A stretch of DNA of 20,305 nucleotides from a virus (lineage: Duplodnaviria > Heunggongvirae > Uroviricota > Caudoviricetes), in the IMG/VR virus record IMGVR_UViG_2695420624_000005; one strand, written 5' to 3'. The position numbers were made by a program, and so were the translations under genes. Numbering within the stretch: the stretch's first letter is position 1; every line of letters starts with the position of its first letter. Shown here piece after piece: positions 1 through 20,305 of the stretch. The notes under the pieces are model-generated. The model was given only the letters and a program-made list of their open reading frames with translations. It did not search any database and was not told the origin of the DNA.

Positions 1-543
1 TCCGTAATCAAACGACGATGTGGTTTTCGTCCCCAAATCCGTACTGGATGCGCTGGCGCTGTGGGTGTGCGATTTAATGCCGTCCTGTTCCTGAGATAAT
101 ACGGCCCGACCACTGGCGGGCTTGCCCTTAATCGTCCAGCCACGCATATCAGGGATCACGCCTGACGGATAAGCAACTGCAAGTTTCGGGTATGCAGATT
201 TGTCAAAAGTCTGCCCCTGCATCAGGGCATAACCAGACGGAACGGTATCTGATGGCCACGGGATTGGTGCACCGACTGGATAAAACTCTGCAGGAGGATG
301 AGCCGAGGTGTAAAGCTGCGCCCACGGCGACCAGTTTGCGTCGGTCGTATCCCGTCGTGAACGAATAAATGCCGGAGCATGAGCACCGCTTGTACCACTC
401 CAGCCGATGAGTAACTCACCTTCGCCAACGGCTGTCATCCCTTTCAGGTGAATGATATTTCCATACGCTGTTGGATATCCGTTGTTATACACCTCGTATA
501 ACTCAAGACCTGCAGCCCCCTGCGTATTGTCTGTCAGCGCGGT
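1..543 (-). pseudogene. Tail fibre protein 3' remnant (no start codon; runs off window start), fused by deletion to the truncated terminase gene
   Basis: Minus-strand frame open from about 545 to the window edge translates to ...[30 protein letters not shown]...[45 protein letters not shown]..., typical of lambdoid side tail fibre C-terminal regions. The frame has a stop immediately upstream and is offset from the gpA frame, so it cannot be translated as a gene. Confidence 0.55.
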
Positions 544-788
544 TAACCGACACGGGCAGACTTCACCACATTCACCTCACGGATGTAGTCGCTGCCCATC
601 GCATTCATGATGGCCCGCTGAAAGGGCAGTGTTTCCCAGCGCCCTTCCTGGTATGCGGATTCTTTCGGGAGATAGTAATTAGCATCCGCCCATTCAACGG
701 CGGTCTGTGGCTCCGGCCTGAACAGTGAGCGAAGCCCGGCGCGGACAAAATGCCGCAGCCTGTTAACCTGACTGTTCGATATATTCAC
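543..788 (-). pseudogene. A: Terminase large subunit (lambda gpA-like), N-terminal 81-codon remnant
   Basis: Translation [81 protein letters not shown] matches the lambda gpA N-terminus as I recall it. The ORF stops at TAA right after ARVG, where full-length gpA (over 600 aa) continues. Start overlaps the 3' end of nu1 as in lambda. Confidence 0.8.
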
Positions 789-1308
789 TCAGCAACCCCG
801 GTATCAGTTCATCCAGCGCGGCTGCTTTGTTCATGGCTTTGATGATATCCCGTTTCAGGAAATCAACATGTCGGTTTTCCAGTTCCGGAAAACGCCGCTG
901 CACCGACAGGGGGATCCCGTCGAGAATACTGGCAATTTCACCTGCGATCCGCGACAGCACGAAAGTACAGAATGCGGTTTCCACCACTTCAGCGGAGTCT
1001 CTGGCATTTTTCAGCTCCTGTGCGTCGGCCTGCGCACGCGTAAGTCGATGGCGTTCGTACTCAATAGTCCCTGGCTGGAGATCTGTCTCGCTGGCCTGCC
1101 GCAGTTCTTCAACTTCCCGGCGCAGCTTTTCGTTCTCAATTTCAGCATCCCTTTCGGCATACCATTTTATGACGGCGGCAGAGTCATAAAGCACCTCATT
1201 ACCCTTGCCACCGCCTCGCAGAACGGGCATTCCCTGTTCCTGCCAGTTCTGAATGGTACGGATACTCGCACCGAAAATGTCAGCCAGCTGCTTTTTGTTG
1301 ACTTCCAT
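763..1308 (-). CDS. nu1: Terminase small subunit Nu1
   Basis: 181 aa ORF, MEVNKKQLADIFGASIRTIQNWQEQGMPVLRGGGKGNEV...SEYIEQSG, essentially the lambda Nu1 sequence (winged-HTH N-terminus); sits about 180 bp from cosN as in lambda. Confidence 0.9.
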   Translation of the reverse strand: MEVNKKQLADIFGASIRTIQNWQEQGMPVLRGGGKGNEVLYDSAAVIKWYAERDAEIENEKLRREVEELRQASETDLQPGTIEYERHRLTRAQADAQELKNARDSAEVVETAFCTFVLSRIAGEIASILDGIPLSVQRRFPELENRHVDFLKRDIIKAMNKAAALDELIPGLLSEYIEQSG

Positions 1309-1485
1309 TGTTCATTCCACGGCCAAAAACAGAGAAAGGAAACGACAGAGGCCCAAAAGCTCGTTTTCAGCACCTGTCGTTTCCTTTCTTTTCAGGGGGT
1401 ATTTTAAATAAAAACATTAAGTTACGACGAAGAAGAACGGAAACGCCTTAAACCGGAAAATTTTCATAAATAGCGAAAACCCGCG

Positions 1486-1497
1486 AGGTCGCCGCCC
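1486..1497. other. cosN cohesive-end site (within a cos region of roughly 1320..1560, with cosB on the nu1 side)
   Basis: Plus strand AGGTCGCCGCCC is the reverse complement of the lambda 12-nt cohesive end GGGCGGCGACCT. The flanking sequence matches the lambda left end (CGCGGGTTTTCGCTATTTATGAAAATTTTCCGG on the minus strand) and right end (plus-strand CGTAACCTGTCGGATC is the reverse complement of the lambda terminal GATCCGACAGGTTACG). Confidence 0.8.
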
Positions 1498-1696
1498 CGT
1501 AACCTGTCGGATCGCCGGAAAGGACCCGCAAAATGATAATAATTATCATCTATATGTCACAACGTGCATCTACGCCATCAAACCACGTCAAATAATCAAT
1601 TATGACGCAGGTATCGTATTAATTGATCTGCATCAACTTAACGTAAAAACAACTTCAGACAATACAAATCAGCGACACTGAATACGGGGCAACCTC

Positions 1697-1891
1697 ATGT
1701 CAACGAAGAACAAAACCCGCAGAACAACAACCCGCAACATCCGCTTTCCTAACCAAATGATTGAACAAATTAACATCGCTCTTGAGCAAAAAGGGTCTGG
1801 GAATTTCTCAGCCTGGGTCATTGAAGCCTGCCGTCGGAGACTAACGTCAGAAAAGAGAGCATATACATCAATCCAAAGTGATGATGGATGA
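1697..1891 (+). CDS. Small hypothetical protein encoded next to cos (64 aa; possibly YlcI/DUF3950-like)
   Basis: 64 aa ORF MSTKNKTRRTTTRNIRFPNQMIEQINIALEQKGSGNFSAWVIEACRRRLTSEKRAYTSIQSDDG; the DNA corresponds to conserved lambda right-end sequence. Family assignment is from memory and uncertain. Confidence 0.45.
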   Translation: MSTKNKTRRTTTRNIRFPNQMIEQINIALEQKGSGNFSAWVIEACRRRLTSEKRAYTSIQSDDG

Positions 1892-2253
1892 ACATCCCGG
1901 TTTCTTCCACCATCGCACCGGAAAAGCGACTATGAGGGTAACCCTGCGTCTGTCAGCACAGTAAAACCCGGTGTGCATCGTTTTTGATTATTCCCGCACA
2001 CTCACGCAGAAGGAATTCCCCGTCGGGCTACGGTCATGGTTAATGCGGGAATACGGCGACGATACAGCGCAGCTAAAAGGGTAATAGACGGATAGACCGG
2101 TTTATTTCATTCCACAGGATTCTGAGTGTCCCCAACTTCCTCCAATAGTCTGAGCGTACACCTATATAGTTTTAATTTTCATCAATCCATTTAACTATCG
2201 TTTAATTGTTGTCACATAGGATTCTGCCGTTTTTAACAATGCAGGATAATAAG

Positions 2254-2547
2254 ATGAAAAAAATGTTGTTTTCTGCCGCTCTGGCAATGCTTATTACAGG
2301 ATGTGCTCAACAGACGTTTACTGTTGGAAACAAACCGACAGCAGTAACACCAAAGGAAACCATCACCCATCACTTCTTCGTTTCGGGAATTGGACAGGAG
2401 AAAACTGTTGATGCAGCCAAAATTTGTGGCGGCGCAGAAAATGTTGTTAAAACAGAAACCCAGCAAACATTCGTAAATGGATTGCTCGGTTTTATTACTT
2501 TAGGCATTTATACTCCGCTGGAAGCGCGTGTGTATTGCTCACAATAA
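2254..2547 (+). CDS. bor: Bor lipoprotein (serum-resistance lipoprotein, lambda Bor family)
   Basis: MKKMLFSAALAMLITGCAQQTFTVGNKPTAVTPKETITHHFFVSGIGQEKTVDAAKICGGAENVVKTETQQTFVNGLLGFITLGIYTPLEARVYCSQ: lipobox ITGC, 97 aa, near-identical to lambda Bor as recalled. The ORF track's longer 113 aa form starts at an upstream ATG. Confidence 0.9.
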   Translation: MKKMLFSAALAMLITGCAQQTFTVGNKPTAVTPKETITHHFFVSGIGQEKTVDAAKICGGAENVVKTETQQTFVNGLLGFITLGIYTPLEARVYCSQ

Positions 2548-2578
2548 TTGCATGAGTTGCCCATCGATATGGGCAGCT

Positions 2579-3040
2579 CTATCTGCACTGCTCATTAATA
2601 TACTTCTGGGTTCCTTCCAGTTGTTTTTGCATAGTGATCAGCCTCTCTCTGAGGGTGAAATAATCCTGTTCAGCGGTGTCTGCCAGTCGGGGGGAGGCTG
2701 CATTATCCACGCCGGAGGCGGTGGTGGCTTCACGCACTGACTGACAGACTGCTTTGATGTGCAACCGACGACGACCAGCGGCAACATCATCACGCAGAGC
2801 ATCATTTTCAGCTTTCGCATCAGCTAACTCCTTCGTGTATTTTGCATCGAGCGCAGCAACATCACGCTGACGCATCTGCATGTCAGTAATTGCCGCGTTC
2901 GCCAGCTTCAGTTCTTTGGCATTTTTGTCGCGCTGGGCTTTATAGGTAATGGCGTTATCACGGTAATGATTAACAGCCCATGACAGGCAGACGATGATGC
3001 AGATAACCAGAGCGGAGATAATCGCGGTTACTCTGTTCAT
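2579..3040 (-). CDS. Rz: Rz inner-membrane spanin (i-spanin)
   Basis: [72 protein letters not shown]... matches lambda Rz (153 aa). Start overlaps the endolysin stop (ATGA). Confidence 0.9.
2638..2820 (-). CDS. Rz1: Rz1 outer-membrane lipoprotein spanin (o-spanin), embedded in the +1 frame of Rz
   Basis: 60 aa [60 protein letters not shown]: lipobox VVGC and a proline-rich tail, fully embedded in Rz as in lambda. Confidence 0.85.
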
Positions 3041-3534
3041 TGCTGACCCCACAAACAGATTTCACGCTCAATCTCACGACGAGTCATGAGACCTTTCCAT
3101 TGCTTACCGCCAGCATATGTCCAGCGACGTAACTGATCACATGCGCCTTTGATATCGCCCTGGTTTATTTTGCGAAGAAGCGTCGATGTTCTGAAATTGC
3201 CAGCACCCACGTTGTAAACGAATGAGTAAAGAGCGCCGCGCGTTGTTTCCGGTATATCGACTTCGATGTATGGGTTAATTTGTCTGGCGACAGTGGCAAG
3301 GTCTTTATTCAAGAGTGCTTTGCATTCTGCTTTGGTATACGTTTTACCGAGCATGATGTCTTTTCCTGTATGCCCGTGACATACGGTCCATACACCAACA
3401 ATATCTTTGTATGGTATGTAGCTGACACCTTCCAGACCATCGTTACCACTTGGGCCAGTGATTAACACTGATGCTATAGCAATTGCTCCGCCACCAATAG
3501 CAGCAGCAACGGCTTTTCGTAATGATGGAGGCAT
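3037..3534 (-). CDS. rrrD: SAR endolysin (phage 21 R21 / RrrD-type lysozyme)
   Basis: 165 aa; N-terminal signal-anchor-release segment [20 protein letters not shown] followed by a lysozyme domain (…VCHGHTG…[17 protein letters not shown]…); matches R21/RrrD as recalled. Start overlaps the holin stop. Confidence 0.85.
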
Positions 3535-3749
3535 TATTCACCTCTCGCAGCCTTGCGCTTATCTTCTTTAATCTTGAAATAAAGGTTTGTCAGGTACGTC
3601 AGCAGGCCAAATACCAGGCTACCCAGCACACCTATTGCTGCCCACTGTGAGGGCGTGACTTTATCGAGCAGCTGTAAAAACCAGTAACCGGCACTACCTG
3701 CTGAGGTGCCATAGGCGACACCCGTTGTTAACTTATCCATGGATTTCAT
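3534..3749 (-). CDS. essD: Pinholin (phage 21 S21 / EssD-type class II holin) with MKSM dual-start motif
   Basis: [71 protein letters not shown], 71 aa with two TMDs; Met1 and Met4 give the antiholin/holin dual start. The ORF track extends to an upstream ATG at 3794, which I consider less likely. Confidence 0.85.
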
Positions 3750-4337
3750 AACCCCACCTCGCAGACAAAGCGGGTGTAAATTGAGGGAATACAACGTATC
3801 GCAAAAAAGCAGAAACGTAACAGACTCGGAGTCAGTGAATAACTCAGGTATTGAGTTATCAGCTAATATCGAGACTCAAAAAATGGAAAAACCAGCTCGA
3901 CGGCGGGTTTAAGCTGTGTGACGAAGTAACCACTCTTAACAGCATAACCAATTTTTTACGTACGTAAACCACTGAATGATATTTATGAGAATGCTACCGA
4001 GTGTTCAAAACACCACCACAAATACATAAGAAAACCTCAACAAATAACCAATAAATAATTTCCGGCGTTATTTTTAGTTAATTTAAATTAAACCATCGAA
4101 TTATAGACCCCCCATAAATAACAGCCATTAATATAAATTAGCTAATAGGTTTATTTTTGTTCAAATAAGAGCCATAAATAGGTTTCGATAGAAAAAGTTC
4201 AGATAAAAATAGAGATCTACTTCACAAATTAAATGAGAAACTAAAACTTACATCTTGAAATAATCACATTGATTAGATGAATATTTATCGCGCAGTGACA
4301 TCATTTTTTAATAATAGTTCAAAAAAAAGGGCTCACG

Positions 4338-5420
4338 ATGAAAAAATTAACAGTGGCAATTTCTGCTGTAGCTGCATCAGTACTGATGGCGATGTCTGCT
4401 CAGGCAGCTGAAATTTATAATAAAGACAGTAACAAGCTGGATCTGTACGGGAAAGTTAATGCTAAGCACTACTTCTCCTCTAATGATGCAGATGATGGTG
4501 ATACTACTTATGCCCGTCTTGGCTTCAAAGGTGAAACCCAAATCAACGATCAACTGACTGGTTTCGGTCAGTGGGAATATGAATTCAAAGGCAACCGCGC
4601 TGAATCTCAAGGTTCCTCCAAAGATAAAACCCGTCTTGCCTTCGCTGGCCTGAAATTCGGTGACTACGGCTCCATCGATTACGGCCGTAACTACGGTGTA
4701 GCATACGACATCGGTGCGTGGACTGACGTCCTGCCAGAATTCGGTGGTGACACTTGGACTCAAACAGATGTGTTCATGACTGGTCGCACCACTGGTGTTG
4801 CAACTTATCGTAACAACGACTTCTTTGGTCTGGTTGATGGTCTGAACTTTGCTGCTCAGTATCAGGGTAAAAATGACCGCACTGACGTAACTGAAGCTAA
4901 TGGTGATGGTTTCGGTTTCTCCACTACTTATGAGTATGAAGGATTCGGTGTAGGTGCAACCTATGCTAAATCTGATCGCACTAATAATCAGGTTATCTAC
5001 GGTAACAACGGTCTGAATGCTTCTGGTCAAAATGCTGAAGTATGGGCAGCTGGTCTGAAATATGATGCGAACAACATCTATCTGGCCACCACCTATTCTG
5101 AAACCCAGAACATGACTGTTTTTGGTAATAACCATATTGCCAACAAAGCACAAAACTTCGAAGCTGTTGCACAATATCAGTTCGACTTCGGCCTGCGTCC
5201 ATCCGTTGCTTACCTGCATTCTAAAGGAAAAGACTTGGGTGTTTGGGGTGATCAGGACCTGGTTGAATATGTTGATGTAGGTGCAACCTATTACTTCAAC
5301 AAAAATATGTCCACTTTTGTTGACTACAAAATCAACCTGATTGATAAGAGCGATTTCACGAAAGCATCTGGCGTTGCTACCGATGATATCGTTGCTGTAG
5401 GTATGGTTTACCAGTTCTAA
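4338..5420 (+). CDS. nmpC: Outer-membrane general porin, NmpC/OmpD (Lc) family, apparently intact
   Basis: 360 aa with signal peptide [29 protein letters not shown], porin motifs throughout and the C-terminal ...VAVGMVYQF. Opposite strand to the surrounding late genes; the preceding roughly 590 bp is very AT-rich. Confidence 0.85.
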
Positions 5421-5556
5421 TTTGATTACTAAAAGATATGTTGTGGGAGGCTTTGCCTCCCCAACATATAAGTGGCTCCCTCAAGCCACTTCCTTTAGAA
5501 GCACAACCTTGCTTCTAACTATACAAACCTTCTGTTATATATTACCCTTTATTTTT

Positions 5557-5582
5557 GGGGGCGTTTCAACGCCCCATTTTTA
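5557..5582 (+). terminator. Intrinsic terminator downstream of nmpC
   Basis: GGGGCG-TTTCAA-CGCCCC hairpin followed by ATTTTTAAT; two further hairpins (GGGAGGC/GCCTCCC near 5446..5462 and AGTGGCT/AGCCACT near 5472..5491) lie between the nmpC stop and the Q stop. Confidence 0.6.
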
Positions 5583-5608
5583 ATAACTTTTAGTAAATAA
5601 TTGGCGTA

Positions 5609-5992
5609 TTAATTAGAGTTATTAACAACGATATCCATCTCTAACCGGATATCTAATGCCATTAACATCCCTTCAATTATGCCCTCAGCCTTCTGTAACC
5701 TTTTCCCGATATAACCATCAGAGCAGCAATGCTTACCTGCCAGTGACATGAATGTCATACCAACTACATAATAATCTACTAATAAATCGTGCAAATCGCT
5801 GTTGTTCTTTTTCAGACGGGCCATGCACCCGCAAATGATCATCGCGTCATCGTCACAACATTGCGGGCGAGATTTTACTTTTGAAGGAATTAATCCCTTA
5901 AAACCGGCGGCAATGGACGACCAGGTCACATCTTCATGATTATTAGCCGCCCACGCTCCCCAACGCTCAAGAACCATCTGAATATCACGCAT
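5609..5992 (-). CDS. quuD: Late-gene antiterminator Q (phage 21/82-type; QuuD-like)
   Basis: [127 protein letters not shown] with a Cys-rich zinc-binding core; position is upstream of the lysis cassette. The ORF track's start at 6007 is an upstream in-frame ATG. Confidence 0.85.
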
Positions 5993-6077
5993 CAACTTAC
6001 TCCACAAAAATCAGACCAGAACGCCAATTACAAGCAAAAATCAATAAAACAGTATTAGTTGATTGTTATCTCTGACT

Positions 6078-6215
6078 TCATACTCCTGCTCCTGTCAGGG
6101 TTTTGGCGTAATTCTTCAGTATTCGGTAATCGGTCAAAACAGAACCGGGGAAACGATATAAGCGCAGACGCCCCCAGCGGTGGCGAAGAAGTTCTGCTAT
6201 ATTAAACTCAAACAT
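6078..6215 (-). CDS. ylcG: Small protein, YlcG-like (45 aa)
   Basis: Hand translation of the minus strand: [45 protein letters not shown], stop at 6078..6080. Its ATG shares a nucleotide with the rusA stop (TGATG). Below the ORF-track size cut-off; name from memory. Confidence 0.45.
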   Translation of the reverse strand: MFEFNIAELLRHRWGRLRLYRFPGSVLTDYRILKNYAKTLTGAGV

Positions 6216-6577
6216 CATTCATTCCCCATTTCGGTGATGGTCAGTTCCAGCCTCCCACCTTTGGTAACAGGCATCTTCACAACGCGGTAATCAACGACCT
6301 GAGCATCATCCAGCCAGAAACCTGCTTTAGTGAGTGCGTCAAAAGCGGCTTTTTGCAGATTATCCAGGTCACGGCGACGGCGATCCGGCATGTGGCACTC
6401 AATGCGGATTTTCACAGGCATAGCCAGGCCGATATCCAGCATTGCGCTTTTAATGATTCGGGCGACGTTATCGCGGTATGCCTGCCCCTCTGCACTGACG
6501 TGCGTGCGCCCGCGATTATGGCGGTAATAGCGATTATTGCTCGGAGGCCAGGGTAATGTGATACTGTAGGTATTCAC
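6215..6577 (-). CDS. rusA: Holliday-junction resolvase RusA
   Basis: 120 aa [51 protein letters not shown]...[31 protein letters not shown], the RusA sequence as I recall it. Confidence 0.9.
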
Positions 6578-6864
6578 GCCTTAATAACCCCCTCTTTCAG
6601 CCAGATAACCTGTGTTCTCGCCATACCTTCCAGCGCGCATTCTTTTGCATATGCAGCATCGACAAAATGTGTGCGGCGGTCGATTTCGTCGTGGCAGGCA
6701 GAACATGCAATGGTGGCAATCAGGTCTGGCGGTTTGATACCGGTACCGCACAATCCAGCCAGCCGGATATGTGCCAGTACAGACGTTTCAGAATTGCCAT
6801 TACATACGCCAGGGATTCTTACCTGGCATTCCCGACCACGCGCTGCTTTTCTCAAATCAGCCAT
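6574..6864 (-). CDS. ybcO: YbcO-like protein (DUF1364, Cys-rich putative nuclease)
   Basis: [67 protein letters not shown]...; start ATG lies 3 nt from the ninE stop and the stop overlaps the rusA start. Confidence 0.75.
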
Positions 6865-7027
6865 GATTCCTCCTTGCTGCCAGTCGCAACCATTTTTTAT
6901 CAACCAGGCTAGCGGTATATCCGAGCAGTGTTGGTATTTCGGATGGCTTCAGCTCAGGCTTACGCTTACGACGATTTGATACTCTGTAGATGTGTCCGTT
7001 CATGACACGAATAAGCGGTGTAGCCAT
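6857..7027 (-). CDS. ninE: NinE
   Basis: Hand translation: [56 protein letters not shown] (56 aa). Its ATG overlaps the ybcN stop (TAA at 7027..7029). Confidence 0.7.
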   Translation of the reverse strand: MATPLIRVMNGHIYRVSNRRKRKPELKPSEIPTLLGYTASLVDKKWLRLAARRNHG

Positions 7028-7482
7028 TACGCCTCCTGCTTGTCGCGGAGCAGCTGGAACTCGCAGCTCTGCGGAATAGTCAGGTGGCAGCCAATATTCA
7101 CCGCCCAGGCTTCAACCTTACACAGGAAGACATACATCTCTCCGGTATCAAGATCGGAGGTATGGCGTAACGACTGGATAGTGGTGATATCACCGGTTAC
7201 GACATCAACCAGGTCTTTGGTTTCATAACCGAGATATGTGTGTTTGAGAGCATCTTTTACCCAAGCTGGAGTGGCGAACGTTTTACCCCTGCTGATGAGG
7301 TATTCACTGATTTCGCTGTACCACATGTGGCTGAGTGCATTCTGGGAAAGACTGCGTTTCTCACGCCACGGTTTAAGCACCATGCGAAAGCATTTGCCCT
7401 CCTCCAGATAAGGCTGGATCTGCCGACCGATAGCGGTGAAGTTGCCGCGATGTAATTTGATGCCGTCTTGTGAGAGGTTCAC
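7027..7482 (-). CDS. ybcN: YbcN-like protein (nin-region protein; reported as a DNA base-flipping protein)
   Basis: 151 aa, GTG start preceded by GGAGGTG; [62 protein letters not shown]... Confidence 0.75.
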
Positions 7483-7696
7483 GCTTCACCTCCGCAGAGG
7501 TCAAACGCTAGATGCAAAGAATTGCAGGTGCATTTCTGCATCTGTGAAGGGAGAAGAGAGTTTGGATTGTATGTGCGCATAAACGTCCCCGTTTAGCGCA
7601 GAAGTCACCGGAGTTGTTCAGGCTCCGGTGACATAATTATGCCGTGTTGATTTCCCAAAATCAAAATCGATAGAATTGCTCCTTCTTAAAACACTT

Positions 7697-8494
7697 TTAC
7701 TCTCTGGAAGCTTTTCTTATCTCTCTTGGTGTTATATTAAAACGATTATGAAATCTTTCAGTAAAACGAGAAGGACACTTATAACCATTTTCTCTGGCAA
7801 TCTCGCTTATAGGTTTTACCGTCGTTTGTATAGCAGACAACGCATTATTTAACCTCACATCGTCCAGTATACTTTGGAAACTTACCCCCTCGCTTGCTAG
7901 ACGGCGATGTAATGTAGAAACAGAAATGTAGAGATATCGAGCAACCTTGTTTGCTGTCCATTTTGTGCCGGGTTCGGATAGCAGCAGGTTATAACAACGA
8001 CTTATCAATGATTGTTTACTATATGATAAAAGTAAATGATTAACATGATTCACTCCTAACGAAAGTAGAACGCCCATTGCTAAGTGCTCCTGAATTTTAG
8101 TTGAGAAGCCTCGGGAAACAGATGTTTTTAGTTGCTCCCAACAATATATTAACTCAGGATTCTGAGGTAAAAAGAAACTTGTTTTGTTACGTATTTGATC
8201 AGTTACCGTATAAAGTTTTTGGAAACTCTCAATTAAATCAATGGGTAAGTAAAGCATTTCTGCAAGATAAAGCCCTGCTTCAGGATAATTCTCAATATAA
8301 AATTCATAACCACAAGGAAATAATATTATTTGATTATTATCAACAGTTAAAGTATGCGTCTCCCAATTGATAACTTTCTTTCCCTGACGGATACGACACA
8401 AAGCTGGCATAAGAGGCTTAACCCTATGAATCTCATGATGTTTATGCATCCGTATTTCTTCGATCTTTAAGTTAGTCTTACCTCTTGCCAGCAT
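7697..8494 (-). CDS. ybcM: AraC/XylS-family transcriptional regulator (YbcM-like)
   Basis: 265 aa; C-terminal AraC-type HTH (…[82 protein letters not shown]…); the gene is visibly AT-rich. Confidence 0.8.
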
Positions 8495-8503
8495 ACTCTC
8501 ACC

Positions 8504-9055
8504 CTACTTTATCTCATAAACTGGTGTTATCTCAGCGGTTGCGATTTTATTAGCATTAAGCATATAACCAACTAACGCTCCGCTGGAGTTAGAATCTACA
8601 GGAATCTTTTCAGTTTTTAGAGCCCATACTTTAAACTGGTAATGATGTGGTTTATCTCCTTTAGGAGGACATGCGCCACCAAACCCAGCATAGCCAAAAT
8701 CATTTCGGCCTTGAACAGCACCAGTCGGCAGTTTTGTTCCATCACGTCTCCCTGCATCAACGGGCAAATATGTTATTGTTGCTGGAATATTAACAACAGT
8801 CCAATGCCACCAACCACTGCCTGTAGGTGCATCTGGATCATATACAGTTACGGCAAAGCTTTTGGTACCTTCAGGAACACCAGACCAGGTTAATGAGGGC
8901 GATGTATTACCACCTTCACACCCAAATCCAGAAAAGACATGAGACGTTGTAAGTTGCTCTCCTGTTTTTATTTCATTACTAGTGACCTGAAATGCTGCAG
9001 CCTGCGCAGAAAATGTTATGAATGCCAATACAGTTGAAACGATAAGTGTTTTCAT
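8504..9055 (-). CDS. ybcL: Periplasmic PEBP/RKIP-family protein (YbcL-like)
   Basis: 183 aa with signal peptide MKTLIVSTVLAFITFSAQA; PEBP-like motifs (…VYDPDAPTGSGWWHWTVVNIP…GACPPKGDKPHHYQFKVWAL…). Confidence 0.8.
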   Translation of the reverse strand: MKTLIVSTVLAFITFSAQAAAFQVTSNEIKTGEQLTTSHVFSGFGCEGGNTSPSLTWSGVPEGTKSFAVTVYDPDAPTGSGWWHWTVVNIPATITYLPVDAGRRDGTKLPTGAVQGRNDFGYAGFGGACPPKGDKPHHYQFKVWALKTEKIPVDSNSSGALVGYMLNANKIATAEITPVYEIK

Positions 9056-9519
9056 AAAAACCTCTTTGTTATGACCTATCGTTATTTTATTTGATATTCC
9101 TTTATCTCATTATGCATAAAGGCGCAATGTTTATGCAAAAGCAATCACAATTGTACCCCCAACCCAATTATTTGCCACAATATACACAAAGCACATTGAT
9201 ACTATCTAAAAACTCTGCTTTATTATTAGTAATACCTACGAAAGTCGGTGTTATTTTTTAACCTACCATTCAAAATACGTGACATACACCATTTTGCTCA
9301 TAATAATTTGTCACGTATTTTCAGTATTTGAATCTGCGACCAAGAGTTCTCACCTAACAAATGATTAAGATTGTATAGCTCATTTACTACCCCAATACAG
9401 CCGTACAAAACTCGCTTGTGGGAGCAAACAAAGTAATTACCCATTAAGTTTCGTCAAAGATAATTAATTCTGTCTTGCACTTTATCACCATAGCATAACT
9501 TAAAATCCGAGATCATTAT

Positions 9520-11046
9520 TTAGAAATAAATCTCACCATCAACCATATATTTGAGAGCACTTATCGCCTGCTGGGCGGATATTACTTTCATTAAAGGATA
9601 GTGTTTAAAAACAATGCCATTCATAAAATAGATATCACAGGTTTTATTATCCGTATTAATTATGATTTTTTCGAATGTTTTATAGGCAAGTGTACGGCAT
9701 AACTCTCGTCCATTTTTACTGGTTAAGTCAATAGCATAAAAATCACTGAATGAATTTACACCTTTACTCTTCAAAGTTTTCAATGATACCGAAGCCCTTC
9801 GTAATTCCTTATCTAATAGTCTTATTTTCTCTGCTATAGCGGTAACTTCAGGCGCGACAGACAATGCAACGATTAAATTATTAATTTTCATCTGAAGCTC
9901 AATAATTTTTAACTCTAAAGTTTAATTAGCATCTTTCTTGTTTTCAACTGGTTGAATTTTGCTACAATTAAAAAGCAATTCATTAATGATATTATAATCA
10001 ACCAAATCTCTTTTTATTGATGGCCTGTCACATCGATGTAATCTTCTCATCGGACAAACATAATAGCCATGCAAACTTCCAGATACCGCATGAACAATCA
10101 TGGTATTACCACAAGCCTCACACTTCATAACTGTTCGAAGTAGATTTATTAGCATAGGATTCTTGCTACTATTGCTAATACCAAAAGGTGCCAACCGAAT
10201 TTCCTGTACAGCGTAAAACAAATCATCTGATATAACTCTGGGATAATAGCCAGCGATTTCACTTATCCCTTTCCCTCTTGCACGATATGAAGGTACGCAT
10301 ATACCTATCAGAGCTTTATTCGCTAATAATTTTTCAATTACAGAAGGTCCCCATGCACTTTCTTTTCCTGAGAAATTCTTTACAGCATGATCATTTAAAT
10401 ACTTGGCTATTGCATTCAATGAGCGCCTTTCCATCCTGAGTTTAAAAATTAGCTCAATAGTTTTCACCCTGTCGGGGTCTGGAACAAAAGCCGTTCTTTT
10501 GTCATCTAAGGAGAGCCATCTCGGACAAGACGCCGTCATAATCGTACCTGATTCCATTGCATCCTGCCGTTTTTTCTTCCATGATAATTTAACCCGACTT
10601 GACTTTATCTCGCTTTCTTCATTTGCCCTTTGTGCTATAAGTATGGCTTTTATTAATGAATATGGCTCATTCAAAGAGTCAATATTATAGACTGTATTGT
10701 CGCAAAGAGTTATAACATCAATACCGTGATTCAAAATCAATTTCAGACGTTCAATCGCTTCACCGACTTTTTCTCTTGAAAGTCTGTCCAGACTTTCAAC
10801 TAACAATGTAGTTCCTGGCAATATATAACCATGCTCTATAGCATCTAAAAATTCCGAAAAAGCTCCTGATTGTGCATGCTTTCCTTTGAATGCACTTAAT
10901 CCTAAATCTTCATATGTTATGGTATCAAGATAATAATCACTATTTACCTTTAACCATTCAGCAATAAGTCTTCTCTGTCGGTTTAATGAGTCACCAGACA
11001 TCTGACCTGGTGATGAAAATCGCATATATGCTATGGCTTTTTTCAT
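9520..11046 (-). pseudogene. ybcK: Large serine recombinase (YbcK-like) split by a single in-frame TAA into 374-codon and 123-codon ORFs
   Basis: ORFs 9922..11046 (resolvase-type N-terminus MKKAIAYMRFSSPGQ…, recombinase domain, Cys-rich zinc-ribbon region) and 9520..9891 are in the same frame, separated by the TAA at 9922..9924 plus 10 sense codons. Read through, the total is 508 codons. Confidence 0.6.
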
Positions 11047-11300
11047 GGTGACACCTGCTAACGTATGCTTTTATAAACCTTAGTGGTGGGATATAATTTT
11101 TGTTTAATTTTTATTTAAAAAGACAATTAAGGTCACATTATCTTGAATATACAACAATAATCGTATTGCAATTTTCTTACGCCATAATCTTGAAAGCACA
11201 AAAGAATACATAAAAAATAAAGACATTAACAAAAAGCATAAAACGAGGCTCATATAAATATAAGAGCCTCCATATTTTAGTCGTTTAGAAACAAATTATT

Positions 11301-11636
11301 TTAATGTGGTGTGCTTCGTGACAATAAATTAATAACCAACACACCGGCACAAATCAACATCATACCTATAATGGCTGGCAGGTCCAGCCGTTGGCCGAAA
11401 AATCCCCATGACAGTAAACTAATCAGGACAATACCGACTCCTGACCAGATAGCATAAGCAATCCCTGTAGGAATATAAGCCAGCGTCTGAGCTAATAACC
11501 AGAATGATGCACAATAACAAATAATTGTACCAACAGATGGCCATAACCGTGTAAAACCTTCTGAAAACTTCATTAAGGTTGTACCAATGACCTCTGCAAG
11601 TATTGCACCACCAAGATAAATATAAGGGTTCATAGC
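11301..11636 (-). CDS. emrE: Small multidrug resistance (SMR) efflux transporter EmrE
   Basis: MNPYIYLGGAILAEVIGTTLMKFSEGFTRLWPSVGTIICYCASFWLLAQTLAYIPTGIAYAIWSGVGIVLISLLSWGFFGQRLDLPAIIGMMLICAGVLVINLLSRSTPH, 110 aa with four TMDs and the catalytic Glu14. The ORF track's 128 aa form uses an upstream ATG. Confidence 0.9.
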   Translation of the reverse strand, partial: AMNPYIYLGGAILAEVIGTTLMKFSEGFTRLWPSVGTIICYCASFWLLAQTLAYIPTGIAYAIWSGVGIVLISLLSWGFFGQRLDLPAIIGMMLICAGVLVINLLSRSTPH

Positions 11637-11700
11637 ATATTCTTTCCTGTTCAAACTGGAGAGAATTGTACTACAGTTTGAACTCAACTCACCTGTTTCA

Positions 11701-12003
11701 TCATTGTGTTCCCATTGATGTTCTTTTATATACCCTCAATACCCGTTTCATCGCGGCACTCTGGCGACACTCCTTAAAAATCAGATTCGTGCTCACCTTT
11801 CCTTCCCGTTCTTCTCTGGTAGCGAACCGGTAATACACCGTTCGCCAGACCTTACCATCAACGACCAGGATTCCTGCCCGCGCCATTTTAGCCGCAGCCT
11901 GATTTATGCTGGTTACGGTTGCGCCTGTTACCGCGGCAACGTCCTGTGCACAGAAGCTCTTATGCGTCCCCAGGTAATGAATAATTGCCTCTTTGCCCGT
12001 CAT
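11701..12003 (-). CDS. ren: Ren (Rex-exclusion) protein
   Basis: MTGKEAIIHYLGTHKSFCAQDVAAVTGATVTSINQAAAKMARAGILVVDGKVWRTVYYRFATREEREGK... resembles lambda Ren; start overlaps the P stop. Confidence 0.8.
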   Translation of the reverse strand: MTGKEAIIHYLGTHKSFCAQDVAAVTGATVTSINQAAAKMARAGILVVDGKVWRTVYYRFATREEREGKVSTNLIFKECRQSAAMKRVLRVYKRTSMGTQ

Positions 12004-12701
12004 ACACTTGCTCCTTTCAGTCCGAACTTAGCTTTAATTTCTGCGATCTTCGCCAGAGCCTGTGCACGATTTAGAGGTCTACCGCCCATAACAGGAAGTT
12101 GTTTTACTGGTTCAGGTATCGTCTCACCACGGTTAATTCGCGCTGTCATACAGGTCAGTTCATCGGCAGCCTTGCGCCGTAATTCCGCGTCAGTCAGCGC
12201 ATTGGCCCGCATGTTCTGGTACAAGTTGGTAACCAACCAGTAATGCGCGTTCGATTTCCACGGATAAGACTCTGCATCCGGATACAGGCCACGCTTCCGG
12301 CAATACTCGTAAACCATATCAACCAGCTCGCTGACGTTTGGCAGCCCGGCGTTAACAGATGCTTCTTCCCGGCACCAGGCGACAAACTGCCCGGGTGATG
12401 GCAGGAATGGTCGATTCTGCCGACGGGCTACGCGCATTCCAGCGTTAACCTGTTCCATTGTGGTGATCCCGTTTTCCCGGAAAGCCAGAACCCACTGGCG
12501 GCGGATTTCGTTCAGTTCATTCTGGTCACGGTTAGCCAGGCTCGCCGGGAAAGTTGCCAGTAACTGGCTTAACACACCGTTGATGATCTGCGCTACCTGC
12601 TGTACCTGTGGCTTTTCGTCGTACTGTTCCGGCATGTTGTTGGCGATCCGGCGCATCTGCTCACAGTCAAAGTTAACCATCTGTGCGGCGATGTTTTTCA
12701 T
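12000..12701 (-). CDS. P: Replication protein P (DnaB helicase loader)
   Basis: 233 aa MKNIAAQMVNFDCEQMRRIANNMPEQYDEKPQVQQVAQIINGV...KAKFGLKGASV, near-identical to lambda P as recalled; start overlaps the O stop. Confidence 0.9.
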   Translation of the reverse strand: MKNIAAQMVNFDCEQMRRIANNMPEQYDEKPQVQQVAQIINGVLSQLLATFPASLANRDQNELNEIRRQWVLAFRENGITTMEQVNAGMRVARRQNRPFLPSPGQFVAWCREEASVNAGLPNVSELVDMVYEYCRKRGLYPDAESYPWKSNAHYWLVTNLYQNMRANALTDAELRRKAADELTCMTARINRGETIPEPVKQLPVMGGRPLNRAQALAKIAEIKAKFGLKGASV

Positions 12702-13627
12702 AGCTCCACCCCGTAAATCCAGTCAGTGTTCGTCAGGTCGAGTTTTGGTTTGCCGGCTGTCACGCCAGCCTGTTGCTTGTTTCGGTTGATTTCGAGCTGG
12801 GTCCACTTGTCGCGGAGTTTGGCCGGACTTAGCACGTTACCGGACCAGAAGTTGTCCTGGCATGCCCAGCGGAACAGCACGCACATGTCGCGGTGGTTAC
12901 GTCCGTCACGTTCACGCATCAGGCGGATATCGTTAGCCCACCCTGCAAAATTCGGTTTTCTGGCTGATGGCGCGATGGTCTTCACCATGTCAAACATCCA
13001 CTCTGCGGCGGTCAGGTCTTCTGCTGTCCCCCACTTGCTGCCGCTCTGAATTGCAGCATCCGGTTTCACCACAGGAAGATCGTTTTCTGGTTGGTCAGAG
13101 GATTCGCCAGAATTCTCGGACGAAAAAGGTTTTATATTGTCTTTTGTTAGTTTGTCTTTTGTGTTTACCTGATTCGGGTAAACGCCTTTACCTGATTTGG
13201 GTAAACTTTTTTTACCTGATTCAGGTAAATTTACCTCTTTCAGGTAAACTTTATTTTTCTTACCTGATTCGGGTAATGTTGACCATTCACTGACCACATT
13301 ATTAATGCCGATATTCCGCCCGCTCTGAATAAGAATCCCACGCTTTACCAGAACGCTTTTTGCAGCAGAACACTTGTGCGGCAATATCCCGGTCAATTCG
13401 GAAAGTTGCTCGTTGCTCACCCAATCCAGTCTTTTATTAAAGCCATATGTTTTGCGCATGACAGCCAGGAAGACCAGAAGCTGGTGCTGTGTTAATCCGG
13501 CCAGCATCACAGCTTCCAGCAACTCATTTGCAATGCGCGTATAACCATCGTCGAGATCTGCCACGCGCCGCTCCTTTTGTGCCACATCCGGCACTGGAAA
13601 ATTGAATATCTCAGCAGTGTTTGCCAT
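12698..13627 (-). CDS. O: Replication initiator protein O (iteron-binding; N-terminal domain diverged from lambda O)
   Basis: Probable start is the ATG at 13627 with the strong SD GGGAGGA 5 nt upstream: MANTAEIFNFPVPDVAQKERRVADLDDGYTRIANELLEA... (compare lambda O MTNTAKILNF…ERNVADLDDGYARLSNMLLEA). The ori iterons lie inside the coding region. The ORF track extends to an upstream ATG at 13717. Confidence 0.85.
   Translation of the reverse strand: MANTAEIFNFPVPDVAQKERRVADLDDGYTRIANELLEAVMLAGLTQHQLLVFLAVMRKTYGFNKRLDWVSNEQLSELTGILPHKCSAAKSVLVKRGILIQSGRNIGINNVVSEWSTLPESGKKNKVYLKEVNLPESGKKSLPKSGKGVYPNQVNTKDKLTKDNIKPFSSENSGESSDQPENDLPVVKPDAAIQSGSKWGTAEDLTAAEWMFDMVKTIAPSARKPNFAGWANDIRLMRERDGRNHRDMCVLFRWACQDNFWSGNVLSPAKLRDKWTQLEINRNKQQAGVTAGKPKLDLTNTDWIYGVEL
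13165..13276. repeat. Replication origin iterons: five copies of a 17-bp palindrome (TTACCTGA-T-TCAGGTAA and variants) inside O, next to an AT-rich stretch (about 13125..13164)
   Basis: Copies at 13165..13181, 13188..13204, 13212..13228, 13231..13247 and 13260..13276; the third is a perfect palindrome. The AT-rich block TTTTATATTGTCTTTTGTTAGTTTGTCTTTTGTG lies on the downstream side relative to O transcription, the same layout as ori-lambda. Confidence 0.8.
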
Positions 13628-13713
13628 AATTCCTCCCGCAATGAGTGTGTTACGATTTGCACCTGAAAGTCGGTTCTGTTCGCGCAGACCGGCTTTCGCC
13701 ATTTCCGAACCTG

Positions 13714-14259
13714 TCATATTGCCCCCAGCATGGTGGTGACCATCGCCATCAGTGGACCAGCCAAATCCGGGTCCACACGAAACATCGACACAATGCCTTC
13801 ACTCATCTCCTTCAGTTTCTGGTGGCGTGGTGCGTTGAGAATGACAGCCTGTTTTGCCTCACTGAGTTCCTTTTCCATTTCAGCCAGCCGAGCCATGTAG
13901 CTATCCTGCTCAACCAGGTGGCCGCGATATTCCAGCGGTAGTACCGCCAGAATTGCCGGGGTCAGTTCACGCACGTTATTTCGGTATTTTTCAGAATCGA
14001 ATTTGTTATCGAGGAAGCGGAACAGCTTCTGGCGTGCACGGCTGACATCATCAGGGAAATCGATGGTGCCGCCGCCCTGCTCCCGATACTCATTCACAAT
14101 GAGTGCGGCAACAACATCCTGATTATCTGCAGCCGACCAGGCGCGAACGGCATCACGGATTTTTTCGTGGCCTGGCGCCTGTTTTGTTTGAGAACGATTT
14201 ATCACCGCAGTCGGGCTAAATCCGCTAGTCTGTTGGTATGTAAGTGGTTGCATAGTCAT
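13714..14259 (-). CDS. YdaT-like protein occupying the cII position (function unknown)
   Basis: 181 aa; contains …ALIVNEYREQGGGTIDFP…, reminiscent of the YdaT family found next to ydaS/cro-like genes in lambdoid prophages. No resemblance to lambda CII. Family call from memory. Confidence 0.4.
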   Translation of the reverse strand: MTMQPLTYQQTSGFSPTAVINRSQTKQAPGHEKIRDAVRAWSAADNQDVVAALIVNEYREQGGGTIDFPDDVSRARQKLFRFLDNKFDSEKYRNNVRELTPAILAVLPLEYRGHLVEQDSYMARLAEMEKELSEAKQAVILNAPRHQKLKEMSEGIVSMFRVDPDLAGPLMAMVTTMLGAI

Positions 14260-14283
14260 TGCCTTATCAGTTAACGCCGCAGT

Positions 14284-14517
14284 TTAGGCGGCAGAATTAC
14301 TCGCGTTAAACAATGGTGCGAGGTCGGGACGAATATCTGCTGGTTTAATCTTTCCACCAGTGGCTGAGACAATTTTCATTACATAGCGGGCATCAATTCC
14401 GCCACCGTGTAGCCAACGCCAAACTGTGGGTTGGGCTACACCGCATAGATCTGCCAGTCGTTTTTGACTACCTGTAATACTGATTGCGAGTTGAATGGTT
14501 TGATTTGTCATTATCAA
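14284..14517 (-). CDS. cro: Cro-like repressor (YdaS/Cro HTH family)
   Basis: 77 aa with HTH SQKRLADLCGVAQPTVWRWLHGG; divergent from cI across an operator-bearing intergenic region. Confidence 0.7.
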   Translation of the reverse strand: MIMTNQTIQLAISITGSQKRLADLCGVAQPTVWRWLHGGGIDARYVMKIVSATGGKIKPADIRPDLAPLFNASNSAA

Positions 14518-14621
14518 TTCCTATTGGTATTGCAATGAATGAATAATAGCAATGCGTATTAATCCAAGCAATAGCAAAACGTGTTTTGACCATCAATACG
14601 CAAGCGTATAAATTAAAACTT
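14518..14621. promoter_or_regulatory. Immunity-region control region: PR (for cro), PRM (for cI) and OR operators
   Basis: Minus strand PR: -35 TTGCTT (plus 14565..14570), 17-bp spacer, -10 TATTAT (plus 14542..14547). Plus strand PRM: -35 TTGACC (14586..14591), 17-bp spacer, -10 TAAATT (14609..14614), placing the start at or next to the cI ATG. Operator-like 16-mers AATAGCAATGCGTATT (14544..14559) and AATACGCAAGCGTATA (14595..14610); only a weak half-site lies between them. Confidence 0.55.
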
Positions 14622-15314
14622 ATGAAAAAAGAAACTCTTGCTGATCGCTTAAACCTAGCGATGGAACAATCTGGAATGTCTCAAGGCGCTCTTGCAAAGG
14701 CGTCTGGCGTAGCTCAACCCACAATCTGGAGACTGACAAGCGGCAACGCTCGCGGCTCAACAAAAATTGTTGAAATAGCTAATGCATTGGGTGTTCGAAC
14801 AGAATGGCTCTCATCAGGCATAGGCCCGATGAGAAATGACGGTCAACAATCAGGGAAGCCTGCTGTCAGCCATTCAAAATACTTCAAAATTGACGTTCTT
14901 GATATAGAAGTCAGTGCCGGGCCGGGAGTCATCAACCGTGAGTTTGTAGAAGTTCTACGCTCGGTTGAGTACTCGTTTGACGATGCTCGTCACATGTTCG
15001 ATGGTAGGAAGGCAGAAAATATCCGCATCATTAACGTACGCGGTGACAGCATGTCAGGAACGATCGAACCAGGTGATCTTCTGTTCGTTGATATCACGGT
15101 TAAATCTTTCGACGGTGATGGTATCTATGCGTTTCTGTATGACGACACAGCCCATGTAAAGCGCCTGCAAATGATGAAGGATAAGCTGCTAGTTATCTCT
15201 GATAACAAGAGCTACTCACCGTGGGACCCGATCGAGAAAGACGAGATGAACCGGGTATTCATCTTCGGGAAAGTCATCGGAAGCATGCCGCAGACGTATA
15301 GGAAGCATGGGTAG
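14622..15314 (+). CDS. cI: CI-type prophage repressor (N-terminal HTH plus LexA-like S24 autopeptidase domain)
   Basis: From the ATG at 14622: MKKETLADRLNLAMEQSGMSQGALAKASGVAQPTIWRLTSG… and C-terminal …RGDSMSGTIEPGDLLFVD…HVKRLQ (Ser/Lys dyad). The ORF track's TTG start at 14586 seems less likely. Confidence 0.85.
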   Translation: MKKETLADRLNLAMEQSGMSQGALAKASGVAQPTIWRLTSGNARGSTKIVEIANALGVRTEWLSSGIGPMRNDGQQSGKPAVSHSKYFKIDVLDIEVSAGPGVINREFVEVLRSVEYSFDDARHMFDGRKAENIRIINVRGDSMSGTIEPGDLLFVDITVKSFDGDGIYAFLYDDTAHVKRLQMMKDKLLVISDNKSYSPWDPIEKDEMNRVFIFGKVIGSMPQTYRKHG

Positions 15315-15425
15315 TGAAGGACGTGTCAACTCTATTTTGTAAGCTATCCAGACTCACAGTTGCAGATCGACGAGTAACTTACATACAGCACAAAAAAACA
15401 ATATGCACGTGCTTTTAGACTAGAC

Positions 15426-15440
15426 TTACCATAATGGTAA
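15426..15440. promoter_or_regulatory. 15-bp perfect palindrome TTACCAT-A-ATGGTAA overlapping the first ATG of the toxin gene (candidate antitoxin operator)
   Basis: Read directly from sequence; MqsA antitoxins are known to bind ACCT…AGGT-type palindromes in their own promoters, and this site has an ACCA…TGGT core. Confidence 0.4.
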
Positions 15441-15844
15441 CAAGTATGATTCTTAGCAGATATGTGGGAACTCCTCCCCGTGATGGCGAGGACAGAAAGA
15501 TTCAAGGTGGTCCGCTTTATTTAGATATCATTGATTTGATTGATGAATGTGACACACTGCCTTGGACTAGACGGTGTATCAGGGATGTTCAATCGCTTTC
15601 TTTAGATGCAGATGACATCAAATCTATGGTGATAAAAGCAGTCACTAAAGGGAGATTTCTAGGTTCAGAATGGTGTCAAGGCAGTAAACCAGGTGTATGG
15701 GCAGCTTGTGATGCTTATAGCTTTGAGCACTCATTTTGGTGCCAAGCTATGCATAAAGAACTTAATAACGAGTTCTACATTAAATTTTTTGTAAACATTA
15801 CTGGCAATGTAGTGCTTACAGTATCTCTTCATCTCTCTAATTGA
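15434..15844 (+). CDS. MqsR-family toxin (putative mRNA interferase) with an N-terminal extension; start codon uncertain (15434 or 15446)
   Basis: C-terminal region …LSLDADDIKSMVIKAVTKGRF…FYIKFFVNITGNVVLTVSLHLSN resembles MqsR (…LGLDFDGMCNVIIGLSESDF…VYLKITVIHDVLIVSFKEK, from memory). Toxin gene precedes the antitoxin gene as in mqsRA. Confidence 0.6.
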   Translation: MVTSMILSRYVGTPPRDGEDRKIQGGPLYLDIIDLIDECDTLPWTRRCIRDVQSLSLDADDIKSMVIKAVTKGRFLGSEWCQGSKPGVWAACDAYSFEHSFWCQAMHKELNNEFYIKFFVNITGNVVLTVSLHLSN

Positions 15845-15868
15845 GTGATGATAAATGAGGATTTTTAT

Positions 15869-16456
15869 ATGAGAAACAACAACATATGTCCAGTTTGTGG
15901 TGTAGGTCATCTCACCGTGGAGATGGAGTATGATGATGTTACTTATAAAGGGGAAACAAAAAATCTCCCAATAAGGTTTTCTGTGTGTGATCAATGTGGT
16001 TCGGAAACTGCCACACCAGTCGATTTACGAGAAAACAAACGAATTTTCAATGAATACAAAAAGTCTATCGATGGACTTTTAACAGGAAAAGAATTAAAAA
16101 AAATTAGAACTGAAGTATGGATGATAACCCAGCAAAAGGCATCCTCTATATTTGGTGGGGGGCCTAAGGCATTTTCCAAGTATGAATCTGATGATGTCAT
16201 TCAATCAGAAGCAATGGATAAACTGATGCGTTTAGCAGCAGAAGTTCCTGATGCATTCAAAAGGTTACGGGAATTATCTGGCGAAATCAAAGTTGAAAGA
16301 ACAGTCTCATCATCTAAATCTTTACCTATATGGAAACCTGAAGCAAAAGCACAATTTGAAAACGATGATCAGGGATTTGACAGCAAATCACCAGCCCAAA
16401 CAAAAATGAATCAAACATCAATAAAGATAAAAACTGTTGCTAAGCGGGTAGCATGA
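15869..16456 (+). CDS. MqsA-family antitoxin (zinc-ribbon plus XRE-HTH) with a C-terminal extension of roughly 65 aa
   Basis: Preferred start is the ATG at 15869 (GAGGA 8 nt upstream); the ORF track starts at the GTG at 15845. N-terminal CPVC…CDQC zinc ribbon; HTH …LTGKELKKIRTEVWMITQQKASSIFGGGPKAFSKYE… matches MqsA …LTQKEASEIFGGGVNAFSRYE…; low-complexity tail after about residue 135. Confidence 0.75.
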   Translation: MRNNNICPVCGVGHLTVEMEYDDVTYKGETKNLPIRFSVCDQCGSETATPVDLRENKRIFNEYKKSIDGLLTGKELKKIRTEVWMITQQKASSIFGGGPKAFSKYESDDVIQSEAMDKLMRLAAEVPDAFKRLRELSGEIKVERTVSSSKSLPIWKPEAKAQFENDDQGFDSKSPAQTKMNQTSIKIKTVAKRVA

Positions 16457-16956
16457 TGAATGAACTTCTTAGATCAGCAATAGACGCATTATCAATAATG
16501 CATATCAATATCAGAGAATCTAACTTTGCTTTTTCTGAAGGGTATAATAGCTTTAACTTCAACAGCATAAATAAGCAAACACAATCATTTCGTAAGATAA
16601 AAAAAATCGAAGCTATTGAATTAGTAAGTGACGATGACTCATTAAAAAATGAGCTATATTACTCTTTTCACTACTCAGTTGGGCTTAGATTTATTGCAAA
16701 ATCCGAAGAAACATCTAAAGACGAAAATGATGTTGATACAATTTTTTCTATAGAAGCAATTTTTGAGGCGATATATCGCTCAAAGAGAGAATTATCTAAA
16801 GAAGAGTTAGAAGAATTTGCTAAGCAAAATGTAGGTTTTAATGTATGGCCTTTTTGGCGAGAGTATGTTCAAAACAGCACATCCAGAATGGGAATTACTA
16901 CAATAGCTATACCATTCTTTAAATTCAATAAATCAGACATACCTTCATTAGATTAA
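16453..16956 (+). CDS. SecB-like chaperone (predicted third component of a toxin-antitoxin-chaperone module)
   Basis: 167 aa; start overlaps the antitoxin stop (ATGA). C-terminal half …DTIFSIEAIFEAI…FNVWPFWREYVQNSTSRMGITTIAIPFFKF resembles E. coli SecB …FLCEVQQGGIFSIAGIEG…[30 protein letters not shown] (from memory). Size matches SecB (about 155 aa). Confidence 0.55.
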   Translation: MMNELLRSAIDALSIMHINIRESNFAFSEGYNSFNFNSINKQTQSFRKIKKIEAIELVSDDDSLKNELYYSFHYSVGLRFIAKSEETSKDENDVDTIFSIEAIFEAIYRSKRELSKEELEEFAKQNVGFNVWPFWREYVQNSTSRMGITTIAIPFFKFNKSDIPSLD

Positions 16957-16970
16957 ATTCAAATATAACT

Positions 16971-16997
16971 CCCGGCTACCGTGCCGGGTTTTCTTTT
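16971..16997 (+). terminator. Intrinsic terminator ending the cI/TAC transcription unit
   Basis: CCCGGC-TACCGT-GCCGGG hairpin followed by TTTTCTTTT, 15 bp after the stop of the SecB-like gene. Confidence 0.7.
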
Positions 16998-17119
16998 GCC
17001 CTCCCCCCATCACACAAACCGTTCAAAAAACCACCACGACCTCACTTCAGTTATCGCTATGCGATGCAAGTCACAAAATTAATTCTTTTTGCTATCAAAC
17101 ATTTAATATCAAAACACAT

Positions 17120-17170
17120 CAACTAATAGCAATAAGCATTGATATCACCAATAGCAATAGCTATTATCAC
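17120..17170 (+). promoter_or_regulatory. PL-like promoter with OL operators
   Basis: -35 TTGATA (17139..17144), 17-bp spacer, -10 TATTAT (17162..17167). The perfect 16-bp palindrome AATAGC-AATA-GCTATT (17150..17165) overlaps the spacer and -10; a second related 16-mer AATAGCAATAAGCATT lies at 17124..17139. Same half-site family as in OR. Confidence 0.6.
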
Positions 17171-17273
17171 CATATCGCAACAACACAACGATACGGCAAC
17201 CACCTGATTCACCGTTGCGATGACCGCTTAGATCCGCAGCTTGAATTTCAGCAGGCTTCGGGGAGTGCGAGGG

Positions 17274-17651
17274 ATGAAACGGACGCGTGAACGTCGGTGT
17301 GACCAGCTGAAATCAACTCAACATTTCATACCTTAGTCGCTTCAACGAGGCGGCTTAGTTATGACAACCGGCGGCCATCCACCGCCTGAATACGCGCAGA
17401 AGTCTTTATATGTTCAGCAGCCCAGCTTACGGGCAGGAGTTTTTATGGTTCATCAACATTACGGAACGCAGACCGTTAATCGCGGTGCGGTCATGCCAGG
17501 AATGCTGGTCAAACGCAAAGATGGTACCTGGACTGCATCAGCTAATTTACACGGACGACTTTATCTGCATCGCGGCATTGAGCGCACTTATACCCGTGAC
17601 TTGCTCGTGGAAGTTTTTCTCGACGGACGCGGCAACGGTCTGAATCACTAA
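17274..17651 (+). pseudogene. Candidate N-like antiterminator frame interrupted by an in-frame TAG (20-codon Arg-rich peptide, then a 96-codon ORF at 17361..17651)
   Basis: 17274..17336 encodes MKRTRERRCDQLKSTQHFIP followed by TAG; the same frame continues into the 96 aa ORF whose C-terminus …RLYLHRGIERTYTRD… loosely resembles the lambda N C-terminus …RTWYSKPGERGITCSG…. Position is right after PL/OL. Weak evidence. Confidence 0.3.
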
Positions 17652-17726
17652 TCCCCTTTCCTGTTTTCCGAATCAGCCTGGCATTCCGCGGGCGATTTTT
17701 TCACAGCCATTTTCAGGAGTTCAGCC

Positions 17727-18887
17727 ATGAACGCTTATTACATTCAGGATCGTCTTGAGGCTCAGAGCTGGGCGCGTCACTACCAGCAGATCGCCCGTGA
17801 AGAGAAAGAGGCAGAACTGGCAGACGACATGGAAAAAGGCCTGCCCCAGCACCTGTTTGAATCGCTATGTATCGATCATTTGCAACGCCACGGGGCCAGC
17901 AAAAAAGCCATTAAAGAGTTTGGATTAGGCAGAGACAGGCGAATCGCAATCACTGAAGCTATACAGGCCAACATTGAGTTATTTTCAGGACACAAACACA
18001 AGCCTCTGACAGCGAGAATCAACAGTGATAATTCCGTTACGTTACATTCATGGCTTGATCGCTACGAAAAAATCCTGGCCAGCAGAGGAATCAAACAGAA
18101 GACACTCATAAATTACATGAGCAAAATTAAAGCAATAAGGAGGGGTCTGCCTGATGCTCCACTTGAAGACATCACCACAAAAGAAATTGCGGCAATGCTC
18201 AATGGATACATAAACGAGGGCAAGGCGGCGTCAGCCAAGTTAATCAGATCAACACTGAGCGATGCATTCCGAGAGGCAATAGCTGAAGGCCATATAACAA
18301 CAAACCCTGTCGCTGCCACTCGCGCAGCAAAATCAGAGGTAAGGAGATCAAGACTTACGGCTGACGAATACCTGAAAATTTATCAAGCAGCAGAATCATC
18401 ACCATGTTGGCTCAGACTTGCAATGGAACTGGCTGTTGTTACCGGGCAACGAGTTGGTGATTTATGCGAAATGAAGTGGTCTGATATCGTAGATGGATAT
18501 CTTTATGTCGAGCAAAGCAAAACAGGCGTAAAAATTGCCATCCCAACAGCATTGCATGTTGATGCTCTCGGAATATCAATGAAGGAAACACTTGATAAAT
18601 GCAAAGAGATTCTTGGCGGAGAAACCATAATTGCATCTACTCGTCGCGAACCGCTTTCATCCGGCACAGTATCAAGGTATTTTATGCGCGCACGAAAAGC
18701 ATCAGGTCTTTCCTTCGAAGGGGATCCGCCTACCTTTCACGAGTTGCGCAGTTTGTCTGCAAGACTCTATGAGAAGCAGATAAGCGATAAGTTTGCTCAA
18801 CATCTTCTCGGGCATAAGTCGGACACCATGGCATCACAGTATCGTGATGACAGAGGCAGGGAGTGGGACAAAATTGAAATCAAATAA
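17727..18887 (+). CDS. int: In-frame gam'-'int fusion: first 62 codons of GamS joined to lambda integrase from about residue 34 to the C-terminus
   Basis: [60 protein letters not shown] matches the short form of lambda Gam; from …[46 protein letters not shown]… to …[28 protein letters not shown] the protein matches lambda Int. The GamS RBS (AGGAG) is retained upstream. No xis, bet or exo is present. Confidence 0.8.
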
Positions 18888-18985
18888 TGATTTTATTTTG
18901 ACTGATAGTGACCTGTTCGTTGCAACAAATTGATAAGCAATGCTTTTTTATAATGCCAACTTAGTATAAAAAAGCAGGCTTCAAC
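18888..18985. other. attL-type prophage/host junction: lambda P' arm plus the 15-bp att core (18961..18975), then host B-arm sequence
   Basis: 18890..18960 is the reverse complement of the lambda P' arm (…TATCAGTCAAAATAAAATCA, …GCATTGCTTATCAATTTGTTGCAACGAACAGGTCAC…); TTAGTATAAAAAAGC is the reverse complement of the lambda core GCTTTTTTATACTAA; the following AGGCTTCA matches the attB arm TGAAGCCT. Confidence 0.8.
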
Positions 18986-19021
18986 GGATTCATTTTTCTA
19001 TTTCATAGCCCGGAGCAACCT

Positions 19022-20305
19022 GTGAACACATTTTCAGTTTCCCGTCTGGCGCTGGCATTGGCTTTTGGCGTGACGCTGACCGCCTGTAGCTCAACCCCGC
19101 CCGATCAACGTCCTTCTGATCAAACCGCGCCTGGTACCTCTTCTCGCCCGATTCTGTCGGCAAAAGAAGCGCAGAATTTCGATGCTCAACACTATTTTGC
19201 ATCCCTGACACCAGGTGCTGCAGCGTGGAATCCTTCCCCGATTACCCTGCCTGCGCAACCTGACTTTGTTGTCGGCCCGGCGGGCACTCAAGGTGTAACG
19301 CATACCACGATTCAGGCGGCGGTAGATGCGGCAATTATCAAGCGTACCAACAAGCGCCAGTATATTGCCGTGATGCCTGGTGAGTATCAGGGAACGGTAT
19401 ATGTCCCTGCCGCTCCGGGTGGAATTACTCTGTACGGTACAGGTGAAAAACCGATTGATGTGAAGATTGGGCTTTCCCTTGATGGTGGCATGAGCCCTGC
19501 CGACTGGCGTCACGACGTCAACCCGCGCGGCAAATATATGCCAGGTAAACCAGCGTGGTATATGTACGATAGCTGCCAGAGCAAACGCAGCGACAGTATC
19601 GGTGTTCTCTGCTCTGCGGTCTTCTGGTCACAAAACAATGGCCTGCAACTGCAAAATCTGACCATCGAAAACACGCTGGGCGATAGCGTAGATGCAGGTA
19701 ACCATCCGGCGGTGGCACTGCGTACTGATGGTGACCAGGTACAGATTAACAACGTTAACATTCTCGGTCGTCAGAACACCTTCTTTGTCACCAACAGCGG
19801 TGTGCAGAACCGTCTGGAAACAAATCGTCAGCCGCGTACGCTGGTGACCAACAGCTACATTGAAGGGGATGTGGATATCGTTTCTGGTCGCGGCGCAGTG
19901 GTGTTCGATAACACCGAATTCCGCGTGGTGAACTCACGTACTCAGCAAGAAGCGTATGTGTTTGCACCGGCTACGCTGTCCAACATTTACTACGGTTTCC
20001 TCGCCGTAAACAGCCGTTTCAATGCTTTCGGTGATGGTGTGGCGCAACTGGGCCGCTCGCTGGATGTTGATGCCAATACCAACGGTCAGGTGGTGATCCG
20101 TGATAGCGCCATCAACGAAGGTTTTAACACGGCTAAACCGTGGGCCGATGCGGTGATCTCTAATCGTCCGTTTGCGGGTAATACCGGCAGCGTAGATGAT
20201 AACGACGAAATACAGCGCAATCTGAATGACACTAACTACAACCGCATGTGGGAATACAATAACCGCGGCGTGGGTAGTAAAGTGGTTGCAGAGGCGAAGA
20301 AGTAA
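19022..20305 (+). CDS. ybhC: Host lipoprotein YbhC (pectinesterase-like fold; putative acyl-CoA thioesterase), gene flanking the lambda attachment site
   Basis: 427 aa, GTG start, lipoprotein signal MNTFSVSRLALALAFGVTLTAC; sequence matches YbhC as recalled. Ordinary host GC content and codon usage, in contrast to the prophage cargo. Confidence 0.8.
   Translation: MNTFSVSRLALALAFGVTLTACSSTPPDQRPSDQTAPGTSSRPILSAKEAQNFDAQHYFASLTPGAAAWNPSPITLPAQPDFVVGPAGTQGVTHTTIQAAVDAAIIKRTNKRQYIAVMPGEYQGTVYVPAAPGGITLYGTGEKPIDVKIGLSLDGGMSPADWRHDVNPRGKYMPGKPAWYMYDSCQSKRSDSIGVLCSAVFWSQNNGLQLQNLTIENTLGDSVDAGNHPAVALRTDGDQVQINNVNILGRQNTFFVTNSGVQNRLETNRQPRTLVTNSYIEGDVDIVSGRGAVVFDNTEFRVVNSRTQQEAYVFAPATLSNIYYGFLAVNSRFNAFGDGVAQLGRSLDVDANTNGQVVIRDSAINEGFNTAKPWADAVISNRPFAGNTGSVDDNDEIQRNLNDTNYNRMWEYNNRGVGSKVVAEAKK

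Follow-up and report, generated by a model that had tools for sequence, protein, structure and literature searches.

Candidate operators of a common non-lambda immunity type in a defective lambdoid prophage of Escherichia coli

Lambdoid switches and the prophage region

In phage lambda, three operators serve the divergent promoters PR and PRM, and PL has two strong operators and a third position. The lambda cI mRNA is leaderless, the repressor joins a helix-turn-helix domain to an S24 self-cleaving domain, and variable cargo, which is rexAB in lambda, follows the gene. The operator of phage 434 is the 14-bp sequence ACAA-N6-TTGT, and that of P22/21 is ATTTAAG-N4-CTTAAAT. The cI protein of HK022 occupies neighbouring sites cooperatively and, like the lambda repressor, is known to form loops between OL and OR (PMC8053113). 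In the Salmonella phage BTP1, cI and bstA constitute one operon with a single transcription start, and BTP1 lysogens contain cI at ~35-290 TPM and cro at ~4-37 TPM (PMC7067206). A phage-defence role has been described for toxin-antitoxin-chaperone systems at the locus downstream of cI (bioRxiv 10.1101/2024.02.24.581848).

The DNA analysed here, a stretch of 20,305 nucleotides that we refer to as the window, is a segment of the E. coli chromosome in which a defective lambdoid prophage occupies the lambda attachment site. In order, ren-P-O come first, followed by a YdaT-type "cII" and cro (minus strand); next are cI, a unit of toxin, MqsA-like antitoxin and SecB-like chaperone genes, then PL, kil and gam'-'int (plus strand). 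Positions 14518-14621 are exactly the intergenic region of cro and cI. Over the 4-kb immunity region, the isolated phage PhiR70_1 is 99.9% identical to the window. The genes and related features are as follows.

14284..14511, minus strand: cro, 75 aa, YdaS/P22-Cro-type helix-turn-helix (open reading frame; PGAP annotation of identical DNA; PF15943, 9.6e-15)
14622..15314, plus strand: cI, 230 aa, HTH_3 (PF01381, 1.8e-6) and Peptidase_S24 (PF00717, 1.3e-18)
15434..16956, plus strand: toxin, MqsA-like antitoxin and SecB-like chaperone (the TAC cargo), in the slot downstream of cI
16971..16988, plus strand: terminator-like hairpin with a T-run, directly 3' of the chaperone gene
17727-18887: gam'-'int fusion ORF adjoining ybhC, the start of gam joined to the C-terminal four-fifths of a lambda-type int
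19022-20305: ybhC

Because the start of gam is fused to int in a single open reading frame, we conclude that the bet-exo-xis region was deleted. The fusion is in frame and combines the first ~60 codons of gam with an int that is devoid of its N-terminal arm-binding part; RefSeq labels the two halves as pseudogenes. Relative to PhiR70_1, the window prophage has lost bet, exo, xis and neighbouring genes, and it is therefore unable to excise. A block of emrE, ylcJ and a ybcK-type serine recombinase follows ren at 9922-11687, as in the DLP12 prophage of K-12, and PhiR70_1 also carries this block. At the cII position (13714-14259), the window encodes a YdaT-domain protein (PF06254, 2.4e-29; PHROG 'CII-like activator') and not a lambda-type CII, and such a protein also occupies this position in HK639 and in the Rac prophage.

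The third helix of cI reads AQPTIWRLTSG, and the best solved-structure match of its N-terminal domain is the 434 repressor (1.6e-5). As read from the translation, the C-terminal domain is of the S24 LexA type, with an Ala-Gly site (VSAGPG), the serine of GDSM and the lysine of VKRL. This cI (WP_001295669.1) is 100% identical to that of the isolated phage PhiR30_1. Helix 3 of Cro, AQPTVWRW, is nearly the same as that of cI, and the motif AQPT(I/V)WR common to both proteins accounts for 7 of 11 residues in the helix-3 segment. To judge from the two translations, this is as expected for two proteins that read the same sites.

The layout of the lambda switch given above recurs in the window, with predicted promoters and a cI mRNA that is probably leaderless, and the annotated lambda operators lie at essentially the same offsets from PR, PL and PRM. 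However, the lambda sites are 17 bp long and of the TATCACCGC type (TATCACCGC...GGTGATA), spaced 23-24 and 20-24 bp, whereas those of the window are 16-bp AATA-SS-N4-SS-TATT sequences with a uniform spacing of 25 bp. The window also differs from lambda in its 434-like HTH_3 N-terminal domain, its all-helical YdaS/P22-type Cro, its near-consensus PRM -35, the YdaT-domain protein at the cII position and the absence of N after PL (no N-like ORF lies between PL and kil/gam, 17168-17360).

The TAC unit places 2.5 kb between OR and OL, and its toxin has no Pfam or PADLOC match. By analogy with the cI-bstA operon of BTP1, the unit is probably co-transcribed with cI, and the cI-TAC transcript likely ends at the hairpin at 16971..16988. 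Relatives carry other cargo in this slot, namely BstA (BTP1), orf23 (ST104), a SIR2 protein (O157:H7 G5295), HipA/HipD (PhiR5_1) or a ParA-like gene (Klebsiella phage).

Operator sites and predicted promoters

Five 16-bp sites in the window fit AATA-S-S-N4-S-S-TATT, three between cro and cI and two at a PL-like promoter.

14545..14560: OR1, AATAGCAATGCGTATT, covering about -24 to -9 of PR
14570..14585: OR2, AATAGCAAAACGTGTT, covering about -49 to -34 of PR and abutting the PRM -35
14595..14610: OR3, AATACGCAAGCGTATA, between the -35 and -10 of PRM (about -27 to -12)
17125..17140: OL2, AATAGCAATAAGCATT, covering about -49 to -34 of PL
17150..17165: OL1, AATAGCAATAGCTATT, a perfect palindrome covering about -24 to -9 of PL

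We consider these sites to be, very probably, operators, belonging to a standard lambdoid CI/Cro switch whose immunity type is not that of lambda. The initial annotation of this DNA had proposed that one half-site family occurs on both sides of the cI/TAC unit, and the three OR sites and two OL sites bear this out. It had also given the shared element as AATAGC-N4-GCTATT; the repeats are real in both OR and OL, but this strict form is too narrow and is matched by OL1 only, since the other sites have CG, CT or CC as inner dinucleotides of their half-sites. The core that is conserved reads AATA...TATT.

When at most one mismatch is allowed, the pattern AATASSNNNNSSTATT has five matches in the window against 0.44 expected, a number reached in 0 of 100 shuffles. 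These matches are OR1, OR2, OR3, OL1 and an element of the cro leader at 14516, all within the cro-cI and PL regions, and OL2, with two mismatches, falls outside this set. At two mismatches, no enrichment was found in the window (11 occurrences against 8.4 expected); thus, the signal resides in good sites and their placement and not in loose matches. The starts of the sites (14545, 14570 and 14595; 17125 and 17150) are separated by exactly 25 bp from one neighbour to the next. Over 37 distinct sites, the information of the half-site lies mostly in positions 1-4 (AATA), followed by C or G at positions 5-6 and an A/T-rich centre.

The half-site position represented by 17137 in OL2 is A or T in 73 of 74 half-sites. 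The window has C at 17137 where PhiR70_1 and every other relative have T, so that the half of OL2 reads AGCATT in the window and AGTATT or CGTATT in PhiR70_1 and the other relatives; this C may represent a weakened operator in a defective prophage. A degenerate remnant of a third OL site, of which only the left half is present (AATATCAAAACACATC, 17105..17120), lies 20 bp from OL2; in the Klebsiella phage (AATAGCCATTGCTATC) and in Raoultella (AATGCTAATTGCTATT), a complete site stands at this position. OL1 is bordered by two lambda-like TATCACC heptamers (17143-17149 and 17165-17171). As lambda half-sites these heptamers were rejected, being neither conserved in ST104 and BTP1 nor scored by a lambda-operator matrix, and they are probably chance or vestigial.

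The sites overlap the -35 and -10 hexamers of predicted PR and PL promoters, and the third OR site overlaps a predicted PRM.

14543..14571, minus strand: predicted PR, -35 TTGCTT (14571..14566), 17-nt spacer, -10 TATTAT (14548..14543), predicted start at about 14536
14586..14614, plus strand: predicted PRM from the promoter scan, TTGACC, 17-nt spacer, TAAATT
17139..17167, plus strand: predicted PL, TTGATA (17139-17144), 17-nt spacer, TATTAT (17162-17167), 10/12 matches

PR was found by a relaxed scan only (8/12 matches); the standard scan misses it because its -35, TTGCTT, matches consensus at 3 of 6 positions. In the flanks of the sites of relatives, the TTGC and TATTAT of PR are conserved. 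PR and PL are built alike: the start of the -10 TATTAT shares four terminal bases with OR1 or OL1, and the start of the -35 shares two with OR2 or OL2. Accordingly, the perfect palindrome that had been noticed on the PL -10 and the second copy at its -35 are OL1 (on TATTAT) and OL2 (overlapping TTGATA by 2 nt), and the copies reported at PR and PRM correspond to OR1 and OR3.

Downstream of PL, 16 E. coli lambdoid phages representing three or more immunity types share the 190-nt leader at 94.7% identity or higher, and the boundary of the immunity module lies directly after the PL -10. HK639 has an annotated putL-like antiterminator RNA, to which the PL leader of the window is not obviously homologous. 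No credible match came from Rfam scans of either the window or the PL leader, the leader folded no better than its shuffles (z -0.15), and it is too conserved for covariation analysis.

The cI ATG (14622) lies 7 nt after the PRM -10, the intervening gap has no Shine-Dalgarno sequence, and the length of this TAAATT-ATG gap is kept in the ten related loci described below while its sequence varies. Because of these three properties, a cI mRNA that is leaderless, as first suggested, or has a 1-nt leader fits the sequence. The annotated cI of BTP1 (726 bp; D23580 378838..379563, minus strand) begins at a TTG, at the first base of the PRM -35 hexamer (BTP1 locus 3465-3503), and ORF finders return the same 242-aa reading in the window (14586-14621). 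The ATG 36 nt downstream of this TTG is the more likely start. The dRNA-seq papers on D23580/BTP1 state a single cI-bstA start, and a search of this material found no nucleotide coordinates for it.

In lambda, OR2 is centred at about -42 of PRM, but in the window at about -44.5, and here the PRM -35 is itself close to consensus; for these two reasons, lambda-style activation of PRM from OR2 is doubtful. The equal 25-bp phasing, a C-terminal domain like that of the highly cooperative HK022 repressor and the near-consensus PRM -35 allow a family that operates unlike lambda, in which repressor would occupy all three OR sites together, either as a single cooperative unit or by way of an OL-OR loop, and PRM would be set mainly by repression. 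We regard such a mode as unlikely. A further element may belong to the same scheme.

14516..14531: possible weak fourth site in the cro leader, AATTCCTATTGGTATT, spanning about +6 to +21 of the PR transcript, matrix score 15.6

The sequence AATTCCTATTGGTATT comprises one good and one defective half-site, includes the Shine-Dalgarno sequence of cro, and lies 29 bp from OR1, which is out of the 25-bp register. Its form AATTCC-N4-RGTATT is kept in the E. coli, Klebsiella, Kluyvera, Citrobacter and Raoultella loci and not in ST104 or BTP1, and the Shine-Dalgarno sequence does not account for the conserved outer AATAC half-site. The element could be an extra operator that blocks cro after initiation, but in combination with a non-lambda mode of cooperativity or PRM control we give this little credence. 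Operators of a standard lambdoid switch remain our preferred interpretation of the five principal sites.

Operator motif and recognition helix in related loci

A matrix was built from the five sites of the window and then run on other loci, so that the hits outside the window alone are independent of the training set. The comparison includes ten loci that encode the cI helix AQPTIWRL(T/V)SG, namely the window, PhiR70_1, Salmonella ST104, BTP1, the Klebsiella phage ST11-VIM1phi8.2 and prophages of Kluyvera intermedia, K. cryocrescens, K. georgiana, Citrobacter pasteurii and Raoultella lignicola. A motif search of related prophages had been proposed as a check on the operators, and it found the sites in the same places in all ten of these loci: three at -77, -52 and -27 from the cI ATG, and two, 25 bp apart, at a PL-like promoter 1.9-2.9 kb downstream. 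A scan of genome contigs contributed only 6 loci; the comparative set is therefore small and related, and because the loci are related, the agreement among the ten partly reflects shared descent.

The sites were absent where the N-terminal domain of the repressor was of another type. At OR and OL of PhiR5_1, the Klebsiella phage ST15-VIM1phi2.1, K. grimontii, HK022, HK639, SH2026Stx1 and DE3 (imm21), the window matrix found no sites. PhiR5_1, ST15-VIM1phi2.1 and K. grimontii have a closely related C-terminal domain and related neighbouring genes, but a different N-terminal domain and other repeated motifs. Phages HK639 and SH2026Stx1 share with the window a homologous cI (45% identity overall and 57% in the N-terminal domain), the layout of cro, YdaT-type cII and cI, and three OR sites of half-site/N4/half-site design; they differ in the half-site, ATAAC instead of AATAGC, and in helix 3, QPAIQK instead of QPTIWR. 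The HK639 type is thus a sister specificity. The window type combines the cI helix QPTIWR with the Cro helix QPTVWR and the operator AATAGC, the HK639 type combines QPAIQK with QPAVHK and ATAAC-N4-GTTAT, and the PhiR5_1 type combines QAAIQK with QQAVYK and a third operator motif. Because these trios differ among the three immunity types, the cI helix, the Cro helix and the operator change together. As far as can be read from these sequences, the operator motif tracks the DNA-binding helix of cI.

The OL sites vary between genera (AATACTCAATGCTATT, AATACCCATTGCTATT and AATAGCAATACGTATT), yet all of them retain AATA...TATT. OR2 is identical in nine of the ten loci, which come from six genera, while the adjacent spacers diverge, although OR2 and OR3 overlap PRM elements that would be conserved anyway. 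This identity bears on the status of the middle OR site, which the initial annotation took for a weak half-site. According to such a view, only the sites at the PR and PRM -10 hexamers are real, the middle one is vestigial, and OR has no cooperative or activating site of the OR2 type. The right half of the middle site, CGTGTT, indeed has three mismatches to the strict AATAGC-N4-GCTATT. However, CG is a normal inner dinucleotide, and OR1 and OR3 also contain CGTAT. The middle sequence is a full 16-mer that scores 16.7 bits, level with OR3 (16.2) and OL2 (16.4), and it stands in the exact 25-bp register, mirroring the position of OL2 on PL. Together with the identity of OR2 across genera, this argues for a complete site, and an OR of two sites is quite improbable. 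We therefore keep a three-site OR in the standard lambdoid switch.

The motif is A/T-rich and overlaps -10-like hexamers, and the two-mismatch pattern is not enriched, so the palindromes might be chance features of promoter sequence or sites for the MqsA-like antitoxin or a host protein. This is very unlikely given the clear enrichment at one mismatch or fewer, the retention of the sites in loci with BstA, SIR2, ParA-like or other cargo in place of TAC, and their loss in PhiR5_1, which has the same C-terminal domain and neighbours but another N-terminal domain.

The specificity could also be a classical immunity (lambda, 434, P22/21 or HK022) under another name, as the record of ST104 calls its cI and cro similar to those of HK022 and the 434 repressor is the best solved relative of the N-terminal domain. 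The comparisons with each of these leave this hardly credible. A matrix from the six annotated lambda operators gave nothing in the window at or above 13.9, the score of the weakest lambda operator; its best score, 10.5 at 7718, lies outside OR and OL. Conversely, the window matrix had no match in lambda 35300-38400, and the impression that the motif is not that of lambda thus held in both directions. Neither ACAA-N6-TTGT nor ATTTAAG-N4-CTTAAAT occurs in OR or OL at one mismatch or fewer. The 434 operators resemble those of the window in having conserved outer bases and a variable centre, but they are 14 bp long and not 16 bp. The HK022 cI has a related C-terminal oligomerisation/cleavage domain, and its 40% identity to the cI of the window lies mostly there; its N-terminal domain type and operators are unrelated, and HK022 was rejected as the immunity type. 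The imm21 region was likewise rejected, because the repressor of the DE3 prophage in BL21(DE3) is a different protein of 216 aa and its operators, read directly in that region, are of the P22 type. The repressor in the paper on vB_EcoP_ZX5 was also considered and proved unrelated.

The suggestion that this repressor defines its own immunity group holds in that the sites appear to be non-lambda operators shared by OR and OL, but the same helix and operators are far from private. Of 5426 complete E. coli genomes, 719 carry the module of cro, OR and the cI N-terminal domain at 95% identity or more, LF82 and O157:H7 among them, and the module is also present in the isolated phages 4A7, Lambda_4C10, Perceval, 1W, 3W, D2, PhiR30_1, PhiR68_2 and PhiR70_1. 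The P22-like Salmonella phages ST104, BTP1 and SE1Spa also carry it, with cI proteins 86-88% identical to that of the window. Across BTP1, ST104, SE1Spa, PhiR70_1, PhiR30_1, 4A7, Lambda_4C10 and Perceval, the range is 86-100% with the same helix, and in the Salmonella and E. coli phages alike the three OR sites keep their distances from the ATG and the members of the OL pair are 25 bp apart. The BTP1/ST104 group differs in the cargo after cI and in the inner and central positions of the OL sites, and the three Salmonella phages possess N. Because the motif follows the AQPTIWRL helix across ten loci and is absent with other N-terminal domains, we conclude that the specificity is non-lambda but not private, one of many lambdoid immunity types and a common one.

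Proposed switch and use of the operator map

The arrangement is lambda-like and the recognition sequence is common to many sequenced phages, and we therefore interpret the locus as an ordinary genetic switch. By analogy with the described systems, we infer the binding of cI and Cro, the order of site occupancy, cooperativity, OL-OR looping and any PRM activation from OR2. As a dimer, the 230-aa cI would read the 16-bp sites through a 434-like helix-turn-helix, recognising the invariant outer AATA/TATT, an inner G/C-rich pair and an A/T-rich centre. Pairs of dimers 25 bp apart on OR1-OR2 and OL1-OL2 would occlude the -10 and -35 hexamers of PR and PL and keep the prophage silent, and OR3, lying inside PRM, would mediate negative autoregulation by stopping cI synthesis once repressor is abundant. 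With almost the same recognition helix, Cro would read the same sites. In lysogens of BTP1, whose operators are the same, the high cI and low cro expression is in keeping with this scheme. The cI protein would be translated from a PRM transcript that is leaderless or has a 1-nt leader and that probably runs on into the toxin-antitoxin-chaperone cargo. Induction would follow RecA-stimulated self-cleavage at the Ala-Gly site, in a prophage that the gam-int deletion has crippled.

The earlier observation holds up and is for the most part accurate, and the interpretation drawn from it is correct as to kind but goes too far. The immunity type is an ordinary one among lambdoid phages and widespread, and its operators have apparently not been published before, as far as our literature search could find. 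That search, which was thin on subscription journals, found no published definition of these operators; nothing relevant was returned for the exact operator 16-mers or for the BTP1 operators, and it turned up no binding, footprint or transcription-start data for the module. In principle, the locus adds nothing new beyond lambda, 434, P22 and HK022, and its value is practical only. It supplies an operator consensus and a promoter map for a module present in ~13% of complete E. coli genomes, in the prophages of O157:H7 and LF82, and in BTP1 and ST104. The consensus and the map can be used to predict superinfection immunity between prophages, to annotate the correct cI start, and to consider how the defence cargo after cI (TAC, BstA and SIR2) is expressed in lysogens.

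Follow-up and report, generated by a model that had tools for sequence, protein, structure and literature searches.

What the small genes placed directly behind the repressor gene of a lambdoid prophage code for is the question raised by the 20,305-nucleotide stretch of viral DNA analysed in this work (IMG/VR record IMGVR_UViG_2695420624_000005), hereafter called the window. The original prediction, made from the sequence alone, described them as a toxin-antitoxin-chaperone (TAC) cassette resembling MqsR, MqsA and SecB and located where lambda carries rexAB. The best explanation of the data collected here, to which as a whole we assign a probability of about 0.9, is that the cassette is an MqsRAC TAC anti-phage system and a moron in the rexAB slot of a lambdoid prophage located next to ybhC in E. 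coli.

The window matches E. coli chromosomes and represents a lambdoid prophage that is integrated beside ybhC and whose nin region is DLP12-like. It carries a gam-int fusion and has lost bet, exo and xis, while cI and the cassette are still intact. The cI-type repressor gene (14622..15314, plus strand), annotated as an XRE family regulator in RefSeq and as cI in phage PhiR70_1, codes for a protein with HTH_3 (PF01381, E 1.5e-06) and Peptidase_S24 (PF00717, E 1.5e-18) domains. The cro-like gene (14284-14517, minus strand) is divergent from cI and flanks the OR-like cI-cro intergenic region (14517..14585, no strand assigned), in which repeats and hits of operator-like motifs of the AATAGCAAT type are found at 14517-14578. 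On the other side of the cassette, the OL/PL-like operator-promoter region (17078..17170, plus strand) contains repeated operator-like AATAGCAAT motifs and a promoter-like site at 17139-17167 (TTGATA-17-TATTAT, 10/12 match), and the next gene after it is a kil homologue (17361-17651; phrog_294, E 4.3e-37). Of the only three exact copies of AATAGCAAT that the window contains, two are in 17078-17170 and the third is between cI and cro, and 19 hits are obtained against 8.6 expected if one mismatch is allowed. The assignment of 17078-17170 to OL/PL is supported by this motif, common to it and the OR region, and by the promoter-like site. The cassette occupies the rexAB position, between the end of cI at 15314 and OL/PL, and is co-oriented with cI, as had been predicted. 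Since the N gene is absent from the prophage, a put-like antitermination RNA was also looked for in the 190-nt PL-kil leader, and this candidate was dropped, with no match in Rfam and a folding z of -0.09.

The three tightly packed, co-directional ORFs expected between cI and the OL/PL-like region are all present on the plus strand. ORF1, the mqsR-like toxin gene (15434..15844), codes for 136 aa, or for a 132-aa form if the RefSeq start at 15446 is used, the latter being the form reported as cloned and toxic (PMC9519451). It is followed by ORF2, the mqsA antitoxin gene (15869..16456, 195 aa), and ORF3, the mqsC gene coding for a SecB-like chaperone (16453..16956, 167 aa). The cassette is closed by an intrinsic terminator (16971..16997, plus strand) in which a 6-bp all-GC hairpin (CCCGGC-loop-GCCGGG) is followed by the T-run TTTTCTTTTG, and which is terminator-like on both strands. 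The GC content of the cassette is 35.5% compared to 46.6% in cI and 45-49% in the flanks; both the dedicated terminator and the AT-rich composition had been pointed out in the original prediction.

Judging by its sequence, ORF2 is unambiguously an MqsA-family antitoxin with the zinc ribbon and HTH domain proposed for it at the outset. It scores 113.2 bits on TIGR03830 (cut-off 61.8) and 63.8 bits on PF15731 (cut-off 30), and its membership in the family is also indicated by four invariant Cys residues and the HTH core GGG..AFS.YE. The start of the gene was placed at ATG 15869, which is preceded by GAGGA at a distance of 8 nt; GTG 15845, where the mechanical ORF starts, was rejected in its favour on the grounds of the ribosome-binding site, the RefSeq annotation and the start used by homologues. 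The match to the Pfam MqsA profile extends to residue 134 of 195, which leaves a C-terminal tail of 61 residues (residues 135-195; 16271..16453, plus strand), close to the extension of about 65 aa noted earlier. When ORF2 was aligned with eight MqsA proteins encoded beside ORF1 homologues and with MqsA of E. coli K-12, the tail was found in all nine TAC-linked proteins and was absent from K-12 MqsA. The tails of the TAC-linked proteins contain a conserved aromatic residue (Trp or Phe), represented in ORF2 by the Trp of LPIW, and the last two residues are VA or AA in six of the nine tails. The Val-Ala with which ORF2 ends is known to serve M. tuberculosis HigA1 as its ClpXP degron (Mets et al. 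2024). With these features, the tail can be regarded as a putative ChAD-like extension, i.e. one making the antitoxin dependent on a chaperone.

ORF3, which had been supposed to resemble SecB and to overlap the ORF2 stop, has a SecB fold and is structurally closest to the TAC chaperone Rv1957, and its start shares ATGA at 16453-16456 with the stop of mqsA. The two genes are translationally coupled, and the operon that codes for the toxin and the antitoxin also codes for a SecB-like chaperone. There is no MqsRAC model in PADLOC v2, where the only match was a weak one between ORF3 and PD-T4-9_C (E 7.3e-4).

The toxin itself is not recognised by sequence searches. ORF1 alone gives no significant match in Pfam, NCBIfam, PADLOC, PHROGs or PDB sequences, MqsR was found among PDB sequences neither by phmmer with ORF1 nor with a 35-sequence family profile, and hhalign, comparing the ORF1 family with K-12 MqsR as a single sequence, returned a probability of 1.1%. 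Fifty-six homologues of ORF1 were found in a large protein collection, and 10 of the 35 aligned members match PF15723 (MqsR_toxin) below the threshold, the best of them with 25.4 bits at a cut-off of 26.2. The AlphaFold model of ORF1 built from the family alignment is confident (pLDDT 93.3), with MqsR being by far the best structural match and aligned over nearly its whole length. On account of the sub-threshold PF15723 matches and the confident model, ORF1 is an MqsR-fold toxin from a clade just beyond the Pfam MqsR boundary and belongs to the MqsR (RelE-superfamily) family, which agrees with the MqsR-like character ascribed to it originally.

In the ORF1 family, about 30 additional residues form a conserved extension at the N-terminus, and a set of residues is invariant, namely W76, C77, D89, Y91, K113, S127 and H129 (132-aa numbering). 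K56 and Q68 are the residues proposed as catalytic in K-12 MqsR. In our own alignment, made with a sequence taken as that of K-12 MqsR, which scores 120 bits on PF15723, the corresponding positions are G and A in the ORF1 family, suggesting that K56 and Q68 are not conserved in this clade. Because the family stays below the Pfam MqsR threshold and these two positions are apparently not conserved, the RNase activity of the toxin is to be taken as an assumption. The same observations, namely that not a single family member reaches the Pfam cut-off, that the family profile finds nothing in PDB sequences, and that the proteins have an extension, invariant residues of their own and G and A in place of K56 and Q68, could be explained if the toxin were a separate RelE-superfamily clade with another catalytic set and possibly another target or mode of action, and not an MqsR-type GCU-specific ribosome-independent mRNase. 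Ribosome-dependent cleavage and cleavage of tRNA or rRNA are examples of such modes. Given that MqsR is aligned almost over its full length, that the partner is a bona fide MqsA and that the toxin is treated as MqsR in the literature (PMC9519451, PMC10783111), we consider this alternative unlikely.

The strongest link to function is provided by published sequences. Table S8 of Vassallo et al. (2022, Nat Microbiol, PMC9519451) lists a "MsqRAC gene fragment" and six mqsR, mqsRA and mqsC primers for the MqsRAC system of E. coli C496_10. The 379 nt of this fragment that were compared match positions 15346-15724 of the window exactly, and the six primers, in their gene-specific parts, are likewise identical to the window and fall on the ORF borders (15446, 15821-15844, 16439-16456, 16453 and 16934-16956). 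Since both the fragment and the primers match, the window cassette appears to be the already known MqsRAC system, with the identity checked over 379 nt and the primer sites; the gene order and gene sizes are also the same. As reported in PMC9519451, the toxicity of C496_10 MqsR is rescued only by MqsA and MqsC together, the system protects against T2 and not against T4, and extra MqsC abolishes the protection. The defence against T2 amounts to a 10^5-fold gain in cell viability (PMC9519451; PMC10783111), and when the same plasmid was tested again by Fernandez-Garcia et al. (2023, Microbiol Spectr, PMC10783111), the plating efficiency of T2 was reported to be about 2,100- to 5,000-fold lower. 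The effect is read there as dormancy or persister formation combined with McrBC restriction instead of suicide or abortive infection. The anti-phage function foreseen for the cassette is thus borne out by the published T2 defence of a cassette matching the window over the compared sequence. In the available text of both papers (PMC9519451, PMC10783111) the system was studied on plasmids, and its position behind cI is not described.

The slot itself has also been linked to defence before. HigBAC of E. coli NT1F31 is a TAC in the RexAB slot behind cI whose chaperone acts as a phage sensor, recognising lambda gpV by competition with the aromatic residues of ChAD (Mets et al. 2024). Like the window cassette, it lies 3' of cI in the variable defence locus of a lambdoid prophage and has a SecB-like chaperone and an aromatic ChAD tail. 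Unlike it, HigBAC has a HigB/HigA pair, its known trigger is lambda gpV and it targets siphoviruses, and the ClpXP-independent HigA has Leu-Pro at its C-terminus in place of the Val-Ala of the window antitoxin. Both the location behind the repressor gene of a prophage and the sensor role of the chaperone, put forward in the original prediction, had therefore already been published (Mets et al. 2024). Lambda RexAB shares with the window cassette the slot between cI and OL/PL and an exclusion function expressed in the lysogen, whereas its proteins and mechanism (a membrane-depolarising two-protein system) are unrelated.

Among other TAC systems, MqsRA-SecB of V. cholerae RC385 (Bordes et al. 2016, PMC5105189) is, like the window cassette, a chaperone-addicted MqsRA TAC, and has been validated as such; the primer for its toxin encodes MVNNAIN..., an N-terminus typical of the ORF1 family. 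It differs in host and has a divergent sequence, and neither a phage-defence test nor a prophage context is found in the accessible text of that paper. CmdTAC (PD-T4-9), also a TAC defence system, likewise has three genes, one of them for a homologous SecB-like chaperone, and its defence is reported to be blocked by excess chaperone (PMC9519451). Unlike the window cassette, however, it has an mRNA ADP-ribosyltransferase toxin and an unrelated antitoxin, occupies a hotspot of a P2-like prophage and gives protection from T4. HigB1-HigA1-Rv1957 of M. tuberculosis differs from the window cassette in having a HigBA pair, in being chromosomal in an actinobacterium and in its role, described as a stress response, while MqsR/MqsA of E. 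coli K-12 has neither a chaperone nor a ChAD tail and its 98-aa toxin has no N-terminal extension.

Stress-responsive is how TAC systems were first described, and persister-like survivors are reported after T2 attack (PMC10783111), so the cassette could be imagined as a switch for persistence or a regulator of growth that lacks a specific phage sensor and for which a phage is one chaperone- or antitoxin-depleting stress among many. This reading is quite improbable in view of the phage-specific protection, found for T2 and not T4 (PMC9519451), of the defined phage structural proteins recognised by the chaperones of HigBAC and CmdTAC (Mets et al. 2024), and of the mobile-element context which is frequent among homologous loci, five of which are in the slot behind cI.

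The genomic context was inspected at nine loci, namely the window, L003, L004 and L006 to L011. In all nine, the toxin gene, mqsA and a third gene coding for 127-170 aa are adjacent and co-oriented and, given also the TIGR03830 score of ORF2, the cassette is not a chance pattern. In five of them (the window, Klebsiella phage L003, L006, L008 and L009) the cassette lies directly 3' of the gene for a repressor with HTH and S24 domains, with cro, cII, O and P on the repressor side and N, cIII, kil or recombination genes after the cassette. The toxins of the other slot loci are 35-70% identical to the window toxin and the N-terminal (DNA-binding) part of the Klebsiella phage cI differs from that of the window cI, so the slot recurs among divergent lambdoid prophages.

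The locus of a distant homologue (L011) lies beside integrases and transposases. Taken with the classical role of TA modules in stabilising mobile DNA and with the retention of an intact cI and cassette in a prophage that is otherwise defective, this would fit an addiction or stabilisation module that retains the defective prophage in the chromosome, cells without it being killed or arrested, with phage defence as a side effect seen on plasmids. Such an explanation is highly improbable in our opinion: the reported T2 defence was measured directly, in terms of both viability and plating, defence functions (RexAB, HigBAC) are known from the slot behind cI, and a single-copy chromosomal prophage is seldom lost by segregation.

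The 1,686-bp stretch containing the cassette was found with at least 99.8% identity in 18 of 5,426 complete E. coli genomes, in a single copy each and always on the chromosome, as well as in the temperate Escherichia phage PhiR70_1 at 99.9% and in Klebsiella phage 2b LV-2017 at 75%. One base, at position 16337, sets the window apart from all 18 genomes; it is C in the window and T in the genomes and changes Ser157 of MqsA to Pro two residues past the conserved ChAD Trp; this is possibly also the one residue by which the window differs from the C496_10 system. In the large protein collection, the exact window toxin and the exact window chaperone are each found on at least 1,000 contigs, and the exact window MqsA, with P157, on only 9. 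Considering its location in the tail, S157P could retune chaperone binding and hence the choice of phages that trigger the system.

As for expression, no plus-strand terminator was found between cI and ORF1, i.e. in the spacer at 15315..15433 (plus strand), so read-through from the repressor promoter (PRM) into the cassette may occur. The published fragment starts at window position 15346, includes 88 nt of sequence 5' of ORF1 and was active in the promoterless vector pCV1 (PMC9519451; PMC10783111), so a dedicated promoter is likely to be located within 15346-15433; strong T2 inhibition by MqsRAC "from its natural promoter" is mentioned in PMC10783111. The only promoter-like site upstream of the toxin gene (15421-15450) is weak and overlaps the start codon, which makes it unconvincing as the cassette promoter. 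Neither an inverted repeat nor an MqsA-box palindrome was found in 15300-15450, and the single ACCT-N(2-4)-AGGT box in the window is at 3696, far from the cassette. With no such elements nearby, a K-12-style MqsA autoregulatory box at the cassette is unsupported.

The preferred reading, a phage-triggered MqsRAC system, builds on the folds, the gene architecture, the ChAD-like tail, the mqsA-mqsC coupling, the terminator and the position between cI and OL/PL, and would operate as follows. In the lysogen, the cassette would be transcribed by read-through from PRM, from its own promoter just upstream, or both, and the MqsR-like toxin would be bound and neutralised by MqsA. Because of its aggregation- and degradation-prone ChAD tail, the antitoxin would be functional only while MqsC holds this tail. 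During infection with a sensitive phage such as T2, a phage product may compete for MqsC, and MqsA would then be lost, probably because, as in M. tuberculosis HigA1, the Val-Ala at its C-terminus makes it a target of ClpXP. The toxin, once released, would stop translation, presumably by cleaving mRNA as an RNase of the RelE/MqsR fold, and the phage yield would collapse because of either an abortive infection or dormancy induced in the cells.

The system, its chaperone dependence, its activity against T2 and the slot downstream of cI as a TAC-bearing defence locus have all been published, so there is little new biology in the cassette as such; a reader working from the sequence alone recognised both the TAC defence module and its rexAB-slot context, and the result is mainly a calibration point. 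The additions made here are minor, namely the slot in five lambdoid loci, the toxin clade outside the Pfam MqsR boundary and the rare S157P allele. With the toxin named "hypothetical protein" in RefSeq and invisible to PADLOC v2 and Pfam, annotation pipelines will miss MqsRAC. It is a doubtful, though conceivable, proposition that the toxin forms a TAC-restricted clade with an MqsR-like fold and distinct biochemistry and that, in addition, S157P alters chaperone binding or the range of triggering phages. If the toxin clade is indeed distinct, it would have another target or follow another cleavage rule than the GCU-specific RNase that the literature assumes. As for the lambdoid phages themselves, the cassette is found together with cI genes that belong to different immunity types, in E. 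coli, in Klebsiella and in three further lambdoid loci.

The toxin start is placed at 15446 (MILSRY...) in RefSeq as well as in the published constructs. Nearly all of the toxin homologues in our alignment, however, have an N-terminus of the form MV(T/N)(S/N)-x-I/V-S, and this sequence pattern favours the ATG at 15434 as the probable start over the one at 15446. No recognisable Shine-Dalgarno sequence was detected at either of the two candidate positions.

At codon 157 of the antitoxin gene mqsA the window carries C at position 16337, coding for Pro157, whereas all 18 complete E. coli genomes possessing the cassette carry T, coding for Ser157. Serine also occupies the equivalent position in the Klebsiella phage homologue. 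The residue is located two positions past the conserved tryptophan of the chaperone-addiction (ChAD) tail, and the exact MqsA allele of the window is rare, being found on 9 contigs. In the Klebsiella phage 2b LV-2017 (L003), the homologous three-gene cassette at 4053-5569 has no annotation at all in the GenBank record, and the cI-like gene, an intact 240-aa ORF, is nevertheless annotated only as a 123-aa fragment.

Each strand of the cassette's terminator hairpin (window 16971-16988) has an adjoining T-run, so the hairpin could act bidirectionally and also stop leftward-to-rightward read-through arriving from the other side. The stretch that separates the PL-like promoter from the kil homologue (phrog_294; window 17170-17651) has no N or Nun gene, whereas the related lambdoid loci L006 and L008 possess an N_peptide gene at the corresponding place. 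The 190-nt PL-kil leader of the window has no Rfam match and shows no unusual folding (z = -0.09).

Within window 1-12700, the nin region of the prophage contains DLP12-type cargo, namely the ybcK recombinase gene, ybcL, ybcM, ybcN, ybcO, emrE and rusA. Both the annotated E. coli E2 locus and the temperate Escherichia phage PhiR70_1 are colinear with the window over these genes. At 17727-18887, a single 386-aa ORF joins Gam residues 1-64 to a lambda-type integrase lacking the start of its arm-binding domain; both halves are labelled as pseudogenes in RefSeq. In PhiR70_1 the same interval harbors gam, bet, exo, several small ORFs, xis and int; the window prophage has thus undergone a gam-to-int deletion, which presumably leaves it unable to excise.

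Follow-up and report, generated by a model that had tools for sequence, protein, structure and literature searches.

The stretch of DNA analysed here (the window) is a sequence of 20,305 nucleotides from a virus (IMGVR_UViG_2695420624_000005), given as one strand, 5' to 3'. It carries three co-oriented genes that specify a toxin, an extended antitoxin and a SecB-like chaperone, and these form a toxin-antitoxin-chaperone (TAC) module that lies 3' of the cI gene of a lambdoid prophage, in the slot held by rexAB in lambda. Another TAC, HigBAC, has been reported in the same slot (10.1101/2024.02.24.581848). The genes are the following:

14622-15314, plus strand: cI-type S24/HTH prophage repressor, directly 5' of the toxin gene (family scan, annotation)
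15434-15844, plus strand: mqsR-type toxin ORF, 136 aa from the first ATG (132 aa from the second), with an MqsR/RelE fold and an N-terminal extension
15869-16456, plus strand: mqsA antitoxin, 195 aa, with two CxxCG zinc motifs and an HTH domain (PF15731, 64 bits; TIGR03830, 113 bits)
16453-16956, plus strand: mqsC, SecB-like chaperone, 167 aa (PGAP name, weak HMM matches, published primers identical)

A Cro/YdaS-like gene on the minus strand is also found upstream of the toxin locus, and no intrinsic terminator was predicted between cI and the toxin gene. The antitoxin gene has its own Shine-Dalgarno sequence (GAGG, 15857-15860), 8 nt 5' of its ATG at 15869.

The locus is the published MqsRAC anti-T2 defence system of E. 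coli C496_10 and is not new (Vassallo et al. 2022, PMC9519451; Fernandez-Garcia et al. 2023, PMC10783111). The 'MsqRAC gene fragment' given in the supplementary material of the 2022 paper is readable for 379 nucleotides, which are identical to window positions 15346-15724, and the 3' parts of all five cloning primers (5/5) match mqsR, mqsA and mqsC of the window. The sequence is thus the same as that of C496_10, and the window adds its natural surroundings, a lambdoid prophage in which it takes the place of rexAB. According to the paper, MqsRAC protects E. coli against phage T2 from the native promoter, and MqsR toxicity is relieved only by MqsA and MqsC together (PMC9519451). No description of the palindrome, an operator, the transcription start or the choice of start codon was found in the accessible portions of PMC9519451 and PMC10783111. 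When 5426 complete genomes of E. coli are considered, 18 carry the locus, which is chromosomal every time. In at least one host strain, E. coli E2 (L001 5428-6588, NZ_CP104509), the prophage has decayed, gam and the integrase gene being annotated as fused pseudogene fragments beside ybhC, while cI and mqsRAC are intact. In Klebsiella phage 2b LV-2017 (L003 3053-4569, KY271395), the three genes follow a cI-like repressor gene and are all unannotated.

The toxin was not assigned to any family by Pfam, NCBIfam or PADLOC. The window protein has no match to Pfam PF15723, to which 9 of 26 homologues match weakly (best E 0.0016); comparison with K-12 MqsR by hhalign gave an E value of 0.15, and a Foldseek search returned no match. 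The toxin has the MqsR fold of the RelE superfamily of RNases, and the N-terminal extension relative to the MqsR-like core that had been noticed in the preliminary description was confirmed. The antitoxin belongs clearly to the MqsA family (PF15731, cut-off 30 bits; TIGR03830, cut-off 61.8 bits), carries the zinc motifs CPVCG and CDQCG, and matches the K-12 MqsA structures 3gn5/3o9x over residues 6-133 (phmmer, E 4.5e-7). It is 195 aa long compared with 131 aa for K-12 MqsA, and the additional C-terminal ~60 aa are a candidate chaperone-addiction region (ChAD). MqsC is named SecB by PGAP, but its matches are weak, both to SecB (Pfam 16.5 bits, below the 26-bit cut-off; NCBIfam E 0.013) and to the PADLOC model PD-T4-9_C (CmdC, E 7e-4). 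No model of PADLOC-DB 2.0 matches the toxin or antitoxin of the published MqsRAC, and the chaperone alone is matched, weakly, so that such loci are missed by PADLOC annotation. A SecB-like ORF 3' of mqsA was not found by phmmer in 36 of 72 related loci, mostly betaproteobacterial (e.g. L051-L075), and the mqsA genes of these loci still code for about 190-200 aa. Either their chaperones are too diverged, or they are two-gene systems with a long antitoxin.

The sequence element on which this study centres, TTACCATAATGGTAA, lies at the start of the toxin gene. It reads TTACCAT-A-ATGGTAA and was correctly described before as a perfect palindrome, in the sense that two inverted 7-bp arms (TTACCAT and ATGGTAA) flank a single A at 15433 (7+1+7); taken as a 15-mer it is not perfect. 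Reading of the sequence also bore out that the right arm contains the ATG at 15434-15436, that a second ATG follows 12 nt 3' of it in the same frame, and that neither is preceded by a GGAG-like motif (the preceding bases being TAGACTTACCATA and GGTAACAAGT, respectively). The context of the palindrome is TTTTAGACTAGAC TTACCAT A ATGGTAA CAAGTATGATTCT, and the two features are:

15426-15440, no strand assigned: predicted operator of the MqsA-family antitoxin (conservation in 69 non-redundant loci, geometry of the K-12 operators)
15446-15448, plus strand: second in-frame ATG (Met5), within TATGAT, specific to one clade; start codon in the PGAP annotation and in pBAD-mqsR

Taken alone, the palindrome is not beyond chance. 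Three perfect 7+1+7 palindromes were found in the window where 1.4 are expected, and at least one is present in 78% of shuffled sequences; the other two, TGATAATAATTATCA and TACCTGATTCAGGTA, are at 1534-1548 and 13213-13227. The significance of the element rests on its conservation among relatives and not on its mere presence. The motif TTACCAT-A-ATGGTAA is single-copy in the window, even when up to two mismatches are allowed. A second operator copy in the style of K-12 was sought in the window (at most two mismatches) and in related loci; none was found in the window, and the loci are single-copy as a rule.

Relatives were collected by a protein search with the toxin, which returned 28 clusters, and by a genome scan, which gave 72 loci from Gamma- and Betaproteobacteria with toxins 33-47% identical; to the latter were added phage L003 and four contigs of the enterobacterial clade. 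Of 74 loci, with toxins 33-100% identical, 73 have the pattern ACCA[TCA]N[AG]TGGT on the start of the toxin gene, generally as the only copy within the 5-kb locus. With the A of the ATG at 15434 as +1, the information content from -8 to +7 is about 2 bits per position in the 69 non-redundant loci. Positions -10 to +7 are invariant or nearly so, with A at -10 in 68 of the 69 and, further out, T at +9 in 51, giving the extended family consensus A(-10)nTTACCATnATGGTAAnT(+9); no conservation across these loci was found 5' of -13. Part of the constraint on the right arm comes from coding, and homologous loci are non-independent samples. The Val codon of the toxin is always GTA and the next base always A in the 69 loci, and because these are synonymous or variable positions the constraint acts at the DNA level. 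In the enterobacterial clade (proteins 53-100% identical) the DNA does not vary between about -18 and +20, even at synonymous sites, and synonymous variation resumes at +21.

Further upstream, between cI and the toxin gene, the window contains within 15387-15425 a weak hairpin (AGCAC-17 nt-GTGCT followed by TTTT) that is not conserved in the more distant clade members, an 8-bp palindrome (GCACGTGC, 15405-15412) and a tandem TAGAC-TAGAC (15416-15425). A clade of gammaproteobacterial MAGs (L008, L011, L012, L015, L018, L026, L030, L033, L035, L038, L041) shares an inverted repeat resembling GATAG-N7-CTATC and a CTCGAAAAAT block at about -60 to -19, which may be the site of a second regulator or an upstream promoter.

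The earlier proposal that the palindrome is an antitoxin operator overlapping the promoter is favoured by sequence comparison: the element is near-invariant while its flanks diverge, it has the ACC-N5-GGT geometry of proven MqsA operators, and conserved hexamers of -35-like and -10-like sequence lie on either side of it. As a predicted operator of the MqsA-type antitoxin encoded downstream it is well supported. In E. coli K-12, PmqsRA carries operators of the form 5'-TAACCT(N)3AGGTTA in two copies, TAACCTTTTAGGTTA and TAACCTTTTAGGTGC, upstream of mqsR, and MqsA has been shown by EMSA to bind palindromes of this type (PMC4894380). The likeness is in the 15-bp palindrome, the 7-bp arms and the ACC-N5-GGT core within the control region, ACC(ATAAT)GGT in the window and ACC(TTTTA)GGT in K-12, where the sites are bound by a dimer of the MqsA HTH domain in autorepression. 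Two positions per arm differ (TAACCTT in K-12, TTACCAT in the window), so that the exact ACCT...AGGT arms are replaced by ACCA...TGGT, invariantly in the family. The placement is also unlike, since the K-12 copies lie 35-75 nt 5' of an ATG that is served by the Shine-Dalgarno sequence GGGAGG, whereas the window has one copy, on the start codon, and no Shine-Dalgarno sequence.

The antitoxin differs from K-12 MqsA in a corresponding manner. An MqsA homologue is encoded directly 3' of the toxin gene in all 72 genome loci, and these homologues hardly vary in the recognition helix, FGGGP[V/K]AFSKYExDD. Asn97 and Arg101 of K-12 MqsA are cited, at second hand, as the DNA-contacting residues (PMC5422877). 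Neither is kept in the family: the equivalent of Arg101 is Lys in 72/72 and that of Asn97 is Val (64) or Lys, both being Lys in the window protein. The changed residues 97 and 101 fit the changed operator (ACCA/TGGT for ACCT/AGGT) and do not argue against an MqsA fold. A helix and a palindrome that are each invariant but altered are what would be expected, by inference from sequence, of a conserved protein-DNA pair. A parallel in placement is the mqsRA operator of P. putida KT2440, TTAACCT GGA AGGTTAA, from which MqsA binding in EMSA is lost upon mutation of one arm (PMC5422877). It too is a single palindrome over the translation-initiation region of the toxin gene, but it covers the RBS rather than the start codon, its arms are of the K-12 type, Asn97 and Arg101 are kept, and no chaperone accompanies the two genes of this TA. 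The literature was also searched for operators located on a TA start codon and for leaderless mqsR, with no result relevant to the MqsRAC-type family. On these comparisons, a conserved predicted operator that sits on the start codon, with changed arms and a changed helix, would represent a novel form of MqsA autoregulation.

Several promoter-like elements surround or overlap the palindrome:

15384-15401, plus strand: A/T-rich block GCAGCACAAAAAAACAA, 33-50 nt 5' of the ATG at 15434, conserved in the enterobacterial clade
15421-15426, plus strand: TAGACT, abutting the left arm, -35-like (4/6) and also -10-like (4/6; T1, A2, T6) 7 nt 5' of the ATG at 15434; invariant in the clade
15430-15435, plus strand: CATAAT, within the palindrome, alternative -10-like hexamer (1.65 bits, no usable -35), with a start at about 15442, 4 nt 5' of the second ATG
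15445-15450, plus strand: TATGAT, -10-like, 18 bp 3' of TAGACT with the palindrome as spacer (8.65 bits), predicted start about 15457

The A/T-rich block may be UP-element-like. TAGACT-18-TATGAT is the best sigma70-like PWM site in 15300-15480. The hexamer at -13 to -8 is -35-like in 30 loci including the window (TTGACT, TGGACT, TAGACT, TTGACA), and the same 30 loci have TAnnAT at +12 to +17, with T occupying +12 in 23/30 and A occupying +13 in 28/30, where a fraction of about 0.23 would be expected; codons 4 and 5 nonetheless specify 11 and 7 different amino acids, respectively, in these loci. Loci without the -35-like hexamer also lack the -10-like one. TATGAT has the variants TATTAT, TACGAT, TAAGAT and TAGAAT in other clades, and on this alignment the second ATG is the TATGAT version of the conserved TAnnAT hexamer. 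A spacer filled by an operator, as predicted here, is a textbook layout for repression. However, the predicted start at about 15457 is 3' of both ATGs, within conserved coding sequence, and the TAGACT-TATGAT promoter by itself can therefore not express the toxin.

This promoter suggests an explanation that would complement the operator reading and is possible, if tentative: that an autoregulated TAGACT-TATGAT promoter makes an mRNA for MqsA and MqsC only, and the toxin is produced only from rarer upstream starts, by read-through from cI/PRM or by weak leaderless initiation at 15434. It would account for the score of the site, for the joint presence or absence of the two hexamers, and for the invariance of the clade DNA, which covers exactly this core promoter. 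It also has a precedent in pA1 and pA2, two promoters within K-12 mqsR that drive mqsA alone (Fraikin et al. 2019, PMC6918082). The likeness is that of a promoter inside the toxin gene of a toxin-first operon from which the antitoxin is made without the toxin start; the K-12 promoters are constitutive, not under operator control, and located far inside mqsR, whereas the predicted one of the window would straddle operator and start codon. By crude ORF calls, the ORF closest on the 5' side has the same orientation in 56/70 loci, and no terminator is predicted after cI. The case nevertheless rests purely on consensus and comparison, betaproteobacterial loci do not show the hexamer arrangement, and the Ile6 codon accounts for part of the AT at +16/+17. 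Moreover, the upstream gene is divergent in Erwinia (L077) and in L079, where the toxin needs a start of its own, and the native 88-bp fragment is enough for defence unless the vector reads through, the clone beginning at 15346 being described as working from the 'native promoter' (PMC9519451). The divergent genes of L077 and L079 and the functional 88-bp fragment speak for a start inside the conserved block from which the toxin is expressed. The wider arrangement, in which operator, start codon and sigma70 promoter would be interleaved, the antidote mRNA self-contained and the toxin made from entering transcripts (cI/PRM, R-M operons, LexA-controlled promoters, weak leaderless initiation), is likewise put forward with reserve.

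Under the operator reading with a start at 15434, two sources of toxin mRNA are possible. TAGACT may serve as a -10 hexamer for a leaderless mRNA that starts with the ATG. A -10-like hexamer ending 7 nt before the ATG is present in 21 of 69 loci including the window, and reads TAAAAT in betaproteobacterial loci; a positionally conserved -35 for such a promoter (-36 to -31) was sought in the 69 loci and not found, and in the window TAGACT has no good -35 and no usable upstream promoter scores well. Lambda PRM reads TAGATT-6 nt-ATG, to which the TAGACT-7 nt-ATG of the window may be likened. The mRNAs of lambda cI (from PRM) and 933P paaR2 are leaderless, starting at the A of the ATG without a Shine-Dalgarno sequence, but the window, unlike these, has no recognisable -35. 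The second possible source is read-through from cI, as no terminator is predicted, the upstream ORF is mostly co-oriented, and in prophage 933P the TA pair of paaR2-paaA2-parE2 is co-transcribed 3' of a cI-like repressor gene (PMC8630535).

Upstream surroundings vary among the relatives. Six betaproteobacterial loci (L051, L064, L068, L069, L072, L074) have a LexA-box-like CTGT-N8-ACAG 35-55 nt 5' of the toxin ATG, which suggests SOS control of a transcript entering the toxin gene. In others (L007, L060-L063, L066, L067, L071) R-M-like genes (type I hsdM/hsdS or type IIG), identified by eye from the sequence, lie directly 5', some of them co-oriented and 26-63 nt away.

The start of the toxin had been called ambiguous, and the databases agree: PGAP (WP_024222007.1) begins the protein at the equivalent of 15446 and the record of phage PhiR70_1 at that of 15434. 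Base +1 is A in 66 and G in 3 of the 69 loci and never C or T, while the mirror position -2 is less restricted (T 58, C 9, A 2), and the stricter +1 points to a second constraint on that base, consistent with a start codon. A GTG takes the place of the ATG in three or four loci; GTG is a poor start for leaderless translation in E. coli. The stretch that follows behaves as coding sequence. A conserved Ser (in Ser-x-Tyr/Phe) falls at codon 6, 7, 8 or 9, the indels being all of whole codons, and is specified by AGC in gammaproteobacterial but TCN in betaproteobacterial loci; both the codon switch and the whole-codon indels indicate that the DNA from ATG to Ser is translated. A V. cholerae homologue of the toxin, from a TAC, is functional when expressed from a MVNN start, ATGGTAAAT (PMC5105189). 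The native toxin start is accordingly placed, with reasonable but not full confidence, at 15434 on this comparative evidence, and Met5 may be used as well.

The suggestion that the toxin begins at 15446 was not upheld for the family or its ancestor, since Met5 is limited to the enterobacterial clade and the palindrome ATG is universal. As an explanation for the enterobacterial clade only, which is judged unlikely, CATAAT (15430-35) would be the -10 of a transcript from about 15442 that is translated from the ATG at 15446. Besides the choice made by PGAP, this explanation could draw on the presence of Met5 in all homologues of this clade, down to about 52% identity, and on a -35-like hexamer 16-18 bp 5' of CATNAT in 28 of 69 loci. 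Published mqsR constructs begin at 15446, and their 132-aa product is toxic, an effect neutralised by MqsA together with MqsC (PMC9519451); the toxicity of this form means that toxin residues 1-4 are dispensable for toxicity. Against this, CATAAT lacks a -35 in the window (1.65 bits), most of the family has no Met5, codon 5 outside the clade being T, I, K, R or others, while the palindrome ATG is in frame throughout, and conservation of Met5 in the clade is explained by the invariance of TATGAT at the DNA level.

It is very improbable that the palindrome works as a hairpin in the mRNA, concealing the start codon and exerting translational control, and this explanation was rejected. In the transcript a 6-bp stem could arise, closing a 3-nt loop in which the UG of the AUG lies (-4.1 kcal/mol), and without a Shine-Dalgarno sequence access to the start codon could limit translation. 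However, the energy is at the level of shuffled sequences (z = -1.2; 23/200 fold as well), the left arm would be outside the RNA if transcription begins at or after the ATG, and the arms are conserved in sequence with zero compensatory changes in the 69 loci. Arms that are conserved in this way, without compensation, and an RNA hairpin this weak favour a DNA site recognised by protein over an RNA structure. A chance feature of an AT-rich intergenic region, which the number of palindromes expected per window would permit, is already refuted, since 73/74 loci from two proteobacterial classes carry these 15 bp over the start codon in an identical register, and its likelihood is negligible.

From the observed sequence, conservation, homology, fold and identity with the published system, a mechanism can be proposed in which antitoxin binding, repression, the ATG used and the transcription start are the predicted parts. 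The palindrome would be the only operator for the MqsA-family antitoxin, whose gene lies 430 bp 3', and a dimer of antitoxin HTH domains would bind TTACCAT-N-ATGGTAA. The site would lie within the core promoter of mqsRAC as well as on the toxin start codon, so that its occupancy is proposed to shut off transcription of the operon (autorepression), and the bound antitoxin would also block RNA polymerase coming from cI. The toxin, starting at 15434 without a Shine-Dalgarno sequence, would be translated inefficiently, from a leaderless, very short-leader or read-through mRNA, while the good Shine-Dalgarno sequence of the antitoxin gene would keep antitoxin and chaperone in excess. Taken as a whole (antitoxin operator, autorepression, native start at 15434 and inefficient toxin translation), this model is probably correct, judging from the comparative data.

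The element is a variation on the well-known autoregulation of TA systems and should be of moderate surprise to specialists. MqsRAC itself was already known, and what is new is the comparative picture of a near-invariant predicted operator on the start codon together with the antitoxin helix. MqsRAC is a model phage-defence TAC system, and no description of its regulation was found in the accessible text of PMC9519451 and PMC10783111. If the palindrome is the operator, its 15 bp offer a direct handle for EMSA, reporter and derepression work. The motif A-TTACCAT-N-ATGGTAA can also be used as a search motif that marks the start codon of this toxin family in unannotated genomes. RefSeq and the published constructs, which use the second ATG, drop four residues of an N-terminus that is conserved in the family, while other records keep the first ATG. 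The promoter puzzle touches toxin-first operons such as mqsRA, higBA and hicAB, and concerns how an excess of antitoxin is guaranteed in them. Should the interleaved promoter arrangement prove true, the supply of toxin would be coupled to the transcription of the host element, while that of the antidote would be self-contained.

Follow-up and report, generated by a model that had tools for sequence, protein, structure and literature searches.

The described system closest to the locus studied here is the MqsRAC cassette of Escherichia coli C496_10 (PMC9519451), which has the same gene order, gene sizes and prophage origin. For this cassette it takes both MqsA and MqsC to neutralise MqsR, MqsRAC protects against T2, and surplus MqsC abolishes the defence (PMC9519451); the same construct was re-tested in a second paper (PMC10783111). 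The authors start MqsR at an ATG that corresponds to position 15446 of our sequence, whereas the evidence presented below favours 15434, and they left the chaperone-addiction domain (ChAD) of its MqsA unmapped. The MqsA studied here carries Pro157, against Ser157 in the common allele.

The second relative is MqsRA-SecB of Vibrio cholerae RC385, a genuine toxin-antitoxin-chaperone (TAC) system (Bordes 2016, PMC5105189). Grafting amino acids 136-176 of V. cholerae MqsA on the HigA1 antitoxin of Mycobacterium tuberculosis made the latter dependent on the Vibrio chaperone, and replacing the V. cholerae MqsA tail by the M. tuberculosis ChAD switched the Vibrio TA pair to the M. tuberculosis chaperone (PMC5105189). 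Toxin, antitoxin and chaperone belong to the same families as those of our locus: the Vibrio-type MqsA (P0101) is about 45% identical, both tails contain an early Trp, and the Vibrio chaperones are matched by the MqsC profile. Nonetheless, the V. cholerae tail measures 41 aa and ends with -CYG or -CYV, whereas ours measures 59 aa and ends with -VA, and past the Trp the two are essentially unalignable.

More distant systems share single aspects. In the founding TAC, HigB1-HigA1-SecB^TA (Rv1955-1957) of M. tuberculosis, a SecB-fold chaperone binds a disordered ChAD via aromatics, and the antitoxin ends with Val-Ala; the toxin-antitoxin family (HigBA) is however different, the chaperone is only about 14% identical to MqsC, and neither an anti-phage role nor a prophage location is described for it. 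HigBAC of E. coli NT1F31 and CmdTAC (Mets 2024, bioRxiv 10.1101/2024.02.24.581848; Vassallo 2022) are prophage-borne anti-phage TACs in which aromatic motifs set at intervals let the ChAD wrap a SecB-like tetramer, and a structural protein of the phage competes for this chaperone. Their toxins and antitoxins are unlike those of MqsRAC, and CmdA has a C-terminal Ala-Ala ClpXP degron. Finally, MqsR/MqsA of E. coli K-12 shares the zinc-ribbon and HTH antitoxin, the toxin-first order, the MqsR fold (as modelled for our toxin) and the ACC-N5-GGT geometry of our putative operator, but has neither tail nor chaperone. Its toxin is also shorter (91 residues in chain 3HI2_D against 136 aa) and is recognised by Pfam.

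Identity and prophage setting of the cassette

We analysed a viral DNA stretch of 20,305 nucleotides (IMG/VR record IMGVR_UViG_2695420624_000005), referred to below as the window. The 'MsqRAC gene fragment' of E. coli C496_10 in Table S8 of Vassallo 2022 (PMC9519451) was identical to window 15346-15724 over the 379 nt compared. In addition, the published cloning primers mqsR-F, mqsR-R, mqsRA-R, mqsC-F and mqsC-R match exactly at 15446, 15821-15844, 16439-16456, 16453 and 16934-16956, respectively. The identity with the published construct thus rests on these 379 nt and five primers, and codon 157 of mqsA lies outside the 379-nt stretch. By this sequence match the three-gene cassette is the already published MqsRAC anti-phage TAC of E. 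coli, which makes the finding correct but already known. Since the cassette is the same as that of C496_10, the published phenotypes apply to it.

Among 5426 complete E. coli genomes, 18 carry the cassette at an identity of at least 99.8%, with products named by PGAP as 'MqsA family antitoxin', 'protein-export chaperone SecB' and 'hypothetical protein'. Escherichia phage PhiR70_1 carries it too, and Klebsiella phage 2b LV-2017 has a copy of 75% identity, in a region without an annotated gene.

As read from its surroundings, the cassette is located in the immunity region of a lambdoid prophage, in the position of rexAB in lambda. The gene directly upstream is a cI-type repressor (Table 1). Between mqsC and kil lie about 400 nt of non-coding DNA (16957-17360) with TATCACC-type repeats and a strong promoter-like site (TTGATA-17-TATTAT, 17139-17167) that looks like OL/PL. 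Downstream of this site we found no full-length N-like gene, just a 20-codon Arg-rich ORF (MKRTRERRCDQL...) at about 17274-17336.

Compared to phage PhiR70_1, the window prophage is without approximately 3.2 kb (gam through bet, exo and xis) at about 17912, and ORF 17727-18887 fuses the N-terminus of Gam to the C-terminal part of the integrase. In E. coli E2 both are annotated by PGAP as pseudogenes, so that the prophage, inserted beside ybhC at the attachment site of lambda, is probably defective. A further difference from E. coli E2 concerns position 9924 (A in the window, C in E2), within a stop codon that splits a 508-aa ybcK-type recombinase gene into the minus-strand ORFs 9922-11046 and 9520-9891 (374 aa and 123 aa). 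This change is probably a nonsense mutation in the window copy.

Operon layout, toxin start and chaperone

Three ORFs on the same strand form a compact operon with the gene order of a TAC: a gap of 24 nt separates ORF1 from ORF2 (15869-16456), ORF2 and ORF3 overlap by 4 nt, and a terminator follows ORF3. ORF2 can start at two positions, giving 195 aa from ATG 15869 or 203 aa from GTG 15845. The former is the most likely start, given a Shine-Dalgarno sequence (GAGGA) located 7 nt before it and the same choice made by PGAP. At the other end the stop codon of mqsA overlaps the ATG of mqsC (ATGA; GCATGATGA, 16451-16459).

Table 1. Coordinates of the features discussed, in window numbering
Feature	Position	Strand	Remarks
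cI-type prophage repressor, directly upstream of the cassette	14622..15314	+	XRE/cI repressor in E. coli E2, cI in phage PhiR70_1
Perfect palindrome TTACCAT-A-ATGGTAA	15426..15440	.	right arm forms the toxin Met-Val codons; arms 1 nt apart
mqsR-like toxin gene	15434..15844	+	136 aa; 132 aa from ATG 15446 of the published constructs
mqsA, antitoxin core (residues 1-136)	15869..16276	+	zinc ribbon (C7, C10, C40, C43) and HTH
mqsA, C-terminal extension (residues 137-195, 59 aa), putative ChAD	16277..16453	+	outside all domain models; aligns with V. cholerae MqsA aa 136-176
Tail island L152-P-I-W155-K-P157-E	16322..16342	+	Trp155 invariant among close relatives
Basic and hydrophobic strand-like tail island I185-K-I-K-T-V-A-K192	16421..16444	+	alignment of close relatives
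C-terminal Val194-Ala195, ClpXP-degron-like	16448..16453	+	-VA in 11 of 12 close relatives, -AA in one
mqsC, SecB-like chaperone (167 aa)	16453..16956	+	predicted structure and primer matches
Intrinsic-terminator-like hairpin with T run, closing the operon	16971..16998	+	sequence scan

The ORF1 toxin has, in its structural model, the MqsR fold. It was left unrecognised by the Pfam search (PF15723, the MqsR family with its RelE-superfamily RNase fold), a profile of the toxin family found no MqsR among the PDB sequences, and PADLOC returned no match for either toxin or antitoxin.

Reading of the sequence followed by a pattern search revealed a perfect palindrome over the toxin start. Its core, TACCAT-N-ATGGTA, is found at the toxin start or within about 110 nt of it in 72 of 75 MqsR-like/MqsA loci, and in most of them TACC begins 7 nt before the called toxin ATG. 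These loci belong to very diverse bacteria, include two-gene loci and encode proteins that are only 40-50% identical; the Klebsiella phage copy, 75% identical, keeps the core intact as well. The motif described for the MqsA operator is ACCT-N3-AGGT (PMC4894380, PMC5422877), of which the window carries the variant ACCA-N3-TGGT (TTACCATAATGGTAA) with the same ACC-N5-GGT geometry. The palindrome is probably the MqsA operator of this MqsR/MqsA subfamily. Together with the conserved Met-Val start it also argues for 15434 rather than 15446 as the start of MqsR. A promoter proposed by the sigma-70 scan at 15421-15450 was considered dubious and discounted, as transcription would begin downstream of the toxin ATG.

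For ORF3 an AlphaFold2 model based on 11 homologues reached a mean pLDDT of 81.6. Its best Foldseek match is 5MTW, the structure of Rv1957 with a ChAD peptide (E 1.2e-7, TM 0.64/0.76), followed by the SecB entries 1OZB, 1FX3 and 1QYN of Haemophilus influenzae and E. coli (E 5e-7 to 2e-5). Judged from this model the product clearly has the SecB fold. Matches to SecB at the sequence level are sub-threshold (E 0.008 for Pfam, 0.013 for NCBIfam); the best match of an MqsC profile among the PDB sequences is again 5MTW (chain C, E 0.0047), and PADLOC gives a weak match to the CmdC model PD-T4-9_C (E 7e-4).

The MqsA tail and its linkage to the third gene

ORF2 encodes a canonical type II antitoxin with an extension that is absent from two-gene relatives. 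It matches Pfam MqsA_antitoxin PF15731 (E 2.3e-17, 63.8 bits against a cut-off of 30) and TIGR03830 (E 6.9e-33, 113 bits against a cut-off of 61.8), and combines the CxxC...CxxC zinc ribbon of MqsA, with all four cysteines (C7, C10, C40 and C43) invariant in the alignment, with an XRE-type HTH. Both family models span residues 15-142 in the 203-aa numbering, which correspond to 7-134 in the 195-aa numbering used here, and the last helix of the core (...AFKRLREL) finishes at residue 136. A preliminary description of the locus had placed the end of the MqsA homology around residue 135, in good agreement with models that finish at 134 of 195, and the tail string it quoted is exactly residues 137-195 (window 16277-16453). 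The extension it described is thus real, but its length is 59-61 residues instead of the proposed 65 or so, and the start at 16260 lies 6 codons upstream of the actual boundary at 16277. The description of the tail as low-complexity did not hold: Shannon entropy is 3.82 bits against 4.15 in the domain, and the lowest value for any 12-mer is 2.58 against 2.63. A more fitting description is polar and disorder-prone: 63% of the tail residues are disorder-promoting and its GRAVY is -0.85 (-0.52 in the domain), the disorder being judged from composition only.

How generally such tails occur was surveyed by scanning one genome per species for MqsA relatives, which yielded 80 loci, or 81 with the Klebsiella phage locus; their ORFs were scored with profiles from the three window proteins. 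Tails of 41-71 aa were found in 65 of the 81 loci, in diverse bacteria, and 64 of these were open to evaluation, L047 being cut off by a contig edge. Each of the 64 loci with tails of at least 41 aa has a tightly coupled downstream ORF of approximately 140-200 aa: 50 of these third genes are MqsC-like (class C1), nine belong to class C2a and five to class C2b. A coupled third gene is absent from all 15 loci whose tails measure 29 aa or less; one more locus, L056, encodes an unrelated 313-aa fusion. The tail-less forms do not make up a separate clade but are interspersed among the tailed ones, to which their core domains show up to 100% identity. In the window itself mqsC overlaps the mqsA stop codon and its product is modelled with the SecB fold, so that the extension does adjoin a SecB-like gene, as had been claimed beforehand.

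The clearest single case is L067. Compared to its tailed neighbour L059, it shows a clean deletion of about 380 bp (L067 approximately 4405-4415, against 4416-4786 in L059) that begins just after 'AGVER' and removes the tail-coding part together with the first approximately 270 nt (5' 60%) of the chaperone gene. Both the toxin gene and the antitoxin core are intact, the latter at 100% identity to the core of the tailed neighbour. L067 can be seen as a natural version of the truncation proposed in the preliminary description, and it fits the published rule that removal of the ChAD gives a chaperone-independent TA pair (PMC5105189).

The third genes of classes C2a and C2b are less easily recognised. 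In comparisons by Pfam, NCBIfam, PDB-sequence profiles and hhalign, those of C2a came out as only weakly SecB-like, with sub-threshold SecB matches, whereas those of C2b have no match in Pfam, NCBIfam or the PDB sequences and align to MqsC with a probability below 1% in hhalign. C2b-type third genes were located in L062 (4540-4962), L070 (2265-2699), L073 (4551-5003), L083 (4561-4980), L084 (2028-2453) and L085 (2721-3146). Their products measure about 140 aa and end with ...LPLGI, and the MqsA homologues upstream carry a different tail (KGM...), a type seen in about 20 of the 120 closest antitoxin homologues. The C2b genes could encode either an extremely divergent SecB or a different addiction chaperone. 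Co-variation of tail type and chaperone class was considered as evidence of a specific interaction but was down-weighted, because the genes of one operon are co-inherited.

The tail is the least conserved part of MqsA: in close relatives its identity amounts to 39-49%, against 72-86% for the core, and dN/dS compared to the Klebsiella phage orthologue is 0.41, against 0.07 for the core domain. Some stretches stand out nonetheless. Residues 140-146 form a conserved alternating (I/V)-x-V-E-(K/R)-(T/S)-V stretch. The second is the island around Trp155, where a Trp within the first 25 tail residues is found in 44 of the 50 class C1 tails, in one of the nine of C2a and in none of the five of C2b; F163 is kept in the nearest clade. 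Thirdly, residues 185-192 read IKIKTVAK, IIIKTVAK or IKIRTVAK in close relatives, with a motif of the type RPxLRVVSSS in the same place in distant ones. Trp155 and I185 are 30 residues apart. In the ChAD of HigA aromatic motifs lie about 30 residues apart and occupy equivalent pockets of the SecB-like tetramer, a spacing that ours resembles by analogy only.

Such modest conservation might be taken to mean that the extension is functionless and arose by drift of the stop codon at the gene overlap. The tail is, from the sequences compared, no chance read-through: dN/dS lies below 1, the islands at Trp155, IKIKTV and Val-Ala are invariant, 65 of 81 loci retain a tail of 41-71 aa, in strict linkage to the third gene, and the stop codon overlaps the next ATG. 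Of the explanations considered, stop-codon drift is the least credible.

Within the island around Trp155 the window differs from its relatives. Position 16337 in codon 157 (16337-16339) is a C, giving Pro157, whereas E. coli E2 and phage PhiR70_1 have a T and Ser157; this is the sole difference in the operon from these two records. The Pro157 allele was found on 9 contigs, the Ser157 allele on at least 1000. Residue 157 lies two positions after the invariant Trp155, and almost all close homologues have a Ser there (W-x-S-E).

At the very end of the tail, AA or VA terminates 16 of the 50 class C1 tails but none of 16 tail-less antitoxins (the 15 short-tail loci and the contig-end locus L047). 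Experiments have established both Val-Ala in M. tuberculosis HigA1 and Ala-Ala in CmdA as ClpXP degrons (bioRxiv 10.1101/2024.02.24.581848), and by analogy it is a reasonable inference that free MqsA is degraded by ClpXP. With AA or VA in just 16 of 50 related tails this step would not be general, and E. coli HigBAC functions without ClpXP (bioRxiv 10.1101/2024.02.24.581848).

The resemblance of the terminal Val-Ala to a ClpX tag could also be read differently, with the tail as a mere instability tag (a degron or aggregation patch) and MqsC acting on the folded MqsA core or on MqsR. We consider this very improbable: the aligned V. cholerae tail on its own confers dependence on the cognate chaperone on an unrelated antitoxin, the best structural match of MqsC, a SecB-like chaperone, was crystallised together with a ChAD peptide, and a single natural deletion in L067 affects both the tail and the chaperone gene.

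In many type II antitoxins it is a disordered C-terminal region that neutralises the toxin. It might be argued on this general ground that the tail is an additional arm of the antitoxin, serving toxin binding, dimerisation or DNA binding and unrelated to the chaperone. In MqsA, however, it is the N-terminal zinc domain that binds the toxin (3HI2, MqsA N-terminal domain with MqsR), tail-less relatives with cores up to 100% identical retain intact toxin genes, and such an arm would be the least conserved part of the protein. An arm of this kind is, if anything, slightly less probable than a mere instability tag.

Proposed working of the tail

Taken together, the homologous ChAD, the published cassette and the linkage of tail and chaperone gene support the chaperone-addiction reading that was put forward at the outset. 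We assign a probability of roughly 88% to the joint reading that MqsA 137-195 is the ChAD within the published MqsRAC and works as set out below, by analogy to the described systems. The limits follow from homology, as the junction of the Bordes swap (LDKLMLD) aligns with FKRLREL (residues 130-136), and Vibrio-type tails start at the same alignment column as the tail of the window MqsA. Chaperone dependence, defence against T2 and the effect of excess MqsC are others' data on the cassette itself, and a transferable tail was demonstrated for the homologue; the tail limits, key residues, ClpXP route, operator and competition trigger are what we infer from these.

In uninfected cells, MqsC made from the overlapping downstream cistron would capture the nascent MqsA tail, keeping the antitoxin soluble and shielded from ClpXP. 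The hold on the tail would probably involve Trp155 and the distal IKIKTV strand. An unheld tail would leave MqsA unstable or aggregation-prone, with the C-terminal Val-Ala probably exposing the free protein to ClpXP. As long as the tail is held, the zinc-ribbon/HTH core would block the MqsR RNase and probably repress the operon at the start-codon palindrome.

When a phage infects (T2 in the published work), one of its products may titrate MqsC off the tail. Indirect support for this step comes from the loss of defence upon overproduction of MqsC and from the competition between gpV and HigC in HigBAC. MqsA would then be lost and the MqsR RNase set free, so that the cell arrests and phage production stops.

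A more elaborate possibility, which we regard as unlikely though less so than the alternatives discussed above, is that the tail is a tunable decoy that competes with the phage protein for MqsC. S157P would in that case shift the affinity and thereby the threshold or phage range. Loss of MqsA would moreover derepress the operon, coupling toxin release to fresh synthesis, since the palindrome lies over the toxin start. Apart from this, the C2b third genes could encode a non-SecB addiction chaperone.

The discovery value of the plain ChAD reading is small: MqsRAC has been published and experimentally validated, and two of the three genes are already labelled by PGAP. What the analysis does illustrate is that a TAC architecture can be recovered from sequence alone. 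For those working on MqsRAC it adds the probable limits of the ChAD (137-195), with Trp155, residues 185-190 and Val194-Ala195 as candidate residues, as well as a rare S157P allele near the key Trp and a natural deletion of ChAD plus chaperone. The very widely conserved start-codon palindrome, finally, suggests the true start of MqsR and an operator for the subfamily.

Follow-up and report, generated by a model that had tools for sequence, protein, structure and literature searches.

Organization of the locus

The window analysed here is a stretch of 20,305 nucleotides assigned to a virus of the Caudoviricetes (IMG/VR record IMGVR_UViG_2695420624_000005). It contains an operon of three plus-strand genes, located at 15434-15844, 15869-16456 and 16453-16956 and arranged in the order putative toxin, antitoxin and SecB-like chaperone. 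A repressor gene, called cI in the annotation of phage PhiR70_1 and an XRE regulator in that of RefSeq, lies directly upstream on the same strand. The features of the locus are as follows.

14622-15314, plus strand: cI-type prophage repressor with HTH and S24 peptidase domains (Pfam Peptidase_S24, E = 1.5e-18; HTH_3; Phage_CI_repr)
15426-15440, no strand assigned: perfect palindrome TTACCATAATGGTAA (TTACCAT-A-ATGGTAA), overlapping the first ATG of the toxin gene
15434-15844, plus strand: toxin of predicted MqsR fold (RelE superfamily), putative mRNA endoribonuclease, 136 aa
15869-16456, plus strand: MqsA-family antitoxin, 195 aa, with a zinc ribbon (CPVC...CDQC), an HTH and then a C-terminal extension
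16271-16453, plus strand: C-terminal extension of the antitoxin (residues 135-195), a putative chaperone-addiction region (ChAD), past the end of the MqsA profile
16453-16956, plus strand: probable SecB-like chaperone (SecB-TA, 'MqsC') of a toxin-antitoxin-chaperone (TAC) system, 167 aa, intact open reading frame
16971-16998, plus strand: intrinsic terminator, the hairpin CCCGGC-loop-GCCGGG (16971-16988) followed by the T-run TTTTCTTTTG

The ATG of the third gene, called ORF3 below (16453-16455), overlaps the TGA stop codon of the MqsA-family gene (16454-16456) as ATGA, and the terminator begins 15 nt past the stop codon of ORF3. The initial annotation had described ORF3 as a translationally coupled third gene, and the three genes on one strand together with the ATGA overlap bear this out. 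An Rfam scan of the window gave no match.

Sequence of the third gene product

Searches with the single ORF3 sequence against Pfam, NCBIfam, PADLOC and the PDB gave sub-threshold matches only. Residues 86-154 align to positions 65-126 of the 141 positions of the Pfam SecB profile (PF02556; E = 0.0084), with a score of 16.5 bits that does not reach the gathering score of 26 bits, and the NCBIfam SecB model (E = 0.013) gave 15.3 bits, which does not reach its cut-off of 143 bits. The PADLOC model PD-T4-9_C, for the CmdC chaperone, matched weakly (7e-4), and the best match among PDB sequences was 5mtw, the SecB-like protein Rv1957 of Mycobacterium tuberculosis (E = 0.011). The single-sequence match to SecB models is marginal and confined to the C-terminal half (residues ~85-154). 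ORF3 contains the motifs TIFSIEAIF and NVWPFWREYVQNSTSRMG...IP, and exactly these residues align to the SecB models; the C-terminal likeness to the SecB core first noticed by eye, from the FSI and PFWRE...SR.G stretches, is therefore the very region that the models match.

A profile built from 11 sequences was barely better (E = 0.0047). A profile of the ORF3 family built from 81 sequences, however, matched 5mtw as its sole PDB match with an E-value of 1.1e-6, which provides the profile match to a SecB-type protein that the initial annotation had called for. Nine of the 81 family members match Pfam SecB individually, the best at 4.9e-6. The family is large: a profile search over 1.84 billion cluster representatives recovered 3129 clusters at E <= 1e-3, of which 770 reached E <= 1e-10. 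Comparisons by hhalign with single sequences (E. coli SecB and E. coli MqsR) were weak or non-significant, as with the family profile against E. coli SecB (E = 0.0063 over 31 columns), and were not used as evidence.

The exact ORF3 protein (RefSeq WP_021568458.1) is found on at least 1000 contigs under the label 'protein-export chaperone SecB', and UniRef names it likewise. Its calculated pI is 5.1, compared with 4.3 for E. coli SecB, and it is thus the less acidic of the two.

Predicted structure of the third gene product

The AlphaFold2 model of ORF3 (pLDDT 81.6, pTM 0.76) consists of four long strands (residues 13-27, 41-55, 68-82 and 96-110) followed by two helices (116-125 and 132-145), with an additional short helix at the N terminus. 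In a Foldseek search of this model against the PDB, all 18 best matches are SecB or SecB-TA proteins, with E-values from 1e-7 to 4e-4. The best is again 5mtw (E = 1.2e-7, TM 0.64/0.76), aligned over ~158 columns that include the N-terminal half, and the next are the SecB proteins of Haemophilus influenzae and E. coli. Alignments with SecB chains span ~145-160 columns, and identity to the solved SecBs is 13-15%. The model therefore predicts a SecB fold along the whole length of ORF3. The N-terminal half, which had been described as divergent, is so in its sequence but not in its fold, as the model still builds the SecB sheet there. By predicted fold and family profile ORF3 is a divergent SecB-type chaperone, and it lies below the curated Pfam threshold.

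Toxin and antitoxin genes

Structural evidence points to an MqsR ribonuclease-toxin fold for the product of the first gene, a putative toxin that carries the RefSeq label 'hypothetical protein'. RefSeq places its start at 15446 (132 aa) rather than at 15434. The start of the antitoxin gene (15869) agrees with RefSeq, and a Shine-Dalgarno sequence, GAGGA, lies 7 nt 5' of it.

The antitoxin matches TIGR03830 (E = 6.9e-33) and Pfam MqsA_antitoxin (2.3e-17). The MqsA profile covers residues 15-142 of a 203-aa reading of the frame, which end at residue 134 of the 195-aa protein, and 61 residues remain beyond it. Within this extension lie aromatic residues (W/F/F) and the hydrophobic stretch IKIKTV, and its Val-Ala terminus (...KRVA) is a putative ClpXP-degron-like end; both the ChAD concept and the VA degron have been described in other systems (PMC5105189; bioRxiv 10.1101/2024.02.24.581848). 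We aligned the antitoxin with 15 homologues from related loci and with MqsA of E. coli K-12, whose sequence agrees with the Pfam model of 131 positions. The zinc ribbon and HTH domain are conserved and the tail is variable among homologues, whereas K-12 MqsA is without the tail. Enterobacterial tails have LPIW, F, F, a hydrophobic IKI(K/R)TV and the terminal Val-Ala. The aromatic residues of the putative ChAD are 7-9 residues apart, compared with the ~30 reported for HigA, and its binding mode may differ.

Linkage of chaperone relatives to antitoxin genes

According to published work, the partners of TAC chaperones are HigBA, HicAB and MqsRA modules (PMC5105189). We collected 117 loci related to ORF3, namely the best 80 of 527 matches in GTDB species genomes plus 37 IMG/VR viral contigs. 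In 116 of these 117 loci an upstream ORF on the same strand ends between -29 and +23 nt from the inferred start of the chaperone gene, and for 100 of the 116 this distance lies between -5 and +8 nt. The 107 non-redundant upstream proteins of this set (best 80 of 527, plus 37) include 64 HTH_3/XRE (HigA-like), 20 HicB and 15 MqsA proteins. The next gene further upstream in the 117 loci encodes, among others, HicA, HigB, Gp49, MqsR and AbiEii toxins, and many of these genes have no Pfam match. The survey reproduces the published pairing.

The C termini of the partner antitoxins were compared with those of background ORFs from the same loci (again the best 80 of 527 GTDB matches plus 37 IMG/VR contigs). 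Fifty-nine of the 107 non-redundant antitoxins (55%) end in Ala-Ala or Val-Ala, compared with 18 of 622 other ORFs (2.9%; Fisher p = 6e-41). These termini fit, at the level of sequence, the ClpXP degrons of M. tuberculosis HigA1 (Val-Ala) and CmdA (Ala-Ala).

The linkage of the relatives to antitoxin genes argues strongly against a general export role for ORF3. The initial annotation had considered it more likely that ORF3 is dedicated to the antitoxin as its partner than that it is a chaperone for export, and the context supports that view, both in the MqsA-family neighbour with its 61-residue extension and in the 116 of 117 loci.

Prophage setting and distribution

In E. coli E2 the genes are arranged as ren, P, O, ydaT-like and cro-like (minus strand), and then the cI-type repressor, the three-gene operon, a small ORF, a fusion of gam and int fragments, and ybhC. 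Because ybhC adjoins, the prophage occupies the attachment site of lambda. In the 48.8-kb phage PhiR70_1, the operon, with its three ORFs intact, lies between cI and kil-gam-bet-exo...xis-int. It occupies the slot where lambda has rexAB. The operon had been taken to be prophage-borne on first inspection, and this proves right for a lambdoid prophage next to ybhC as well as for PhiR70_1. The window prophage is defective, as the Gam-Int fusion shows, and PGAP calls both the gam and int halves pseudogenes in E2; it is therefore not certain that the module is under selection in this host, though an identical and intact module is present in the active phage PhiR70_1.

Of 5426 complete E. coli genomes, 18 contain the region 15400-17000 with an identity of 99.8% or more, each time as a single chromosomal copy. 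A sensitive blastn search found only one sequence type of the operon in the same 5426 genomes. A Klebsiella phage carries a copy of the 15400-17000 stretch that is 75% identical, and the proteins are conserved in many genera, with identities down to 35% and an unchanged operon architecture. On viral contigs, TACs of other antitoxin types were also observed 100-350 nt downstream of cI-like genes.

A conserved palindrome at the toxin start

The palindrome at 15426-15440 has one exact match within the window. We surveyed 21 MqsR/MqsA/SecB-like loci, which represent 17 distinct upstream regions; in 14 of these the palindrome precedes the toxin gene (13 exact and one with a change of the central base). 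The copies stand at the same distance and in frame, and the flanking DNA is not conserved; the proteins of these loci share just ~35-50% identity. MqsA binds palindromes in its own promoter, and by this analogy the palindrome is likely to be an operator for the MqsA-type antitoxin.

Five distant loci have a good -35 hexamer 16 nt upstream of CATAAT within the palindrome, and with this spacing the transcript start would fall downstream of the palindrome ATG. The -35 of the E. coli copy of the operon is poor, and no terminator-like site was found between the cI-type gene and the operon. It is therefore plausible that the operon is transcribed by read-through from the repressor promoter, in the manner of rexAB.

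Comparison with known systems

One close counterpart is MqsRAC of E. coli C496_10, which comes from the same species as the window operon and likewise combines a SecB-like chaperone with an MqsA-type antitoxin and a toxin of MqsR type, the last of these predicted in the window. In that system the toxin is neutralized only by MqsA plus MqsC (PMC9519451; confirmed in PMC10783111). C496_10 MqsRAC protects against T2, and extra MqsC abolishes defence (PMC9519451; PMC10783111), as does extra CmdC in its own system (PMC9519451). Since only one sequence type of the operon occurs in 5426 complete E. coli genomes, it is plausible that the window operon is identical or near-identical to C496_10 MqsRAC. 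The main texts and available supplements of PMC9519451, PMC10783111 and PMC5105189 contain no sequence, accession or primer for C496_10 mqsRAC, and a full-text literature search for the RefSeq accessions found no mention of them. The PADLOC version used seems to have no model for MqsR, MqsA or MqsC, as K-12 MqsR itself is unmatched, and the absence of PADLOC matches to MqsRAC is accordingly uninformative.

HigB1-HigA1-SecB-TA of M. tuberculosis (Rv1955-Rv1957) provides the chaperone that is the best match of ORF3 in both sequence and structure. As in the window operon, the chaperone gene is third and the antitoxin ChAD ends in Val-Ala. However, this system contains a HigBA rather than an MqsRA pair, its chaperone is ~14% identical to ORF3, it is chromosomal and not prophage-borne, and the HigA1 ChAD is shorter than that of the window antitoxin and depends on a single key Tyr.

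The MqsRA-SecB system of Vibrio cholerae RC385 is a validated TAC of the MqsA type (Bordes et al. 2016, PMC5105189). Its MqsA shares the block FGGGPxAFSKYxxDDVxQSxAMDKL...AAEVP with the window antitoxin and likewise has a C-terminal ChAD (aa 136-176), but the sequence and length of this ChAD differ from those in the window. No prophage setting is described for the V. cholerae operon, whereas the window operon is prophage-borne.

The HigBAC system of E. coli NT1F31 (Mets et al. 2024) is, like the window operon, a TAC of a lambdoid prophage that occupies the position of rexAB, directly downstream of cI. There the chaperone HigC is titrated by the lambda tail protein gpV, and escape phages carry gpV S54P (bioRxiv 10.1101/2024.02.24.581848). 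The NT1F31 antitoxin is of the HigA type, 218 aa long, with a 96-aa ChAD in which four aromatic residues are ~30 residues apart, whereas that of the window is of the MqsA type, 195 aa long, with a 61-aa tail and clustered W/F/F. Antitoxin family, the length of 218 aa and ChAD spacing rule out that the window operon is NT1F31 HigBAC, and the residue numbers of the HigC pocket (Y39, N41, R49 and D71) do not map onto ORF3.

Housekeeping SecB (E. coli 1qyn, H. influenzae 1fx3/1ozb) shares with the ORF3 model a four-stranded sheet plus two helices, and the ORF3 motif PFWRE...SR.G corresponds to PYARE...SRG of SecB. ORF3 differs from it in the 13-15% identity, the Pfam score below threshold and the predicted extra N-terminal helix, and it is encoded in a TA operon, in contrast to the yibN-grxC-secB-gpsA context of housekeeping secB.

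Proposed role of the operon

We are confident that ORF3 is the SecB-like chaperone (SecB-TA, 'MqsC') of an MqsR/MqsA-type TAC that a lambdoid prophage of E. coli carries in its immunity region. On every point that sequence can address the operon qualifies as a TAC, and the MqsA protein with an extra tail, together with its partners, makes the module a TAC of the MqsRAC type. By analogy with related systems we infer its chaperone dependence, toxin activity, role in defence and trigger.

In related TACs, the ChAD tail destabilizes the antitoxin and a SecB-like tetramer binds the tail (PMC5105189). By this analogy, the tail of the window antitoxin would make the protein aggregation-prone and/or a substrate of ClpXP. 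A SecB-like tetramer of ORF3 would bind the tail, probably co-translationally and aided by the ATGA coupling, and would thereby keep the antitoxin functional and the toxin silent. On infection, an abundant protein of the incoming phage may compete for the client-binding groove of the chaperone; the antitoxin would then be lost, the MqsR-like toxin would cleave mRNA, and phage production would stop. A lysogen probably expresses the operon together with cI, as a lambda lysogen does rexAB, and the conserved palindrome over the start of the toxin gene probably serves the operon for autoregulation. The initial annotation had suggested titration of the chaperone by phage-encoded clients and escape mutants in phage structural proteins, and this idea coincides with the published mechanism for related TACs.

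It is conceivable, although we consider it rather doubtful, that several departures from the known systems apply together: a distinct MqsRAC allele that is not that of C496_10, another phage trigger, a different engagement of the ChAD, and a toxin start buried in the palindrome. If this were true, ORF3 would sense a phage protein other than lambda gpV or the T2 trigger, the short ChAD with its clustered aromatic residues and Val-Ala degron would engage the chaperone in a way unlike that of HigA, and leaderless or otherwise non-canonical initiation of the toxin inside the palindrome would result in a low toxin-to-antitoxin ratio.

The operon could also be a genuine TAC whose main role is not defence. 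It would then serve the prophage as an addiction or stabilization cassette, or regulate growth in response to stress, and the chaperone would couple toxin activation to the general proteostasis load and not to one particular phage protein. The first TAC was described as stress-responsive in M. tuberculosis (PMC3581621), E. coli MqsRAC has been reported to yield persisters, not suicide (PMC10783111), and the module persists in a decayed prophage without recombination and excision genes. However, the cI-adjacent slot of lambdoid phages is one that holds exclusion and defence genes, TACs from different families turn up there repeatedly, and each of three E. coli TACs that have been assayed defends against phage; we consider a mainly non-defensive role unlikely.

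Much less probable still is that ORF3 works as a general export chaperone, a spare SecB for secretion or phage morphogenesis that lies next to an antitoxin gene by accident. The databases name it as such, its predicted fold is that of SecB, and some SecB-TA proteins reportedly substitute in part for SecB. Nevertheless, its identity to solved SecBs is only 13-15%, its best relative is a TAC chaperone and not a housekeeping SecB, its pI is higher than that of E. coli SecB (5.1 as against 4.3), and E. coli already has secB. The ATGA coupling, moreover, ties synthesis of ORF3 to that of the antitoxin, and an antitoxin gene precedes its relatives at all but one of the 117 loci (the best 80 of 527 GTDB matches plus 37 IMG/VR contigs). 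Least probable of all is that the operon no longer functions and survives as a relic in a cryptic prophage, its ORFs intact by chance: a gam-int deletion fusion with both halves called pseudogenes does lie nearby, but 18 genomes and a complete phage of 48.8 kb carry all three ORFs intact, with identities of 99.8% or more, and the proteins are conserved to 35% identity over many genera with the architecture preserved.

Significance

SecB-like TAC chaperones, the MqsRAC system of E. coli, the cI-adjacent location and the titration trigger have all been published, and ORF3 has already been named as a SecB. Under the reading that we favour, ORF3 as the chaperone of an MqsR/MqsA-type TAC, the RefSeq name 'protein-export chaperone SecB' probably misstates its function, and the structural evidence supports relabelling ORF3 as a TAC chaperone and the first gene product as an MqsR-family toxin. 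Phage PhiR70_1, an isolated phage that carries the operon, is a ready experimental system for finding the trigger of ORF3. The Ala-Ala or Val-Ala termini of the antitoxins and the conserved palindrome over the toxin start could guide work on the regulation of TAC systems.

Palindrome over the probable toxin start

The 5' end of the toxin gene carries the following conserved feature:

15426-15440, palindrome TTACCATAATGGTAA, conserved 5' of the toxin gene

In MqsR/MqsA/SecB-like operons of distant genera TTACCATAATGGTAA is kept ahead of the toxin gene, often in a longer form, ACTTACCATAATGGTAAGT (loci L053, L055, L057, L069, L081, L088-L091, L097 and L115 of the related set, together with the window). 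The palindrome contains an ATG in frame with the toxin ORF, which is probably the true start codon and would give a toxin of 136 aa, compared with 132 aa in RefSeq. However, the palindrome also includes CATAAT, and in five loci a good -35 element was found 16 nt upstream of it, a spacing at odds with the use of this ATG as the toxin start codon. The clash between promoter-like CATAAT and the probable start ATG could reflect leaderless or non-AUG initiation of the toxin.

Antitoxin C-termini

Partner antitoxins were taken as the products of the genes directly upstream of the chaperone homologues in loci L003-L119. An Ala-Ala or Val-Ala terminus is present in 59 of the 107 non-redundant partner antitoxins (55%), compared with 2.9% of the other ORFs in the same loci. 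This excess suggests that an ssrA-like C-terminal ClpXP degron is common to antitoxins of the HigA, HicB and MqsA types in toxin-antitoxin-chaperone (TAC) systems.

Prophage downstream of the operon and DLP12-like cargo

Three features were recognized downstream of the operon:

17139-17167, strong promoter-like site, TTGATA-17-TATTAT
17361-17651, kil-like ORF
17727-18887 (+), gam-int fusion, a single 386-aa ORF

The stretch 16999-17360, which separates the terminator of the operon from the kil-like ORF, has no ORF of at least 40 aa on either strand, so that the N-type antiterminator gene found at the corresponding place in lambda is missing here. The promoter-like site is surrounded by repeated AATAGCAATA and TATCACCA motifs and probably represents pL, the motifs being its operators. 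No known RNA was detected by the Rfam scan.

In the fusion ORF, residues 1-64 of Gam, an inhibitor of host nucleases, continue in frame into a lambda-type integrase with arm-binding, SAM-like and catalytic domains, and PGAP annotates both halves as pseudogenes. Relative to PhiR70_1, a phage carrying the same operon, the prophage has lost bet, exo, orf60a... and xis by deletion; normal excision of the prophage would therefore probably be impossible.

Window positions 1-14500 (compare locus L001) hold cargo typical of DLP12, namely emrE, the ybcK recombinase gene, ybcL, ybcM, ybcN, ninE, ybcO, rusA and quuD, yet the prophage is integrated at the lambda attachment site beside ybhC. The emrE-ybcK block is shared with PhiR70_1, an active phage.

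Repressor-adjacent TACs in other phages

Four IMG/VR contigs (L094, L097, L099 and L119) likewise have a TAC operon 100-350 nt downstream of a cI-like repressor gene and on its strand; the antitoxins of these operons are not MqsA-type but XRE/HigA-like. In temperate phages, TACs from different toxin-antitoxin families appear to have settled repeatedly in the slot beside the repressor.

Follow-up and report, generated by a model that had tools for sequence, protein, structure and literature searches.

A gam'-'int chimeric reading frame, probably a deletion scar, in a grounded DLP12-family prophage of Escherichia coli carrying a lambda-type integration module

Analysis of a stretch of 20,305 nucleotides from the IMG/VR virus record IMGVR_UViG_2695420624_000005 (the window hereafter) revealed an open reading frame in which the beginning of a lambda-type gam gene continues in frame as int. 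The chimera is real and was read correctly in a preliminary description made from the sequence alone. It lies in a cryptic, or grounded, DLP12-family prophage with an integration module of the lambda type. In all likelihood the reading frame is a deletion scar, an ordinary by-product of prophage decay, in which the in-frame chimera is neutral cargo.

Nucleotide alignment with lambda gam and int placed the junction at 17912-17913: the gam sequence ends at 17913 and the int sequence begins at 17912, with an overlap of 2 nt (TA). The features of the chimeric gene, in window positions, are as follows.

17727-18887, plus strand: gam'-'int chimeric open reading frame, 386 amino acids, about 44 kDa (list of open reading frames and Pfam)
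17727-17913, plus strand: gam' segment, GamS codons 1-62 (alignment to lambda gam; match to PDB 5mbv/2uuz)
17912-17913, plus strand: deletion junction, TA common to gam nt 186-187 and int nt 96-97 (lambda alignments)
17914-18887, plus strand: 'int segment, K33-K356 of a lambda-type Int (99.6% identity to lambda int)
17715-17719, plus strand: GamS Shine-Dalgarno sequence AGGAG, 7 nt 5' of the ATG and the same as in lambda

The gam part differs from lambda gam at 3 of 186 nt, with 60 of 62 residues identical to lambda GamS, and the int part differs from lambda int at 4 of 975 nt; because the differences are so few, both parts are taken to be homologous to their lambda counterparts and not chance matches. 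A Pfam search of the chimera returned the Gam profile over positions 1-64 of 98 (E 1.8e-38), Arm-DNA-bind_1 over positions 38-74 of 74 only, Phage_int_M, Phage_int_SAM_1 and a complete Phage_integrase domain (E 2e-40). The Gam origin of the N-terminus, claimed in the preliminary description, is thus confirmed by the nucleotide alignment, with which the Gam Pfam match agrees, and the same holds for the start at the GamS start codon with its native ribosome binding site (ATG and AGGAG as in lambda) and for the 62 encoded Gam residues, the gam sequence reaching through 17913. The further claim that Int follows from about residue 34 to its end stands as regards the in-frame continuation to the native stop codon, but the entry point is K33, one residue off.

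In genomes with identical DNA, PGAP annotates the two halves as two partial pseudogenes, and the exact chimeric protein carries the label "integrase" in public contigs. A literature search found no paper mentioning this fusion, and no other Gam-Int fusion family was present among 378 homologues.

Comparison of the window with complete E. coli chromosomes gave three near-perfect matches, the closest being strain Z1323HEC0011 with 3 mismatches, where the element measures ~23.6 kb and is located between ybhB and ybhC (lambda attB). Identification of the window with strain E2 was rejected because the left 4.4 kb differ. From the ybhB side, the element begins with attR, IS remnants, a gene for an AraC-type regulator, IS1 and a tail-fibre fragment/terminase fragment, followed by nohD, ylcI, iss, the lysis genes, an ompC-like porin gene, quuD and the nin region, and then by ybcK, emrE, ren, P, O, a ydaT-like gene and a cro-like gene; on the other strand there follow the gene for a CI-like repressor, a three-gene TAC-like module, kil, gam'-'int and attL. 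This is the gene set and order of DLP12 (nohD, essD-rrrD-rzpD, porin, quuD, rusA, ybcO, ninE, ybcN, ybcM, ybcL, ybcK, emrE, ren), as established from the PGAP annotation of identical DNA and from 99.8% identity to the argU prophage of strain 442/2. The element was found not to be integrated at argU by IntD; it sits at ybhB/ybhC, bounded by lambda att sites and holding the remnant of a lambda-type int. The N-terminal fragment of a terminase large subunit abuts the tail-fibre fragment, remnants of IS1 and IS3 are present, and ybcK, of the serine-recombinase family, harbors a nonsense codon private to the window. PGAP annotation of identical DNA lists for the element neither head nor tail genes nor, apart from the int segment, any tyrosine integrase or excisionase; an Rfam scan of the window gave no match.

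The attachment site attL lies next to the chimera.

18888-18985, plus strand: attL (B-O-P'), P' arm and core GCTTTTTTATACTAA at 18961-18975 (minus strand), joined to the B arm on the ybhC side

Both the core at 18961-18975 and the P' arm are identical to lambda, the alignment running to 18975 with all four mismatches inside int, and the attL described earlier as intact is indeed so. Outside the window, attR survives beside ybhB with the core CAACTTTTTTATACTAACTTG and a P arm that is largely lambda-like (source genome, L007 4530-4544). The element is therefore bounded by attL in the window and by attR in the source genome, and it combines these att boundaries with loss of recombinase and directionality functions and of virion genes, the hallmarks of a grounded prophage.

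Relative to lambda, the interval equivalent to 28786-32925 (4,140 bp) is absent, and with it the 3' end of gam, bet, exo, the ea genes, xis and the 5' end of int. The preliminary description had proposed a deletion of this extent, from the gam 3' end through bet, exo and xis into int; the assignment is made by synteny and is backed by two intact relatives. In strain 537-20 (L005), which has a prophage at this ybhC site too, the prophage is complete: kil and attL are separated by gam, bet, exo, several genes of the ea region, xis and an entire int, and compared with it 4.6 kb are missing from the window. The prophage of strain 442/2 (L006) lies at argU, has an intD of its own and appears complete; its 99.8% identity to the window extends over 544-17913 and ends exactly at the junction base, beyond which L006 goes on with intact gam, bet and exo. 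Both relatives have full sets of head and tail genes, unlike the element in the window. The 2-nt microhomology at the junction points to illegitimate recombination rather than a site-specific event. Recombination by Int at a secondary site was considered as the cause of the deletion and rejected, given that the junction does not lie in an att-like overlap and only TA is common to the two sides.

We propose that the ancestor was a mosaic, DLP12-like genome with a lambda-type int/xis/att module, which occupied attB-lambda in the ybhB-ybhC interval. One illegitimate recombination event at the 2-nt TA would then have cut out some 4.1-4.6 kb, with gam codon 63 and int codon 32 as the outermost codons lost, and bet, exo, the ea-region genes, xis and the promoter PI would have gone in the same deletion. 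The ends would have met in frame by chance (1 in 3), leaving the GamS start codon and ribosome binding site to drive a chimera of 386 amino acids.

Whether such a protein is made would depend on the early-left operon, for which the window contains the following elements upstream of the chimera.

14622-15314, plus strand: CI-like repressor gene, HTH and S24 LexA-type autopeptidase (Peptidase_S24, E 1.3e-18; HTH_3)
16971-16988, plus strand: GC-rich hairpin and following T-run, a short way 5' of pL, where the repressor/TAC-like operon probably terminates (terminator scan)
17122-17167, plus strand: candidate pL, TTGATA-17 nt-TATTAT at 17139-17167, with copies of the operator AATAGCAAT at 17125, 17150 and 17156 (promoter scan, 10/12)
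17445-17651, plus strand: kil, KilR-type cell-division inhibitor (phrog_294, E 4.8e-36; PF27398 KilR), directly 5' of the chimera in the same early-left operon

Exact copies of AATAGCAAT occur only at 14545, 17125 and 17150 in the 20 kb, once beside the divergent repressor/cro promoters and twice at the candidate pL, and matches with one mismatch number 19 against 8.6 expected. The operator motif also forms a cluster at 14517-14578 near the repressor. TTGATA/TATTAT is the best sigma-70-like site of the region, and the immunity-specific region stops near 17208. From this arrangement we infer that 17122-17167 is pL with its operator oL. The chimera is located ~560 bp downstream of this pL-like promoter, behind kil, and a sequence scan found no strong terminator between kil and the chimera. 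In lambda, PI sits in the xis region; because that region is deleted here, PI is gone. Expression of the chimera from pL, and not from PI, after RecA-stimulated cleavage of the repressor is plausible, in keeping with the original proposal. In the resting state the S24-type repressor would shut pL and keep the chimera silent; once SOS induction had set in, transcription from pL would run through kil into gam'-'int and probably on through attL.

The Int half retains all of its catalytic residues, R212, K235, H308, R311, H333 and Y342, as residues 242, 265, 338, 341, 363 and 372 of the fusion, and these six are invariant columns in an alignment of 66 sequences. The core-binding domain (Int residues ~65-169) is present, and PDB entries 2oxo and 1p7d were matched over their full length. 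The arm-binding domain (Int residues 1-64) is incomplete, residues 1-32 being swapped for Gam; the part that is kept is an alpha-helix, and the beta-sheet half is gone. PDB entries 1z1g/5j0n were matched from Int residue 31, and 1kjk only from residue 30. An alignment-based AF2 model (mean pLDDT 85, and >90 for about residues 104-386) comprises an N-terminal Gam helix at residues 2-38, a low-confidence and presumably disordered stretch at 38-62 that reaches the junction, an arm-binding domain reduced to the alpha-helix 71-86, without a beta-sheet, and core-binding and catalytic domains modelled with confidence. The geometry of the Gam part in this model was given little weight because MAFFT had set Gam residues against the Int N-terminus, and a single-sequence AF2 model was unusable (pLDDT 40).

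[quoted passage not shown] By analogy, the chimera could bind and cleave core sites or resolve Holliday junctions, and from the published domain work it follows that it would not bridge arm and core sites and would not support normal excision. Because half of the Int NTD and all of xis are missing, excision between attL and attR by the element's own products should be impossible, and the deletion would have irreversibly grounded an element that is devoid of virion genes. Lambda-type Int and Xis supplied in trans might still excise the element, attR being present. The earlier statement that the prophage looks locked in place is accordingly correct in that xis is gone, the Int NTD is cut and no second tyrosine integrase is annotated, but this lock is only one of several defects, the virion genes having gone as well.

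The Gam half keeps the long N-terminal helix, and the structures 2uuz and 5mbv match the chimera from residue 1. The C-terminal 36 of the 98 GamS residues are absent, so that the Gam profile is covered over positions 1-64 and not over the ~98 amino acids of full-length GamS. GamS is a dimer in which the N-terminal helix plugs the RecB ssDNA channel and the body mimics duplex DNA (PMC5218532). Since the chimera retains the RecB-channel helix and lacks about a third of the protein, Gam activity is doubtful, and the Gam function has probably been lost or much weakened. Formation of the GamL form is impossible, as the sequence upstream of the GamS start has been exchanged and a 1-nt insertion shifts it.

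With a good ribosome binding site and every catalytic residue kept, expression and some activity of the chimera are possible, and the question arises whether it serves as a functional, SOS-induced protein. It might act as a core-site binder and cleaver that blocks a superinfecting lambda-type Int via mixed tetramers, or as a RecBCD inhibitor via the Gam helix, perhaps multimerised by Int. The open frame behind a native ribosome binding site and a plausible regulated promoter would suit such a role, and so would the intact catalytic residues and core-binding and catalytic folds, given that the Int CTD by itself keeps core binding, cleavage and Holliday junction resolution (PMC9791396) and that the Gam part includes the helix occupying the RecB ssDNA channel (PMC5218532). 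GamS, however, acts as a full-length dimer (PMC5218532), residues 38-62 of the chimera are predicted to be disordered, the 378 homologues contain no other Gam-Int family, and no defence model matches the chimera. The population data, given next, also bear on this proposal.

Inspection of 5,426 complete E. coli genomes revealed the junction in 12 (0.2%), 11 of which are identical over 1.75 kb, and a lambda-type int running through to attL in 1,857, about a third. The exact protein is encoded on 311 public contigs (the index lists 417 blocks), and the six contexts shown after de-duplication have one gene order. Among the carriers are complete genomes of chicken and human origin (Korea, Japan and the USA) that were sequenced independently of one another, and carriers are near-clonal, with 4 mismatches in 23.7 kb between the loci L007 and L001. 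That the fusion arose by misassembly of two prophage regions, or as a laboratory construct, is a first impression encouraged by the common use of lambda gam and int as engineering parts; with an identical junction in independent complete genomes and in hundreds of draft assemblies, and with a natural mosaic prophage around it, between ybhB and ybhC and free of vector sequence, we consider such an origin extremely unlikely.

The chimeric reading frame is intact in all window-type carriers examined. Six sampled carrier contigs showed 0 differences in it, which leaves a test for selection without power, and scattered SNPs and 1-nt indels in the neighbouring genes. The carrier Z1323CEC0014 (L003) differs from the window at 22 positions of the reading frame, of which 19 are synonymous and 3 nonsynonymous. 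Purifying selection on the fusion was considered as the source of this 19:3 bias and rejected: the int part of the window shows 100% identity to undamaged int alleles of other E. coli (matches H39-H44), that of L003 is 100% identical to intact int in many strains, e.g. O103:H2 12009, and the pattern is therefore inherited from functional integrases. The differences between L003 and the window make up a patch of ~1.2 kb across the junction (17644-18812), with the reading frame open in both, and the T to G change of the junction-side base in L003 (I62S) matches native int sequence. The patch is what gene conversion with an intact phage copy as donor could produce; a search for a single intact prophage with both L003 flanking alleles gave no exact match on the left side, the best reaching 98.9%. 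Three histories could each account for the patch: conversion by way of a heteroduplex with a deletion loop, two conversions independent of each other, or a donor that had diverged and itself bore the fusion.

Two further alleles lack the full chimera. The related prophage that occupies this site in strain EC01 has another junction, from gam nt 84 to int nt ~142, which is out of frame and leaves an open reading frame of 44 amino acids; it could be a nested secondary deletion rather than an independent event. The cluster member P0132 is disrupted after Int residue ~70, leaving about 100 residues of protein. Among carrier identity, int alleles, EC01 and P0132 we found no evidence of selection on the fusion itself, at a diversity too low to demonstrate neutrality, and PADLOC reported no defence-system model matching the chimera. 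The lack of fusion-specific substitutions and of detectable selection, the out-of-frame EC01 junction and the disrupted P0132 thus add to the structural arguments against a functional SOS-induced chimera, which we regard as very improbable. We hold it to be no less improbable that the host has co-opted the protein as a pL-made, arm-independent Int core on a RecB-binding helix, with a dominant-negative effect on incoming lambda-type phages or a residual modulating effect on RecBCD.

Under the deletion-scar explanation the chimera would in all probability be neutral cargo, and its reading frame may have stayed open because the haplotype is young and because recombination with intact int alleles could renew the int segment. 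An overlapping explanation differs only in invoking selection for the loss, with the reading frame incidental: the deletion, and not the protein, may have been selected, grounding being a means of keeping immunity and cargo (iss, the ompC-like porin, emrE, the TAC-like module) and of escaping the dangers that excision or induction would bring. Such a benefit of grounding has already been hypothesized in the literature (PMC6379469), and repressor, replication and cargo genes have been kept here while virion genes were lost. The haplotype, on 311 contigs and in 12 of the 5,426 complete genomes, is widespread for a scar, but 0.2% carriers against about a third of genomes with lambda-type int through attL indicate that there has been no sweep, and the carriers are near-clonal locally, so that their frequency may track a successful host lineage. 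Likewise, the second distinct gam-to-int junction at the same site in EC01 speaks for this explanation, but might be nested and not independent. We consider selection for the deletion possible, if rather doubtful.

Our results provide a base-resolved case of lambdoid prophage grounding, in which one microhomology deletion would have removed Xis, the arm-binding half of Int, PI and Red and left both att sites intact. They also carry a warning for annotation, since hundreds of database entries give the name "integrase" to a protein that cannot be a normal integrase. The junction may be used as a marker for a haplotype of poultry- and human-associated E. coli, and the chimera offers a natural N-terminally truncated Int for the study of how the NTD controls the catalytic domain. 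It would matter more if it were expressed and acted on phage superinfection or on RecBCD.

[quoted passage not shown] Unlike the CTD, the chimera is natural and neither proteolytic nor engineered, and it still carries Int residues 33-64 (the NTD helix and coupler) together with 62 GamS residues. With lambda GamS (PF06064) it shares the start codon, the ribosome binding site and 60 of 62 residues, including the long helix, but it is without the last 36 residues. At the level of the element, the grounded lambdoid prophages DLP12, Rac, Qin and e14 exhibit the same damage to the recombination module, decay by deletion or IS elements, and retention of immunity and cargo (PMC6379469), whereas the lesion described here leaves an open chimeric frame. 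DLP12 proper is located at argU with intD; the present element occupies attB-lambda with a lambda-type int remnant, and its content from nohD to ren is DLP12-like. The "putative integrase" of Shigella flexneri 5 str. 8401 (P0015) likewise has the N-terminus of Int replaced, with another partner and breakpoint and a C-terminal frameshift. Together with the gam/int scar of EC01, which has another breakpoint and is out of frame, these comparisons single out the window-type scar as the only one among those compared that gives a full-length, open Gam-Int chimera.

Comparison of the window with related prophages revealed that most of it is shared with a prophage integrated at a different site. In E. 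coli 442/2 (NZ_CP076282.1), positions 12001-33953 cover window 544-17913 at 99.8% identity, including the putative toxin-antitoxin-chaperone (TAC)-like module, and belong to an apparently complete prophage of the DLP12 family located at argU with intD. At this level of identity the two elements are essentially one phage genome with two integration modules, intD/argU versus lambda int/attB, and constitute a clear case of module swapping.

Two related elements differ from the window at or across the gam/int junction. In the related prophage of E. coli EC01 (NZ_CM169500.1, 20428-21440), which occupies the same ybhC site, gam nucleotide 84 is joined to int nucleotide ~142, giving an out-of-frame junction that is 148 nt shorter; the deletion behind it was either secondary and nested or an independent gam-to-int event. 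In strain Z1323CEC0014, a divergent patch of ~1.2 kb (20345-21513, corresponding to window 17644-18812) spans the junction in an element otherwise near-identical to that of the window. The base beside the junction, changed from T to G, agrees with native int, and the int side of the patch is equal to intact alleles; the kil-gam side had an exact match in none of the 5,426 complete genomes searched. The pattern suggests that the patch may have arisen by gene conversion across a deletion heteroduplex.

In the stretch preceding the GamS start codon (window 17640-17726), a KilR-type kil allele stands where lambda has the GamL start region, and one inserted nucleotide, as compared with lambda, disrupts the GamL frame. 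The annotation of relatives contains the 98-aa GamS form only, and judging from these sequences the phage family of the window seems to make GamS alone.

Aberrant lambda-type integrases were also encountered among homologues of the chimera. In Shigella flexneri 5 str. 8401, Int residues 1-45 are replaced by an unrelated 46-aa N-terminus, and a frameshift is present at the C-terminal side as well, while a 377-aa integrase from E. coli harbors an internal 21-aa tandem duplication.

Further features of the element and its flank are as follows.

Retained and decayed features (window positions unless stated)
~291-790, second large deletion scar, tail-fibre fragment abutting terminase fragment beside nohD
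2254-2547, + strand, iss (increased serum survival lipoprotein, bor homologue), retained cargo
4338-5420, + strand, ompC/nmpC-like porin, retained cargo
9922-9924, - strand, ybcK nonsense codon (GAA to TAA, codon 375), private to the window
11301-11633, - strand, emrE, retained cargo
15446-16956, + strand, three-gene module immediately 3' of the CI-like repressor
4440-4760 of the source-genome locus (L007), retained attR outside the window, adjoining ybhB

The C core of attR differs by one change, CAACTTTTT in place of CAGCTTTTT. In its P arm the P1/H1/P2 part is near-identical to lambda, and ~55 bp proximal to Xis/Fis/H2 have clearly diverged from it.

The nonsense mutation cuts YbcK, of the serine-recombinase family, at residue 374 of 508; codon 375 specifies Glu in four related loci (the near-identical carrier L001, strain 537-20, E. 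coli 442/2 and L007). At the second scar, the terminase large-subunit gene is left as an N-terminal fragment (546-788) adjoining nohD, and a tail-fibre gene fragment that matches the EC01 tail fibre over window 2-551 abuts it. This scar is the removal of all head and tail genes, and it much resembles the nohD/aaaD/tfaD arrangement of K-12 DLP12. Within the retained cargo, iss may be relevant because the carriers are mostly poultry isolates.

The products of the three-gene module are a 132-aa protein with no family match, an antitoxin of the MqsA family (PF15731, E 2e-17), and a SecB-like protein whose matches to Pfam SecB and to PADLOC PD-T4-9_C (E 7e-4) are weak. Some carriers have a 1-nt deletion in the MqsA-like or SecB-like gene, which could be a sequencing error. 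The module looks like an uncharacterised TAC system and is a candidate prophage-encoded anti-phage defence, occupying the slot that rexAB holds in lambda.
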